A DNA stretch of 64,000 nt, from contig OZ076417.1 in the NCBI GenBank assembly GCA_964187785.1, positions 24,304,001 to 24,368,000 of the forward strand, written 5' to 3'. The DNA comes from Amphiscolops sp. MND2022 (Eukaryota). How positions within the stretch are numbered: position 1 is the stretch's first letter; each line of letters starts with the position of its first letter. This document shows, one piece after another, positions 1-64,000 of the stretch. A program made the translations under genes and the position numbers. The notes under the pieces were generated by a model, which was given only the letters and a program-made list of their open reading frames with translations, was not told the origin of the DNA and did not search any database.

Positions 1-46
1 GTACGTATTAGTATTAGACTTAGTCCGCCAATATAGTGGACGTAAA

Positions 47-250
47 TTTGGAATGAAAATTAGCTAGCTGCCATAGCTGTGACGTCATATCGTCGTCTGA
101 TTTGGAATACTTTCTAGCTAGTTGCGAAGTTAGACGAGATGCTGACGTCACATTTTGGAATGAATTTCTGACTAGCTGCCAAGTTAGACGACATGCTGAC
201 GTCACATTTTGGAATGAAATTCTAGCTAGCTGCCATAGCTGTGACGTAGC
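47..250. repeat. Degenerate tandem repeat, about 4 units of 53-54 bp
   Basis: TTTGGAAT...CTAGCTGCC...TGACGTCA units begin at about 47, 101, 154 and 208. Confidence 0.8.
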
Positions 251-446
251 GTAGTCGCGACGCAAATTCAATCGTATTGGCGAAGCGGTGGCCTATATTA
301 GTTTTAGTTTGCTTTTAATTCAATCCAGTCCGGGCGCGGACTGTGACAACCCGTTTCTACGTCAACAAGTTAAGGCCTCTTTTTGGAAGAAAAAATTTTA
401 TGTAGGCAGTAGATTGTTTTGACGAAAACATTTTTAAACTATGCAG

Positions 447-764
447 CGGTGTTCTTCTGCTCGAAATGTTAACTTTGAATTGTCGTTTCAAGCTACTGGT
501 ATGGGCCATGAGCGGTTTGGATTCTACAAAGTTTGCACGACTGAAACCGATTGTGAACAATGTGGGGTATCTTTCCAGTCGAATACGGTTGGTCCTACCC
601 AGTACTGGCAAAATGCAACTTGTGGTGAAAATGGAATCGAGGGCTCTTTCATTCAAATATCAGATGGTCCTTACACCAGAGATTACGGTGATCCGAGAAG
701 TCTTTACTTGATTTGTGAACTCATCATTACCGGAACTGGTACGAAAAACCATCTCTTCCTTTGA
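447..764 (+). CDS. Probable host exon encoding the C-terminal half of an F-type lectin / F5-8C (galactose-binding-like) domain
   Basis: Open frame after acceptor TATGCAG|447: RCSSARNVNFELSF...TCGENGIEGSFIQIS...LYLICELIITG, resembling the C..R..nf ... C....G.yV.I ... L.lCEv.v pattern. A possible upstream micro-exon (PGADCDNPFLRQQ, about 329-367) has compatible phase. Confidence 0.5.
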   Translation, partial: RCSSARNVNFELSFQATGMGHERFGFYKVCTTETDCEQCGVSFQSNTVGPTQYWQNATCGENGIEGSFIQISDGPYTRDYGDPRSLYLICELIITGTGTKNHLFL

Positions 765-1054
765 ATGGCAGTAACTTTTGCTCATGGTTTTCAATCACTA
801 ATTTCAATCTTGGCTTGGTATTTGGACCAACTGTTTGTTGAGGTACAAGGGTTGACAATTTTGCCGAGAAATACCAACAAAAGTGTTTAAAATCATAGTA
901 GCTATAAACCCAAAGAACACCGTTTTCAAGCTCAAATTTCGGTCGAACAGTGTTTTGGCAGGTGACAGAAATATCAACATACATGACAAATCAACTTGAA
1001 ACATGTAACAGCTAGATGAATTCTTTAAAAGTCAGTTTTTGTTTTCAATTTCAA

Positions 1055-1596
1055 CCAGAGCCGCACATGCGGTGAAGGAGTCGGCTTAGGTCTTTTTCCT
1101 TCTGACTCGCTCTAATCCCAGAATCATACGAATTTATTGAAATTGCACACATAGGACCATACCATGGTGTAGAAAATGATTGTAGAAATTTTTGTTCGAA
1201 TCGTATGGACAGTTTTTGAGAAAATGGCGGTTTTTTGGCCATTTTTGGATAATTTTGGCTATGTTTCTCACATCCCAGCCATACGATTTTGATCATTACA
1301 GTGCATAGGCAAGCTATTTTGCTGCTTGTCGTGGAATTCGGGACACGAAAATTCCGCTGCTTGTCCGTGGAATGCTTGTTTGTGGAATCCGGGACTTATG
1401 ACGTAATTTGCCAATTTTGCACGGTTAAAGGTATTTGCACACGCAGGGACCCCTTTGGGTGTAGAATGACTGTGCAAAATTTCGTGAAAATCGTAGGACA
1501 GTTTTTGAGAAATTTGAAATTTTCATGAAAAGGTCGGGAGAAAAAAGAACAGCACGATTGCATAAGTAGTCGAAAATTTTTTCCGACTCCTAAAAA
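1055..1596. mobile_element. Dispersed non-coding repeat (MITE-like, family A), copy 1
   Basis: Shares blocks (GAAGGAGTCGGC, ATGGTGTAGAA, TTCGAATCGTAT, AAGGTCGGGA, GCACGATTGCATAAGTAG, TTCCGAC.CCTAAAAA) in the same order with 20923-21240. Confidence 0.55.
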
Positions 1597-3644
1597 TCCA
1601 CATGAAATTTGCAGCAGCTGGATCACTGCAAAGGTTAGATCTGTTTTCTTTTAAAATGTCTACAGTGATCTAAGCGTTTAGGGATTCAAAAATGTAGATA
1701 AAAGTTTGCAGAGAAACGAAATCTGTCTTTTTGAGAATTGTTCTAGAAGTAACAAAATTGAGGATGTTATTTGTAAAATAAAATTGATTTTTTTTGGAGA
1801 AGTGACCAAGGAGTCAGAAACTTCAAGCAATTTTTATTCAAAAAAATCTGTTATTTGCCGGAATGGCTTAGCTGTTTTAAGTTTCAATCACATTTTATAA
1901 ATTAAGAATGAGAATTAGATCTTTTCTCCAAGAGTCAGATCTCCGTTTTCTCGTCTGAGTTTTCTCAGTGCCTGGATCAAAATAGACTTTGTCATTAAAA
2001 GCAGATTTGACTTTTGAATGAACTATTAGACAGACAATCACCAGATTCAGACTGACTTCTTGCCTCTACGAGTTTTTTTCACACACTTAAATGAAAATGG
2101 AGATCCAACCTTTGGACGAGAACCATTTTCTGCAAAAGTCAAATTCACTCGTTTTTGTGGACGTCAACCACAATGTGTTGAGTAGATCTTTTCTCCAGAA
2201 ATCAACTCTTCAACTCTCAGTTTTTATGACAAATTTACCTGAACCTTCCAACATCTAGCTCGATCATTGCTCCAAAAGTTGAGTCTCGATTTCATATGCA
2301 AACGCGGCAGTATGAACTCAATGCAATAGAGGTTTAATTATGTATGCTAGTGAACGTTTTTGAGTTTAGAGGCACCGTTTGTTATTCCTTAAAAACTACT
2401 TCGTGCAGTTTTTCGCGTTGTTCGAAGTTCCAAGGCAAGTGTAGACTTCGACTGTTTCTAAGTTGTTGCAATTACTTCACGTTCAAAAGGCAAATGACCC
2501 AAATCATGGTGGTTGCTGAAATCAATTCACAAGTGAAGATTGAAAAAACCTACTGTACTGGAATTTTTCTGTCGCGTATCATTTGAACATGTAGCTTTTC
2601 GCTTAATTATTGAAATGCTTCAACGCTCTGAAAATTGCCTCTGGAAACGTTTATGAATTCCAGATTGTGTGATCTTCTTTCCGTGCTCAAAAGTAGGAAT
2701 GAATAGCAAAGTCAGACAAGTAAAATTTTCATTTTTCGAAGGCCAAAGAGTCACATGTCATTCATAACGTTGAACGCCTTGAACGATTTTAATTTCAATC
2801 AAAATTTTGCAAGAACTGGTGCGCCCATTTTTGCCGAACTGCTGATTTGGCTTCAGTATAGTTGAAACAGACTCTCAGGTCAATGCCTTTCTCAAAATTG
2901 AATTAACTATTTTTCAGTTCTGTGAGGAGTCACAAGGTGGAATTACCCAGAGCGTTTTCCAATTCATAACAAACCGATTGTTCAAAAAACCGACTGGGGA
3001 ACGAAAGAGAAAACCCCACTGTGTGTTTTCATCAGACCAAATAAAACTATATTTTAAACTACTGTACCGATGACTTTTGTCATCCAAACCACAATGCAGT
3101 TTGCATAACTTTGATGAATATGAAAAGTGTTTCCAGTTCATTACCAACTCGGTCACTTCATTTTCAAATTTTTGCTTCTCAACTACTGAACTAGTGTATC
3201 ACTCAACAATCAAGTTGCTTCCGGTAAATGACACTACTTTGCAATGAAGTGATTGAAGTTAATTTGCTAAATATTGATATTGAATTGGATGATCCAGGTT
3301 CATAAAAAACGAATCCATGGTTTGCACCAAATGCCTCGAAAATACGAGCTCACCTTCCAAACAGCTTTTTTTAAAAATTGAATCTGCTAGGATGTTTCTT
3401 CACAAAGTATGGAACACTCTCACGGGAGCTTGCTTGGAAAAACGTAGTTTCCACACCCCATCCTCTGGACTATTCAACTTTTGTAATAACCGTTAGTCAA
3501 ATTGTACGTTACGCAAAATGACGCATCTGTGGAAGTTATCGAGTGACTGAAGTTGAATTGCAAAGCATTGGCAGTAAAAGGGATAGTCGGATAGTCACAG
3601 CTGTATTTGTATATAGAACTATACAATGTGATTTGCGATTTTTC

Positions 3645-3929
3645 GCCAAATTAGGAACATCTTTTAGGTAACTTGATAACTTTCAATCAAGACAGAGAAA
3701 AGAAACTGCATGGAAGTTTCCGTAGGCAATTTCCCAAAATTTAGGAAATTTTGACTTTTTTCGACTGGGGAAAACTTGACAAAAGACTCCTTTGTCAAGT
3801 TTTCCCCAGTCGAAAAAAGTCGAAATTTCCTAAATTTTGGGAAATTGCCTACGGAAACTTCCATGCAGTTTCTTTTCTCTATCTTGATTGAAAGTTATCA
3901 AGTTACCTAAAAGATGTTCCTAATTTGGC
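3645..3929. repeat. Near-perfect 285-bp palindrome (foldback/MITE-like)
   Basis: Arms of about 140 bp (GCCAAATTAGGAACATC... / ...GATGTTCCTAATTTGGC) with about 3 mismatches around a loop of about 4 nt at 3786-3789. Confidence 0.9.
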
Positions 3930-4733
3930 CTGCGAAAACTAGTGAAATTTCGAGCGGGTTCAATTGCGATATACACTGATAACCAACGGGGGCAAAACTG
4001 TCTCATGAAATCTATAGTGTCAAAGTCATCTAGCAGGCAGTCCCGGTTTTCCTCAATCAAACGGAGACTTGGAGACTGGTTTTGCCCTCAACAACTTTGT
4101 AGTTTAGTGTAAATTGCACATAGATGTAGAAACTATTGAAGTCATTGCACACTTTATTACCATTGACCTTTACAAGTGTGAGTGGTTGAATATTGTTCCG
4201 GAAAACAGCATTTCCGGAAAAGATATCTTCACTCCAAAGAGCCAAAGTTTCTTTTCAAAGTTGCCATAAATCATTCCAATGTATCCGTAATGGTGCTTTC
4301 GTTCAAAAGCCGAAGTGAATGAAATAATAAGCCTTTTGAAGCAACTCAATGATTACCAAAAAAATAGAAAAGAAACTTTTTGGCACATCTCATCCACAGT
4401 TGCCAAAGATGATTGATGTTGAGATAAGATTTTGAAGCAATATCCAGCCTAACATGAAGCAGTTTATGATGTTTCCAAAGAAAAGGCATATTCTCTCTGA
4501 AACCTTTTCAGTTGTTTCTTTCTGGTTTGCGAAAACTTCTTCGTCTTTGGTGTTCTTCAATTATTTTCAGAGAGTTTCAAAAGATGTATATCCAAGAAAT
4601 TATTCGATTCATTCGTGTGTCGTTATTTATTTTCCAGTGTGGATGCTAATGCACAAATTGCGAATCATTCAGAAAACATTCAACTAATTCAATAGTACTA
4701 ATTGACAAATATAAATTTGTGAGCCTGTTTTAA

Positions 4734-4790
4734 ATCCACTATCCATTATCCACTATCCACAATCCACTATCCACTAATTCACTATCCATC
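4734..4790. repeat. 7-bp microsatellite (ATCCACT)n, about 8 degenerate copies
   Basis: atccactatccattatccactatccacaatccactatccacta read directly. Confidence 0.75.
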
Positions 4791-5735
4791 TCAATGAACT
4801 TCAGAAACATCACTTTCTCGGAACAGGAAAACACCAAATCCCCGAAAAATCAGAAAACTATTGAATTTCATCAAAACCGATTTTCGAGAACGCGGAAAAT
4901 TCCACAGCCTAGACGGTTTTTTAGTCACTTGTGATTGAACGTAGATCGAAATTACCGAACTTGGTTTCAAACTTTCAACCACGGAAATCAGTGAAATTCA
5001 ATATCGGAATAAATATTCAAGTTATTTTATAAAAATGACTCTCTATTCGAAATATCATCTCGAAGAGATCAAGATGCACGAAAAGTTACCATTAAGAGTT
5101 TCAACTGTGCTCAAACCGAATAACCCGAAGCCAACAGTAATTACCTGCCAAAAATGACGTCATTCAAAAAAGTGTTACAAGTCGAATTCTAGTTTTCTTT
5201 TGTTAGTAGATCGTTTAAATTTATGCCTTTTGGAATAAAATTTGTGAGCTTTGTTCAGTTGAATTAGATTTATAACAGAAATGCCAGTGGTACCGCGATG
5301 TTTTTTTACTGTTAGATGCACTTTACGGCTAAAATTGGACACTTTAATAACTAGATGATTTGAAGAAGAAAAATTATTGAAGTAATTGAACTACAGCTTA
5401 TATCATGTCATAACATAACATAGTTCAGGTGAAAGACCAATAATTCAGATTGCTTCAACGAACGAAGGTTTTAGGAGAACTCAATTAGAAAAAACACAGG
5501 TGTTTGACATTGTTTAGATGCCTGTTGAAGAAAAATCAGACACTGTTAAGGAAGCATAGTTCAAAACAAGTTCATGAGGACCGCTTTGGTCTCATTCAAT
5601 TTTTAGGCTATTTGGAAAATTAATAGAAATGAACCTCCTATCGCAGTCATCATGCACAATCACCCGTTCACAGTTACCATTTGGTTGAGAATGTAAGAGA
5701 ACGAACCGCGCGACAGCTACGGAATCAAAAAAGAA

Positions 5736-6250
5736 AACAAGACGGGAACGTCTAAAGTCGGCGCCATATCTAAGGCTCAAAAAGCGCAGAGTTCAAATAT
5801 TCGTAGGACGTTACCATGAAAAACTCCTCCCCTTTACAAAACTCAAAATAGTGCGGATATAACATCATAAATTCGGATATAGCGCTTTACTCCGGATTAT
5901 AACGAGCTCGGACTTCAAAAAAATTAAAGGGGGACCCGTTGCAGACCATTTTTTATCGAAGTCTTTAAAAAGTAAACTTTGAAATTGGGGAGCCTTTGCG
6001 ATGCCTTAGATGCGTTTCCCAGGTATTCGTTTAGTTGAACAAACTGAGTCGCTTAAAGACTCTCTTTGAAAAAAGAAAAAAACAAGTGACTGTAATAGTC
6101 GGGCTTTTTTAAAATAAAGGCGTCGACTGATAAAAGCAAGCGGTTTTTGGAGAACCTTTTTGAAATTCGCCACTGTTCTCCAGAAAAACAAACGTTCTAC
6201 GAACTATGAGAGGAAAAACGTTTCCCAATAACATCAACACGCCCGCTAAG
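5736..6250 (+). mobile_element. Dispersed non-coding repeat (family B), copy 1
   Basis: AACAAGACGGGAACGTC.AAAGTCGGCGC.ATATCTAAGGCTCAAAAAGCGCAGAGT recurs as the reverse complement at about 49305-49370; both regions also carry GGGGGACCC motifs. Right boundary approximate. Confidence 0.5.
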
Positions 6251-6849
6251 CACCGGAATATTTTCCGCCCTGTTTGCCTTCAGATTCGCCTTCAGACCAA
6301 CTGAGCCATAGCTGTTCTGGGAGGGGGGAATAGGATCTAAAGAATAAGATCTACAATTTAGTGATTTCAGATCTTATTTCTTTTAGATCTTATTCCCGCC
6401 CTGTACTTTTAGATTTTATTCCCTTTAGATCGTATTCGCTCTTTTGACTTTAGATGTTATTCCCGTTATATTAGCTGTATGCTAGTTTAGTTACTTGACT
6501 ATTTTAGTTACTAGTAGCTATATAAAATAGTCAAGTAGTCAAAAGGTGGAGACTGTGGAGATTTGCCAAAATTTGGAAAAAATAACGCGTCACTGATCAT
6601 GATTTTCCTCCCCCATTTATTAAATGTGGGGTCGGAAAATAACACAATTTTCGGCAGGAGGCAGGGGTAGGAAATTAACTGATTGGGGGTTTGCGATAGT
6701 CCTCGTGTGGGAAGATGGGTTTTTGGGAAGATGGGTTTTACAGGCTTTTGGGAAAATGGGTTTTACAGGATGTCGTAAATCCCTCATTTCTGAGGCTTAC
6801 CACTTATCTTAATATATAGAGTCAGTATTTTCGTTATCTGATGCATGAA

Positions 6850-7189
6850 ATCCCTTAAACTGTTCATTTTTGGATCCCCGAGGTAGTGCATTTTGACTTT
6901 GGATTGTTTCAGACTTTGGGTTCGTCACTTGTCTTCCTCCTTCCTATTGTTTCATCATTCTTTTGCTCAAGAATTTGTTTCCATGCTTTATTTTCACTGC
7001 ATAACTGATTTTGGGTTCAGTCAATTTATAACCCAAAATGTTTTTAATTGAAGTTTCGTGGCAATCAGCAAAATTATTAGTCATGGTCACATTACCTTGA
7101 TTTGGTGTTTCTAACTCTATGTCATTCTCGTCTCTCCCTGGAGAGAGGCTGTCTAGCCTCTTAGACCTTCTGTGTTTTCTATTTCCCAA
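6850..7189 (-). pseudogene. Relic of an LTR-retrotransposon gag N-terminus (MGNRKHRRSKRL...)
   Basis: ORF 6944-7189 begins with a basic MGNR..RRS.R motif like the ORF at 19275-19520, then degenerates. Confidence 0.4.
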
Positions 7190-10100
7190 TCTAATCAGGC
7201 GACAATTTGTGCCCGCAAGGACCTAATTTAAAAAATATGAAATGTTCAAACCGTTATGACTAACACAATCTACTTCACTTTTTTGTTGTTGAGAGTTAGT
7301 TTAAATAAAATTGTTAATTGTTTTTCAAGCGTTGCTTTTCTCTTTTCATTGGTTACAATTGAACAAAGTTTTCAGTGTGAATATGGTTAGGTAAACTAAA
7401 AAAAATGCATAACAGTCTGTTAATAGTTTCGATTGGATTTGTTTCAGAAGTCAAATAATCATATTTGTAATGAGCCAATCAGTGAAATGCAATTGCACCC
7501 TTGAATCAATTAAACCACATTTATTCTCTTGTTGATTTGTTCTGGAGAAGTGATAAAAATTTTGACGAGAGTCAACACAAAACAAAGTTTTTCAGTCAAA
7601 AGGACATCTAATATTTGGAGCAAAAAAACTTATCACGAGTTGTTGTTACATTCGTTGAAAAAAAAATCAAGACAAATCGAGATTTTTTTGAAATGATTCC
7701 TATCTAGCTCAGGAAAATATAACTACTTGAAACTCTCCCTTTTTTTAACAGTATGTAACAAGGCTTTGCTTCTATCTCGGATGCTATATCCTCTCTTACT
7801 TCTATGCCAAACCTTTGAAGCTTAAGGCTTCTGTCAAAAAATATGCTTTCCTGTCTTTGGATAGACAGAATCTAACAGAAATGAAGCTTGTTGGCGAAAT
7901 GTTTAACACTTTCGGAAATGTCTACGAAAACGGTACTTGATAAAATTTTGGTCATTCCAAGCTCTGCTCCTAACGCTCTCAGCAAAATCATTTTCTAAAT
8001 TACTGCGAAGCAGTCAGCAGTCCCACCTTCTACAGTAGTCGCTGGTAGTGTTGATTGTAGTTCAGCGTTGCAACTATTGTCACCCGAACTTTCGTTGAGA
8101 TAGAAGCAATAACTACTAATTGAATTTTTTCTGTTTTAAATGCAAGTTTTAGTCAGTATAGGCTACAATTTTCAGCCTTTTCGCATTTTTGTACTTCAAC
8201 TTTTTAATCATGGTAGCCTTCTGGGTATCGCAAAAAGTGCTTGCCTTGATTCCAATGCTGTCTTCCAAGGTTTTGAACATATATATACAAAAAAACCTTA
8301 CAACTTACAAGTTTGTGACTTACAATGTGCATGAAAGTTTTTTCCACCCAAATAAAAACAATTTCTGGTGAATGCCGCATTTTTTTAAGGAAACATTTTA
8401 AGGAAAACCGCATTTTACACGAAAAGGATTAGGGCGTCCTTTTTTGCATCGGGAACTTTTTTCTTGACATAAGTTCAAAGGGGCTCTTCCTTTAAACAAA
8501 TCGGAGGAGACATGTACTCTAGCGCTTCTTGTAGCTATTGGCCGAATTTGGCGAAAACAACAAAACTTTCTCGTTTTAAAACCGGGGCCAGTTGCCAACA
8601 GTATTCGTCGGAACGAAGAGACGACTGAGAAGTCATAACGTTTATTCCGTTCTTTTCGCTTGAAAAGGGGGTCGATCTCTCACTACTACTAAAACTGTTA
8701 GAGACACTTTCACTTGGTGAAGGAAGAATTTTTCCAAATTTGACGATTTGTTCCAGCGAATCGACGATCGATACGTATTAGTTCATAAACCTTTTCTTGG
8801 GCTTCCAACGACTCAGCTGTAGCGTGTTTTCCATCACGATCGAGAACATATCTCGAACCGTTTCCTGACCATCCTCATATAGATCATTTGCTCTTGTATC
8901 CGATTTCTAACTTATGGCTTAGAAGAAAGAGAGAATGGAAAAATTAAATCGAATAGTGGCTTTGTTGAGTATTTGCGAAAAGGTAACGAAATAAATTAGC
9001 GTAAATGTGGTAATGTCCTAGTAGTCAGGTGCACCGAAATCAAATTGGCCTGCCGGTTTTTACCAGCCTATTTTGACCATTTTGGTCACAAGTCCACGTG
9101 ATTTGAACTAACCAATCAAACATCGCCATTCGAAAGGAGCAAACGCGCGCAAAACTGGTATGATTGCGCACTTCACATGAATCACCAGTTGTATAAGTAC
9201 TGGTTAGTTACATTCCACTTGATAACGATAGTTGAATTGCAATGGAAGACTGATTGTTTCAATCGTTTTTACAAGTAGCATGAATTCCTGAAAGTATCTC
9301 CCATTGTACTAATGATGGAGGAAAAATACTTGTGACAAATTACTATTGATGTTTGGATTTAGATGACAGTTTTTTATGGAAACGTCATTTAACGTCTGAG
9401 CACCTTGGTCGTTAATGTACTTCTATTTCACTACAGTGATTCGACATTCTGTCGGTACAACCCAATTGGTTCAACCATTTAGTCGGTACAAATCCTTTCT
9501 ATGTCCTAACCAAATATACTTTGATTCAACAATTCTGTTGGTACACTTTCAACATATCATTTTCCACCCTTTTTTGCCTTCTTTAAATTATTCCATACGT
9601 ATTTGTCAAAAAAATGTTTTCTCTCTTTGGCCTTTTTGCGATGGTTTTACTGGTCACCGACAAATTTATGATTGATTTCAGTCCCCGAAAATTTCACTAA
9701 CGCCTAAGATGTGCTTAACTGAGCATCTTACCAATATCACTAGTTTTGTCACTTAAATTTTTGCAATCCTTGTTTTTTAATGCTTCTCATTGAAATAAAA
9801 AATGTTGCTTCCTTTTTTCATAATAACACTTTGCACTTTCGCTCTTATATTTCCAACCCATTCACTCGTTCTGTCACATTTCAATTTCACGTCTGTTGTT
9901 ATCATTTCCAATCATTCTCTTTCTAACCAAACATCCTTTTCCTTTCCAATCACTTCATCTTTTCAATTTCATCACTCTTTCCGAATTTTATGCTCCTCCT
10001 CCTTTTAAACTCTAATCCAATATTAGCACTATTCCAACTTTCAATTCTAACCATTCTCATTCTCCTCTCTTTACCGTATGTTTAACCTCAACTCGGTTTT

Positions 10101-11544
10101 CATTATCAATACATACTCAATAAACGCCATCATTACTTTTACCCTCCTCCTATGACACCGTATATACAATCTGATACCATTTTTGACAAACTCTGGTTAA
10201 TGTTTAATCCCCACAGCCATTCACAATCTCCCATTACCCCCTCCTCTCTTTCCCCTTCCCTTTTCTTTTGATGATTCTCGTCAACGCCTTTCATGAGAAA
10301 CTGCTCAACTGCTTACTAAACTTTTAAAGTTCCCCCGAGATATTTACACCACACCTCCTACTTCTATATACCCTATCACTGCCCAACCTACCGCCTCTTC
10401 ACAATATTGTCCTCGTCTACCAATCACACCATTTTTACTCAATATTACATTCATTCTTCGATACCTCCATTATCCCATACTCTTTCCTCTTCTACTCACC
10501 TTCTCTTTTAATTTCTCGCAACACGTTCCTTATGCATCACTCGGGGCAGGTTTTCATAACTATCCACAACCTTCCTTTCCTCCTCCTTTGACTCCTAATC
10601 CTCTACCACCAACTCATTCTGTGCACCCTCCTAATCCACCTCCTTCTGCACAACCTCCATCTGTCTTTCAAATGACTCCTTCTGTTCCCTAGATGCTCTT
10701 TTTGATATCTTTAACCTTTTTGATGGCTTGAATCACACATACCCCCTGAAATTTTTTTGCCTCACCACAGTGCACGCGTAACGTCACAACATGGACCTCA
10801 ACACCTTGATTTTCAACCATATTTAACATGGCACTCTAGACGTAAGTCCCTTCTTTATTGTTTTCTCATAGGAACCGCCTCCAATTGGTATGATTGCTTA
10901 CCCGAGGTCAGAAAAAAATGATTGGTCTACCTTCTTACAAGTTTTCAAAATACAATTTCAATCTCAAAAACATGCATACCATGCTGAAGTTGAAGCTTTC
11001 TGACTTGTTAAAAAAGAAAACAAAAGTGTACGTCATTCTTTTTTGAAAGTTGAAATTCTTGTTAAACAAGGCTGGTATAATGCATTTCCATCAAACATGA
11101 ATCTCAAATGCAAAGAAATTGTCACTGGAGGTTTCCCAGAAAATTTGAAAGATTTTGCAAATAAAAGTTAAACACATCTCTCGCCCTCTTGAACCATCCT
11201 TTTCTTTCCATTCTCCTGTCATTATGGTTGACACTGAAGATATTACCTTTGACAATATTAAAACGCAAGAACTTTCACTTGAGATTAGTACTCCTTCAGG
11301 CACGTTTCAATAAGATAGGAGAAAACTCCTCTGAATCTCCACAATTAAATACAGTAGATCCCAAAACTATGGTTTCTTCTGTCAAAGAAACAACCGCTCT
11401 GTATCTACCTGTTATCGTAGACTCAACATGCTTGAAGAATCTAAATCTCAATCTAAATCACCTACTCTTTCTCTTTATCAACATTTTAAATCACCAAATA
11501 GTATATACAACAACTCTACTTCCGGTTATCCAAGTCGAAGTAAC

Positions 11545-11744
11545 NNNNNNNNNNNNNNNNNNNNNNNNNNNNNNNNNNNNNNNNNNNNNNNNNNNNNNNN
11601 NNNNNNNNNNNNNNNNNNNNNNNNNNNNNNNNNNNNNNNNNNNNNNNNNNNNNNNNNNNNNNNNNNNNNNNNNNNNNNNNNNNNNNNNNNNNNNNNNNNN
11701 NNNNNNNNNNNNNNNNNNNNNNNNNNNNNNNNNNNNNNNNNNNN
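11545..11744. other. Assembly gap (200 N)
   Basis: Run of N bases. Confidence 1.
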
Positions 11745-14574
11745 CAGAATTAAAGTAAAGAAAAAAATATATTTCAAACCTATCTCTTCCCAAACTATCA
11801 ATCTTCCACTTCAACCAACTTTTTCCTTTAACATTTAAATTTTTCAAAAAGACGTCGTATTTCCCTCAACTCCTGATGCATTTTTCCATATTTTAACACA
11901 CGTTTCCTCTCTACCTTTTAATTTCGCCAAAATTATCGAAAAAACCAAACCCAACTGTTGTTCTGTTATAACTCAAAAAATTACCCATCACTTTGCAATA
12001 CTATCACCAGGACATATTGGCTATATCGACGTTCCTGCTAGTAATATTAAACCAATACACTATAAAATAAATGATTTCAACTTCTTTATTCACACTACAA
12101 TTCATTCATATTATCCTGATCTCTCAGAATCAAAACCTGCTGTCTTTCGTTTCTCTTTCCGAAAAACGAAAATCGAAAGTAATAGATTACAACCATCTCA
12201 AACAATAAACAGATCTCTTCCTTCATTATTTTTCTCACCGGAAGTTCATCAATTCCTCAATAAAAACAAATTTCAGTATTCGGATGTCACTGATGACGAA
12301 TATCTAAAACTCTGCGCTGATTTAGTTATATATCAACAGTGCTATGTAACTCACTGTAACGATGTTGGAAAAATCGCTACACTATTTAGATTTTGTATCA
12401 ACCAACGCTAAACTCCAAACACAAAGACCCACAAAAGTTTCTATTCATTATAAAGAAAAACTCAGAATATTGCTTGATGAACTAGAACTTCGTAACATTA
12501 TTTGACAACTTAGTTCCACCCCTTCTGATAAATCTATATACGGTACAACAATCACAATCTCACTCATTCTTATCATTAAAGGAGGTACTAATAAAGTCGT
12601 CGTCCTTGACGCCAGACACTTAAACTCTAACACTGATCTTTTGAACTGTGACCCTTTGTACCTGTAGCTCCCCATTTAGCAAGAGCCAACAAAAATATAA
12701 ACCTGAAATCGGCTATATGCATGCTTATGCACATGCTCCTTTAGACGAGGAAACTATTACCCTCACAGATTTTTCCTCTGGAGATAAACTTTAAGCATTT
12801 TTTCGCGCTTTTCATAGTCCTAAAGGTTTTCCAATTTTTTCACCAAAAAATTGTTCTACTTTTCCCAAAATCTCATGACCAACGTTTTGCACTCGTCGTT
12901 TTTATTGACGATATACTTCCCCTAGCTCCACTAAAAGTCATATGCTAGAACGCATTGAACAAATACATCAAACTAGAAGTTGCAATAATCTTTAAAATGC
13001 TCCTGAAAAATCCTTTTATATCTCTTTCAAAGTTAATTTTCTTGGTCACGGAATTGGAAAGAATACTATTAAATCTATCTCCTCCAAAGTCGATGATATT
13101 CACAAATTGAAAACTCCCACCTCTAAAACAGAACTGACGCGAATCGTTGGTTCCAAGAACGTTTACTCTAAATATATCACAAAACTCTACATTTCACTTG
13201 AACCATTTTACACCCGTCTCCATGATGACATCTCCATTGAATGGACTCCTCAATTAGACAAATTCGTGCACGAAATTAAACCGTCGCTCTCAAAAGACAC
13301 TGAACTTGCAATTTCCGACCTCCTTTTTGTATTACCGTTGACGCCTCCTTTATTTGTTTAGTTGCAGTTTTATTCCAACTCCGATAACAAAATGCAGGTT
13401 ATGTCTTATAAGTCTCGTATTTTAACAACTCACGAACAAAAACTTTCTGCTTATTGATAGAGACATCTTGCTATCAAAATGATTTCATTATTATTTGTTC
13501 TACATACCCAAACACTCTCTTCACTGATCACAACCCTATTCTTTTCTTTTCACTCGTGAAGCCAATCTCACCCCTCGATAATACAAAGCTCAAAAGTTAT
13601 TAATCCTCCACACTGCAGGTAGTAATCTCACTGTTGCTTACATGCTTAGTCGAGAATTTTCAACTGTACCAAACAACGTGTGTCAATTACAACACAAAAC
13701 ACTTCAACCACCTTTTGAATTTCTCAATCTCAAACAAAATATTTCGTTGAAACAAGCTCATTACTTGATTAAAAACGAAGATGTTCTGCCTACGAAAAAA
13801 ACGTTTCCCTTCCAATTCTCGTCGCCTATGGTGTTGATCAATTTACGCTAAGATATAGGTAATACAGTTACATATACACCACTTGTCTCCTTTTCATTCC
13901 AATATATGTCATCCTTTTTATAAAAAATGAGAAAGCTGTTGAAAACAAAGTCAAAACATCACTTCAACAAAATCCACTCCTAAATGATACCGATTTAGAT
14001 GAAGATGATGACCCCGTTACAAAAAGATTTTCTCACTAAAGTCTCAACCAACCTAAATTCCACCTTAAAGATAATGTCTTCTTTGAAATTCACCACCAAA
14101 ATTTCCATATTTCTTTTATTTCTAATGAAATAGTAACAAATTCGACGAATTCCGTTGTACCAATTCCTGACTCACCTTCTATAACTAATGCTATAACTCA
14201 AACTCCTATTAATAAATACCACATCTACTCAATCTCTGTCAGTTTTGTCGTATCTGTTTTTGCTCATTGCTAAGCTTTCGAGAATTTCTTTCTTCCTGGG
14301 CAATACCTTCCTAACAATACCCATTCTCTTACAAGCTCAAAAAGACGACTTTGTTCTGTTTAACCCAACTCCAATCATTCAAGCTAACTCTTTGAGATGT
14401 ACCTATTACAAGCAATTTCAACAGTTGTGCAAAGACCCAAATTCTCATTTAAGTCAATATTATACACCCAATTTTAAAATATTCGAAGTTTTGGCAAAAT
14501 CGCAAAATCGCAACCTTCTATTAACCAAACATTTGCTTATCATTCAATTCTTTTTTACTGCATCTGACAAAACC

Positions 14575-14840
14575 CATTCACATTGTCATTCCGGTGAAAA
14601 ACTTCCTATTAAAACTTCCAATCAAGTCTATTACATCCCACTCTTACCATTATTGTTGTCTATTACATCCCACTGATACCATTATTTTTTTCCATTTTCA
14701 TTCATGATGTTTAACTGAAACAAATTCAATAGTTTGGCATCGTGAATGAAAATCGAAAACAATATTGGTAAGAGTGGGATGTAATAGACTTGATTGAATG
14801 TTTTAATAGGAAGTTTTTCACCGGAATGACCATGTGAATG
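14575..14840. repeat. Inverted duplication (83-bp arms, 100-bp spacer) of the integrase zinc-binding segment
   Basis: 14575-14657 is the reverse complement of 14758-14840; both strands translate to HSH.HSGEKLPIKT.NQVYYIPLLP. Confidence 0.9.
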
Positions 14841-16016
14841 AGTTACAATTTTAGACTTTGATTGACTGTCTAGACATCTCATACAAATGTCCAGTTTTCA
14901 TAGTTCCAAAGTTAATTATTATCCAATCTTACGACTCGTCCATCATCATTTTGTCGTAGACTTTTGACAGCTCAGCTATCTAATGGAACAACTTCAGTCT
15001 TCATAGGTACAGTGATAGATTACTACTATATCTTGTCACACGGATACAAGGTGAATTCTAATACCAATACCATTCGTAAACCAAGTTTATTTTACCCCTA
15101 TCACGTTTCCAACCTGGCGTCTCCTACTGCCATCTCATCTAGTTCTGCAACAGACACCAACTCTTCTACCTTCTCTTCTGTTTCCACCGAAACTATATAC
15201 TTCTCTCAAACCTCTTCTATACTTTTACATCGCCCACTTTCAAACCTTAAAAATACCTATAAGTCCTTAAAGATACCTGTAAATCCTCCTATAGACACTA
15301 CTTCAACCAATACTGTTGCACATACTCCTAAAACAACTCCCATTAAACTCAACCCCGAAAACATTAAGTGGTAGTTTTTGTGATTTCAAATTTTCGAAAA
15401 ATTTTATTTTTATGAATTGTGTGTCTATTGATTGTGTAAACATTTATTGCGAACTGAAATTCGATACCCTGGTGTATAACTTGGTTTGGTACCATTCCAT
15501 CGTAACAATCGTTGTTGAATTTTACCGGTTACAGCCAGCTTTTGTATCAGCTATTTTCGTGTTAACCCGGTCAGCCGTAACGAATTTTCAAGGAATTACT
15601 CAAAATGGAATTAAAACCGGAAAGTTGAAGCCCTAATAAGAAAATGAAAAATATTCTTGTTATGGAAACCAATCTGACTCTGAAATACAACTTTTTTTCA
15701 GAAACAATTTGTTCCAGAATACATATAGTCCACCTCAACAAACCACATAGTATAACATTGGTTGTATAGTATATAACAGTATGATATTGACGACGAGTAG
15801 CTTTTACCTTAGAATCGCCTTGGGTACACAATTGAGGTTGGTCAAGGGTAAGAAGCTTTTTTTGAATCTTCACATTGTTGTTGATCGGAACCGGCAGAAA
15901 TGGGAATTCCTTTAAGGCATGTATGTAGAGTCGACTCTAATCATGACCATTTTCGCGGCTACTTAATGATTACAATGCAAATTTGATTGCGGAATGTGAA
16001 AGTTTAGTGATGGAAA

Positions 16017-16761
16017 TCAGGCTGAATTAACATTCGAATCTTTGGTGTAGTGGATAATAATTTCCATAAAGTTTAAAAAAAGCGCCGTCTGAGTCTCGAG
16101 ATGCACCCAGGATCCATGTATCTCTCTATCACATCTCAAATAATTCCAGCTGTTGTCAGCTCTCAAAAACTGTCCGCATAATGTGCAGTCGTTTAAACTA
16201 GAATCTCGACAGACTTCGACGATTAAAGAATTGAGTCGTGTCACTGAAAATTCAAAGTACAGTAAACTATAAGTAGTTGAAAGCTTTCTTGAAAAAAAAG
16301 TCGGTAGTTGATAATTTCTTGATCGCATAACGGTATGCAACTAAATCTTTTAGAAAAACAGTTGGATAAAAGTATGACTTTTGATTTTGCTGCAGGTATT
16401 CAAGCTCGAGAGAGTATCCAAGTTCTTAGAAAGGTCAAAAATTGCATAATGATGTAAATTCTCGTTTGTCGATGATTTCAAAGCTATCAACTAAACAGTT
16501 TTGAAGAATTGTTGATGCCCGTGAAAGTGAGGTCTACGTAAGGAGCAAACTAACCACAGATATTATCCTTACACCAGTCACGTCGATTAAGTATTGTCAA
16601 CGAATTGACCAGAAAGATCGCACCCAAATAAAGATCGACTGTAATTTTGTCTACTCTCCTCGTGGAATGAAACATCGTGTCAAGGTTGCCATCCCATAAG
16701 TTGCTAATCGGATCTCCTGGCCTTGAGGTATTCGAACCAGCTCCTATGGGCTGTACGAAGT
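16017..16761 (-). CDS. Last two exons (16555-16761, 16017-16243) of a host gene encoding an F-type lectin / F5-8C-like domain
   Basis: Canonical AG/GT sites, phase 1-1. The spliced product reads DFVQP...NLWDGNLDTMFHS...VDLYLGAIFLVNSLTILNRRDWCKDNIC-VTRLNSLIVEV...CGQF...LRCDREIHGSWVHL...LNFMEIIIH*, showing the DG..T.FH, NR.D, C..RL, G..V.L and L.F.E motifs. Confidence 0.72.
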
Positions 16762-17151
16762 CTGTAAGTTTTCCAAAATAGATTGTACAAATCGAAAAAA
16801 TGCTGAAGCTGATTTTTTCTTGCAGTAAAAATTAGTAACTCATAAACTAAGTCCGACCTTCATCGGCCATTGTTTTTTCGGCGAATCTTTTTTAGTATTC
16901 AATTCAAGTTAGTATCTGAAACTTGTACTTGTCTTGTGGGATGATCTATAACTGATTGCACGTTGCTCTCATCAAAAAATCCTATCGTCAGGAAAAACGG
17001 TGTTTTGGTTCCAACACTCGTCTTCACATCGTAAAGAAAATATGGTTCAATCATTGGGATAAAAAACACTTTTCAAAAAATAGAAAAAGTGAAGAGTGTA
17101 TCGACAAAGCATAACTAGTAAAAAACTTGTGAAAGTAAAATTGTACTATAC

Positions 17152-17376
17152 CGCAATCTCTTGAGCAACAAGGCACCTCACACGAAGGGAAGAGTGTTGT
17201 GTTGCCCCCAGGAAAGACAAAAGTGTTGAAACAGAAGTTGTATCCATTGTAATTAGCCACCATGTAGTGCGTTTCGCAATCACAGTACCAGCTAACAGCG
17301 GTGCTGCAGAATGTAATGGGCGAGTAGCCTTCACTCGCATAATCATAGACATCTAGGTCTTTCAGTGGACTCGGAA
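17152..17376 (-). CDS. Cys-rich extracellular-type exon, probably the same gene as 16017-16761
   Basis: 225 nt, phase 1-1, AG/GT flanked, open: VPSPLKDLDVYDY...FCSTAVSWYCDCETHY...FCFNTF...SCEVPCCSRDC. Confidence 0.5.
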
Positions 17377-17984
17377 CTGGTAATGGAGAATGCTATAGAC
17401 AAATTTTGAAACTGATTCCGTATAAAAAAAGTGGAGGCCCTGGAGCATTCTATTAACAAGCCACATTTTTAACAACCCAAGTACTTTGGTCCCATTTATA
17501 ATTATGTGCTCTACATACTCTTCTCAGTACTACTTTGCAAATCTCCCAGAATTTTCGTGTTTGCATAATCGTTCAAAAACATGTCACGACACTTGAAACG
17601 AATGAAAATGAATTCATCTGCTGGAAACTTTCACCAATCACTTTTTAAACAATCAATGACTTAAGACCAGATGTTTTTTTTAAATATCTCTGTCGCAGCA
17701 ACCGTTTCAACCGCTGAGCAGCACTGAGAGCAAAAGAAGCTTCGAAATGACTTTATGAACATTCTACTCTCAAAACAGTATTTCGATTATAGTCTAGTAA
17801 GTTCAAATATTATTATATGACGATACATAAATCAAATATTTTACTTGATAAATCATGCATTTCTTGAAAATAGTACTAAAATTGCACTTTCAAAACTGTT
17901 ACATGGATGTGTGTTACATGTTTGTTTTCAGGATTGTTAGTTCATGTAAGCACAGAGAAGCAAGCCCAAGTGAATGCAAACAAA

Positions 17985-18200
17985 TGAGAATCAGATACAA
18001 GTTTGGACAAAAAGACTGACTGATGGAACAATGAAAGCAAAGTCAGCATTGTCAAATGAATTGAAAGATTAGCTCAGGAAATTGATGAAAGAAATGAAGA
18101 GTGTCAAAATAACATGGAAAGTTCCACTCAGAAATATGCATGAGCAAAATACATCGCAAATGGAAACGTCCGATCTTGCGAATCACAGGAACGTTGGATC
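17985..18200 (+). pseudogene. Degenerate gag N-terminal relic related to the 19.3-kb ORF
   Basis: Translates NENQIQVWTKRLTD..., compared with NENEMQVWTQRVTD at 19.3 kb; contains stops. Confidence 0.4.
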
Positions 18201-18994
18201 AACCCGGAATGGATGAGGAATTTTCAAGATGCATCCAAAACAATGGTGCTTAAACTTTGAAACGCAATTTCGCCGAAACTATTCAAGTCCGGCAAACGAT
18301 TTTTAGCGCGTTCTAAATTAGAAAATCAGGGCTTTCAATTTGCTTTCTGCTGAGCTTGCGGGCACAATTTTTGCGGGAAGTCCACTGCTGGTGCGCTTCG
18401 CCGCATTGACTCTGCACTTCGCGCCAAAACTTTGCACGCCGCGTGTCTCATGACTGCATTTCAACATGTTTCAAAACATGCTAGGACAACTTTGACCCAA
18501 TCTTGCCCGCAGTGGGAAAAAGTTGCAATACCGAATTTTTTATTAATTTTTTGGTCCCGTCTTGTTGATTTTGGAGGCATCAAGTCAACAATCTGTGAAC
18601 TTGCCTGCAATGCCATGTAGTATCGTCTGAGAAACCTATTCAAGAGTTTTCTTTACCATACGGTTTAGCTGGCGCCTTTAGAAGTTTGCACATTTTAATT
18701 GGTGCAAAAACATACCCCCGTGCTATTTAGGGTTAAATGAAACTATATCGATCTTTAAGAAAACAAAATGCATTTTTTTCATCGCCGCTGAACTAAGTGA
18801 ACTTAGATAGTCCGTGATTCAACTTGTGAATAACCGATAATTTGATCGAGGCAACAATGTAATTACACATGAGGGCCGTAGAGAGAAGGATAGTCGTACT
18901 ACAATAGCTGGAACCTCAAAATATCCATGAACAAAACGAACAACAAACTAATTCATACGATACAAAAAGGGAGACAGCTGTGACAATCCTGTCC

Positions 18995-20150
18995 TGTACG
19001 GTCTTAATTTATGATAACGGTGTCGTCTTAGTCAAGATTTTGAATGGAAATTGGTTGTATTGGTGTTCTAAGTTCATTTGTTTTTGATGGCCTGAGACAA
19101 TTTTCCTGTGTTCTGTTTTCTTGATCTTCGGTTACAGATGTGTTTGTTTTGTCGTCGTTGTTTTTTATGCAATTTGGTGTTTCTATTCTTGACGTAAGTT
19201 CTTCATCAATTTTCCTTCTCAAGCTGATTGCACTCTTTTACTGTTCTTCACTTCTCTCGTCATCTTTTCTAGCTTTACGTTCGTTTCTTTTCTTTGTTAT
19301 CTGTCACTCTTTGTGTCCACACCTGCATCTCGTTTTCGTTTTGCGTAGTGTCAATTAAAACTGCTTCTCTATTCCTAACTGAACTAACATTATCAAAATT
19401 ACTAAGAGTTTCTGTCATAGTTTCAATACTTCGTGATGCTTCTGCCTCTGAATCGCTTATTTCTCTCTCAAATGAGGGCCACTGTCCTCGTCTAGATCTT
19501 CTATTTCTATTGTTTCCCATCTGTTAGGTTAAAACGAAGTTTTGTTGGAGAGAAGAATTTCAATTATATGGAGAGTGAAATGAGACTGAGTTGAAAACAT
19601 AGTTGCAGAAGTCACTCATAGTTTCAAATCAACAAGAGAAAGTAGGGACTGAAATAAGATTAACTGAGATTAATTGGTTTTAGAAGCTAAGAAAAGAGGG
19701 TCTGGTTCGTGTGATGTTTTTTTAAGTGTCAATTCTGTGATATGCTTCTAGCTCTCCTTTTGTTAGGGTTTCATTTATAATAAAGTGACAATCACTTTTT
19801 CAAAATAGATCAGTAGGTCATTTTCTAAAAAAAGCACCCCGTTTTTTGTTAGTTATAAAAATAGGTTCTTGAATGACGTAATGTACTGCTCTCTGATTGG
19901 CTACAGTATACGCTATACCGTTAGCAAGGAACAATAATACAAGGAGCAAAACTGGACGTAATGTGCAGTATGAGCCATCCCTTCTACATATTACGCAATG
20001 CTGAATACAAAATCGTGATTACATATGAGTCATACTGCCAAGGGATCACATCAAAAGTACCGAGGGAATGGAATTATCCTGCAGTATACTGTAAACTTAG
20101 TGCAGCAGTCGGGTCAAATGATTAAGTTCAGTGTGCATTATTCCCGTACA
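18995..20150 (-). mobile_element. Solo-LTR-like element (1156 bp) containing a frameshifted gag N-terminal ORF
   Basis: 7-bp inverted termini TGTACGG...CCGTACA. Minus-strand ORFs 19275-19520 (MGNNRNRRSRR...) and 19028-19222 fill the downstream part; CCAAT/TGACGT motifs at about 19870-19900. No target-site duplication found. Confidence 0.55.
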
Positions 20151-20922
20151 AAGGGTGTGCATAACTTATTAATTCCATAATTAAATATGTAAAATAGCAT
20201 CACACAATAAATGAATGGTTAATTTGCACTATGCAAGAATTTGTATACGAGCTAGTATCAATGGTGAAATTTACTAAGTATTGATAACAAACAAATTCTA
20301 ACACCGCTGGTGTTAAAATTTTACAAATGAATTCACATGACATGAGTTTAAAGAAGTGGCACGTTTTGGATGAACTTTTGCAGACGGATTGAAACATGCC
20401 CCTAATGCTGCACACCGGATCCGACGCAGACTCTAGCCTGCGACAACAGAATAGACAGAATCAAAATGTGGAGTCTTATGTGAACTCATCAACGTTCCTT
20501 GGATTTAATTTCGCTGTAACCCTCATTTTTCATTGGTTTCCCACATTCTGAGCACTGTAAGCAAAATATTCCACTGAGAAATTATTCATTTCGTAAACAA
20601 ATTCTAAAGATTTCCAAAGTCAGAGATTGTAATATAGGTACTGAGTCCATTTTTACTGACTTGAGAACCGTAAATATATATTGGTAGTCTCTTGAAAAAG
20701 TTTCTTCACAAAATCCTTGTCGGAAGTTGACAATAACTATACAGGATCAGTACAATCGCTGAAACAAGCCAGGAAAAACCTGGAAAAGAATCATTTTTGT
20801 GGGCGGATGCAAGTAGTTTGTCTATCTTGAGAGAAACTTTGCCATGTGATTCATGACAACCAAAACGTGATGAAAATGATAAGAGTCAAAAATCATAGCG
20901 TGGTAGCTAAATCGTGAAAGAC

Positions 20923-21240
20923 CCAGAACCGCATGTGCTCTAAAGGAGTCGGCACCGGATCAAAGTTATGAAAAACGTATAACATAATTTGTTGTCAATT
21001 GGTCTTATTTGGCTTTGTTTGTCAGATTCCAGTCATATGACTTTGATACCCAAGCACAAATATGACCCTAATATGGTGTAGAAGGATTGTAAAAATTACT
21101 TCGAATCGTATCGACTGTTTTCGAGTGTATTTTTATTAAAATCGTAGAAACAGTTTTCGAGAAATTTGAATTTTTCGCTGAAAGGTCGGGATAAATACAA
21201 GCACGATTGCATAAGTAGAATTATTTCCGACACCTAAAAA
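20923..21240. mobile_element. Dispersed non-coding repeat (family A), copy 2 (intronic)
   Basis: Similar to 1055-1596, with an internal deletion. Confidence 0.55.
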
Positions 21241-21270
21241 CAGTTTTTCATAATCACGAATTCAACTTAC

Positions 21271-21762
21271 CGCAAACGAAAGATCCGGGAAAATTAAGAC
21301 AGTGTAAATTAGGTGATTGAACGCAGTCGTGGAGGTTCACTAAGCACTCATCAACGTCTAAACACTCTTGAGAGGTCGCTCCTTTTGTGAACCCACTTGA
21401 ACATGTGCATGTGAAACTTCCAACAGTGTTTTGACATACCTCCCGCTCATTTGAACACGAGAAATCACATTCATTGATATCGATACAACTATCATCTGGC
21501 TGCTGTTGTCGAAGAAACCCGGCCTCACAATGGCAAGAAAAATCACCAGCGTGGTTTAAACAAACTTCAAAACTTCCAGGACAATATATTTGTGAGAAAA
21601 GACATTCATCGACATCCGTGCAGGTCACTATACCTTCTCTCCAATTCGTGGATGATTCGTAGCCAGGTGCGCATGAACAATCAAAGCCTTGGTTGATCAC
21701 ATTGACGCAATCACCAGCATTTCCACCACATGTCTCTTCGCGCTGAAGACACTCGTCAACAT
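21271..21762 (-). CDS. Exon encoding four tandem calcium-binding EGF domains (fibrillin/fibulin-like module)
   Basis: 492 nt, phase 1-1, TTTTAG| ... |GTAAGT. Motifs DVDECLQ, DVDECLF...CLNHAGDFSCHCEAGF, DINECDF...CQNTVGSFTCTCSSGF and DVDECLV...CLNFPGSFVC. Confidence 0.9.
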
Positions 21763-24103
21763 CTAAAATCGGAACATGGATTTTTCAGGCTCTTTAGGGC
21801 AGTTTGTAGTACAGGTTTCAGAGGAAAAATACATATCTTGCAGGAGATCTGAAAGAAAGTTCCGTAAAACAATCTGGCAGAGCATATAAATTGCTTCGAT
21901 AATAATTATAATTAATCTTTCTCTTTGCTAACCTGAAGAACAGCTCGACATCTTTGTCGGCAGACCCTTCTGTACAACCGTAACATTGGTTCGACTATTG
22001 TCGGTGCAACCTTGTTTCTGCATTAGCCAAAACTTTGCTTTGGTTCGACATTTTCTATTTTGATACAACAATTTCATTTGCTCTATACCATCAAAAACAC
22101 TTACCGCATCATTTTTGGTTGACTTTTGTATCCACATTTGCTCAAACTTTAGTCAAACTTTTATGGTCCTACTCTATTTTATCGCCCTACTTGCCATAAT
22201 CGCGCTTGTTATACATAAAATTGTCACTGTTTTCATCCCTCACGAAACACTTGCCCTAACTGAAAACATAGTGACAATCGTTCTTTTCGCATATTTTTTT
22301 TCAGTGCTTGTTTTCCAACTGCATTTGATTGAAAACATTATTTGTTTTTACAATTTTCACTAATATTCCCAATGCCTTTCTAGCTCTTATTTTATAAAGC
22401 TCACAGCAACCTCTCGTTTTATATATTTATTTACATGTAAATACATTATTCATGGTGGGTTACAATGTTCTGCTTTAGAAGCACCAAATCGATGCGAATT
22501 TCCAAACTCAAAGGAGCACTTTCATCACTGGGAGGTCCAAGTGTGAATAGGTTCAAAAACCAACTTGCAGATGTGATAGCATTTGCACATCACGTTGAGT
22601 GACACATATTAAGACCAACAAAGTCAAGATTTGTTGATGTTTGAGATTGTTGTGTGGTATTTAAAGTGGGCTGTTAACGACAGTTACTATTTTATCGACT
22701 TTCGTTTCTTTCGAAATGGAATTGACTAGATGGTCTATCTTGAATTTCGAAAACGTAATTGTTACATTGATTTCTGATGAGTTGGATCACGAGATCCAGG
22801 AAAACGAAGGTTTGGGCTTTGACAATGTGAGCGGTTGGAGTATGATTTATGATCACCATCTTTTATGATGTTGATCTTATCTAATCTAATTCCTAACGTT
22901 TTGAGAAGAGCTCTGAGATTGACAGTGTTTGTTATGATATTTATGGATTGAAGTTGAATGAGAGTAAGTTTGAGTGATGTCTAGGACTTTCTTTATTCAA
23001 AACTGCAATCCTTCAGATCAAGTCAATCCCTCATCTGAAAAAAATTGGAACATATACTACAAAACGACTCTTCCAGTCTTCTTAAGTCCTTTTCCAGTCT
23101 TTTGTCTCATTTCTGATCCCACTGATATTGGTTCACATCTACACACTGACATTACCAGACCTCCTCCACCGGACCCGCAAATGGATTAAGTTTGCCTCTT
23201 ACAAAACCTCACCAAAACCATGTATTAGAACACCTCCTAGCTATCAGTGGTCAACCTTCCAGAAGCGATGCAGATTCCTTTACATTTGCTCTATTATACC
23301 ATATAATTCTTCCATCAAACTCAGCCACACATTGAACTACTTCTCTTGAAAATCTATTGGACTGTACCTCCGAAACAACTTCGTCTCGTCCCAGTGGACG
23401 TAGATCTAATCTTAGCTCAGCAAACCCTCAAAATTCTCATTCTTTAGCAAACTCTAACTTACTTCACTATACTTAGACGCCAAGAAGAATATCTCTCTAC
23501 CGACACGTTGTCATCTCAGTTTAATCTTTTTAAATCTCTTTTTCTGATATTACCACAGATTTTCAAAACGTTCTCAGAAAGAAAATGATGAATGCTTCAC
23601 AGTGGAAAACAGTCAAAGTAATCACTAGCTTACACACTTTGATTGTTTTTCACTTTGAAAGTGAATTCCAGTCAAATTGTGTACCAGGTTAAAGTGTAAA
23701 ACAATCAATTTCCGTCTTCGTGTGTGAAGTGGAAACCACTCAAAGTACGTAATTGTAGAGAGTGTAAAGTAGTCAATCGCTGTAGTTTGATCACTACGCG
23801 TAACGCCAAATCACACAGTGTAACGAGCAAAACTCGTAACGCGTATCAGAAATAATAACGCGTTTCTATTGGCTGTTAGTCGAACTAGCAAGATCTTGCT
23901 AGTTCGTTGCGGCATATGTATCGTAATGCTTTCATTACTTCTTGCATTATAACTGAAGAGTTTTTTCTAGATCTCATTTTCCATCATCCCATTTCTCAAA
24001 TTCCAAAAATTTTTCAGCAGATCTTGACCAAAACTCTTGATAGGATGATTTTTCATTTCCTCCAATTCCTGACAGCTGACTACTCTCTAACAAATAGCGA
24101 CAC

Positions 24104-25034
24104 TGTCAGAACGAGTCACGTTCGTGTTGATAACGGTGTTGAGACCGCCACATTCGGTCGTCGGTGATGATATTTTCTCGGTAAGGGCTAACACAATGTT
24201 TGTTAATTCGCTGATTTGTTTATTCATCTCCATGAAACGTTGATCAACGGAATTTGAACTAGAATTTTGTCTAACATTGATTAAATCCCCATTCTCGAAT
24301 TCATTTATCTGGTTTCTAGATAACGTGTTAGGGAAACTATATTCGCTCTCGTTGTCACTATTCTGTTCCATTCCGCTGGAACATGCAACATAACTATCTA
24401 CGTTTTGAGATCTAGTATTGACCATCTTTGAATCTTCGAAAGGAATTGTTGTTTTGAAGGTTTATTGATTTTAATTGGAGATATGAATAATCAAGTTTTG
24501 ACTAAATCAATGAGGTAAGCAACACTACGTTAGGCTGTGTAAAACTTCGTACTGATGGTACTTCAACTCTTGTCGCAATTTTCACTGCAGTTGGTCACGT
24601 GACCGCATTGGCCAATAGTATTGCGCTATTGATTAGGTGTTAATTGGTGCGTACTGCCTGTAGCAACGTAAATGGTGTTTTGTACAAAAGGTAGCACCAA
24701 TATGTTACCATGGTTACATGAATCATCTATCACTTGCGTTGGTTGATACAAATTGCGTCTATGATGGTGCACTACCAACGTTATATATGATACTACATTT
24801 TACTGATGAAATTAAATATGGTGAAAGCACTTGTACGTAGCGTGTAATGAGTAAATGATGTCAACGTTTACAATTCGTTTTTTATTTTAGGAAGTAATAA
24901 TAATGATGGGATAGGCCCGTCATTGTTCAATGGTAATTTATGGTTATTGAAATATCAAGAGTATTACATTTAACTGAGTTTTTTAAATGTTTAGAGTGTT
25001 TTTTATCAGTTTCATTCATGCTTCCGGCATGACA
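24104..25034 (-). repeat. 3' LTR (931 bp)
   Basis: Direct repeat of 38856-39786 with about 10 substitutions counted by eye; preceded on the minus strand by the PPT. Confidence 0.97.
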
Positions 25035-25046
25035 CTCCCCCTCTTT
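25035..25046 (-). other. Polypurine tract
   Basis: Minus strand AAAGAGGGGGAG immediately before the TGTCA LTR start, preceded by a T-rich tract. Confidence 0.9.
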
Positions 25047-26065
25047 AAAAGAAAAAGAGAAGTGCAGGGGTCTTTAGAAATCTGATAGCGGGGAGGTGAG
25101 GTAAATGTAGTAGCTTCACTTATGCAGTAAGTATTGGCTGATTAATCTTTCTACGAGGGTGATTTGGCTGGTGTAGTGACCTCAGTTACTTTTGGACTGT
25201 CCGTTACGGATGATGTCATAGCAACCACGTCGGTAGTGATGAGTTGCTTTGATGGCTTTGAGTACTCGGATTGTTTGGGACCAATTGTTACTTCGATTCG
25301 GTACAGCAATTGAGAGGAAGAGAATGAGTTTAGCGTAACGAGTGAACCACTTCGGTAAATAGTAATTGTAGAGTCGGTGTGGCGAGAGTAGCCACGTCAT
25401 CCAATTGTGCGCTTCGTTTGTAGTAAGAGTTTAAGTAAGAATGAATCTGCCGGAAATTAGTTGAACGTGGCAGCGTGATATAATTACTCGGCTCATTCGG
25501 TAACTGTTCGGAAGTAAATGTAGTGGAACATCGTACGCTTTGTCAACAAATCTTCGTCGGTGCTAAATACGAGAGTAGAAGTAAGCTTGGTTACGGTTGA
25601 TTCAGTTGTTGATTGAAGTTGTTCTTATCCAGTTAGCGATATACCAGGTGGATGTGATTTGACTAGCGGTAAATCGGTTCAGTGAATGCTGCCTGCATCT
25701 AGGTTGTTCTGCGTGGAAAACTCAATTGCAGTGTAGTAAGACTTCCGAATTTGGCATTCTGTTTTCTTGTTTTTCTCTTTTCCCCTTCTTTTCTTTAGTT
25801 TTGAGTAGGATCCAGCGATCTTTAGTATTCGAACGCAACCGTTCTTTGAGTTTGAATTTTTTCCGAGTGAAATATTTGCGAGTAAATTCGGTTGAAGTTT
25901 CTCTTTGTGATATTCCGGTGTCTTGTGAACACAGAGGGTGTGGGTGATCAGACCACATCTCGTATTGTCAAAGACGCTGAAGCCTGGTAGATCGCGAATT
26001 CTACAGTTATAGATCCTTGTTGTCTCGTTCGCCATTGGTTGTTCGTGATTAGTTCCATTACTTGG

Positions 26066-27356
26066 ATGTTATCCCCTGAATTGTCTGAAGAAGAAGTTGC
26101 ATCGATTGTGATAGCCGCGGAAGGCGCGCTAGCTGAGATGTCAAATTTGGAGCAGTTATCTGATGAAGAAGGGTTCCAAGCCTCAGTTGATACGTTGTTG
26201 GAAGGAGAGACACCATCTGTGTGCTGCCAGTTTGCTCAGCGTGTGACTTCGTCCAATGTAGAGGCTGCTACTACTTTGTTGGAGATAGCTCTCTCCAGTG
26301 AAATCCGTAAGTAAATCCGTAGTTATCGTTTTCCTTCCTTTTGGCTACTGAGACGGTCTTTCAACGTGTTTGTTATTGTGTGCTTTGTAGTTAGGGCTAA
26401 GCTCGTCAAGGTAATTGAAATGTTTGTTGCATTGGTATTTGTGTACTGTAGTTACCAACGTCTCGACTAAAAGAACTTCCCGGGAACTATTACCTTGGGT
26501 AGACTTCTGGGCATTGCTAATGGTACTCATAGGTTAGATTGTAACATGTATGTTGCAGAATCTTTGAGTCTGACCGATATCGTCGCCGCTCTACGACGAA
26601 TGCTTCAACAGAATGAGCCTCCAGTAGTTGCATCTCCCGTGAGTGCCGTCGAGACTGGGCTCCGGAATTATGTATACAGCCAAACTGGTAAGTCTGTTCG
26701 CTAACTGATTCGTTATTGTAACGAAGGTGTTGTATGATCGTTACTGCTCGGTACGGCGTGTCGGTTGTTTATGGTTGGCTTCGAGATGCACTCTCGTTTA
26801 CACGATGTGTAGTAATCTGCGTTGTTATCTTTTGGGTGGGATGTTTCCAGGTACGGCGTTGGGTGACTTGTTAACTCTAGACGACGTCGTTGCTGCTATC
26901 GCTCGACTGCAAAAAGAGTTGTCCGGCGTGGTTAAGGCCACCATCGAGTCCACTCTTGGTCAGCTCGGGACAGTTGGGGCAATGGCTGTGGATGAGTTTG
27001 TTGGTCAACTGACTGCAGCAGTTTCCCGTTTAGTCCCTGCTAGTGGCTTGAAAGCAACCGTGCCTGGGGAGGATGCCCCCCTCATCTCGTCATCATCATC
27101 TGTGGGTGTTGCGCCAGTTGAAAATGATGCTCAAAAAGACTTGTCGGTCGTAAGTCGGACAGCATCGATGGTTCCTTCCATTTTTGGAGAGGGAACCGTA
27201 GCAGGATCATTCAGTGCAGGGAAAGTGGCTGCTGCTAAACCTGGTAAGAATCTCAAAAGATCATGGGCGGGGTTTTAGTGAACAATAATGTTAAGATTAT
27301 CAAGAGACAAGACTAGATATATATGTTTTTTTTTGTTTTTTTGTGTGTTTGTTTTT

Positions 27357-27413
<57 letters not shown>

Positions 27414-30400
27414 GACTATTTAACGCGTTGTGTAATTGCGTTCTAGCTCGTGCTCGGAAGATCAAGACGCTCAAGCCGTCTTACTTTGTTTCTGGCGTCG
27501 TGGGGACCTTCGTTGGGTTCCCCCGGAACAAGCGGGTGATTGACGGTTACGCTCGATGTTTACTTTGTCGTGCGGATTTGAGCATTGCAGGACGTGGTCT
27601 GTCATCGTTATGGGATCACTGGAAGGGAGTTGAACACACCCGATTGGAGCAAAAGTACAGGATTATGACACACAGGCCATTGCTGGACAAGTCTTGCAGG
27701 CTAGTATCTGCAGGAGAAGATAGACGGATCAGACGTGCTCGGCTGACCGAACCGCCGGTCTTTCTAGAGTCTGCGCTGAAGTTAACTGTGGAGGAGCGAA
27801 TAGCCATGGAGGAGTCAGAGGCTGAAGAAGGCGCGCGTCCGCAATTGCAGGACGAAAGTGTGAATTACTTGTGGCTGAGTAATTTCGTCTCAAGTTTTCT
27901 GACTGTGACGTCTTTTGATGGGGTGCTCCGGTCGCTGGACTCATGGAGGGACTGTATGGCCAACGAACTTCGTTTTGAGTGCCGTACTCTGACCTACTCT
28001 CGATGTCAGGTAAAAATCAGATTTTGCAGTTATTATTAAGTTGTACTGGTTACTTAGTTAACTTGCTAGTCACGTGGTTGTTATCGGTGCATTGTAACAC
28101 TTTTCGGGTACGGGTGTTGTGTTTGCCTAAGTTTTTCGGTAATTTTATCAGTTTGTTTGATTCTGTTTAGAGTCTCGTGCTGTATGGCTTATACCAGTAT
28201 GCAGTTGAGCAGTTAGACGCACTGGTTGCAGCAAGCTCTTGCATCGGCGTTTGCATCCGTCAGTGCGATTGGCGGTGGTGTGGTGAGCTCCACATCGTTG
28301 GCGTCCATGGCATAACTTCAGTGGTCTTGGCGCTTGTTTCCGGTGGAACTGGATGGGAGAAGCGGCAGTTGAACAACGTCATCCCAGTTCTTGCGTGTCT
28401 CAAAGACAGAACTCAATTGAAGACGATTGCGGTGGAAGGTGATGTACATGTTGGGCGGGCGTTGGCTGCAGTGGTATTGCCTAAGACTCCTCTCGTGGTG
28501 GGGTTGATTACGCAGCGGTCAGTGTTCAACGAGGTACAAAAACAGTTTCTCGCAGAGTTCGCGGGTCTAGATCCCCTCAGTGTCCTGGAATGCTTTCGTG
28601 TGAGGCTGATGTCCGTTGCTCAAGAGGGTTTCTTAGACCGTTTGCCGTTATTGCAGCGGGTTAGTAAAAAAACCCCCTTTTTTTGTTTTTTCTTTTTTTG
28701 TGTGTGTGGGTCATGGCATTTGCGTAGGTTTTCGATTGTTTGGCTCTGGTAAAAAGGTAGATCGTGTTCTTGTTTTGTAGTATATTCGACTTGGTGGAGA
28801 TGACGTGTCCCAACTTGCACTGGTTTGCGCAGAAGTGGTGGACTACTGGAATGATTTGGCGCTGTACTTTGGTACTCATAAACCGGGAGTGACGTCGGAA
28901 CTGCGTCCGATTACTCCTCTAGAAAGTCAGGTGTTCGAGGATGCACTGATTCGGCCTCGTTTTGCTGTTCTGCGCTCAGTGTTAGATTTGAGTGAGTATG
29001 GGTTTATATGCTGTTGATCGGATACTCATTTGAGTACACGTGTAGCTGTAATTTTGTATGTTGAATATGGTCCAAAATTAGGTTAAGTGGGGACGTATGG
29101 AGCTAAAGTTCTGCGTGTACAGTTTGGTGTGTAACCCCCTGGTGTTGTGTTTTAGTGGTTAAGCACTGCCCTAGTTTGTGTAGACGTGGACGTGATTATG
29201 GCATTGTCTCGGAACGGGAACTGGCTCACCTTTTGCGTGGACTAATGAAGTTTATCTATCCGGCTCACAGTATTCCAGCGGAGTACGAGATCGCTGCCTT
29301 GTTGAAAAATGTGGACCGGGAGTATGCAGACGTAGACTCTAACATGTACAGATTACATTTCGGGCAGTACTTCCGTTTCGACATCAGCACTCAACTGCCT
29401 TTCTTTTACAAATCTGTCCAGAAAATGTTAGTCGGTATATGTCGTGGATTGAGCGGATTGTGGCAGCGTACGTGGCCCCAGCATTTGAGCTTGACTCCAT
29501 TTGATCCGGTTCTCATTCATAGTGGGTCGGATGATCGCTGTGTCGACTCCTTAGTAGCAACTTGTGCTGTGTTGACTGCTCATGGGCTTGTGGGACTAGA
29601 TGATGGCGGAGTAGTTCAGCAACAGTATCGCGAAGTCACCCAATTTTTCAAGAGACGCTGGGCCTCTACTGCGGAAGAACTACCAGTAGTGGAGGACATT
29701 TTCGCGTTGTGGATGTCGTATCCTCACTGGGAGCGATGCGAACAATTGCGGCAGGTCATCGATCTGGCTTTCAGTGCAGTGGCCACTAGTTCGTACCGGG
29801 CGGATTTTGTCGATGACGTCGGCGGAGCTTTGGATCCTGATGCACTGGCTTCAAGTGTGCATTTCGTCCGGAGTTGGTTCAGTCAGTCTTTTGTGGGAAA
29901 ATCGCGTCGTCAACTACGTGGTTTGTTGCGTGTCATTGAGACAACCGACATGCAAGTGTCTCGTTTAAACGATAGCGTTCGCGCTAAACCGTGGGATCAA
30001 CTCCTCAAAGTCGGACTGGATCAAACGTTGTCCTTGTGTGTATCCATGTTGGGCAATGGTCCTGATACTGCAGTCGTTCCGGTAGTGGATGAGTATCGTT
30101 CGACAGTACTTGCGCAGTTGAATGTTATGGTGGTAATGGCAACGAGCCCTACTCGTGTAGCGACGGGTTTTAAAGCGATGCCGACCAGTACAGACGCGAA
30201 ATCCAAACGGCCCCGCAGTCAGTCTGATGTGAAATTGAAGACTCCCAAGAAGACGCCCAACGTGGCTACGGTTGGAACCTCTAAATCTACTGGGCGAACG
30301 AGAGGCGTTGTGGTCAGTCGGCGAGGTCATAGTGCAGCGGTGAAGTCTGGAAAAGGACGGCGAACTGGCGGGAAACCGCATGCATCTAAGAGACTTGTAT

Positions 30401-30516
30401 TATCTACGGCGGCAAGTGAGGCTTCAGATCATGGTAGTCAATCGTCCAGTGACGATGTGCCATTGTCTACTACTAAGCGGACGAAGCAGGTCATCCGTGA
30501 TTCATCGGATGAATAG
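26066..30516 (+). CDS. Spliced antisense gene inside the retrotransposon; 1159-aa hAT-transposase-like protein, apparently catalytically inactive
   Basis: Exons 26066-26306, 26391-26410, 26452-26498, 26533-26687, 26851-27243, 27447-28009, 28171-28659, 28781-28991 and 29156-30516. All introns are GT-AG, all phases are compatible, and the 3480 nt total is open. CX2CX16HX5H finger at 27557-27637; YWNDLALYF, PFDP and FALW...LRQVIDLAFSAVATSS motifs. Exons 2-4 are less certain than exons 5-9. Confidence 0.82.
27359..27410. repeat. (TA)26 microsatellite in intron 5 of the antisense gene
   Basis: Read directly. Confidence 0.95.
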
Positions 30517-32636
30517 TTGTGAACTAAACATGCTGTTGAGCTTGTATTTGTCAGTTTGTCGCTTGCTGAAATGATTTGTACCACTTTGAATGTTTTGCTT
30601 CTGAACGTGTAGTTTGTATACCTTTTTTGTTGATTTATCACGGGAGCGTTTTTATGTGTATCGGGAGTCACAAGGTGCTAGTTGCGTTACCCGGTAACCT
30701 CCTTTCCTACTTGTTGAACTTGTGGTTATTTTACATGTTTTAGAACGTTGAGTTTGTTTTTCAGTTTTCATTTTGATGATTTTTGTTTCATTCTGCATAC
30801 TTGTTGTGTTGTTCTTTCTTCATGATTTGTAGTATTCAGTTGTTGTTGGTCCATTACCTTTGACTAAGTTTTGTGTTACTTCCAATGCCCTTATTACAGT
30901 TGAATTTACATGTTGCCTACGTTATACAAATTTTTTACCCTAATTTGCATGTAAACTTAGGTAGCTGGTCTCAAAATGTTGGAGCGATAGACTCAGCTTT
31001 GCAAGTCATTCAAGTTCTAGTAGAGTAGTCGCCGAGGTAACTACCATTGAAAAGCTCTCACTCACCAAGTGCCATCCTCGTGTCAGCGTTGTTCATGATT
31101 ATAGCTTACATATGACAGAGATGGAAACTTGGTGGGTGGGTGGAGTCGCTCAACTCCTACAGATGATTTGAACTTTTGAGTAGCTGCTTTTATAGTGCTC
31201 TAGTTGGTTATTTGACAGGTGTTTACTAACTTAGGTGTCATTCTAATCTGTCAGTTCATGTCGAGTTTTACATATGTTCATTTATCATGTAGCGTTATTC
31301 TTGACGTCGTCATCGTTGATGTGTCTCATGCGACGTCATCACTCGTGTCGTGTGTCAAGTGTTAACGTCAATCTTAATGGTAGATGGGTTTCCCCATAGC
31401 CATTAAACTTTTTGACAAGGGATGGTGAGTTCCATCCCTTGTTACGAATCTTCGGTGATGTAGTGAATAAGCCTGCATGTTTTTGAATAAGCCTACGCAT
31501 CAACAGTAGGAACGAAAGTGTCATGACCTGAATTCGATGTAAAGATGATGACTGCATTTTACTGTCCTAGGAAAAGTTTTATATGTTGTTCGTTGGATTG
31601 GGAAGGTTATTTGCCGTCGCAAAAACCCATACAAAACTAACACCGAATCCACTTGCTAAAGAGCAAGCTTCATCTGAATGTTTGTACAACCACACAGACG
31701 CGCATTTGACGACGCACCCACACAGCCGAACCACATCATGATTTCCTGGGCGGAAGTGCGGGACTAGATTTTGGCGGCGTAACTTAACTAAGGCAGCTAT
31801 CTCTTTTGCATGTTCGGTTGTGTGCTGTTACTTTTGCTAAATTGGTTTATTACTGTCGTCATAAAGTTGGTAAGTACAGAATTGCAAAGCAATTCCTTTG
31901 AAAGCGTGTGGTTGGGATTTTCTGTGAATTGTATAAATTAGCAACTCGTTTGCATGTGTTTTACATGTACTTAATAATTTCCGGTTAACGTGATGTGGTG
32001 TGTATGACTGCATTGCATGTATTTACTTTTGCGCTCAGCTGTCTCGGTAGAGAGTAACAATATACTCTGCCGGTAAACTCAAGTATGTCGGACAGTGAGT
32101 ATCAGTCGTCACTGAATGGCGTAAAGTAATCCAAACAATTTAAAGGTATGATTGATGCATGTGGTGATGTCGACTACATTCAATTAATTGCATGTATATT
32201 TTTTCTTTATTTATGGTGAAAATGACGTGGTACGTGTGGCAGCGTTAGGTGTTTCTTTTCGTTCATACTGCTGGTGGAATAGGGTGAGACGTTGAATAAC
32301 ACGTAGCGACGCAGTGTGTGGGACTGCGTAACGGCTTTCTCGTCTGTCGTTCGTTAGCCGGTTAAGGGCGGAAATATGCTCTGGCCGGTAATTTTGAAAA
32401 CTGATGACAGTGAGTGTTAGACGTTATTTATGGTATCATTCAGTATTGTTTTTCTTCGTGTCTACTTGATCTAATTTACATGTATGTGTTACGAGATTCT
32501 CTCTTTTTTGTTTTTTGTAGAGAGTGTAGGACACTCCCATTTACTTTTGCATGTGATATCACTTCTCGTGCCGATACGAGGCGAAGCCTACGAGTTGTCA
32601 GCAGGAGAGAACACAGATTTTATGTTTGCATGCGTT

Positions 32637-35600
32637 TTAGTCGGCGGATCTGTCTTGCATGAATTTTAGCAGAGCCGGTTTGACTCGGAGTTCGTGGACT
32701 AAGAAGTCTTGGTAGGTTTTCGGTTGCGGTTCGGTTCGGAGGTTGTACCGTGTTGCGTTGTTACGCGACGTTGTGTGGTCATGCTCATTATGAACTGTCG
32801 TTGTATGTTCAGTCACAGGTTCGTTTGTTTCAGTATCAGGTTCGTTGTTGGTGTCGTAATGAACAACTGAATTGTCAGGCGGTTGCTCGCAGGTTTCAGG
32901 TGAGCTCTCAGGAATTGGTTGCGTCAGCGTATGATCGTTCAATTTCCGTACATGCTCATAATAGATAATGCCGTGTTCATTATTGATTTCTTCTTGATCG
33001 ATTGTTTCCGGTGCCGGTTCCGCATACAAATGCTGAGGCATGTGGTCATTGAAGAGCGCTTGATCATCGGCCGCATCGGGGTCAGCGAACAAGCGATTTG
33101 AGTCTTCTTCAATGTCCGGTATTGGTGCGTTCGGTGTGAAAGGACGTAGTCGCAACCTATGCACGCACTGTGTTCGGAAGGTTCCGACCTTCCTGATTAT
33201 GTAGTTAAAGTTTGTCAGTACTTTAATTACTTTGAAGGGACCTTCCCATTTGAAGTCATGGAAGTTAATCTTGTCGGACTGCGTTGTGAGTTTAGGATTA
33301 AGCAGAAATGTGTAGTCGTTGACCTTTAATGGTAACGCTTGGGCTTTACGGTCGTAGTACTTTTTGTACTTGTGGTATGCTTGCAGTATGTTATCATTGA
33401 CTTGTTGGTATTTGCCGTTCACCTGGTCAACTAATCTTGTTATATCAGTTTCCGTGGTTTAACATTTCAGAGGGTTACCGAATTTGAGGTCTAACGCGTT
33501 AAACGGAACTCTGCCGTGGAAGACTTCGCTCGGAGTGCACTTGAGTGATTGATGGTAGGTTGTGTTATGAGCCATTACTGCAAGATTAACGTACCTGTCC
33601 CATTGGGGGGAGTCGACGGAAATGTTAATCTTCAGAATCGGTTTCAGTCTTTGGTGGGAACGCTCCACCATCCCTATGGTTTGGGCATGCTTTACAGTAG
33701 CGTGATCGATTTTGATTTCGGCAGTTTTCATGATTTCGGTCATGATGTTGGATGTGAAAGCCGTGCCTTTGTCGGTGATAATTGTCTTCGGGACGTAGGC
33801 GTGTTGGGTGAATATTTGCATGACCGCTTTTACAACCGATTTAGTGTCTGGTTTCCGTATAGGTACAAATACCGTGAGAAGTAGTCGCACGCCCTCAGGA
33901 TGTGCGTATATCCGTTTGAGTTAGGTAGTTCACCTACTAAATCGATTTCCAGTACGTCTTCCGGGCCGTTACAGGGGTCGTAGATTTTTTCCAGAGGAGG
34001 CGTTAGTCGTCTTGGGTTAACAGGTTTTGCTTTGATGCACTCAATACAATTACTTACGTACTTTGACACGTGTTCACTCAGGCTTGGTATGTAGTAACGC
34101 TTGCAGAGTTCTACCAACATTTTTGATGCCCCAGGGTGTCCCTGCATGGGGTCGCCATGCATTGTCCTGATTATGGGCATGGTAGTTTCTGGAGGAACTA
34201 CGAATTGTTTAAGTAGAATTACGGGAGTGTTATCAAAAACGTTCCTGTACAGTACCTTGTTGACTACTTCAAGTCTTTTTTTGTTTTTTACCAGTTTTTG
34301 AAAAAAGGAGCTAGTAAAGTTAACGTGGTTTGGTAGTGGTTCGTTGTCGACTAAAACGCGGACCATTTTTTGGACGTCTTGGTTACCTAACTGATCTTGG
34401 ACGATTTGTGAATCCCCTTGCGGGCATACCTGATTTACCGGGTTAAGGTGGTGACGTCTGGTAAACCTCGTCAGTATGCTGGAAGGGGTGTCTCCTGCCA
34501 GAACAGGTTCAAGGTGTCGGCTGATGATCTGAATCATCTTGAGACGTTCGTCGTCATGTGTTTGAAGGTTATTCGCCATTGAGTTTAGTAGAGTTCGCAT
34601 CTTGGTGAAGTCGTCTGCTGGACCGGTGGTTTCAGACTGATGTGTAGTGGGTATCGCTGCATCGGGTTGCTGTTGGTCTGGGTCGTAGTCTTCTTCGTCC
34701 TCGTCCTGTTTTGGGGTTTTGGCCGCAAGATCTATTTCGATGTGGTGGACTGGAATCTGGTCATTCAATTTCAAGTGAATCCTGTCTTCAGGGTTAATGT
34801 CTAATCGAGACAGGTAATCCGCCGCTGGGTTCTCGACTCCAGGGACGTGGGCGAGAACAAAGTCAAATTGAAGTGCTTGGTCACACTGGTTCCATAGTTT
34901 GGGTGGTATTCGTTTCGACTGGAAGAAGCGGGTCAGAGCCTTGTTATCTGTCATCACAATTGTGGGTTTTTTGACACCCCACAGTATGTGAGCAAATTCG
35001 TCGAAGGCGAAGTGCATTGCGAGGAATTCTTTAGCATACATGGTCAATGACATTTGACCTTCCGTGAATCGTTGCGAGCCGAATGCTACAGGGGCGTACG
35101 TCTTCTTCTGTCCATCATTGGCTTCGGTGTACTCCTCAATGAGGAGCACGTACCCTGCTGCGTGTTCACTCGCATCACACATGATGACCAGTTGTTTGTC
35201 TGGTAGTGGTAGTCGCAGAGATAGTTTTGCAGCTCGTGCCAGGTTCTGATTGATATCACAAATTGCGTCCTTGTGAACCTGCGCCAGGGTGAACTTGATG
35301 TCTTTCTGTAGTAGTTTGTACAGAGGTACAAGTTTTTCTGCCAACATCGGTATGTACTGTCTGTAGAATTGTACAAATCCGATGTAGCGTTGAAGTGATT
35401 TGACTGACGTTGGTGTGTTCAGGTTGTTGAGGAATTTGTCGATCTTGTCCTCAAGTGGCGCAATCCCTTTGGTAGTGATGCTTCTACCCAAGAACTCGAT
35501 CTTCGGGTGACCAAAGGCGCATTTTGACATCGACAGCTTTAGACCTGCCTTCTGAATCTGCTGGAAAACTGCTTCGATGTTGATTATCAGTTCGTCCACA

Positions 35601-37594
35601 TTGTTGGCAGCGATCCCAATGTCGTCAACGTATTAGGCACATTTGTCTGCTTTTACCAGTGCATCTAAGTACTCTCGAATTGTACTGTTGAATGCAGACA
35701 AAGACCTATTCAACCCTTGCGCGAGTCGGAGGTAAGCAAAGGTTCTGCTGCCAAAATTGAATGCCAGAAGTTGTATTGATTGTTCGTCGGCCATTTGGAA
35801 TCAGTGGTAAGCTTGCGAACAGTCAAGCTTGCAAAAGTACCTTTTGCCAGCCATATGCTGGGCTGCATCGGCAATGGTCGTTACTGGGTGGTTGTGGTTG
35901 TTGTAGTCATTTTTGAGGAGGTGGTTGATCCGCCTCAAGTCGACTAATATCCGAAGTTTCCCGTTAGGTTTTCGTTGTGCGAAAATTGGGGAGGAATATT
36001 TGCTGTATGGTAACGTCGTGATGATCCCGTACTCCTGCATCAGTGCGAGTTCGACCAGCAGATCATCTTCCAGATTGGTTGGAGTAGGTAGACTCTGGGC
36101 GTACACGGGATCATCGTGTTTTGGGGTCAGCTTGATCTTGAAGTCGGTGTTGATGCCGATATCAAGACGATGTCTAGCAAATATCGTGTGATATTTGACG
36201 AGCAGTTCTTCGATCCTCTGTTGCTCGTGCTCAGTGAGGATTGAGTCGTCCCAGCTGAAATTTTTGAGGAACGTTTGGCGTTGTTCGTCATCGCATGTCG
36301 GGTTGAGTTTTTCAGCTTCTCGGAGTTTGATGAGTTCGTCGTAGATACGTCTTTCTATTTTATTCAGCTTGTCAGGATCGTCACATGTTTCGGGAGTCGG
36401 GTACCATCTATTATCATTTGTGGCACTGGGATCCTGGAACAGTTGGTTGATCACATTAGCCGCTTCATCAGGGAATTTAGTGATCAACGCCAGCTGCTCG
36501 TTGGTCATTGGCTGGATGTTTCTGGCTTGGTTTGGCGTAAGTATTCGGAAGACTGCGATTGTGCTGTTCTGAGGTATTGTAACTGCGTGGTCCATGTGGT
36601 TGGTAATTTGGACGTGTGTCTGTTGGTCCTTGATTTCAGACATTGATGGTGACACTAGCAATTCGGTTTTTCGTTCAAAGGTTGGGAACGCCTCTATTGT
36701 GCCTCTCACTATTCCGATGTCCTTGTCCGTTGTAACAGTCACAAATATTTGTTGTCCGGGCGAGATGGTTGTTTTTTGGGTTGTTCTGAGTTCCAACATC
36801 TGCAGTGTGAATTTCCCGTTTGGCGGTTTTAGTTGGAGGGTTATTTCTGGGAATCGCACAATGTTATTTGCAAGGTCTAGCGTGACAGAGTATTTTTTAA
36901 AGAAGGACATTCCGATGAGGATGTTTCCCATTGTTGGTAGGATCATGAATGTCTCTTCGAATATTTTTCCCCCAATGAAAAATCGAAGAAGCACTTGTTT
37001 TCTCACCGGAACGATATTTCCGTTGGCTATTTGGACTTTAAAGTCCGGTGCTGGATATTCTTCCAACTGGGCTGCTGAGTGGGCTTGTAGGATTCGACGT
37101 AGCTCGTTCTCAGACATCGCGCTCTGGATTGCTCCAGTGTCCAGTAGCCCTTGATTTTCATACTCACGGAATTGAAGAGGGACGTAGAGCATATTGTTTC
37201 TTCTGTCTAACTGGAGTGTAGCGCTTAATGGTCTGATGTTTGTTGGCTTCGGTTGGTGCCCCTGTTTGGTATTGTCATCCAGTTCATTCGGTTTTTGTTG
37301 TGGGTTTCTAGTTCTGGTCGGGTTGACACTCTCTCGTTGGTGTGGCCTAGCTGCAGTCTCTTTCGGAATGCAGCCCTTCGTTGTACAATTAGGGTTGTCG
37401 TCTATGAGAGGGAGTATGTGGTAGTTGTTTGTCGAGACTTTGCGTACATAGTATTTCGTTGATAGTTTAGTCTGTTTGTCAGGACGCTGCCAACATCCTG
37501 TCGTTGTAGTTTTCGAGTAGTAGTGAGTTTGAGTTGGTTTTTTGGTGCGCGCACTTTCTGTTTGGTTGGACTGAGGATGACGTGGTATTACAAG
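32637..37594 (-). pseudogene. pol: Gypsy pol (protease, RT, RNase H, integrase), disrupted
   Basis: Motifs LLDTGA; SSPIF..RKPNGKLRILVDLRRIN; LDCSQAYH; YVDD (35621-35632); CDASEHAAG, TDNKAL, NPAADYLSR; H..PMQGH...CIEC; IDLVG, TDKGTAF, GMVERSH; WEGPF. In-frame stops at 35801-35803, 35633-35635 and 33459-33461, and a frameshift at about 33865. Confidence 0.95.
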
Positions 37595-39177
37595 TTTTTT
37601 GAATTCGTATCATATTCATCGTTGTAATCCATGTCGTAGCAGTCGTTGGTTTCTTCTGGTTGGGTGGTCTGGCTTGTCGCTTGCGTGACTTGGTAGGTCG
37701 GTTGGTAGTTGTTTTGTGACTGTTTGAATTCACGGCGGAACTCTCGGTTTTCATTGGTGGATTGTTTGTCATATGGTACATTTCGGTAAGCCGATGCACC
37801 TGGTACCCTGTCTCTGCAATCCCGTGCTGAATGTCCGATCCTGCCACAAATTTGGCATACTAATTTGGAGTTGTATCGTGGTTTTTCGGTTTCTTGTTGT
37901 TGGGCATTGTTGTTTCCAGGTTGGGGACGTTGTTGTGATTTCTTCGTTATTCCGTTGGCTTCGTCCCTGAGGCGTTTACGGCATTCGATCCACTTGTGGC
38001 CCAGTATGTTGCAGTATCTGCAATTTCCTTCGAATCTTCGTTTGACTTCTCTTGTTGGGTTCTTCTCGGTGTTGTTTGGGTTGTGGGCTGGCTGAGCGTT
38101 GTTTTGCTTTGGTTGGTAGTTGTAGACCTGGTTAAGTGGCTGCATATCTGAGGTGCCGGGGAGCAGTTGTGCATATTGGCAACGGCGTTGTACAAACGTC
38201 TTGATTTCTTCAACCTTGGCATCGTGTTTGCCTGCCATGGCAAGTTCATTCTGAATCTGGATTGGTAGTTTGGCAAACAAGAATGTTTCGGCTATGTCAT
38301 TGGCTTTATCTCCGTATGCTTGTTTGGCAAGTTTCTTGTATCTAGTTAGGAAATCGGCAAATGATTCCTTTGTGGGGTCATACCTCATCTGATCGAATTT
38401 GTACTTCGATACTTCTTTGAGGTCTTCTTTCGCATACTCCTTGGTGAAAGCTTGCAGGACGTCTTGGAGTGTCGTTTCTGTCGTGATTTTTAGTGTCTGC
38501 CAGAATTCTATGGCTTCGTCTCTAAGCAGGCTTTGAAAATAGTTTAGCTTCTGCTCTTCTGTTAATTTGTTCATGTGTGGGCGGAGGTGGTTCTTCAGTA
38601 GAGGTTCGAATTCGTTGTACTTCTCTCGGTTTCCGCGGAAGAGAGGTACTTGAGTTTGGAGGATTTTGGGCTGTATTACTCCATCGGTCATTGTTGTTCG
38701 TAGGTTGTGTATTTCGGTCAATACATCATCCATCTGAGGTTCGTTGGTGGGTGGTGCACGATCTCTGTTTTGGTGAGTTGCAGGGGTTGGGAGGGTCCTG
38801 CGTGGTTGTTGGATATTTGGAGTCGGATTTGGGTTCGTGGAGACTCCTGTGACCATGTCAGAACGAGTCACGTTCGTGTTGATAACGGTGTTGAGACCGC
38901 CACATTCGGTCGTCGGTGATGATATTTTCTTGGTAAGGGCTAACACAATGTTTGTTAATTCGCTGATTTGTTTATTCATCTCCATGAAACGTTGATCAAC
39001 GGAATTTGAACTAGAATTTTGTCTAACATTGATTAAATCCCCATTCTCGAATTCATTTATCTGGTTTCTAGATAACGTGTTAGGGAAACTATATTCGCTC
39101 TCGTTGTCACTATTCTGTTCCATTCCGCTGGAACATGCAGCATAACTATCTACGTTTTGAGATCTAGTATTGACCAT
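37588..39177 (-). CDS. gag: Gag (529 aa), intact, two CCHC zinc knuckles
   Basis: CRYCNILGHKWIEC and CQICGRIGHSARDC; capsid-like core (PLFRGNREKY...YFQSLLRDEAIEFW). The start codon lies inside the 5' LTR. Confidence 0.95.
   Translation of the reverse strand: MVNTRSQNVDSYAACSSGMEQNSDNESEYSFPNTLSRNQINEFENGDLINVRQNSSSNSVDQRFMEMNKQISELTNIVLALTKKISSPTTECGGLNTVINTNVTRSDMVTGVSTNPNPTPNIQQPRRTLPTPATHQNRDRAPPTNEPQMDDVLTEIHNLRTTMTDGVIQPKILQTQVPLFRGNREKYNEFEPLLKNHLRPHMNKLTEEQKLNYFQSLLRDEAIEFWQTLKITTETTLQDVLQAFTKEYAKEDLKEVSKYKFDQMRYDPTKESFADFLTRYKKLAKQAYGDKANDIAETFLFAKLPIQIQNELAMAGKHDAKVEEIKTFVQRRCQYAQLLPGTSDMQPLNQVYNYQPKQNNAQPAHNPNNTEKNPTREVKRRFEGNCRYCNILGHKWIECRKRLRDEANGITKKSQQRPQPGNNNAQQQETEKPRYNSKLVCQICGRIGHSARDCRDRVPGASAYRNVPYDKQSTNENREFRREFKQSQNNYQPTYQVTQATSQTTQPEETNDCYDMDYNDEYDTNSKNL
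37594..37600 (-). promoter_or_regulatory. -1 ribosomal frameshift slippery heptamer A AAA AAC
   Basis: Minus strand TCA AAA AAC TTG TAA ends gag; the -1 frame (AAA AAA CTT GTA ATA CCA...) is open through to the protease. Confidence 0.78.
38844..38855 (-). other. Primer-binding site TGGTCACAGGAG
   Basis: Starts with TGG directly after the 5' LTR end (…TGACA); priming tRNA not assigned. Confidence 0.75.
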
Positions 39178-39786
39178 CTTTGAATCTTCGAAAGGAATTG
39201 TTGTTTTGAAGGTTTATTGATTTTAATTGCAGATATGAATAATCAAGTTTTGACTAAATCAATGAGGTAAGCAACACTACGTTAGGCTGTGTAAAACTTC
39301 GTACTGATGGTACTTCAACTCTTGTCGCAATTTTCACTGCAGTTGGTCACGTGACCGCATTGGCCAATAGTATTGCGCTATTGATTAGGTGTTAATTGGT
39401 GCGTCCTGCTGGTAGCAACGTAAATGGTGTTTTGTACAAAAGGTAGCACCAATATGTTACCATGGTTACATGAATCATCTATCACTTGCGTTGGTTGATA
39501 CAAATTGCGTCTTTGATGGTGCACTACCAACGTTATATATGATACTACATTTTACTGATGAAATTAAATATGGTGAAAGCACTTGTACGTAGTGTGTAAT
39601 GAGTAAATGATGTCAATGTTTACAATTCGTTTTTTATTTTAGGAAGTAATAATATTGATGGGATAGGCCCGTCATTGTTCAATGGTAATTTATGGTTATT
39701 GAAATATCAAGAGTATTACATTTAACTGAGTTTTTTAAATGTTTAGAGTGTTTTTTATCAGTTTCATTCATGCTTCCGGCATGACA
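38856..39786 (-). repeat. 5' LTR (931 bp)
   Basis: Direct repeat of 24104-25034; AATAAA on the minus strand at 39213-39218; followed by the PBS. Confidence 0.97.
39345..39368. promoter_or_regulatory. Candidate LTR promoter: palindromic E-box GGTCACGTGACC next to palindromic ATTGGCCAAT
   Basis: Both motifs read directly; also present at 24593-24616 and in the third LTR copy. Confidence 0.5.
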
Positions 39787-40512
39787 GACACACTCCTAGC
39801 GAATCCTCGTGGATATCCTTGCTTTTATTACGTCGCTACTCACTTTCACCAATCATCTTCAACTCAACTAAGAAATCACTACACGTTTCCATATTCTTCA
39901 CCCACAACCAATTCATGCACACACTAGAGTTAATTTTCAATCACACCCTCACCCGTGTTTAACTTCGAAAACAGATATTTGTTAGATATTTGTTAGCAAA
40001 TTTCCATCTTTCGCCTTTCACAGAGCTTCATAACTTTTGTCATCATTCTAACATAACTTACATACAACTTTCATTCTTTCATAATCCATCCTACACTCGC
40101 CTTCTAGATTAAAACGACTCGGTTTCTCGTTATACCCTAACCTCTCCATTTAGTGACAAATCGAAAAACGATGTAATGATTCTGAATTTCCTAATAATTC
40201 TCCTATATCTGATCTATAAAACTCTCTCAATGACACTTCCAAACAACACAAATTCTGCCATTTGAAAACTTTGAGTTCAACTTTGTGTGCGAGCCCCTCT
40301 CCCTTCAGATAACACTCGTGTTTTAGTTGATTAGTTGATGTAGACGTTCATGCAAAAGCAAAATGTCTCACAGTTTGGACATGAAAGAAAAACGTTTATG
40401 GAACAAAAGGGAAAAGTTTGTGCAAAAATGATTCATTTCATCATTGCTGTGATGGAAAGGATTATAATCGAAATACTATAGAACCTCCTCGTATCTTAGG
40501 CCCTACTGTATC

Positions 40513-43056
40513 TTTGGTGCGCGCACTTTCTGTTTGGTTGGACTGAGGATGACGTGGCATTACAAGTTTTTTGAATTCGTATCATATTCATCGTTGTAAT
40601 CCATGTCGTAGCAGTCGTTGGTTTCTTCTGGTTGGGTGGTCTGGCTTGTCGTTTGCGTGACTTGGTAGGTCGGTTGGTAGTTGTTTTGTGACTGTTTGAA
40701 TTCACGGCGGAACTCTCGGTTTTCATTGGTGGATTGTTTGTCATATGGTACATTTCGGTAAGCCGATGCACCTGGTACTCTGTCTCTGCAATCCCGTGCT
40801 GAATGTCCGATCCTGCCACAAATTTGGCATACTAATTTGGAGTTGTATCGTGGTTTTTCGGTTTCTTGTTGTTGGGCATTGTTGTTTCCAGGTTGGGGAC
40901 GTTGTTGTGATTTCTTCGTTATTCCGTTGGCTTCGTCCCTGAGGCGTTTACGGCATTCGATCCACTTGTGGCCCAGTATGTTGCAGTATCTGCAATTTCC
41001 TTCGAATCTTCGTTTGACTTCTCTTGTTGGGTTCTTCTCGGTGTTGTTTGGGTTGTGGGCTGGCTGAGCGTTGTTTTGCTTTGGTTGGTAGTTGTAGACC
41101 TGGTTAAGTGGCTGCATATCTGAGGTGCCGGGGAGCAGTTGTGCATATTGGCAACGGCGTTGTACAAACGTCTTGATTTCTTCAACCTTGGCATCGTGTT
41201 TGCCTGCCATGGCAAGTTCATTCTGAATCTGGATTGGTAGTTTGGCAAACAAGAATGTTTCGGCTATGTCATTGGCTTTATCTCCGTATGCTTGTTTGGC
41301 AAGTTTCTTGTATCTAGTTAGGAAATCGGCAAATGATTCCTTTGTGGGGTCATACCTCATCTGATCGAATTTGTACTTCGATACTTCTTTGAGGTCTTCT
41401 TTCGCATACTCCTTGGTGAAAGCTTGCAGGACGTCTTGGAGTGTCGTTTCTGTCGTGATTTTTAGTGTCTGCCAGAATTCTATGGCTTCGTCTCTAAGCA
41501 GGCTTTGAAAATAGTTTAGCTTCTGCTTCTTCTGTTAATAGATCAACGGAATTTGAACTAGAATTTTGTCTAACATTGATTAAATCCCCATTCTCGAATT
41601 CATTTATCTGGTTTCTAGATAACGTGTTAGGGAAACTATATTCGCTCTCGTTGTCTCTATTCTGTTCCATTCCGCTGGAACATGCAGCATAACTATCTAC
41701 GTTTTGAGATCTAGTATTGACCATCTTTGAATCTTCGAAAGGAATTGTTGTTTTGAAGGTTTATTGATTTTAATTGCAGATATGAATAATCAAGTTTTGA
41801 CTAAATCAATGAGGTAAGCAACACTACGTTAGGCTGTGTAAAACTTCGTACTGATGGTACTTCAACTCTTGTCGCAATTTTCACTGCAGTTGGTCACGTG
41901 ACCGCATTGGCCAATAGTATTGCGCTATTGATTAGGTGTTAATTGGTGCGTCCTGCTGGTAGCAACGTAAATGGTGTTTTGTACAAAAGGTAGCACCAAT
42001 ATGTTACCATGGTTACATGAATCATCTATCACTTGCGTTGGTTGATACAAATTGCGTCTATGATGGTGCACTACCAACGTTATATATGATACTACATTTT
42101 ACTGATGAAATTAAATATGGTGAAAGCACTTGTACGTAGCGTGTAATGAGTAAATGATGTCAACGTTTACAATTCGTTTTTTATTTTAGGAAGTAATAAT
42201 AATGATGGGATAGGCCCGTCATTGTTCAATGGTAATTTATGGTTATTGAAATATCAAGAGTATTACATTTAACTGAGTTTTTTAAATGTTTAGAGTGTTT
42301 TTTATCAGTTTCATTCATGCTTTCGGCATGACAGACACACTCCTAGCGAATCCTCGTGGATATCCTTGCTTTTATTACGTCGCTACTCACTTTCACCAAT
42401 CATCTTCAACTCAACTAAGAAATCACTACACGTTTCCATATTCTTCACCCACAACCAATTCATGCACACACTAGAGTTAATTTTCAATCACACCCTCACC
42501 CCTGTTTAACTTCGAAAACAGATATTTGTTAGATATTTGTTAGCAAATTTCCATCTTTCGCCTTTCACAGAGCTTCATAACTTTTGTCATCATTCTAACA
42601 TAACTTACATACAACTTTCATTCTTTCATAATCCATCCTACACTCGCCTTCTAGATTAAAACGACTCGGTTTCTCGTTATACCCTAACCTCTCCATTTAG
42701 TGACAAATCGAAAAACGATGTAATGATTCTGAATTTCCTAATAATTCTCCTATATCTGATCTATAAAACTCTCTCAATGACAGTTCCAAAAAACACAAAT
42801 TCTGCCATTTGAAAACTTTGAGTTCAACTTTGTGTGCGAGCCCCTCTCCCTTCAGATAACACTCGTGTTTTAGTTGATTAGTTGATGTAGACGTTCATGC
42901 AAAAGCAAAATGTCTCACAGTTTGGACATGAAAGAAAAACGTTTATGGAACAAAAGGGAAAAGTTTGTGCAAAAATGATTCATTTCATCATTGCTGTGAT
43001 GGAAAGGATTATAATCGAAATACTATAGAACCTCCTCGTATCTTAGGCCCTACTGT
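40513..43056 (-). repeat. Tandem duplicate of 37541-40509 (gag + LTR + 723 bp flank) with an internal deletion removing the PBS and U5 end
   Basis: 40513-41539 matches 37541-38566; 41541-42333 matches 38994-39786; 42334-43056 matches 39787-40509. Scattered substitutions and a 1-bp insertion at about 41528. Confidence 0.92.
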
Positions 43057-43519
43057 GTGTAAAATATTAAAATTCTACAGAAAATCATCAACTCAAAGCC
43101 TTTGATTATGGTAGCTCCTTCAACTTGATTATCAACAAAACACCATGAAATGACTCAGTACTTTAGAACTTACAGAATGAAAACAAGCCGTTCGAAATTT
43201 TAATGGTACAGATAACCTTCAACTCAATGCTTTTGATAACAGTAGCTCCTTCATTCTACCATTCGAAAACTACTTCTTGGAACCCAGCAACCTCGCTTTA
43301 GAAAGTTTTGAACCTAATTGAAGAAGAATTTATTTATTCATTTGTAGGCCATTACATAAGTAATAAACTATACAAACAAAAGGGACGAAGAATGAGCTGA
43401 TCAGCTTTTCTAATGTCTTCGCCCCAGAGAACCAACAATGACATCTTAAAGCTACCCCGTATTTCACTTCTTTTTTTTTGCTTGTAGTCAATTCATGAAT
43501 GATATGTTCAGTACTAGTT

Positions 43520-46307
43520 TTGTTATATGACGTAAAATAATTCGAAGAGTTCTTTATTGTTTGGTATAAATAACTCCATAATTTGACGAAGATGGTTCTT
43601 TCCTTGTGTGTTTGTTAATGATTCAACCTTCTCAGGCATCAGATCACATGACTTCAACCAGTTATACGTTTTGATGACAGCATTTTTGAGAGAACGCCAT
43701 TTCAGTTGTGTTCTATCGGTTGTTACTGGTAGTAAACTTTTTGACTTTCTACGTTTATTGATTTCATTAGGAACAAAATGATCCTTCATATGGTCAAATG
43801 GCGAATTTCCTCTCAATTGTCTGAAAAGTTCAATGACTAATTCCGATATATACATTTCGTAAACTGTCAGGAATTTTTATCCTCAATAACATTTTGGAGA
43901 GATTCAGATTTTTTTAAAACATTGCTTGAATAATTCCCCTTTGTGCATTTTCAATAGGTTGAAGATTCGTTTTGGTTGTACTGCCATAACTCAACAGACC
44001 ATATGTAATAAGGGGTTTTGCATATGATTTTATGATTTATAAAAGAGAAGTAAACAATGCAAGGGATAAAGGTGTCTTATTCTATAAACCAGCCCGCAGA
44101 ATTTGTTCAGTTTTTTTGACACATTTTCAACATGATCCTTGAAGTTCAGTTTATTGTCTATTAATACACCTAGATACTTGCACGAACTTTTGCATGAGAT
44201 TTTTTCACCGAATGCTTCTTCACTTACCGGTTGTGCTCTACCGAAACTAATGGATTTGCATATTTCGACTTTGAGTGTTAATTTGTTCACGTCAAACCAA
44301 TTTCGCATTTTTCGTACATCTTCAGTGATTTTTTTTCTGAGTTCCTACCCATATTATATACCGTTGTGTCATCAGCAAATAGCGATATTTTGCTTTTCTC
44401 GCAAACAAGGGGAAGATCATTTATGTAAATTAAGAATAAGAATGGACCCAAGACTGATCCTTGCGGTACGCCTGTCTTTAGTTCTTTGGTCGAGGAGCGA
44501 ATTCGATTATGTTCAACGTACTGTTGTGTCGAATGTCTATATCTAGTGTATCGAATGCTTTTTTCAAATCAATAAAACATGCATTTCCTGCGTTACGTTT
44601 ATCCATCTTATTTCGAATGTAATCCAAAACTTCACCGATAGCATGAGTACAACTACTGTTATTTCTGAAACCATATTGATTGGGTGTAAAAGATTCGTTT
44701 TTCTTGAAAAATTTCGTCATTCGCTTACATAGTACCTTTTCAAAATTTTTACTGAGTGAACTTAACAAACTGATTGGCCTGTAATTCACAGGATTACTTC
44801 TGTCTCCTTTTTTAAACAGCGAAATTACTCTGGCTATTTTGAGAGGTTCTGGAAAGATACTCTGTTCCAAACATTTGTTGAAAACATCTGCAACACAGGG
44901 TTCAATGATTGGGGAACAGCATTTCAGAATTTCATTGGATATTCCATCATGTCCAGTACTTTTCTTGTTTTTTTAAATTTCGACATATTTGATTATTTCT
45001 TCAGTAGTGGTATTGTTTAACACCATGGTTTTGGTTATTCTAGGTATCGTCGATACGTAAACTAGATTCGGGAGTTTTGAGGTTAAGGCTGGGCCTAATT
45101 GCGTGAAATATTCATTCAACGCTTCGACTCCTGGCATTTTATTCGTCGGCTGATTCGCACTTTTCTTGCACTTCAACGTTTTATATATTCTGCTGGCTGA
45201 TGGATTTTCACCTAATAGCTTATCATTGTATTCTTTTTTTGCTTTTCGGATTTCATTAGTTACTTTATTTCTTAAACTCTTGAGTTCATTTCTGTTTACA
45301 ATGCTTGGTTATTTGATCCATTTCTCAAACGCTTTATCTCTTTGACTAATTAGGTTGTTCACCCTATTTGTAACCCAGGTTTGTTGACGCCTTTTCGTGA
45401 AGATCTTAATAGGTGCACATTTGTCAACACAAAACATAATACAACTTACAATTTCGCTTAGATATTTCTCGGGATCAGTTGTTTTGTCCACAGATTTCAA
45501 TTTCTGGTCTAATAGAAACAAAAAGTTTAGCGCTTTTGGACCTTTGATGTTTCTCAGATCCCTTCGTAAGAGCATCGGTTCCTCCCTTTTCTTGTTATCA
45601 TTCAATAGAAGAGGAATTTGAGATTGAAGCGCATAATGATCACTTATTGTTACTTTAACTGTTTTAATTTCAATGGGAAAACCGTTGATAACATGGTCTA
45701 AGCAAGTTGAGCTGGTGGTTGTGACTCTAGTTGGTGAAGTCTTTTGTATTTCATATCCATATGCAGCAAGTAAAGTTTTATATTTTCGTTTCTCATTGTC
45801 GTCATTTAGAGTGTCGATTTTGAAATCTCCAAAGAGCGTACAGTCGTGTTTCAGTGTTTTTAAAAACAGCAGTAAAGACTCGAATAAATCAAGGAAAACA
45901 GTGAATTTGACACCATCTGGTCGATAAACCACACAGAAATTTTTGATATTAGCTTCGTCGAACGTAGCTTCGATTATCAGACACTCCAACTCACTTGAAT
46001 AATCAATAATTTGATAGTCGACCCCATATCGAGCGTAAAAAGCGACTCCACCCCGCGTGCCATTTTTTCTAGGCTTTGATTCTAGTTGCTGGTATACTTC
46101 AAGTGCGTACTCGCTGAGTGGGTCGTTTTCTGTCAGCCATGATTCCGTGATGAATATTAGGCTGGGCCTATTTGAGTCATAGTCTTGTATTTTGAGCATT
46201 ATTTCATCAAAATGACATATTAGTGACCTTATATTGATTCCAAAAAAGAAAGGGTAGCTGTGTTTACCATTATTATTTGTTATTTTTTGTTGGTTCTCGA
46301 GAAACAT
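43520..46307 (-). pseudogene. LINE ORF2 (APE-RT), fragmented
   Basis: APE motifs NIRSL, ITESWL, GGVAFY, VYRP, GDF, CLDH, SDH. RT motifs NYRPISLL, QYGFR, DLKKAFDT, GVPQGSVLGPFLF, FADDT, KYLGV. Multiple stops/frameshifts and an apparent deletion between AFDT and GVPQG. Confidence 0.9.
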
Positions 46308-46404
46308 AAAATCAGTTCAGTTGTAGTTTTTTTGATGCAATCAACTAAAGTGGTATGTTTATCTTTCACGAGTTACCGTTTTACTGTCCCTACATAATCG
46401 TAGG

Positions 46405-47235
46405 TTAGTTGACCGCATCCGTTATCATTGGATTTTCATCAACAGTAGTTGTCGGTATACAGAAGGATTTTAAGATACGCCCACTTTCTTCATCGCTTGG
46501 TGATTCCAGTAGTCGTTTTCCAAGTGATTTGAAGTCATACATTTTCGGCGCTAACATGGGTGTTTTTTGTATAGCACTCTCTGTTTACTTTGAATAACGT
46601 TGCTTCTTTACAGCTCTGTCCTTTATGTCTTCCACTGCTTTCAACGAATTTATTGGAATGCTCCTGAAATCCCCTTCGTTTGTTTTGGTGAAGACTTTGA
46701 CATTGCAATTATACGTAGTTGTGATGAGGCCTTCGCTCTCCGCTTTCTCCCTAATTGCTTTCTGATGCGCAGGCAGTTTTTCCTTTAGAACTATGGGCTC
46801 ACCATTAATTGGGTTACGTATTCCAGCTAGCCACGATTTCCTACCGATTATTTCCATTTTGTCTCCAAAATAAATTAATTTTACGATAACAGGAGGAGGG
46901 TATTTGTCATGTTTCCAGGGCGCTAGATAATGGCATGCCTTGAAGTTACTGCTTTGCGATTTATATGATAAATGGGAATACAGAAATTCGCATACCTGAT
47001 CGGTCAAATTGACCTTACCATCCTTTTTCAGAGGTAGATTCTCAAAGATAATGGTGTCTTTTGATGAATACTTCTCACATTCGTTCGTCCTGTCCTCCAG
47101 TTGCGCCACACGGTTCTCCAGGTTTGTAATAATACCATCTCTTTTTGTAATTTCAGTCAATAATTGCGCAAGAATTGGTTTTATTTCACTCTTTTTCAGT
47201 GATTCAATAGAAGATTTTAGCTCAGTTGTAGCCAT
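46405..47235 (-). pseudogene. LINE ORF1 (coiled coil + RRM-like) with an internal stop at 46585-46587
   Basis: ITNLENRVAQLEDRTNECEKYSSKDTIIFENLP pattern; the frame stays open for 59 codons after the first stop, to TAA at 46405-46407. Confidence 0.72.
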
Positions 47236-47754
47236 TATTCAACTTTCAAGCATAAGATTACGTAAGAATTTCAAACTTCTCAAGTGAAAGAACGCGACTG
47301 TTTACCTACTCATTCGCTCGCTGTGCTAATTTACCAAGATAACAGAAGCGACGTGTAAAAAAAAAAAACAAAAAAAACGTTGTATGTTGGACAGCTGAGA
47401 ATTCATAATTGGCAATTATAGCTTGTCCCTAGTGTCGGAGAAACCGAAAGAACGAATAGTTATTTTAGCTGATAATAATAGAATTGGTATCTACATGAGT
47501 AATGGCCTCGAGGAATTTCTATTCTAATTTGCTGAAATCCCCCCTTTGCTTTCTTTTTCTGTATTTTGTATTCACTTTTTAGTCGGCGCTTCAAAAAGTG
47601 AAACGCGATTATACTGGTTTATCTTTTTTTGAATCCACACGAACTGATCAAAAAAGATCTACAAAGTTCTACGAAACTTTGATATGACAAATTGAACCAC
47701 TGGGCCCAAGAAACTGGACTATAAAAGTTACTCTTTTTTCAACGTAGCATACAA

Positions 47755-49370
47755 TACCGGGTAGGACTAGAGGGTCCCCCTTTCAATTTTTCGGCATTGT
47801 GAGACTTTTTTCAAAAAGTTTTTCTCCAAAGGGTCCCCTTTCAATTTTGTTGATGTTTTGCAACAGAATGGGAGTTGAACAATCCCTTGTACGTTTTTCA
47901 GGACTATGAAACTGTTCTCATATTTCGTTTTTTTTTCAAAAGTTTTCTCAAGAGGTCCCGGGTTAGTTTTTTGATTTTTTTTTCAACAGCATGAATGTTA
48001 ACCCAACTGAACATGGCGTAGACTTTCGTTCCTGGCTTGTTTTTTTTTTACTTCTATCGTGGGAAACTCCAACATTCAATAATGCTAAAATTATCTTCTT
48101 TGTGTTGGTTGAAAGTAAACTTTTATATGCTAAATCACGAGTCAAACCTGATTTTGACTCTCATGACAAAGGATATCGGGGACAGGCCTGCCACAATCTT
48201 GAAAGCTTAAAATCCGATCGTTTGAGATGCCAAACTGACATATTCATAAATTTACGAGATGAAGCAGAAATTTCATTTATGAGGAGTAATTTTCGGGTCG
48301 AACAAAGACATCGAGCTCCCTGAGAAATGGTTCAAATTGTATTTAATAACAGGTCAAAATGACATCGCCAATCTTCCTAATCATAAGTTCTTTTCACTTT
48401 GTGACTATCCGGGAAGACCGCTGACTTCACTGAGTAGAGTTATGTGAATACTATGAACTTCAAATTACAACCAATACAATTCTTCCGACCAAATGTTGAA
48501 TTTTTAATCAGGTTAGTAGAGAAGAATTGATCACAGATAATGAATATCGAACCAAATTTTTGCATGTTTTGCATGCAAGCAAAGAAAGATTAGAATTGTC
48601 TACCGACGCGTAGTCGAACGAAGTAAGAGTTATAAGAGAAAGAAATGGATGAGATTGAACAAGACTTAAAAAAAGAAGGAAAAGGAAGAACGGAATGGTC
48701 GCACCAGTTAAAATACTTGTTTTCATTTTTGCATAAATTGGCGTTTTTAGTCGGCGCATTTTCCTTTAAGGAAAAAAGCCCGACTATTACAGTGGCTAGT
48801 TTTTTTTTTTTCGTCAGACCACAGAGCTCATCGCGTATGTACCACTTTTTACAGAAACTGATAAGTTCACTCAGGCCAAGTTCGACCAATGCAAACTTAC
48901 TGCAAAGGGTCCCCCTTTCGTTTTTTACCTTTTTTACGTAACCTACAAAACCGGAAGACTCCAAAGGGTCCCCCTTTCAATTTTTTTCGGCACTGTGCGA
49001 ATTTTTTTTTCGAAAATTTTTAATGTCTCAAAAGAGTCCCCCCTTCGGATTTTTTGATATTTTGCAACAGAAAGTATGTTAATGAATCCCAAAGGGTCCC
49101 CCCTTTCCATTTTTCGGCATTATGCGACGTTTTAGAAATTTTTTTTTCAAAAAAAAATTCAAAAAAAAATTTTTCAAAAAAATTTTCAAAATTTTTTTGT
49201 TTCCAGTCGGCAAAAGTGATTTTCCAGTCATATCGAGCATGAAAGGCACACTTTGGGTGTCTCGAAAGTGTTTTCAAAGCTTTTCATGAATACATCCTGG
49301 GCATATTTAGAAAACTCTGCGCTTTTTGAGCCTTAGATATAGCGCCGACTTTGGACGTTCCCGTCTTGTT
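47755..49370 (-). mobile_element. Dispersed repeat family B, composite copy with reiterated GGGTCCCCCTTT motifs
   Basis: Terminal about 65 bp is the reverse complement of 5736-5800; AGGGTCCCC motifs at about 47770, 47830, 48905, 48965 and 49095. Confidence 0.55.
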
Positions 49371-50923
49371 TATGCTGACATGAATGATGGAAAGCCAATG
49401 AGGGTAGTACTTCTAAATAAACCACCAACACAGCTGCAGTGCTCTTTCCTACGGAAGAACCACCCAGGAGAGATTGAATTTAGGTTTTAATGAATATATC
49501 AAATGATAGCTATATTAGAGTTTATCTTTGATTGGCTCATACAAGTTACTTCACAGAGATGAGATTAGCTAGGATTAGCTGGTTATACATTATTAAAGAA
49601 GTATCAATATTCACATCTTCCAATCGGCAATTTTGGAGTAATTTGTCACATTATTTGGCAACTACGTGATAACTGCTTCATGGAGTTTTTGTTAAGGGCC
49701 TCAAGGTCAACAGAAATCGATTTTATTTAATCATAGTTTTCACTTGTTCATTTTGTTGCTTGTACTAACCAAAACTCTTGAGTTCTTGACTGAGCGCATT
49801 GCAGCTGGATACCTTTTCAACGAAGACGTAGCAGTTTTTCTTTGATAGAAGTTTCAGATCCAGAGTGTTGTTGAGGTGAATGTCCAAGCCACAGAATTCA
49901 TCATCTTCGCAGTACACTGCTGATGCACCCTCTTTGATCTTCATCTGTTTGGATTGACTCAAGCATTGATCTAATGAAACTCCTCGCACGTGAACAGCCG
50001 AGATTTGCAAACTGTGTTCGGGAGTGACTCGTATCAAGCACGGGGAAACTAAGCCAACAGATTTAAAATGAACAACTTGAAAACATCTCGTGAAAAATGA
50101 GCTAAATTCAAATGTAGGGTTCAGGCTTTTTCTCGAACGGAAAACATTATTATGACGTAATTGGCCAACAAATGACTGCAATGTTTATCACAGTAACGAT
50201 GAGTTGTGATGACATTTTTCCTGGAGGTGTCGTTAAGATTCCAATTACGCGTTTGCATACAGTGATTAACCCTCAATAGCATAGCGGTACTTGAAAGGAA
50301 AAAATATTTCAACTTCTGATTCCAGACGACCATATTTGCCAGACGACCACTTTTGCCAGATGTCCATTTTCTTTAGCACAGTTTTTATTTAACAATTTTA
50401 TATATAACAATTCAACAATCAGACCGAGTTTGTAATGAACGGCACCAGCATTAGCAAAGACGAAGTTCTCTTCGACTCTGATGAAAATGGGTTTGTCTTG
50501 CGAAAAAAGGTTGAACTTTCCAGAAATTCCTTTTTTGCCGATATGCAATTTTCTCAAAAGTCCTGGACACATGAAGACAGGCAACCACAAATCCTTCTAC
50601 GGAAAGACCTTGTGCAACAAAACCAAATGATACGCTGTTGTTACTAGGAGCCCCCGCAGTGGGCCGCACGTACCCCAAAAGAACTCGAGGTGTGAGGAAA
50701 AGGGAGCGCGTCACTCAATCAAAAAGAAAGCTACTCTACTTGAAGACTTCTGGAATTGCTTGTTACTAGATTTAGCAAATCCTGCATCTGCTGATTTTTG
50801 ATTAAACAATTCAATCACAAATTTTTGCATTACAAAGAATGATGAACAGATTTTTGAATTTTAACTGAAAAGTTTATTCCGTTCAATCATTTTGATATAA
50901 CCCAGTCTAATTTGTTTTGACTT

Positions 50924-51572
50924 CCCAGGTTTTCAATCTTTGAGAACCTGTGCAGATCTGCAGGATTTTTGCAGAGCTTTACAGATATTTGCAGCTTCGA
51001 ACAATGACCAATAAATTACTATAACATATTCCAAGTTAACATCAATTACTAAAAATACTCCAACGAACTATGATACGGAAATATTACAACAACTTTATCA
51101 ACGCATCTACCAACCCAGAAGGTTGGCACATGTCAAATTTTATCTGTCAGAACGAAGTCAATATGGTAAACCAGCCTCTCAAAGTTGAAAAACCAGTTCT
51201 GGAATGTTAAAGTGAAATGGATAAATTACGGTGTATAACAGATACCGCACTTTCTCCAGTCACCAAAAATATCGTGATGGGGACAAATTTTCCTTCTCGA
51301 GAATGTTGAGTGATGGAGAATTTCAACTAACTGACCCTAGGTCAGCTAAAATACTTGATAAAGTAGTTGAAGAAGTCCAAAAATGCAGTATATTGGTTCC
51401 TTAGAAGCTGCAGAAAAACATATTTCTGCAAAAATCTTTAAGAAAATCTGCACACTTCTGTAAAGATCTTGCAGATCTGTATGGATCTTCAAGATTCAGT
51501 GCAACGATCTTTGCAGAACCCTGCAGAAAAATCCTGCAGATCTGCGCAGATTCGCAAGATCGAAAACCTGGG
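50924..51572. mobile_element. MITE-like element with about 50-bp imperfect TIRs rich in CTGCAG/AGATCT
   Basis: CCCAGGTTTTC.ATCTT...GCAGATCTGCAGGATTTT at the left end is the reverse complement of the right end. Confidence 0.65.
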
Positions 51573-54500
51573 TTGGTTGCTTCAGTGGACATCAATCAGT
51601 AATTGATCATTCTGTTAGCCTTCCCGAGCTATACTGATGTCACTAAGCGCATTTTAACGTTATTGAGCTGTGCCGGCTGGTAATCCTTTCCCTCGATCAA
51701 AGTTTACGCCGTCCTAAATTCGGTACTCAAGTTTTAAGGACTGTTATTTGACTAAGTGTGACCCAATAAGGCTCTTCTAAGTCTAACTCTCCACAATTTG
51801 AGAGTAACTCCCTTGAGCGACTTAAAGCATTTTGCGAAATGTCGAAAAGAGATGAAAGAGTGAATCGACAAATCAAGTGGTCGTAAGAAAAACTTAAATA
51901 TAGCTTCCCAAACGTCTTGTCCTAACTATTCATGGAACACATCTCGTTTACAAGTAAGTATTCAGTAAATATAACTCAAAATAGAAAACCTAATTGAACG
52001 CCATTTCAGTGTAATTAGTTATGTAAGTCTATCATTGAGTTAGTCTTGAATGTTGTTCAGGTGGTCCCATGATATGTTTACACAATATAAATATCAGCAA
52101 CTCAAAAATATGAAATTTCCATTAGCGCCACATGGGCTAATCGTTTTACAAGCATTTTTGTTGAATGACTTTGAATAGCAGACATGCGAGTGGAGGATGG
52201 AAGGATGAACTTGAAACTTAGCCGAGGTTTTTTTGTTGGGTGTTTGCATACGTGTGCGGTTTCGCGGGTTGTGTGTTCTCTTTTTTGTCTTCTGCTTTGC
52301 TTTTAGGTTACTGTCAAACTGCGAGGACCCACAAAATACGTGGCACGTGTTCATCATTTTCTGGTTAAAAATATTTGTGTTGTCACTTGTCTTGTTGACG
52401 TTACAAAGTTGCTACTGTCTCGACTTGTGACATGATCTTTCGGTTGTAAATGTAGTGGTTCTTGTGAATTGTTCATAAGTATAGCATTTAAGCAATCATT
52501 TGTATCTTCAACGCCCTGTATAATGCGGAGGAATCTGGTGATTTTTTGTAATTTTTTTCGTCTTTCGATGCAGAAGTTGAGGCTGGAAGTAATCAAAGTT
52601 CTCACCCTAATAACTTCGTCCTAAGAAAATAAAAAACCAGAGAATTCGGGAAACAGGAAAACACCGAAAATGCATGAAGTCTTCTTCGACAATGTGAACA
52701 TTTTTTGTTGTGAAACAACTTTAGATAGACTACTTGCCTTCATGTTTCACAAAGAGAGGCCCAGAAATTCGATTGGCAACTGAGTTTTGATCCGAAAAAA
52801 GTTCAATCGACTTGATCCGAATCCAAAATACAATTTATGATGATTTTAAGCGCTTCAGGTCCATTGAGAACACTGAAACTATTCATCAAACTTTTTTCTA
52901 CGTTTTGTATGCTCAAGCCGCCCAGGGGAAAACTTGATGTCCAATTCTCTGAATATGAACTTTTCTCAACTAAGTATTGGAAAGTCGAATTGAAAATTTG
53001 ATTGACCCCCATTACCATCTAACTGGCTCATTAAAAAACTCCATGTTTTTTCGTAGACACGGTCCAACGAAGCATTCGGTGCTTTTTCGACAGCCAAAAA
53101 ATTCTTTGTGATTTTCCGATTTCGTTTGTGGAAAAGCTTTCAGAAGTTTAAAAGTACAATTTCCTCCTCTGTGGACTTTTAGGGGAAAATTCTATTCAAG
53201 AAGTGTGTTATGCTTTTGGAATTCCATGATTGAGTTTCTTCAACATTTTTGGATCGAAAACTTTGAACGTTAGTTTCGAGCACTTTTCTGTTGAATGGCT
53301 CTGAAGATGCATTCAGTCTAGTTGGATGAAATCGTCAATTTTTTTCAGCACTCGAGTTCACATTTTACGATTCGAAGGAGTGCCGTGTTTTTATTAATTC
53401 TGATTTTTTTTCGTCTCCGTAACTGTATACAACAATGTCTGATAAATGATAAAATTGCTTAGTCTATTCGCTATAGACATTCCAACGGTAATACAGGAAA
53501 CCAAGCAAAAACAAGCAAGAATCAATTGAAATTCACTTACGGATAAGTTTCTGCTTGAAAAGTAGAGCTGAAACATAAGAATCAGAAATCATTATGTGAA
53601 AGTGTAGTGAGAAAGATGACACCAAAAAGTCAATCAAGGTTTTGGGGTATATCAGGTTGTTCTTGAAACGTTTCGGGGAGAAATGTAAAAAATTCAGCGT
53701 GGATGGTTTTCTCGGCTTTCAAATCCCATTTTTTGTCCCTGCTCTGATCTAATTTTTGGTCTAATTCTTGCCTTCATCTTTTAAATTTGCCTCAAAGTTG
53801 TCTTATTTAAGATTTGAAGATCAAAATTTAGCATGTTGTTCACAAAATATTAGTTGCAGATTATTCACTTGGCTTCCAAACTCAATTCTGTTCTACGATT
53901 TTTTCGGATCAAATGTCATTTGAGTGTTCATGCATTTTCATGCCAAAACCTATACGAGTTTTATACGACTCGACACATATATCCAAGACTTTTTATGCTG
54001 TTGAGCTAAGATGGGATTTCATGCATAAGAAAAGAGTGATAGTATATTGCGTATGAAATCTCAAATTACTCATGCAATCCGTGCACTGTGAAAACTGCCT
54101 AACCTTTTTAGGAATAATGCGCCATAATTTCATTGTGCCATAACAACGTGAAAGGAAATTATGCCAGAAATTTTGTAAGAAAATATCTGAGGTAGAATTC
54201 TCCTACTGTAAATTTGCATCCAGTTTACTCCATCAGCAGCGTTTTCAAAAACATTGTGAAAACTTGCATAACGCTGCTAACTGACTCTTGAAACGACTCT
54301 CATCTTAACAGGTAATATTCACATTAACGTAACCTAGACGTATGACGTCTATACCTCGTTTGCTGTTTTGACCAAGGAGATGTAAACGTCGCTATAGTAG
54401 CTACAGTAGTGATATTTCTAGAAGCAACAAAGGGCAAATCTCAAAATCGAATATCTCTAAAACAGCAGCGATTTTTGAAAAATGATAAAAGTGAAAGTTT

Positions 54501-55742
54501 CTTCCATTTATATCTAGTTTACAAATATGTTTATTTGATGATTATGCAATGAAAATTGTACAAGTTACGATAGGCCATTTTTAGCCAAATTTAGGTCAAA
54601 ATTGAGGTTTTTCTCACTTTTGGTCTACTTTTGCTCAAAATTTTGCTCAAATTGAAATATTTTTTTGGTCAATTGACCCCCGTGATTTAACTGAAGCCCC
54701 TGATAAGTTTTGATTCAGAAATCATCTTAAAATCGTAGAAAAAATGCGCTGGAAAATAGGACTTTTTCGAAAATACATGTTATAAGATATGATTTTGAAG
54801 TTCAACAACATAAAACAAGCCCATACTAATGCAATTTAAAATATTTTCAAGAAACAAATATATTGTCAGATTCGAAATGTTCGGGAGAATTTTTCTGTCG
54901 AAATTATTTTGAGATCAAAAAATTGTAAGTGGGTCAAAAATTCAAAAAACTAAAAAATGATGTTTTGGAAATTGCTCTCGACCAATGAAATGAGCGCGTG
55001 AGACCTTGATTAGCCAATGATATTTGTTTGTTTGCTTTCTTTCCGCGTGCTATGTTGCTTCTTCTAGAATCACTACTGTATTTTGGTTTGAAATAATCTC
55101 GCACGGAAGACAAACCTCTCTTGAACTGAGGTTGTTCTTCGATAGACGTAACACTGTAGCTCTGATAATTGTCTTCTTTCAATCACTTCATTTTCGTCAA
55201 TATCTCCAAGAATTTATTACCAAGAAACGAACAATTTATAGCAATTTCGCTGCTAGGTTTTAGGCATAATTCTTGATTGGTACTAGAAATGTCAACTACA
55301 TTATCAAAATTTCTCCAGCCGAAACTCGTCCAGCAACAATTGATATTTCACTTGAAAAATATACTGGATAAGTAACATCAGTTATTCAGGCAGCACAAAA
55401 TCCGGACGCTCTTTTCAATCGAAGTTGTTTTGGCGAGTTACCGAAATTGCCTTTCTGACATTGTTCCAATCACTTCCTGTTAAAATGAATTTTGAAAAAC
55501 TGTAAATTCAAGCTATCAAAAAAGAAGCAATAACATTCATTCAGGATCATTCCATGTTATTCAAAACAAACTGGATAATGATTAGAAAGGCGGCATCTGG
55601 AATATTCAAACATCAAGATAATTTATTGTTCCAAAAAAGTTATTAAAGCGCTTTTATCATCACTAATTCAGGCAATACAAAATATGACGCTCTTTTCAAC
55701 CGAAGTTGTCTTGGCGAGTTATTGAAATTGTCTCTCTGATTT

Positions 55743-56300
55743 TGTCGTAACCTTTGTCACTCTCTTGGGAGTGTATTGAAATCTCTCTAGCTGTGCAACT
55801 CTGATTACTAAGCGCAAAACCTGTTCCGGCACGAGTTTGCCGTATATTCCAAATATTCCCGGCTTCGGGGTTCCTGTGTAACCCACTGGACCGATGGTCC
55901 CGTGAGGCGTATTTCCCTCTCTCCTACACACAAAGTGTATTTTGAATAGAAAGGAGGACCTTTTCAGTAATTGCAGAATTTATTGCTTCAAGTACCTCAG
56001 AAGTTAGGTACGCTTTGATCTCAATCAGCTTTCTTGTAACTCGGCTAGCAACCTCATCATTGTGCATTCTAGCGGTCTCAACGGCTATTTCACTGTTTTC
56101 TTTTCGCTTCGTTTTATCAATGATCTAAAATCCTCACTATTTGGGTTTGCATTTTGATGCAACCCATCGGACTCAAGGTTTACTTCTATTTCACCTTCAT
56201 CTTGGCAAAACTCTAAGTCAATTCCTGAGTAACCCTCCAGCATTTTATCCGTATTTTACCGTCTAACTGTCAAGGGCGTTTTTCCTTTGCCTTTTGCTTT
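55743..56300 (-). pseudogene. Degenerate gag-N-terminus-like ORF ending at a putative LTR terminus (…GGTTACGACA)
   Basis: Broken frames give NANPNSEDFRSL...SEIAVETARMHNDEVASRVTRKLIEIKAYLTSEVLEAINSAITEKVLLSIQNTL...RSSGLHRNPE; the helical segment stops at CA at 55743. Confidence 0.42.
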
Positions 56301-58671
56301 CTAGTGAAAGACTCTTGAAGAAGTGTTTGCTCTTCAAAAAGTCTAGTATTGAACAGAATGAAATTAAAACGTACATTGTATTAATTTCAATTAGCATCAA
56401 ACACTAAGGAAAGCAGCGTTTGTAATTCAGATTTGGTTATTCAGAACTGGTCAATTGTTCTCCCCTATACGAAGTAGATGAAACATGACCAGACAAACTA
56501 TGCCCGACAGGCTTCTAAAACTAGCACTTGGGATTTTTTGAAAATACTCCTCAGACGTGACGGCAACATTACATCTCCCTAGTGTTTAGACAGAAATAGC
56601 ATCAAAGGAGCAGTCAAGGGGGAAGAGGCGGTATCCTCATAGGTCTAGGAGTCGCATTGTAAGATAAATTATTAGCTCAGCCAATAACAACACTACATGA
56701 TGTTTTGAAAGAAAGTAAACACTATGTGCGCTATGTATGCCGTGACGGACGTTGACTCTGACTGGCAAAGAAAGTATATGATAGCTGCGTCGAATTGGCT
56801 GATTAGGTTAGAACAGCGCAGAATTTAATCCTTTAGTGGAGACCATTTGAACGCGTTACCTCACCCCTTACAATTGTATGTCAATCCTTCAATATCAATT
56901 TTTATTGCAATTACGTTCAGTATTTATTCTACTAGTAACACTCCTTCATTAGTTCAGCAAGAGATTTTGTTCCAATCAATTCTATCAAAAATGAATTTTG
57001 CAGAACTGCAATCATCCGAAGTTTTCGAAGAAAACGGAGAAACAAATAATTCAGGCATTACGATACATACCCCGCAAAAGTGGAAAACTATCACTTGGTG
57101 TATAAAATATATTGGATAAAATAGTCATATAGTGTAAAAGTGTCAAAGATCATCGTAATCCTTTAATGTGGTAATGCAGCAAGGTGCAATATGAACGCGA
57201 TGAATTCTAGTCAAATCGCCTAATTAGTGAATGGTGTAAAAGAGTCAAAATTATTAATCTGGATTTTCACTGATTGCGTAATGTGTAAGTTTGTCAAAGT
57301 TTGATTAAATTTAATTTTTTTGAATATTCGTTTTGAAAACTACCGAAAAACGTTACTTGGTCAAAGTTTGCTCATGACAGTAGGCGAAATTTTCAAACAT
57401 TTACTTTATGGTTTGAATTTTTGTGACTCAATTCGAATCACTTAGAAATCAATACTGATCATCACTCATTGCTGATATTTTTTACATTAACTGAAATAAT
57501 AACGCCTTGCAGTGAAAATGAAGCATTACAATCTTCACAAAATTGTTGATAAAACAATCCTTAAAATAGTTAAACCAATAACCAACAAAACTCGGAAAAT
57601 AGTCACGTTTATTATGTGCTATATCATTTGACTAATTTACACCACGTATTAATTAAGACAGCGTAATTCACTCAAAATGTGCAGTGGAAACTCGCGTATT
57701 TTAGTAAAAGTCCGTAGAACTGCATATGTGCGTAATGCGGTCAATTAGTGTAGTTTTTGCTCTTGAAAATTGTGTGAACCAGTTTATTAGTGAGTTCTAG
57801 TCATTCAGTGTATCTAATTATCACTTGGTGTAATATGAGAAAAAGTGTACAACTGTATTTATCATAATGACTCGCTGTGACTGGTTATTATTGCAAGTCG
57901 CAAGATCTGGGAATATGCTTGTCTCGTAATGGGATCAATTCATGTTATTCAAAAGAAGCTGGAAAACATATTAGAAAGGAGTCGTCTGGTGTGATCCTCC
58001 CTTGTGGTTTTCAATTATAAGTACCGTTTCTCCTAGTTAAAGAACTTTCTGAAGTACTGGCTTTGCAGGATGTTCTAATTTTTTTTTATTCTGAGGACCT
58101 TAGCGGAAACTCTCCATATTGTAGAACTGTATTTTAATTGTCTGATGCTTGAAATCCTATAAAATGCTCAATTCTGGATTCTGAAGGTCTTTCACTTCCG
58201 TTTCAATTGTCTCATGTTGCTTCTAATTCTATGTCCGCTCAAACGAAAAACAGTTTTGACGCAATGAAGATTTGAATTATAGAATGATCAATATTTCAAC
58301 AAGTCTGGGAATGGAGAGATACAAATGTGTTATCATTAATTACATTACAAATGCAGTTGATTGGGAAGAGCATCTGTTTAGTTTGACAATTTTCAAGAAC
58401 TGAAATCTATTTCTGAAGCACCTTTTCTACTTTTTCCTATGATGACGTTCAAGTTTCTATGGCAACATGCAGATATAAATAGAACTACGTCACTTGATAT
58501 CATTCTAACCATTGATTATAAATATACAACTACATGACAGCAAAAAACAGTATCTTTCATGTAAAAACATGGAACGTCAAGGAAAATGCATTATAACGTA
58601 TAGAAACCATCCCTAAATAGGTATATGACGTCTTATTTTTATGTTTAGCAACGTTGATCATAATATGAAAA

Positions 58672-58880
58672 AAACGCATAGTGACGCCAAGTCGTAGTCC
58701 TTCAAACCGCATGATGACGAATAGTCGTTACACTGGCAAGCATATAGTGACGCATAGCGTCACACTGAAAAGCGTATAGTAACGCACTGTCGTCACACTG
58801 AAAAACGTATAATATATCTTCTATCACCATAAAAACGTACATCGACATCTTTCTTCATCATAAAAGATGCACTGTGATAC
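58672..58880. repeat. Degenerate about 33-bp tandem array with GTGACGC-ATA-GCGTCAC hairpin
   Basis: Perfect hairpin at 58747-58763; related units at about 58675, 58709, 58773, 58806 and 58836. Confidence 0.55.
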
Positions 58881-60098
58881 AGAAGACATTAAGAACTTAG
58901 ACAACACAAATTTGTTCAAATTATTCACATGAACAGATAGTATAAATCATTATGACTTCCATTTATGGATGAACCCTAGCAGAGTTGGAATATTAGGCGT
59001 ATAACTATGTTTATTTAGCTCAACATATTGATAGATAGAACCGTATAGATTTCAACAAAAACAAACTACATGACTAGAACAAAAGTATAACAACAGTTTA
59101 CTGTCTTTGTTGGCCATGTTTTGTTGACAATCTCTGGCAGTTTCTAGTTTTCTTAAAAAATTCCCGCATGGCACCAGCATAACAGTGGGATTATGACAAA
59201 TGCAAAAGTCAACAATTATCAAGTTTTTTCATTGTTGGAGTCAGTAATTTAGTAGTTTTCAAAAAAGACTGGGGGAAAACGAATGAGAGCCCTTTAAAGG
59301 TTTACTCTGTTTTGTTTGTTTGCCTTGACCAAGTTGTCCATTGCATGTTTCATATGTGGAACTCTGATTCATTCAGTCAATTGATTTTTTCATTCTGTTT
59401 CATTGGTAAAGTCAATCGCAAAATCACCATTTTGGTGTGACTGGACATGAATGATTCCTTCATCAACGTTACTAGAATGTCATTTGTACTTTTTCGCACC
59501 CGAATGTTCGCTGGAATTATTCAACTAGCGTTTTTCTGCTGAAAATCGGGGTTATGTCGAACTTAAACCGTTTTGTCTTTGTTAACATCGGAATACAAAT
59601 CTACAAGGAAATTATAAATCGTATTACCTTTTCCGAACTTCGTTAAAGTTGCTTGTAAACCCAAGCATTGAATCATACTCATTCATACAATTCCATGCAT
59701 GAACTTTTGCAATCGTTCCACCCTACTAAATTTCTCTCCGTGGATCTGCAATTGCTTAAGGTTTAAGGTTGCTTAAAGAAAGGTTTTTCGCATTAAGGTT
59801 TCCCAATCTAAAGACCCTTTTGATTAGGTTTTTGAGCTGCAGGCTTCGAAATTGTTAGGTTGTTCTTTGTTATGGAGTCTCTTTGAAATCCCACCTATTG
59901 ATGCTCCCACCACGTTTTCACTCTGAGTTTTTTCTTGAGCATATACTGTCATGTAATAATTGACTTCTTAAGGTGGCGCAAAAAGGTGGCGGTCATACCA
60001 TGAAACCATCGATGTGGTTCCAATGGACCATCGATGACACGTGCATGGAGTGCCCTGTGATCCCAACTCGGGTAATCAACATTGATGAAAGAACTAAC

Positions 60099-60456
60099 GT
60101 TCTGCCTTGAAAACTGCACCATCTGTACTTGGTGCTACACCTGTAGGATCTCTGAAACCAGGCGTAGCCTCTAAACAGTCGCATTGTTCTTTTGGAGCGT
60201 TGTATTTGACCAAATTCGCTTTGCCTTTCGTGATGCGCTCACATTGATGGGAGCAGAGAACTTTCTCTGTGTTGAAAATAGTTGTGATGTTTTTTACGAA
60301 CACAATATTGTTGACTGTCACGTCTTTGTAAACTTTGTGAACCAACGCAAGGGTCAAACATTGGCCAGAGAAAATTTCAGAAGCCAGAAAAAGCAATACC
60401 AAGCTAGTCAAGATGCTCCTTGTGATTGTCAGGTTACTTAGAAGTGTTTCGGCCAT
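60099..60456 (-). CDS. Probable first exon of a secreted protein with signal peptide and PAN/apple-like Cys module
   Basis: MAETLL...SILTSLVLLFLASEIFSGQC (hydrophobic leader), then VLCSHQCERIT...LVKYNAPKEQCDC; donor |GTTAGT at 60098. Confidence 0.52.
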
Positions 60457-63400
60457 TGTAGTCTTCTTGATCAAGCACTCCACTTTCGGAGTTTCTCCTG
60501 TAATTTCCAAAGCCCTAAATGTTTCGATAATTTCGTTCAAGCACTCTGAGCAGAATTGAATTGAAGTCTTCTCTCACAGCTCAGTCTTTTTCAGCACAGT
60601 CTTTTTTGTCACGTCAGAAAAATCCCTTGGCAAATGTGAGCCCCACAATTTTTCCGAAGCCTTGGAAGTTTTGTTTCTGAAATTCGGATTGAAAAAAATG
60701 GTGAATTATTGATTATTTAAAGGCACGAGTTTATCTTCAAACGCAGTAAAACAAACATCTGAAACTTTAAAGAATGCTAATCGATATTTTGGATCAATCT
60801 TTGGAGTAAAATTTCTTTGAAGTAGATTTATGTCAATAAACAAACTCTGGCAGATCTGAGCTTGACAACTTTTCCAATGCCTTGGAATATTTTCTGCTTG
60901 TATTTAAGTTGAAAAATAATGATTGTTTAAGGCTCCAACAAACTTTGATTGCTCCATGTGGAAAAAGTTCTTTACCAATGAAATATTTATGACTGCTAAT
61001 CGATTTTCTCCAGGAATTTTACTACTAGTAGAGCTGACGCTTTTTGTTTCTATTTCGAGTTAGTTTCTTTAGCATCCAAGAATTGTTTTGTTCAACAAAT
61101 CTAGAATCCAATCTTTAAAAAAACAATTCTCACCCGCGAAATCAAAGAAAAAAGTATCGTTTCGGAAGCGGTCTTTTTGTAGAATTACATTGGAGAGTGA
61201 GGTTTAGATAACATTTCTATGATGTCTCACAACGATTCACGCCCCTGTTTTTTGATATACAAAAATTTTTTAAGATCAAATTTAATTGGATATGAAATAC
61301 TTTAGTTACCATGGTCCGTTTCTTGACACCTATCGAGCTTTAAAAAAGATTGAGGTTACGGTACTACCTTTGAAGAGATTCGTCTTTTTGTCTTCCGCAG
61401 AACAACATAACAGGTGTGCATTAACCATTCAGTCGCCTTGTTTTGTTTAATCACAGCTAAGTTACTCATAGCGTGAGGTTGTTAATTGTTTTCGTTCTCC
61501 GCGTCAAAAGCATGACAATACACGGAGAAATTCAGAAGACCAAAATTTCATGTTTCTCCTAGTTTTTGAGCGCCTAAATACTCAGCAATTCATCATTGGA
61601 GCATTGTGTCAGAGGGGCATCTCAAGTGTATCGGATGATTTCAAATCAGGAAAAAAATTCAACGTGCGCGATGGTTGAGAAGAAAACTGAATCTTGTATT
61701 AAACTGGCAGAACTTTTCAGAAGAAGTTTAACGACAATGCATCACAACAGCAAAATTCTTGCAACAATTATGTGTTCTTGCAAGTTTCTTGCAAGGTTGA
61801 TCCTTACGACGCCAATCAGGGAAGTTTTGATTTTTTGACCAAAGTTTGTTTTCGCACCTTCCAAACTGTGTTTCCAAGAGTTCACAAAAGTTGTCCACTT
61901 CTTAGAAATTGCAAGTGCCTCCAAAATTAATGAAGGTAAATTTAGCAGTGAAAAAATGAGATTTTCAAAACAATGAGGAAAATTATTAATGATATTAAAT
62001 TAATGATATTCTATGCTACACATGGAACAAGACAGTTGAACAGCCCACGCAAGACGGTTGAAGAATCCATATAACTTCAGGAATCCAGAGAAACAAGTAA
62101 AGTGCCTTTTGCAATTTTTTACAGGTTACGCAGGTATTAGTGCAAGAATCCAGGAAAGTAATTCACTCCACTTCTCAATTCTTGAAAACACATGTATTAT
62201 AATAAAAATGAAGCATCCACATAAGACTACAAGAGATTTGTTGCGGTCACTGCTATTTTCCGATTGCCGTCGTAATGATACACTCTTGAAAAGATCGAAT
62301 ATCAGAAATACGCGCGGTTTTGGTTAAATTGTTCCTAAAATGCTCGTTGGATAAGTGGAACGAAAAGACTTTGATCCTAAATGAGTTCCAAAAATTTCTG
62401 AAACACATAATTGTCATAAGGTACTGGAATGATCTTTCCGAATTGCCATCGTTGGAACGTTGTTTATTGCATGCTCGTTTCTCATGAGAACTTCCTAGTT
62501 CTTTTTGGTCTAAAGTCGATTTTTCTGTCGGACGCTATTTCACAAAGATTGATACATCTTACAGAATCCCTGCTCTATAATTTACAATGAAAGTAACAAT
62601 GCCAAAGCTAGTGTAGAAATTAAACTATAAATCCATTTATGACCAATTACAAACTCTGTCAATACTCAGTGATCGCTTTGCCGGGAGTCAATACAAACTG
62701 CATCGCAAAAGTACGATGTCGCAAACTGCCCCTACAATATGAATGTAGACATTTCTTCAAGAAGGGTGATAGTGCGGCCCCAAGAATCTTCCCGATAAGA
62801 TTTATTGCGAGTCTATTTGACCACAACTATCACAATGAACTTTTTTGGCACTCCTTAAAACTGAGATTGTATGTGTTTATAACAATTACGCCTCACATAC
62901 ATTTCTTTATTGCATAAACTAATATATTTGATGCGATTAACCAGAGGTACATTGAAATTGACAAAACCAAAGTAACGCAACTGTGCTGAAGACAAAGCGT
63001 TCAAATGAGTTACAAACTTGGCAGTGTTATCTCATTTGAAGTGTTGCTAAATTTCATTTTAACCAATCATAATGCTCATTTGCTACTGGAGTCAAATGGA
63101 CTTTAGGTCCATTCTCTTCATCCCAACTACCGTTACTCTACCACGTAAACAACAATGTAACCTGTAGCTGTCAAGTTTATACACATATTTTGTCAAATCC
63201 ACATTATGCTTCCATTTAAAGGCGTGACGCCGACCAATTGCCCCACATTTTGGGTGACATAGTTTTACTATTCTTTGAACTCGCCACAGAACATGACGTA
63301 ATGATGACATCTTACTTTTTTATATACATTATACTCATTCGTTGTTGTGTCATGTCCATGAGGGTGTTTATACTCCGACGCTTCGTCCGAATGATCAATC

Positions 63401-64000
63401 AATATCATTGAACTGCTGTGAGAAACACAGCCAACTACTCTTTATACTCCAATATTACAGTTTTTTCCTGTCGTTTTATAGAACGTAACCCTCGGATGGT
63501 ACTTGTTTGTTTAACGATAAAACAGAAATATAAATTCACTGTTGAAATAAACAATCTTTCTCAGTGCCTTCAACTAGGAAGCAGAAAAATAAAAGAAGCG
63601 ATCCTGTCACTTTGACGTAATGCCCGACTTGGAAGACACCCACGTAATGGAAATTGGGAAACTTTGAAGAGTATGTATATGATGGGAATCCAGTATATAG
63701 AACAAAATGAAGCCATATTTACGTCAAACGCTCACCAAACAGTGAGAAACTTGAATGACGAAAACATTAGCGCCATGGTAAATTAAATTGCATAGAAAGC
63801 AGTGAGAGAACACCAGAAATCAATGAAACATTGAATGAAGAATTAGGTTGCCAAACGACTGGAACATTAGAAGAGATGAAAAAAAATTGAATTATAATTT
63901 TTTACAGGCAATTGAGCATGTTGTTAGCGAGAGGGTAATTCCACAGCTTCAGCAAAGCTTGGGGAGTTAGAAAGTGGTTTAAGTGCAAAGATGGATCTAA

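Follow-up and report, generated by a model that had tools for sequence, protein, structure and literature searches.

Antisense accessory genes of retroelements are already known from the plant Tat/Retand elements and from a few retroviruses (HBZ), and they form an accepted and poorly understood class. Among the deltaretroviruses, HBZ of HTLV-1 and APH-2 of HTLV-2 are spliced antisense genes, and HBZ is a small bZIP protein whose gene has one intron and its first exon in the 3' LTR. As summarized in PMC11963269, HBZ occupies the antisense strand in the interval separating the last sense gene from the 3' LTR, its expression comes from integrated copies, and its product is a nuclear regulator; the antisense proteins of both maize Grande and HTLV-1 are cited there as nuclear. 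In plants, the Tat/Retand, Grande, and RIRE2 Ty3/Gypsy elements carry an antisense ORF, aORF-3R, with a TRP28 (Transposase_28) domain (PMC11963269, PMC7264820). The LTR retrotransposons of bdelloid rotifers feature diverse ORF3 genes (env-like, GDSL esterase, DEDDy exonuclease) which are shared modularly between lineages (PMC5408684). We found no report of a built-in, intron-bearing antisense passenger gene in animal-type elements. Here, a 64,000-nucleotide stretch of DNA, hereafter the window, was analyzed together with related loci (L001 to L009), and it contains a Ty3/Gypsy-type element with a split gene antisense to gag-pol.

The carrier retrotransposon and its relatives

The first-pass annotation had reported an LTR element with matching LTRs and a target site duplication (TSD), which our analysis confirmed: the element is 15.7 kb long and occupies positions 24104 to 39786 on the minus strand, its two LTRs are 98.9% identical direct repeats with TG...CA-type termini, the same 5-bp TSD is found at both ends, and a primer binding site (PBS)-like sequence and a polypurine tract are in place. 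The parts of the carrier are as follows.

24099 to 24103, no strand: TSD GTGTC (minus-strand spelling) on the 3' side of the element, same as the copy at 39787 to 39791; read from the sequence
24104 to 25034, minus strand: 3' LTR, 931 bp, TGTCA...TGACA; compared with 38856 to 39786
25035 to 25046, minus strand: polypurine tract AAAGAGGGGGAG, adjoining the 3' LTR; identical in L004, with purine-rich variants in L003, L002, and L001
25047 to 26065, plus strand: spacer of about 1 kb from the 3' LTR to the ATG of the antisense gene; defined by position only
32637 to 37348, minus strand: pol (protease, reverse transcriptase [RT], RNase H, integrase), broken in the window copy; Pfam and comparison with the L003 pol
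37588 to 39177, minus strand: gag, 529 aa, intact, with DUF1759 and CCHC knuckles and its ATG within the 5' LTR; Pfam
38843 to 38855, minus strand: PBS-like TGGTCACAGGAGT, directly 3' of the 5' LTR and within the gag ORF; read from the sequence
38856 to 39786, minus strand: 5' LTR, 931 bp; LTR comparison and sequence reading
39787 to 39791, no strand: TSD GTGTC on the 5' side; read from the sequence

The PBS-like 13-mer begins with TGG and is kept in four lineages, with the form TGGTGACAGGAGT in L002, L003, and L004; when its partner was sought, no tRNA genes were detected in the window or in the compared loci. Besides the LTRs, the PBS, and the polypurine tract, the assignment to Ty3/Gypsy is based on a gag with a CCHC knuckle and on the pol order protease-RT-RNase H-integrase. 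Pfam matches in the window comprise zf-CCHC, gag-asp_proteas, RT_RNaseH, Integrase_H2C2, rve, and Integrase_p58_C, while RVT_1 was matched in L002 and L003, two relatives that are intact. Compared with the intact 1564-aa pol of L003, the window pol is interrupted in RT by two in-frame stops, shifts frame near 33865, and is broken once more near 33440, and since its own pol is broken the window copy cannot be autonomous. The spacer, which presumably holds the antisense promoter and the 5' UTR, diverges by 3.8% from that of L004, on par with the remainder of the element.

The antisense gene lies on the plus strand at 26066 to 30516, between pol and the polypurine tract. It is present in five further LTR-bounded or gag-pol-linked copies of one assembly, all antisense to gag-pol, and its last exon, in the same antisense arrangement, is present in two copies of a second assembly (L005 and L006). 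An LTR pair encloses the gene in L001 to L004, and the 5-bp TSDs of L002, L003, and L004 are distinct (ATTAC, CCATG, and ATCTC, respectively). In L005, L006, and L009, the gene follows a related gag-pol and is oriented antisense to it. A marine-biofilm metagenome contig (L007) carries exons 5 to 7 and is too short to reveal gag-pol. For exon 7 alone, the matches comprise 61 clusters (36 to 97% identity) with about 590 members, and an exhaustive search gave 206 representatives. The placement of an antisense ORF in the interval from pol to the 3' LTR is conserved across the lineage. The histories of the accessory module and of gag-pol are incongruent, which is evidence for recombination of the two between lineages.

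With its dead pol, the window copy could be a decaying carcass that gathers insertions, in which case a host gene or another transposon would have inserted in, or been transduced by, a single copy without any role. We regard this as having a negligible probability, because the gene has the same site and orientation in L001 to L004, L009, L005, and L006, which have independent LTRs and TSDs and gag-pol identities of 35 to 98%, because its members number in the hundreds and evolve under constraint (dN/dS, 0.11; see below), and because neither terminal inverted repeats (TIRs) nor an extra TSD surround it. The gene is thus integral to the element and not a nested one-off. Nor can the other loci be copies of one locus made by segmental duplication, as their TSDs and flanks differ.

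Exon-intron structure and selection

The first-pass annotation had proposed an open frame of 1159 aa interrupted by eight introns. Its ATG at 26066 and stop at 30516 on the plus strand were recovered exactly, as was the principle of an open frame split by GT-AG introns; the count was revised to seven exons and six introns encoding 1128 aa. The seven-exon model is preferred since homology supports it, tblastn matches at other loci breaking at these very junctions. The exons are listed here with two features of the encoded protein.

26066 to 26306, plus strand: exon 1, start ATG and acidic N-terminal region; ATG placement kept in L004, L008, and L009, donor GTAAGT
26559 to 26687, plus strand: exon 2; AG acceptor, GTAAGT donor, phase 1, with a length of 129 nt also in L004, L008, and L009
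26851 to 27243, plus strand: exon 3; homology and splice sites at other loci
27447 to 28009, plus strand: exon 4, CCHH finger and basic helical region; the most conserved exon, with 121 homologues at 54 to 98% identity
27557 to 27637, plus strand: BED-like zinc finger C-x2-C-x16-H-x5-H (CLLC...HWKGVEH); conservation and a sub-threshold zf-BED match
28171 to 28659, plus strand: exon 5, domain with RNase H-like fold; AlphaFold2 (AF2) model, Foldseek, and residue conservation
28781 to 28991, plus strand: exon 6, AEVVDYWNDLALYF block; 43 to 97% identity in L001 to L004, L008, and L009, and recognizable in L007
29156 to 30516, plus strand: exon 7, C-terminal part with a helical region, a basic tail rich in Ser/Thr, and the stop codon; 453-aa ORF
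30145 to 30513, plus strand: basic disordered tail, pI 11.4, with a KRPR / KTPKK stretch, a conserved GRRTGG, and an acidic SSDE end; composition and alignment

The AG and GT sites fall at the same codon positions and in the same phases in L001 to L004, L008, and L009; L007 shows the same for exons 5 and 7, and the exon 4 donor, CAG|GT, is kept in L001 to L004 and L009. Prokaryote-style gene callers list separate ORFs, and the region could accordingly be read as separate small proteins or chance ORFs among which the GT-AG sites are coincidental. This reading is highly improbable: the exons lie in different frames, with no conserved start codons in the internal ones, homology ends at the conserved AG/GT sites and phases at seven other loci including one of another species, a polypyrimidine tract precedes each acceptor AG, and exon lengths are fixed between loci whereas introns vary in length and drop in identity towards shuffled levels. 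In L002, intron 4 is retained: the two flanking residues are the same, and the sequence inserted between them is in frame and has no stop. We infer splicing, promoter, and expression of the antisense gene from these sequence features.

Strong purifying selection is evident from the substitution pattern of all exons. The first-pass annotation had proposed a dN/dS below 1 as a test, and the comparison with L008 gave 0.11 over 1126 codons (dS, 0.95), with the lowest value in exon 4 (0.05), followed by the exon 7 core (0.083) and exons 5 and 6 (0.085), and with higher values in the tail (0.18) and the N-terminal exons (0.22); the ratio versus L004 is 0.26. In the closest pair, formed by the window and L004, exons and introns are alike about 3% diverged, and therefore single inserted copies decay neutrally and selection becomes visible only between lineages.

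Protein architecture and possible transposase affinity

All of the motifs that had been pointed out in the protein were found, namely, ARCLLC...WDHWKGVEH, RFECRTLT, AEVVDYWNDLALYF, LSLTPFDP, and WERCEQLRQVIDLAFSAVATSS. The four CCHH residues of the finger (C37, C40, H57, and H63 in exon 4 numbering) hardly vary among 44 sequences. In Pfam, zf-BED alone recurs as a signal, observed in 10 of the 44 exon 4 homologues and always sub-threshold (best E value, 0.0061 with 17 bits, at a cut-off of 20.6), while exon 4 of the window itself gave no zf-BED match in Pfam. This sub-threshold match points to DNA binding as a putative activity. A finger exon could not be detected upstream of exon 5 in the most distant contig, L007, and hence the finger may not be universal. 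The KRPR / KTPKK stretch of the tail resembles a nuclear localization signal in composition and may act as one.

The AF2 model of exon 5 is confident (pLDDT, 81; pTM, 0.66) and has an RNase H-like topology, predicted as a0-b1-b2-b3-a1-b4-a2-b5-a3-a4. The Foldseek matches are mostly to RNase H-like folds, and all those in the PDB are nonsignificant. About 450 residues C-terminal to this domain are predicted to be helical; the model of exon 7 is all-helical but poor (pLDDT, 50). The acidic positions of exon 5 vary in the family (D/V/A/G/N at position 33 and D/E/N/H at position 91), so that the supposed catalytic aspartates are not conserved. E89, which follows beta-4, hardly varies. A third acidic residue with conservation was not identified, and no conserved glutamate was found in exon 7 among the homologues.

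The gene had been described as derived from a hAT transposase, which is not supported as stated. Families of the hAT type (DUF4371, Dimer_Tnp_hAT, and others) gave no Pfam match, even at permissive E values, in the window exons, in 24 homologues of exon 7, in 20 of exon 5, or in 44 of exon 4; the cut-off was an E value of up to 1 for the 24 exon 7 homologues and of up to 10 for the 20 exon 5 homologues and for four further exon 7 homologues from the other two assemblies. Likewise, profiles of the exon 7, 5, and 4 alignments did not find Hermes or any other hAT chain in the PDB. The structural comparison of exon 5 with the PDB, in which a test against Hermes and hAT structures had been suggested beforehand, bore out the RNase H-like fold and not a significant match: Hermes (4d1q) ranks fifth with an E value of 7.9e-3, and although it leads the PDB matches in TM-score (0.44) and in probability (0.98), with coverage over the full length (176 columns), the TM-score is below 0.5 and EndoV, resolvases, Pelota, and HIV integrase score close to it.

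A domesticated hAT transposase of the ZNF862/Tip100-like type, with a BED finger, a hAT core containing an all-alpha insertion, and a C-terminal dimerization block, nevertheless deserves consideration, and we place it somewhat short of an even chance. Besides the position of Hermes among the matches, it draws on the domain order of BED-like finger, RNase H-like domain, and long helical part, and on the D/E-G retained at the end of beta-1 in some diverged lineages (TDGS, FDGN, and VEGA), which we take to resemble the hAT "DxW" block. Set against it, in addition to the profile searches, are the "TSS" block, once interpreted as dimerization-like and not conserved within the family, the exon 7 model, too poor to show the insertion domain, and the gene flanks, where no TIRs or 8-bp TSD were found, the inverted repeats in 25035 to 32636 being only a (TA)n tract and one short palindrome. 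The variable acidic positions and the lack of an exon 7 glutamate exclude an active hAT enzyme and leave room for a decayed derivative. With a sub-threshold finger, a confident RNase H-like model, a nonsignificant Hermes match, and catalytic aspartates and a "TSS" block that are not conserved, the layout is deemed transposase-like and compatible with hAT, with membership unproven. A transposase origin of the accessory protein is a plausible hypothesis, and the arrangement of its domains suggests a DDE transposase, perhaps a hAT-like one, as the ancestor.

An RNase H-like fold adjoining a DNA-binding finger, together with the near-invariance of E89, might also be taken as the mark of a class I/class II chimera, in which an active DDE nuclease or transposase provides a second, DNA-level mode of mobility or integration. 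We consider this very unlikely, given that the first and second acidic positions are variable with no conserved third one identified, that TIRs are absent, and that all the insertions examined have LTR ends and 5-bp TSDs, as expected from the element's own integrase.

Proposed role and comparison with known systems

The explanation that we find best overall, and consider probable, is that of an integral accessory gene of a Ty3/Gypsy-type clade, convergent with gag-pol and located between pol and the polypurine tract, whose product would be a nuclear, non-catalytic DNA-binding factor. The introns would persist because in the genomic RNA they stand in antisense orientation, reading CT...AC, and are not spliced out before reverse transcription, so that every new copy would inherit the full exon-intron structure; this argument draws on established retrotransposon biology. 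Transcription would start in integrated copies from an antisense promoter located either in the spacer of about 1 kb or in the 3' LTR, and removal of the six introns would give the 1128-aa product, with its acidic N terminus, BED-like CCHH finger, RNase H-like domain with decayed catalytic acidic residues, long helical region, and basic tail similar to a nuclear localization signal. The protein would then operate in trans on element copies, for which control of element transcription or silencing and tethering of integration are candidate roles, by analogy with the antisense proteins of maize Grande and of HTLV-1 (HBZ), which are nuclear (PMC11963269).

At well below an even chance, we tentatively put forward a farther-reaching version, according to which an animal Ty3/Gypsy clade of marine invertebrate type permanently recruited a protein derived from a DDE transposase, with a BED-like finger and a decayed RNase H-like core, as an antisense gene of seven exons. 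The clade would keep this gene intact during retrotransposition owing to the antisense orientation of its introns, exchange it between lineages by recombination, and use its product as a nuclear factor to direct the choice of integration sites or to counter host silencing. If this were true, a class I element would be employing a class II-derived DNA-binding module, and the locus is a possible instance of the recruitment of a transposase-like module of this kind by a retrotransposon. More generally, the case shows that stable carriage of a eukaryote-style split gene by an LTR retrotransposon is possible, provided that the gene is placed antisense, which is a natural counterpart of the antisense-intron logic of engineered retrotransposition reporters. 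The locus also offers a tractable case in which to ask how antisense accessory proteins serve a retroelement, and a warning for annotation, as standard pipelines will call such genes host genes or split "hypothetical proteins."

Compared with the hAT proteins (Hermes, the ZBED family, and the ZNF862 type), the antisense gene product shares the order of a putative N-terminal BED-type finger, an RNase H-like core, and a long, predicted alpha-helical C-terminal part, but it has no sequence-profile similarity, no detectable Dimer_Tnp_hAT, and an unconserved catalytic triad, and its gene moves within an LTR retrotransposon instead of between TIRs with an 8-bp TSD. HBZ, too, is encoded antisense in the interval from the last sense gene to the 3' LTR, and the likeness stops at position and logic: the protein described here is roughly fivefold larger and comes from a gene with six introns, it has an RNase H-like domain and a BED-like finger, the sequences are unrelated, and bZIP gave no Pfam match in the window exons or in the exon 7 homologues. 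The plant aORFs are likewise antisense, located between pol and the 3' LTR, and lineage-wide rather than confined to single copies, and they share the presumed role of a DNA-binding or nuclear regulator (PMC11963269, PMC7264820). However, no Pfam domain, TRP28 (PF04195) included, was detected in any exon or homologue of the antisense gene beyond the sub-threshold zf-BED signal, and the plant aORFs, described as plain ORFs without mention of introns (PMC11963269, PMC7264820), reside in flowering plants, whereas here six conserved introns divide a gene for 1128 aa in a host that looks metazoan, judging from a calcium-binding EGF exon and from the marine-biofilm relative. The bdelloid elements are animal LTR elements with captured genes, including nuclease-fold enzymes, and modules with incongruent histories are found here too; yet the bdelloid ORF3s follow gag and pol, introns are never mentioned, and "antisense" is used only for small RNAs (PMC5408684), whereas the gene described here is antisense and multi-exon.

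The carrier element and its surroundings

According to our analysis, the antisense gene lies within a complete Ty3/Gypsy-type LTR retrotransposon inserted on the minus strand, which has the following parts.

Features of the carrier element in the window
24104-39786 (15,683 bp), minus strand: LTR retrotransposon, complete insertion with LTRs, target site duplication (TSD), polypurine tract, and primer-binding-like site
24104-25034 and 38856-39786, minus strand: direct repeats (LTRs) of 931 bp each, 98.9% identical, with ends TGTCA...TGACA
37588-39177, minus strand: gag, 529 aa, intact, with DUF1759 and CCHC
32637-37348, minus strand: pol (protease, RT-RNase H, integrase, from Pfam domains), broken

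The 5-bp sequence GTGTC is read directly in the window at both flanks of the element, the polypurine tract AAAGAGGGGGAG adjoins the 3' LTR, and a TGG-initiated primer-binding-like 13-mer directly follows the 5' LTR. A tRNA scan for a partner of this site found no tRNA genes, and an Rfam search of the window returned no match. The 5' LTR contains the gag start codon (39177), about 320 bp in, and the primer-binding site falls within the gag reading frame; both features recur in L004 and L002, two of the nine other loci (L001 to L009) which we fetched for comparison with the window. Since gag starts inside the LTR, the 3' LTR carries a 112-aa ORF for the gag N terminus (24087-24425).

Pol has two in-frame stops in the RT, one of them immediately ahead of the YVDD box, as well as a frameshift near 33865 in the integrase region and a further break near 33440, whereas gag (529 aa) and the 1,128-aa antisense gene are intact. 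Because its pol is broken, the window copy is at best non-autonomous. The 5' end of the element (gag C terminus and 5' LTR), together with 723 bp of flank upstream of it, occurs twice in tandem (37541-40509 and 40513-43056; 99.4 to 99.6% identity, with a 428-bp deletion in the second copy), a segmental duplication that postdates the insertion.

A host exon (21254-21700, minus strand) about 2.4 kb away from the element codes for three EGF domains of the calcium-binding type (EGF_CA, E value 2.6e-26), which probably places the element in or close to a metazoan gene resembling fibrillin or Notch. Together with the marine-biofilm origin of one related contig, L007, this exon makes the host look metazoan and marine. 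An endonuclease/exonuclease/phosphatase (APE-type) ORF adjoining a weak coiled-coil ORF (45309-46307 and 46585-47235, both minus strand) is probably a fragment of a non-LTR retrotransposon. GC skew is strongly negative (-0.23 to -0.47) in the region 10001-16000, which includes a 200-N gap (11545-11744), and a weak pol-like match at 13029-13313 (plus strand; 32% to L003 pol residues 605 to 700) suggests another decayed retroelement.

Exon structure and conservation of the antisense gene

The stretch from the polypurine tract to the end of pol (32637) holds five long plus-strand ORFs, and seven exons joined across six canonical GT-AG introns give a single open frame of 1,128 codons. A pyrimidine-rich run precedes the AG at all six acceptors.

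Exons of the antisense gene in the window
26066-26306, plus strand: exon 1, donor GTAAGT
26559-26687, plus strand: exon 2, donor GTAAGT
26851-27243, plus strand: exon 3, donor GTAAGA
27447-28009, plus strand: exon 4, donor GTAAAA
28171-28659, plus strand: exon 5, donor GTTAGT
28781-28991, plus strand: exon 6, donor GTGAGT
29156-30516, plus strand: exon 7, last exon, to the stop

The start, the stop, and the quoted motifs reported for this gene in the first-pass annotation all proved correct when the sequence was read again, whereas its eight introns and 1,159 aa were not reproduced, and the comparative data back the seven-exon model. Homology with other loci in tblastn stops at the modelled exon junctions. 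AG/GT occurs at identical codon positions and phases in L001 to L004, L008, and L009, and in L007 for exons 5 and 7, while L002 carries intron 4 as an in-frame insert without stops, placed between the residues that flank the junction in the window gene. Exon lengths are essentially fixed among copies, but introns vary in length (e.g., 199, 334, and 110 nt), their identity between copies dropping to near the shuffled baseline. For this exon/intron contrast we used L008 and L009, since the pair formed by the window and its closest copy, L004, is uninformative, with about 3% divergence in exons and introns alike. Intron 3, to which these three lengths belong, is the most length-variable among copies and contains a (TA)n microsatellite in the window (27359-27411).

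Homologues are numerous: exon 7 alone retrieved 61 clusters with about 590 member sequences (36 to 97% identity), exon 4 retrieved 121 homologues, and an exhaustive HMMER profile search gave 206 representatives (clustered at 50%). All of them are unnamed ENA or JGI predictions; a JGI metagenome scan with the exon-7 alignment found no relatives. In L001 to L004 (assembly ERZ25074608), the antisense gene lies inside the LTR pair, downstream of and antisense to gag-pol, and its arrangement relative to gag-pol is the same in L009. L002, L003, and L004 have TSDs of their own (ATTAC, CCATG, and ATCTC, respectively) and the same primer-binding site, and are independent insertions of diverged relatives. 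In a second assembly (ERZ26859043), L005 and L006 carry a last exon, 22 to 27% identical, on the strand opposite to a related gag-pol and downstream of it. L007, a marine-biofilm metagenome contig (SAMN08714533; PMC6355793), has homologues of exons 5, 6, and 7 (L007 1-1738), which keep the splice positions of the window gene; upstream of its exon 5 no zinc finger exon is detectable, and an acidic low-complexity ORF (1060-1230) is found there instead. In L008, a different element encoding RT, RNase H, and integrase directly follows the accessory gene on the same strand (11737-14210, plus strand) and the expected antisense gag-pol is missing, so this copy is nested or rearranged.

Divergence among copies, which the first-pass annotation had proposed to examine for dN/dS below 1, reveals purifying selection: against L008, dN/dS is 0.11 overall (Nei-Gojobori; dS 0.95), with 0.05 in exon 4, about 0.08 in the core of exons 5 to 7, 0.22 in the N-terminal exons, and 0.18 in the basic C-terminal tail of exon 7. 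The equal divergence of exons and introns between the window and L004 indicates that inserted copies decay neutrally, with selection working on the replicating lineages. Read from comparative sequence, the antisense gene belongs to the element and is genuine, conserved, and spliced.

Protein domains and the question of descent

Residues 1 to 254 of the 1,128-aa protein are acidic (pI 4.2). Exons 1 to 3 (26066-27243) each start with a similar amphipathic motif (EEVASIVIAAEGAL, LTDIVAALRRML, and LDDVVAAIARLQ), which hints at exon duplication in this region. Exon 4 is the most conserved part of the protein and harbors a BED-like finger, C-x2-C-x16-H-x5-H; across 44 sequences, its four ligands hardly vary. 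Exon 7 is predicted to be helical, and its tail, which is basic (pI 11.4) and Ser/Thr rich, contains KRPR/KTPKK stretches and ends in a conserved acidic SSDE; the AF2 model built with 24 sequences is poor, and its Foldseek matches were disregarded as meaningless because the pLDDT is only 50. The model of exon 5 (23-sequence alignment) is instead confident (pLDDT 81, pTM 0.66) and runs helix, three strands, helix, strand, helix, strand, helices, a predicted topology that is RNase H-like.

The gene had been ascribed to a hAT transposase. Domain order, a subthreshold BED signal, and Hermes as the best, though non-significant, structural neighbour of exon 5 speak for this descent, while the profile searches, the unconserved dimerisation block, and the lack of TIRs speak against it. 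Pfam detected no significant family in any plus-strand ORF, in 24, 20, and 44 homologues of exons 7, 5, and 4, respectively, or in the distant-locus sequences; zf-BED is the sole recurring family (10 of the 44 exon-4 homologues, always below the gathering score), and even relaxed thresholds brought up no hAT-specific family in any exon or homologue. PDB sequence and profile searches with exons 7, 5, and 4 gave no relevant match, Hermes not being matched by the profiles of their homologues. The proposed dimerisation block is not conserved in the family.

In Foldseek, the exon-5 model has no PDB match at an E value of 1e-3 or better. RNase H-like folds predominate at the top of the list, among them endonuclease V, poxvirus and RuvC-type resolvases, Pelota/eRF1, HIV integrase cores, herpesvirus terminase nuclease, the C-terminal half of UvrC, and Ty3 RNase H; BFVD yielded generic RNase H-like folds only. 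Hermes transposase, at rank 5, has the top TM-score (0.44), the top probability (0.98), and full-length coverage, yet is non-significant. Acidic residues at the expected DDE-site positions are not conserved in the family, and an active transposase is unlikely. That the protein is derived from a DDE transposase, possibly hAT, is a plausible hypothesis, not a finding, and we give it somewhat less than an even chance. Two other sources were rejected, namely, a nested DNA transposon, as there are no TIRs, and inverted duplication of the element's own RNase H/integrase as the origin of the exon-5 domain (hhalign probability, 0.06).

Proposed working and known systems

Established retroelement biology explains how a retrotransposon can inherit a split gene: introns that lie antisense go unrecognised in the sense genomic RNA and survive reverse transcription. 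The antisense promoter would lie either in the 3' LTR or in the 1-kb spacer that separates it from the start codon (25035-26065), and transcription would be convergent with that of gag-pol. Nuclear proteins are encoded antisense in maize Grande and, as HBZ, in HTLV-1 (PMC11963269, PMC7264820), and by this analogy the product would most likely be a nuclear, non-catalytic DNA-binding protein acting in trans on the element, with control of its expression or silencing, or integration tethering, as candidate roles. The histories of accessory module and gag-pol disagree, since L003 and the window are 83 to 89% identical in pol but just 31 to 62% in the accessory exons, and L009 and L002 share 86 to 90% versus 47 to 63%, a pattern suggestive of recombination among lineages of the element.

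Of the systems known, plant Tat/Retand elements come nearest with their antisense aORFs, which have the same position but carry a TRP28 domain that is absent from the window gene. They are described as ORFs, with introns nowhere mentioned (PMC11963269, PMC7264820). Bdelloid rotifer LTR elements capture diverse ORF3s, in an account that leaves introns unmentioned and uses "antisense" only for small RNAs (PMC5408684). In the literature, from an incomplete library that can offer absence of evidence only, we came across no LTR retrotransposon outside plants that has a conserved antisense gene of several exons. HTLV-1 HBZ is also close, being, like the window gene, both antisense and spliced, but it is a small bZIP protein.

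Follow-up and report, generated by a model that had tools for sequence, protein, structure and literature searches.

A possible domesticated hAT transposase encoded antisense within a Ty3/Gypsy retrotransposon of Amphiscolops sp. MND2022

A Ty3/Gypsy retrotransposon of Amphiscolops sp. MND2022 carries, in antisense orientation, a spliced gene for a protein of about 1,100 aa. We consider this protein to be a dead hAT transposase that the retrotransposon has kept as a DNA-binding accessory factor (rough probability 0.55). Descent from a hAT transposase is likely, the transposase chemistry has very probably been lost, and the Gypsy family probably carries the gene on a regular basis. Regulation in cis through an array of TTRCATGT motifs is a tentative proposal, with the odds somewhat against it. 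The window, i.e., the whole stretch of 64,000 nt that was analysed and to which all positions refer, had before been interpreted from its letters and open reading frames; this sequence-only reading covered 28171..29900, which is part of the gene.

The element is 15.7 kb long and recent, as judged from LTRs that are 98.9% identical (10 mismatches in 931 positions) and a 5-bp TSD. Its parts, and the motif array between gene and pol, are:

24099..24103 and 39787-39791, no strand: left and right copy of the TSD GACAC
24104..25034, minus strand: 3' LTR, 931 bp, ends TG...CA
25035..25047, minus strand: polypurine tract adjoining the 3' LTR
30731..32554, plus strand: ten dispersed TTRCATGT copies, all in one orientation, within the non-coding spacer that separates gene and pol
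32637..37609, minus strand: pol with protease, RT, RNase H and integrase in Ty3/Gypsy order (Pfam)
37588..39177, minus strand: gag with CCHC knuckles, start inside the 5' LTR
38838..38855, minus strand: primer-binding-site-like sequence, beginning with TGG and adjoining the 5' LTR
38856..39786, minus strand: 5' LTR

Paired LTRs with TG...CA ends, a short TSD, a primer-binding site, a polypurine tract and gag followed by the protease-RT-RNase H-integrase order are all features of Ty3/Gypsy elements. The sequence-only reading had proposed that another transposon domesticated the transposase, and the gene does lie between the two LTRs; running antisense, with pol on one side and the 3' LTR on the other, it has the location of an aORF-3R. 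The window shows hardly any depletion of CpG (observed/expected 0.85-1.21). Rfam gave no match in 24000-43100, and no tRNA genes were found in the window.

The antisense gene has the following structure:

26066..26687, plus strand: probable 5' exons with ATG at 26066; exact splicing ambiguous
26851..27243, plus strand: exon, helical and low-complexity, upstream of the finger; 4 homologues, continuing into the next intron
27447..28009, plus strand: exon with the BED-like finger and helices where the Hermes dimerisation domain sits; 6 homologues, 66-79% identity
27557..27637, plus strand: BED-like zinc finger C-x2-C-x16-H-x5-H
28171..28659, plus strand: exon with the RNase H-like core (three strands, helix, strand, helix); 26 homologues
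28660..28780, plus strand: GT-AG intron, 36% GC; an in-frame 21-nt microexon (28728-28748) is possible
28781..28991, plus strand: exon, start of the helical insertion region; partial homologue P0045 covers the 3' end
28992..29155, plus strand: GT-AG intron, phase 1; homologue similarity starts at about 29143-29158
29156..30516, plus strand: last exon, all-helical, with the expected Glu region, about 75 more conserved residues and a basic, Ser/Thr-rich tail

The sequence-only reading had called the frame unbroken. This is true after splicing, but the unspliced interval consists of three separate genomic ORFs (28171-28752, 28781-29017 and 29107-30516), which are joined by the two GT-AG introns listed. 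Removal of four introns yields a frame (26853-30516) that stays open over 1,004 codons. The 3.0 kb of coding sequence are without a break, whereas the frame of pol in the present copy is broken at about four places within 5 kb, a difference that is only suggestive (estimated P about 0.09). The 5' region allows many open splice paths, the 25 longest of which give 1,094-1,142 aa, and is covered by no homologue. The C-terminal tail contains 26 K/R and 37 S/T among 132 residues. An internal repeat suspected in the N-terminal exons gave no alignment.

As judged by sequence comparison, the splice sites are borne out by the homologues, whose conservation is limited to exons. At the donor of exon 27447..28009, Q is followed by V in all five homologues that reach the exon end, and at the start of intron 28660..28780 V stands directly past the exon end in 20 of 21. 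Across this exon end and intron, identity in 14 distant homologues fell from 62.5% to 20/160. Conservation remained restricted to exons, with splice sites kept, down to 47% identity, which indicates selection on the protein, as had been proposed. The last exon had 146 matches at E≤0.001, two of which were spurious repeats. For alignment A1 we picked 59 of the 146 matches by length and spread and left out two long repetitive false matches; alignment A2 comprises 22 of 26 homologues, the four omitted being short and near-identical. We disregarded two exon-6 rows that were misaligned into the finger columns. Clusters of homologues had up to 34 members, as expected for a multicopy mobile family. 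Among 3,814 candidates there was no full-length homologue (778-2,220 aa), a GTDB scan showed no relative among 64 pattern matches, and the Atlas search gave no usable match.

The hAT ancestry is likely because one protein combines a BED-like finger, a predicted RNase H-like core and a long helical region, spaced much as in Hermes. The finger falls outside 28171..29900; the earlier statement that it keeps four Zn ligands holds, since all four are present in the window and in five of six homologues. The only Pfam family match was zf-BED (E=0.048, below the curated cut-off) and the only PDB match the BED finger of ZBED2 (2DJR, E=0.89), neither of them individually significant, so that the N-terminal BED zinc finger (CCHH or CCHC) typical of hAT-derived proteins is present on matches that are each weak. 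No hAT Pfam family matched the window exons or the homologues, where only the weak zf-BED appeared, and PDB sequence and profile searches showed nothing relevant beyond ZBED2. PF05699, the C-terminal hAT dimerisation domain, had no match in 60 + 88 proteins scanned singly, and the dimerisation modules that the sequence-only reading regarded as retained are a resemblance seen by eye. The region where the Hermes dimerisation domain sits is predicted to be helical with pLDDT under 50.

The core was modelled from homologue P0152, with its intron read through (mean pLDDT 47, core about 58-66). Its best Foldseek match was the HIV-1 integrase core (E=6.7e-4), and the top matches include retroviral integrase cores and the ISCth4 transposase. 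The model also matched many unrelated RNase H-like and actin-like folds (Z 6-8.5), and Hermes was not among the matches listed; the RNase H-like assignment thus comes from a low-confidence model and applies at superfamily level only. The model of the last exon is all-helical with high confidence over residues 1-210, and fold searches with it gave nothing at E≤0.001 or Z≥8. The helical insertion has a length fitting Hermes and no specific fold match. The landmark spacings (D1-D2 59, D2-R 77, D2-E 359, R-E 282) resemble those derived from the residue numbers of Hermes (68, 70, 324 and 254, respectively; PMC6027215), unlike ISCth4 with a D2-E distance of 107. Neither short hAT TIRs nor an 8-bp TSD flank the gene above chance, a check that the sequence-only reading had named: three candidate pairs of TIR and 8-bp TSD were found compared to 0-4 in 20 shuffles, none encloses the gene, and the longest perfect inverted match was 11 bp. 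Derivation from the element's own integrase was rejected, as there was no similarity (hhalign probability 0.1%).

We assigned the catalytic positions by the predicted fold and partly by the hAT consensus motifs; the third was anchored three residues before the F of the ERxFS motif. The positions are:

28258..28260, plus strand: expected first catalytic Asp, strand 1, is Arg; acidic in 0/21 homologues
28435..28437, plus strand: expected second catalytic Asp, after strand 4, is Glu; E in 21/22 and D in 1/22 homologues
28510..28521, plus strand: expected C/DxxH is TQRS; T in 22/22, His at the fourth place in 0/22 homologues
29797..29799, plus strand: expected catalytic Glu is Arg; E in 10/48 and D in 2/48 homologues
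29812..29814, plus strand: conserved Asp of Y-x-x-x-F-x-D, five residues past the third position; D in 41 and E in 1 of 46 homologues

The motifs quoted by the sequence-only reading are all present (IGVCIRQCD from 28243, IAVEGD with E at 28435-28437, TQRS at 28510-28521, and SSYRADF with R at 29797 and F at 29806). Its conclusion that all three catalytic positions are lost was right for the first Asp, but the second is a conserved Glu and not lost, and the third, Arg in the window, varies among the homologues and is acidic in some. An apparent deletion in the ERxFS region is better described as freely drifting substitution, and a deletion before F is unneeded. The RW motif had been regarded as absent; Arg does stand at the expected place (28787-28789), followed by Leu instead of Trp (Arg-Leu at 28787-28792, corresponding to R318 and W319 of Hermes), as read from the window, homologue coverage being nil here. 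The loss of the CxxH His was borne out; in Hermes this residue contacts the scissile phosphate (PMC7780238). By these assignments the gene has neither the D, D, E triad nor the C/DxxH histidine of an active hAT transposase. Acidic residues are still conserved at the second site, two residues further on and in the last exon, which counts against our preferred reading.

Like the hAT transposases Hermes and Ac, the protein has an N-terminal BED-like finger, a predicted RNase H-like core and a long helical region with similar landmark spacing. Unlike them, it lacks the first Asp, the CxxH His and, as read from the window, the Trp, its Glu position is variable, and its gene sits inside an LTR element and has no TIR or 8-bp TSD. 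It also has an extra N-terminal region and a C-terminal extension, and shows no direct sequence or fold match.

If the retrotransposon has indeed retained a hAT transposase gene, the DNA transposon would have lost its ends by decay and the active site of the enzyme would have been disabled by loss of the first Asp and the CxxH His and drift at the Glu position, while the zinc finger and the fold would have stayed under selection. The antisense orientation would have allowed introns to be retained inside the retrotransposon because, by established retrotransposon biology, the genomic RNA runs in the opposite direction and they should not be spliced there. The gene would now be copied with the element via reverse transcription. 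Its product may be a nuclear, sequence-specific DNA-binding accessory factor whose BED finger would recognise its own element in cis, with the oriented TTRCATGT array beside the gene as a plausible site, and which would keep the element transcribed or shield it from silencing. That a Gypsy lineage has domesticated a whole intron-containing hAT transposase as a dead BED-finger protein and also co-evolved an oriented motif array is a doubtful, more far-reaching version. If true, a class I element would have built a self-recognition system (anti-silencing or transactivation) from a class II enzyme, and the transposon origin of an antisense accessory gene would be traceable.

The origin and function of the antisense accessory genes of LTR retrotransposons are so far unknown. 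For some of them a nuclear, DNA-binding regulatory role was proposed, similarity to other transposable elements is lacking, and the hypothesis that they stem from nested transposons is without sequence support in the reviews (PMC7264820, PMC11963269). In the gene described here a DNA-transposase architecture can still be recognised, so that it would serve as a tangible case of the nested-transposon route and of one transposon class domesticating a gene of the other. The gene resembles gene23 of maize Grande and the genes of rice RIRE2, Retand (TRP28) and fungal Boty in its antisense position between pol and the 3' LTR. Those ORFs are from plants or fungi and of unresolved origin, whereas this gene is from an animal and has at least four introns and a whole transposase architecture. 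Bdelloid and planarian Gypsy elements with extra ORFs (DEDDy exonuclease, GDSL esterase, Burro domains) are likewise animal LTR elements with captured enzyme-derived genes; in the parts of the sources available, these keep their catalytic residues or are part of a polyprotein, and none is transposase-derived (PMC5408684, PMC6431247). Searches of open-licence full texts returned no account of an LTR element that carries a gene derived from a hAT transposon.

Host-domesticated hAT proteins include DREF and DAYSLEEPER. It is conceivable, but unlikely, that the host domesticated the hAT transposase first, as a ZBED-like transcription factor with introns, and that the Gypsy lineage captured this gene later in antisense orientation. 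Domestication by hosts is common, and in the resulting proteins, such as the ZBED family, DNA binding usually persists and catalysis is lost (PMC10368747); the finger is kept here, too. Cellular genes typically have several introns and N- and C-terminal extensions such as these. ZBED-family genes are fixed in the host, whereas the present one sits in a retrotransposon that moved recently, and its homologues are multicopy. Against prior domestication by the host, each of the 32 homologues that come with source information is an unnamed ORF fragment of an assembly, and several belong to multi-member clusters; among the homologues there was neither a named cellular protein nor a full-length spliced one. 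Moreover, transduced host genes are usually sense-oriented (PMC7264820).

TTRCATGT occurs ten times in the spacer compared to 0.44 expected copies (0/200 shuffles), for a motif that was picked post hoc. The flanks show no such enrichment (4 copies in 23.9 kb and 2 in 20.9 kb). Short dispersed repeats are bound by BED domains, and the array is a candidate target of the finger; it could instead be a site for a host transcription factor or an RNA-binding protein. The LTR palindromes were dropped as the prime target because they have only short arms of 6-7 bp and no over-represented word, and the array in the internal spacer is the better binding candidate. The small zinc finger and the candidate 8-bp motif array make a testable pair. 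A role in trans at integration, by which the protein would tether the Gypsy integration complex to host sites or aid nuclear import and the array would be unrelated, is quite unlikely: the finger and the basic tail would suit it, and for nuclear antisense accessory proteins of plants a handling of the pre-integration complex was proposed (PMC7264820), but the motif is not enriched outside the element.

For the reading that we prefer, with recognition in cis, an analogy is offered by the anti-silencing protein VANC of Arabidopsis VANDAL elements. VANC proteins bind same-orientation motif arrays in the non-coding DNA of their own element (PMC5735166), and the present element likewise combines an accessory protein with a dense array of this kind. 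This is an analogy and not a claim of homology; binding of the protein to the motif is putative here, VANDALs are DNA transposons, VANC acts on DNA methylation, and the motifs here are dispersed and not tandem. The barely depleted CpG argues against a literal VANC-like role in demethylation.

The gene might also be a passive, functionless relic of a hAT element that had landed in the retrotransposon: nesting of insertions is frequent (PMC7264820), the catalytic residues have decayed and pol of the present copy is broken too. This is very unlikely given the exon-restricted conservation, the residue states shared by all homologues, the lack of TIR and TSD, and, as a suggestive point only, the unbroken coding sequence. 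It is still less probable that the active site was rewired and the conserved acids form a metal site with some nuclease or metal-dependent activity. The second site with its E, D/E in 21 of 22 homologues two residues on, and D in 41 of 46 near the third position would fit, but strand 1 (exon residues 24-32) is free of acids in up to 21 A2 homologues, with one acid in P0150, and the CxxH His is missing in 22/22. Another RNase H-fold ancestor, e.g., a Mutator-, P- or Kolobok-type transposase, is hardly probable, for which the lack of a direct hAT match may be cited, and also that the Foldseek matches listed include no cut-or-copy DDE transposase other than ISCth4 (IS256/Mutator group), but against which stand the N-terminal BED-like finger, the D2-E distance of about 360 compared to 107 in ISCth4, and the finding that the gene is not a duplicate of the element's integrase.

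The self-comparison of the window revealed a 931-bp direct repeat (24104-25034 and 38856-39786) with 10 mismatches, ends reading TG...CA, a GACAC target duplication, a primer site starting with TGG and a polypurine tract. Pfam domains placed gag and a protease-RT-RNase H-integrase pol on the minus strand, flanked by both LTRs. This 15.7-kb element is a recent Ty3/Gypsy insertion; the reading frame of its pol was broken at about four places. The gag ORF started within the 5' LTR (38856-39177), and about 100 gag codons therefore recur in the 3' LTR. The antisense gene is a real feature and lay in the 7.6-kb stretch separating pol from the 3' LTR, on the strand opposite to pol.

The sequence-only reading had described 28171-29900 as an unbroken frame. 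In the genomic sequence this interval comprised three distinct ORFs, and the frame was open only after splicing of four GT-AG introns:

27244-27446, plus strand, intron
28010-28170, plus strand, intron
28660-28780, plus strand, intron
28992-29155, plus strand, intron

Between 26853 and the stop codon ending at 30516, the spliced frame had 1,004 open codons. Adding 5' exons from the ATG at 26066 gave about 1,100-1,140 aa, with ambiguous splicing of those exons. The GC content was 24-41% in the introns versus 49-53% in the exons, and an (AT)n run was present inside an intron at 27359-27411. Homologous ORF fragments support the splice model independently: the residue following the core exon (28171-28659) was Val, as predicted by a GT donor, in 20/21 fragments, the finger exon (27447-28009) ended in Gln-Val in 5/5, and Gln preceded the core exon in 6/6. 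At the 3' boundary of the core exon, identity fell from 62.5% (last 20 exon residues) to 20/160 in the read-through (14 homologues of <80% identity), which indicates selection on the spliced protein. Among 50%-identity representatives, 146 matches to the last exon (two of them spurious), 26 to the core exon and 6 to the finger exon were found. The 32 matches with source information were ORFs without names from assemblies, and their clusters had as many as 34 members; none of the protein matches searched was full-length or named.

The finger, C-x2-C-x16-H-x5-H at 27557-27637, had all four zinc ligands intact in the window, as had been read by eye, and in 5/6 homologues. Its sole Pfam match (zf-BED, E=0.048) and its sole PDB match (the BED finger of ZBED2, E=0.89) were both weak, and their agreement hints at a BED finger. 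The model of P0152, a homologous ORF fragment, showed a core of three strands, helix, strand and helix (mean pLDDT 47, core about 58-66, read-through intron included). Foldseek with this core put retroviral integrase cores at the top (E=6.7e-4); its list further included the ISCth4 transposase, endonuclease V and UvrC, and VIA-align listed generic RNase H-like and actin-like folds (Z 6-8.5). The last exon was all-helical, with 210 residues modelled with confidence and no specific match in the fold searches. The protein shares with hAT transposases the order of BED finger, RNase H core and long helical region, as outlined in the cited parts of PMC10368747 and PMC6027215. The landmarks, assigned from the fold and hAT consensus motifs, were spaced by 59, 77, 359 and 282 residues, compared with 68, 70, 324 and 254 in Hermes (PMC6027215); the D2-E distance of 359 is near the 324 of Hermes, whereas ISCth4 has 107 (PMC7780238). 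We consider hAT ancestry probable (about 0.8). A finer motif-by-motif match to the hAT consensus is putative. About 75 residues at 29890-30115, beyond the expected transposase end, were among the most conserved of the family (several columns 85-96%), which suggests an added domain.

The claim that all three catalytic positions are lost did not hold for the second. At the first Asp position, in strand 1, the window has Arg and 0/21 homologues were acidic; no place in this strand was acidic in the core-exon alignment, and P0150, another ORF fragment, had a lone Asp. The third position was Arg in the window, Glu in 10/48 homologues and Asp in 2/48, a pattern of free drift; an Asp nearby was kept in 41/46. 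The second position, after strand 4, was retained as Glu in the window and 21/22 homologues (Asp in 1/22). Loss of the CxxH motif was borne out, as the C/DxxH site had Thr in 22/22 and, at its fourth place, His in 0/22; the His of Hermes touches the scissile phosphate, according to the cited part of PMC7780238. Arg-Leu stood at the expected RW position, read from the window sequence alone. From these residues, transposase chemistry is very unlikely. A search for terminal inverted repeats accompanied by an 8-bp duplication yielded 3 candidates versus 0-4 in 20 shuffles, with 11 bp as the longest perfect inverted match; none of the 3 enclosed the gene. Neither an intact DDE triad, judged from the residue columns, nor flanking hAT ends speak against the sequence-only reading. 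With three corrections, a spliced gene, a kept second acid and putative dimerisation, that reading is largely plausible.

Most likely, a hAT gene inserted into the Ty3/Gypsy element in antisense orientation, which would shield its introns from removal in reverse transcription. Transposon ends and active site would have been lost after insertion, while finger and fold were retained, giving an accessory factor copied along with the element. Antisense ORFs at the same position occur in plants and fungi, their origin being given as not known in the cited parts of PMC7264820 and PMC11963269. Plant extra ORFs include those with "transposase"-named Pfam domains (TRP28, Transposase_32), and animal LTR elements with extra ORFs are described in parts of PMC5408684 and PMC6431247. 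Co-option of host domains by LTR elements is described in an Arabidopsis atlas (PMC13547354). The main text of PMC13524379 contains none of the words "transposase", "hAT" and "antisense", and the main texts searched gave no report of a hAT-derived gene inside an LTR element.

In cis, the antisense protein would most likely recognise specific sequences of the element and thereby sustain its expression. The 2.1-kb non-coding spacer between the antisense stop and the pol end contained TTRCATGT ten times, all on the plus strand (30731-32554), versus 8 copies in the rest of the 64-kb window. The expectation was 0.44 and ten copies were reached in 0/200 dinucleotide shuffles, for a motif picked post hoc from one of three non-coding regions inspected. 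The best 6-mer of the spacer exceeded that of every shuffle (n=300), and 14 RCATGY sites lay in 30517-32636. We propose the array as candidate binding sites for the antisense protein. Alternatively, the copies could be POU-octamer-like sites of the host or, in the 3' UTR, RNA sites of the UGCAUG type. Hermes BED domains recognise short dispersed repeats (part of PMC10368747). The targets of VANC proteins are arrays of motifs in one orientation within the non-coding DNA of the element that encodes them (part of PMC5735166); the Ty3/Gypsy element shares such an array, with binding predicted here. CpG was hardly depleted (observed/expected 0.85-1.21), which makes demethylation less likely than a change in transcription or chromatin. 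The spacer also contained a hairpin with an 11-bp stem (31415-31442).

Capture of a host ZBED-like gene by the element is unlikely, though the foremost alternative. Slightly less likely is an integration tether. Passive cargo is improbable, given the conservation confined to exons. A rewired nuclease is more doubtful still, and there is a small chance that the kept acids form a remodelled metal site. A non-hAT ancestor is least probable.

Outside the element, the following were found:

44030-47238, minus strand, degraded LINE (coiled-coil ORF1, apurinic endonuclease, RT fragments)
16550-16831, 21254-21784 and 60094-60573, minus strand, host gene exons (F5/8 type C, calcium-binding EGF repeats, weak Shavenoid-like domain)

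The calcium-binding EGF and F5/8 exons and the LINE identify the window as animal DNA. At 40513-43056 there was a second, partial copy of gag, the 5' LTR and flanking DNA of about 720 bp, which repeated 37541-38566 and 38994-40509 at >99% and could reflect either tandem duplication or an artefact of the assembly. The region 11839-15374 had skewed composition, degraded ORFs that were retroelement-like by eye without Pfam support, and an inverted repeat (14571-14844); an N gap lay near 11.5-11.8 kb. A dispersed repeat occurred as two inverted copies 43 kb apart (5735-6110 and 48772-49371; 59-bp and 40-bp arms). The near-perfect 142-bp hairpin palindrome at 3645-3929 (98% complementary) is probably a MITE or foldback element.
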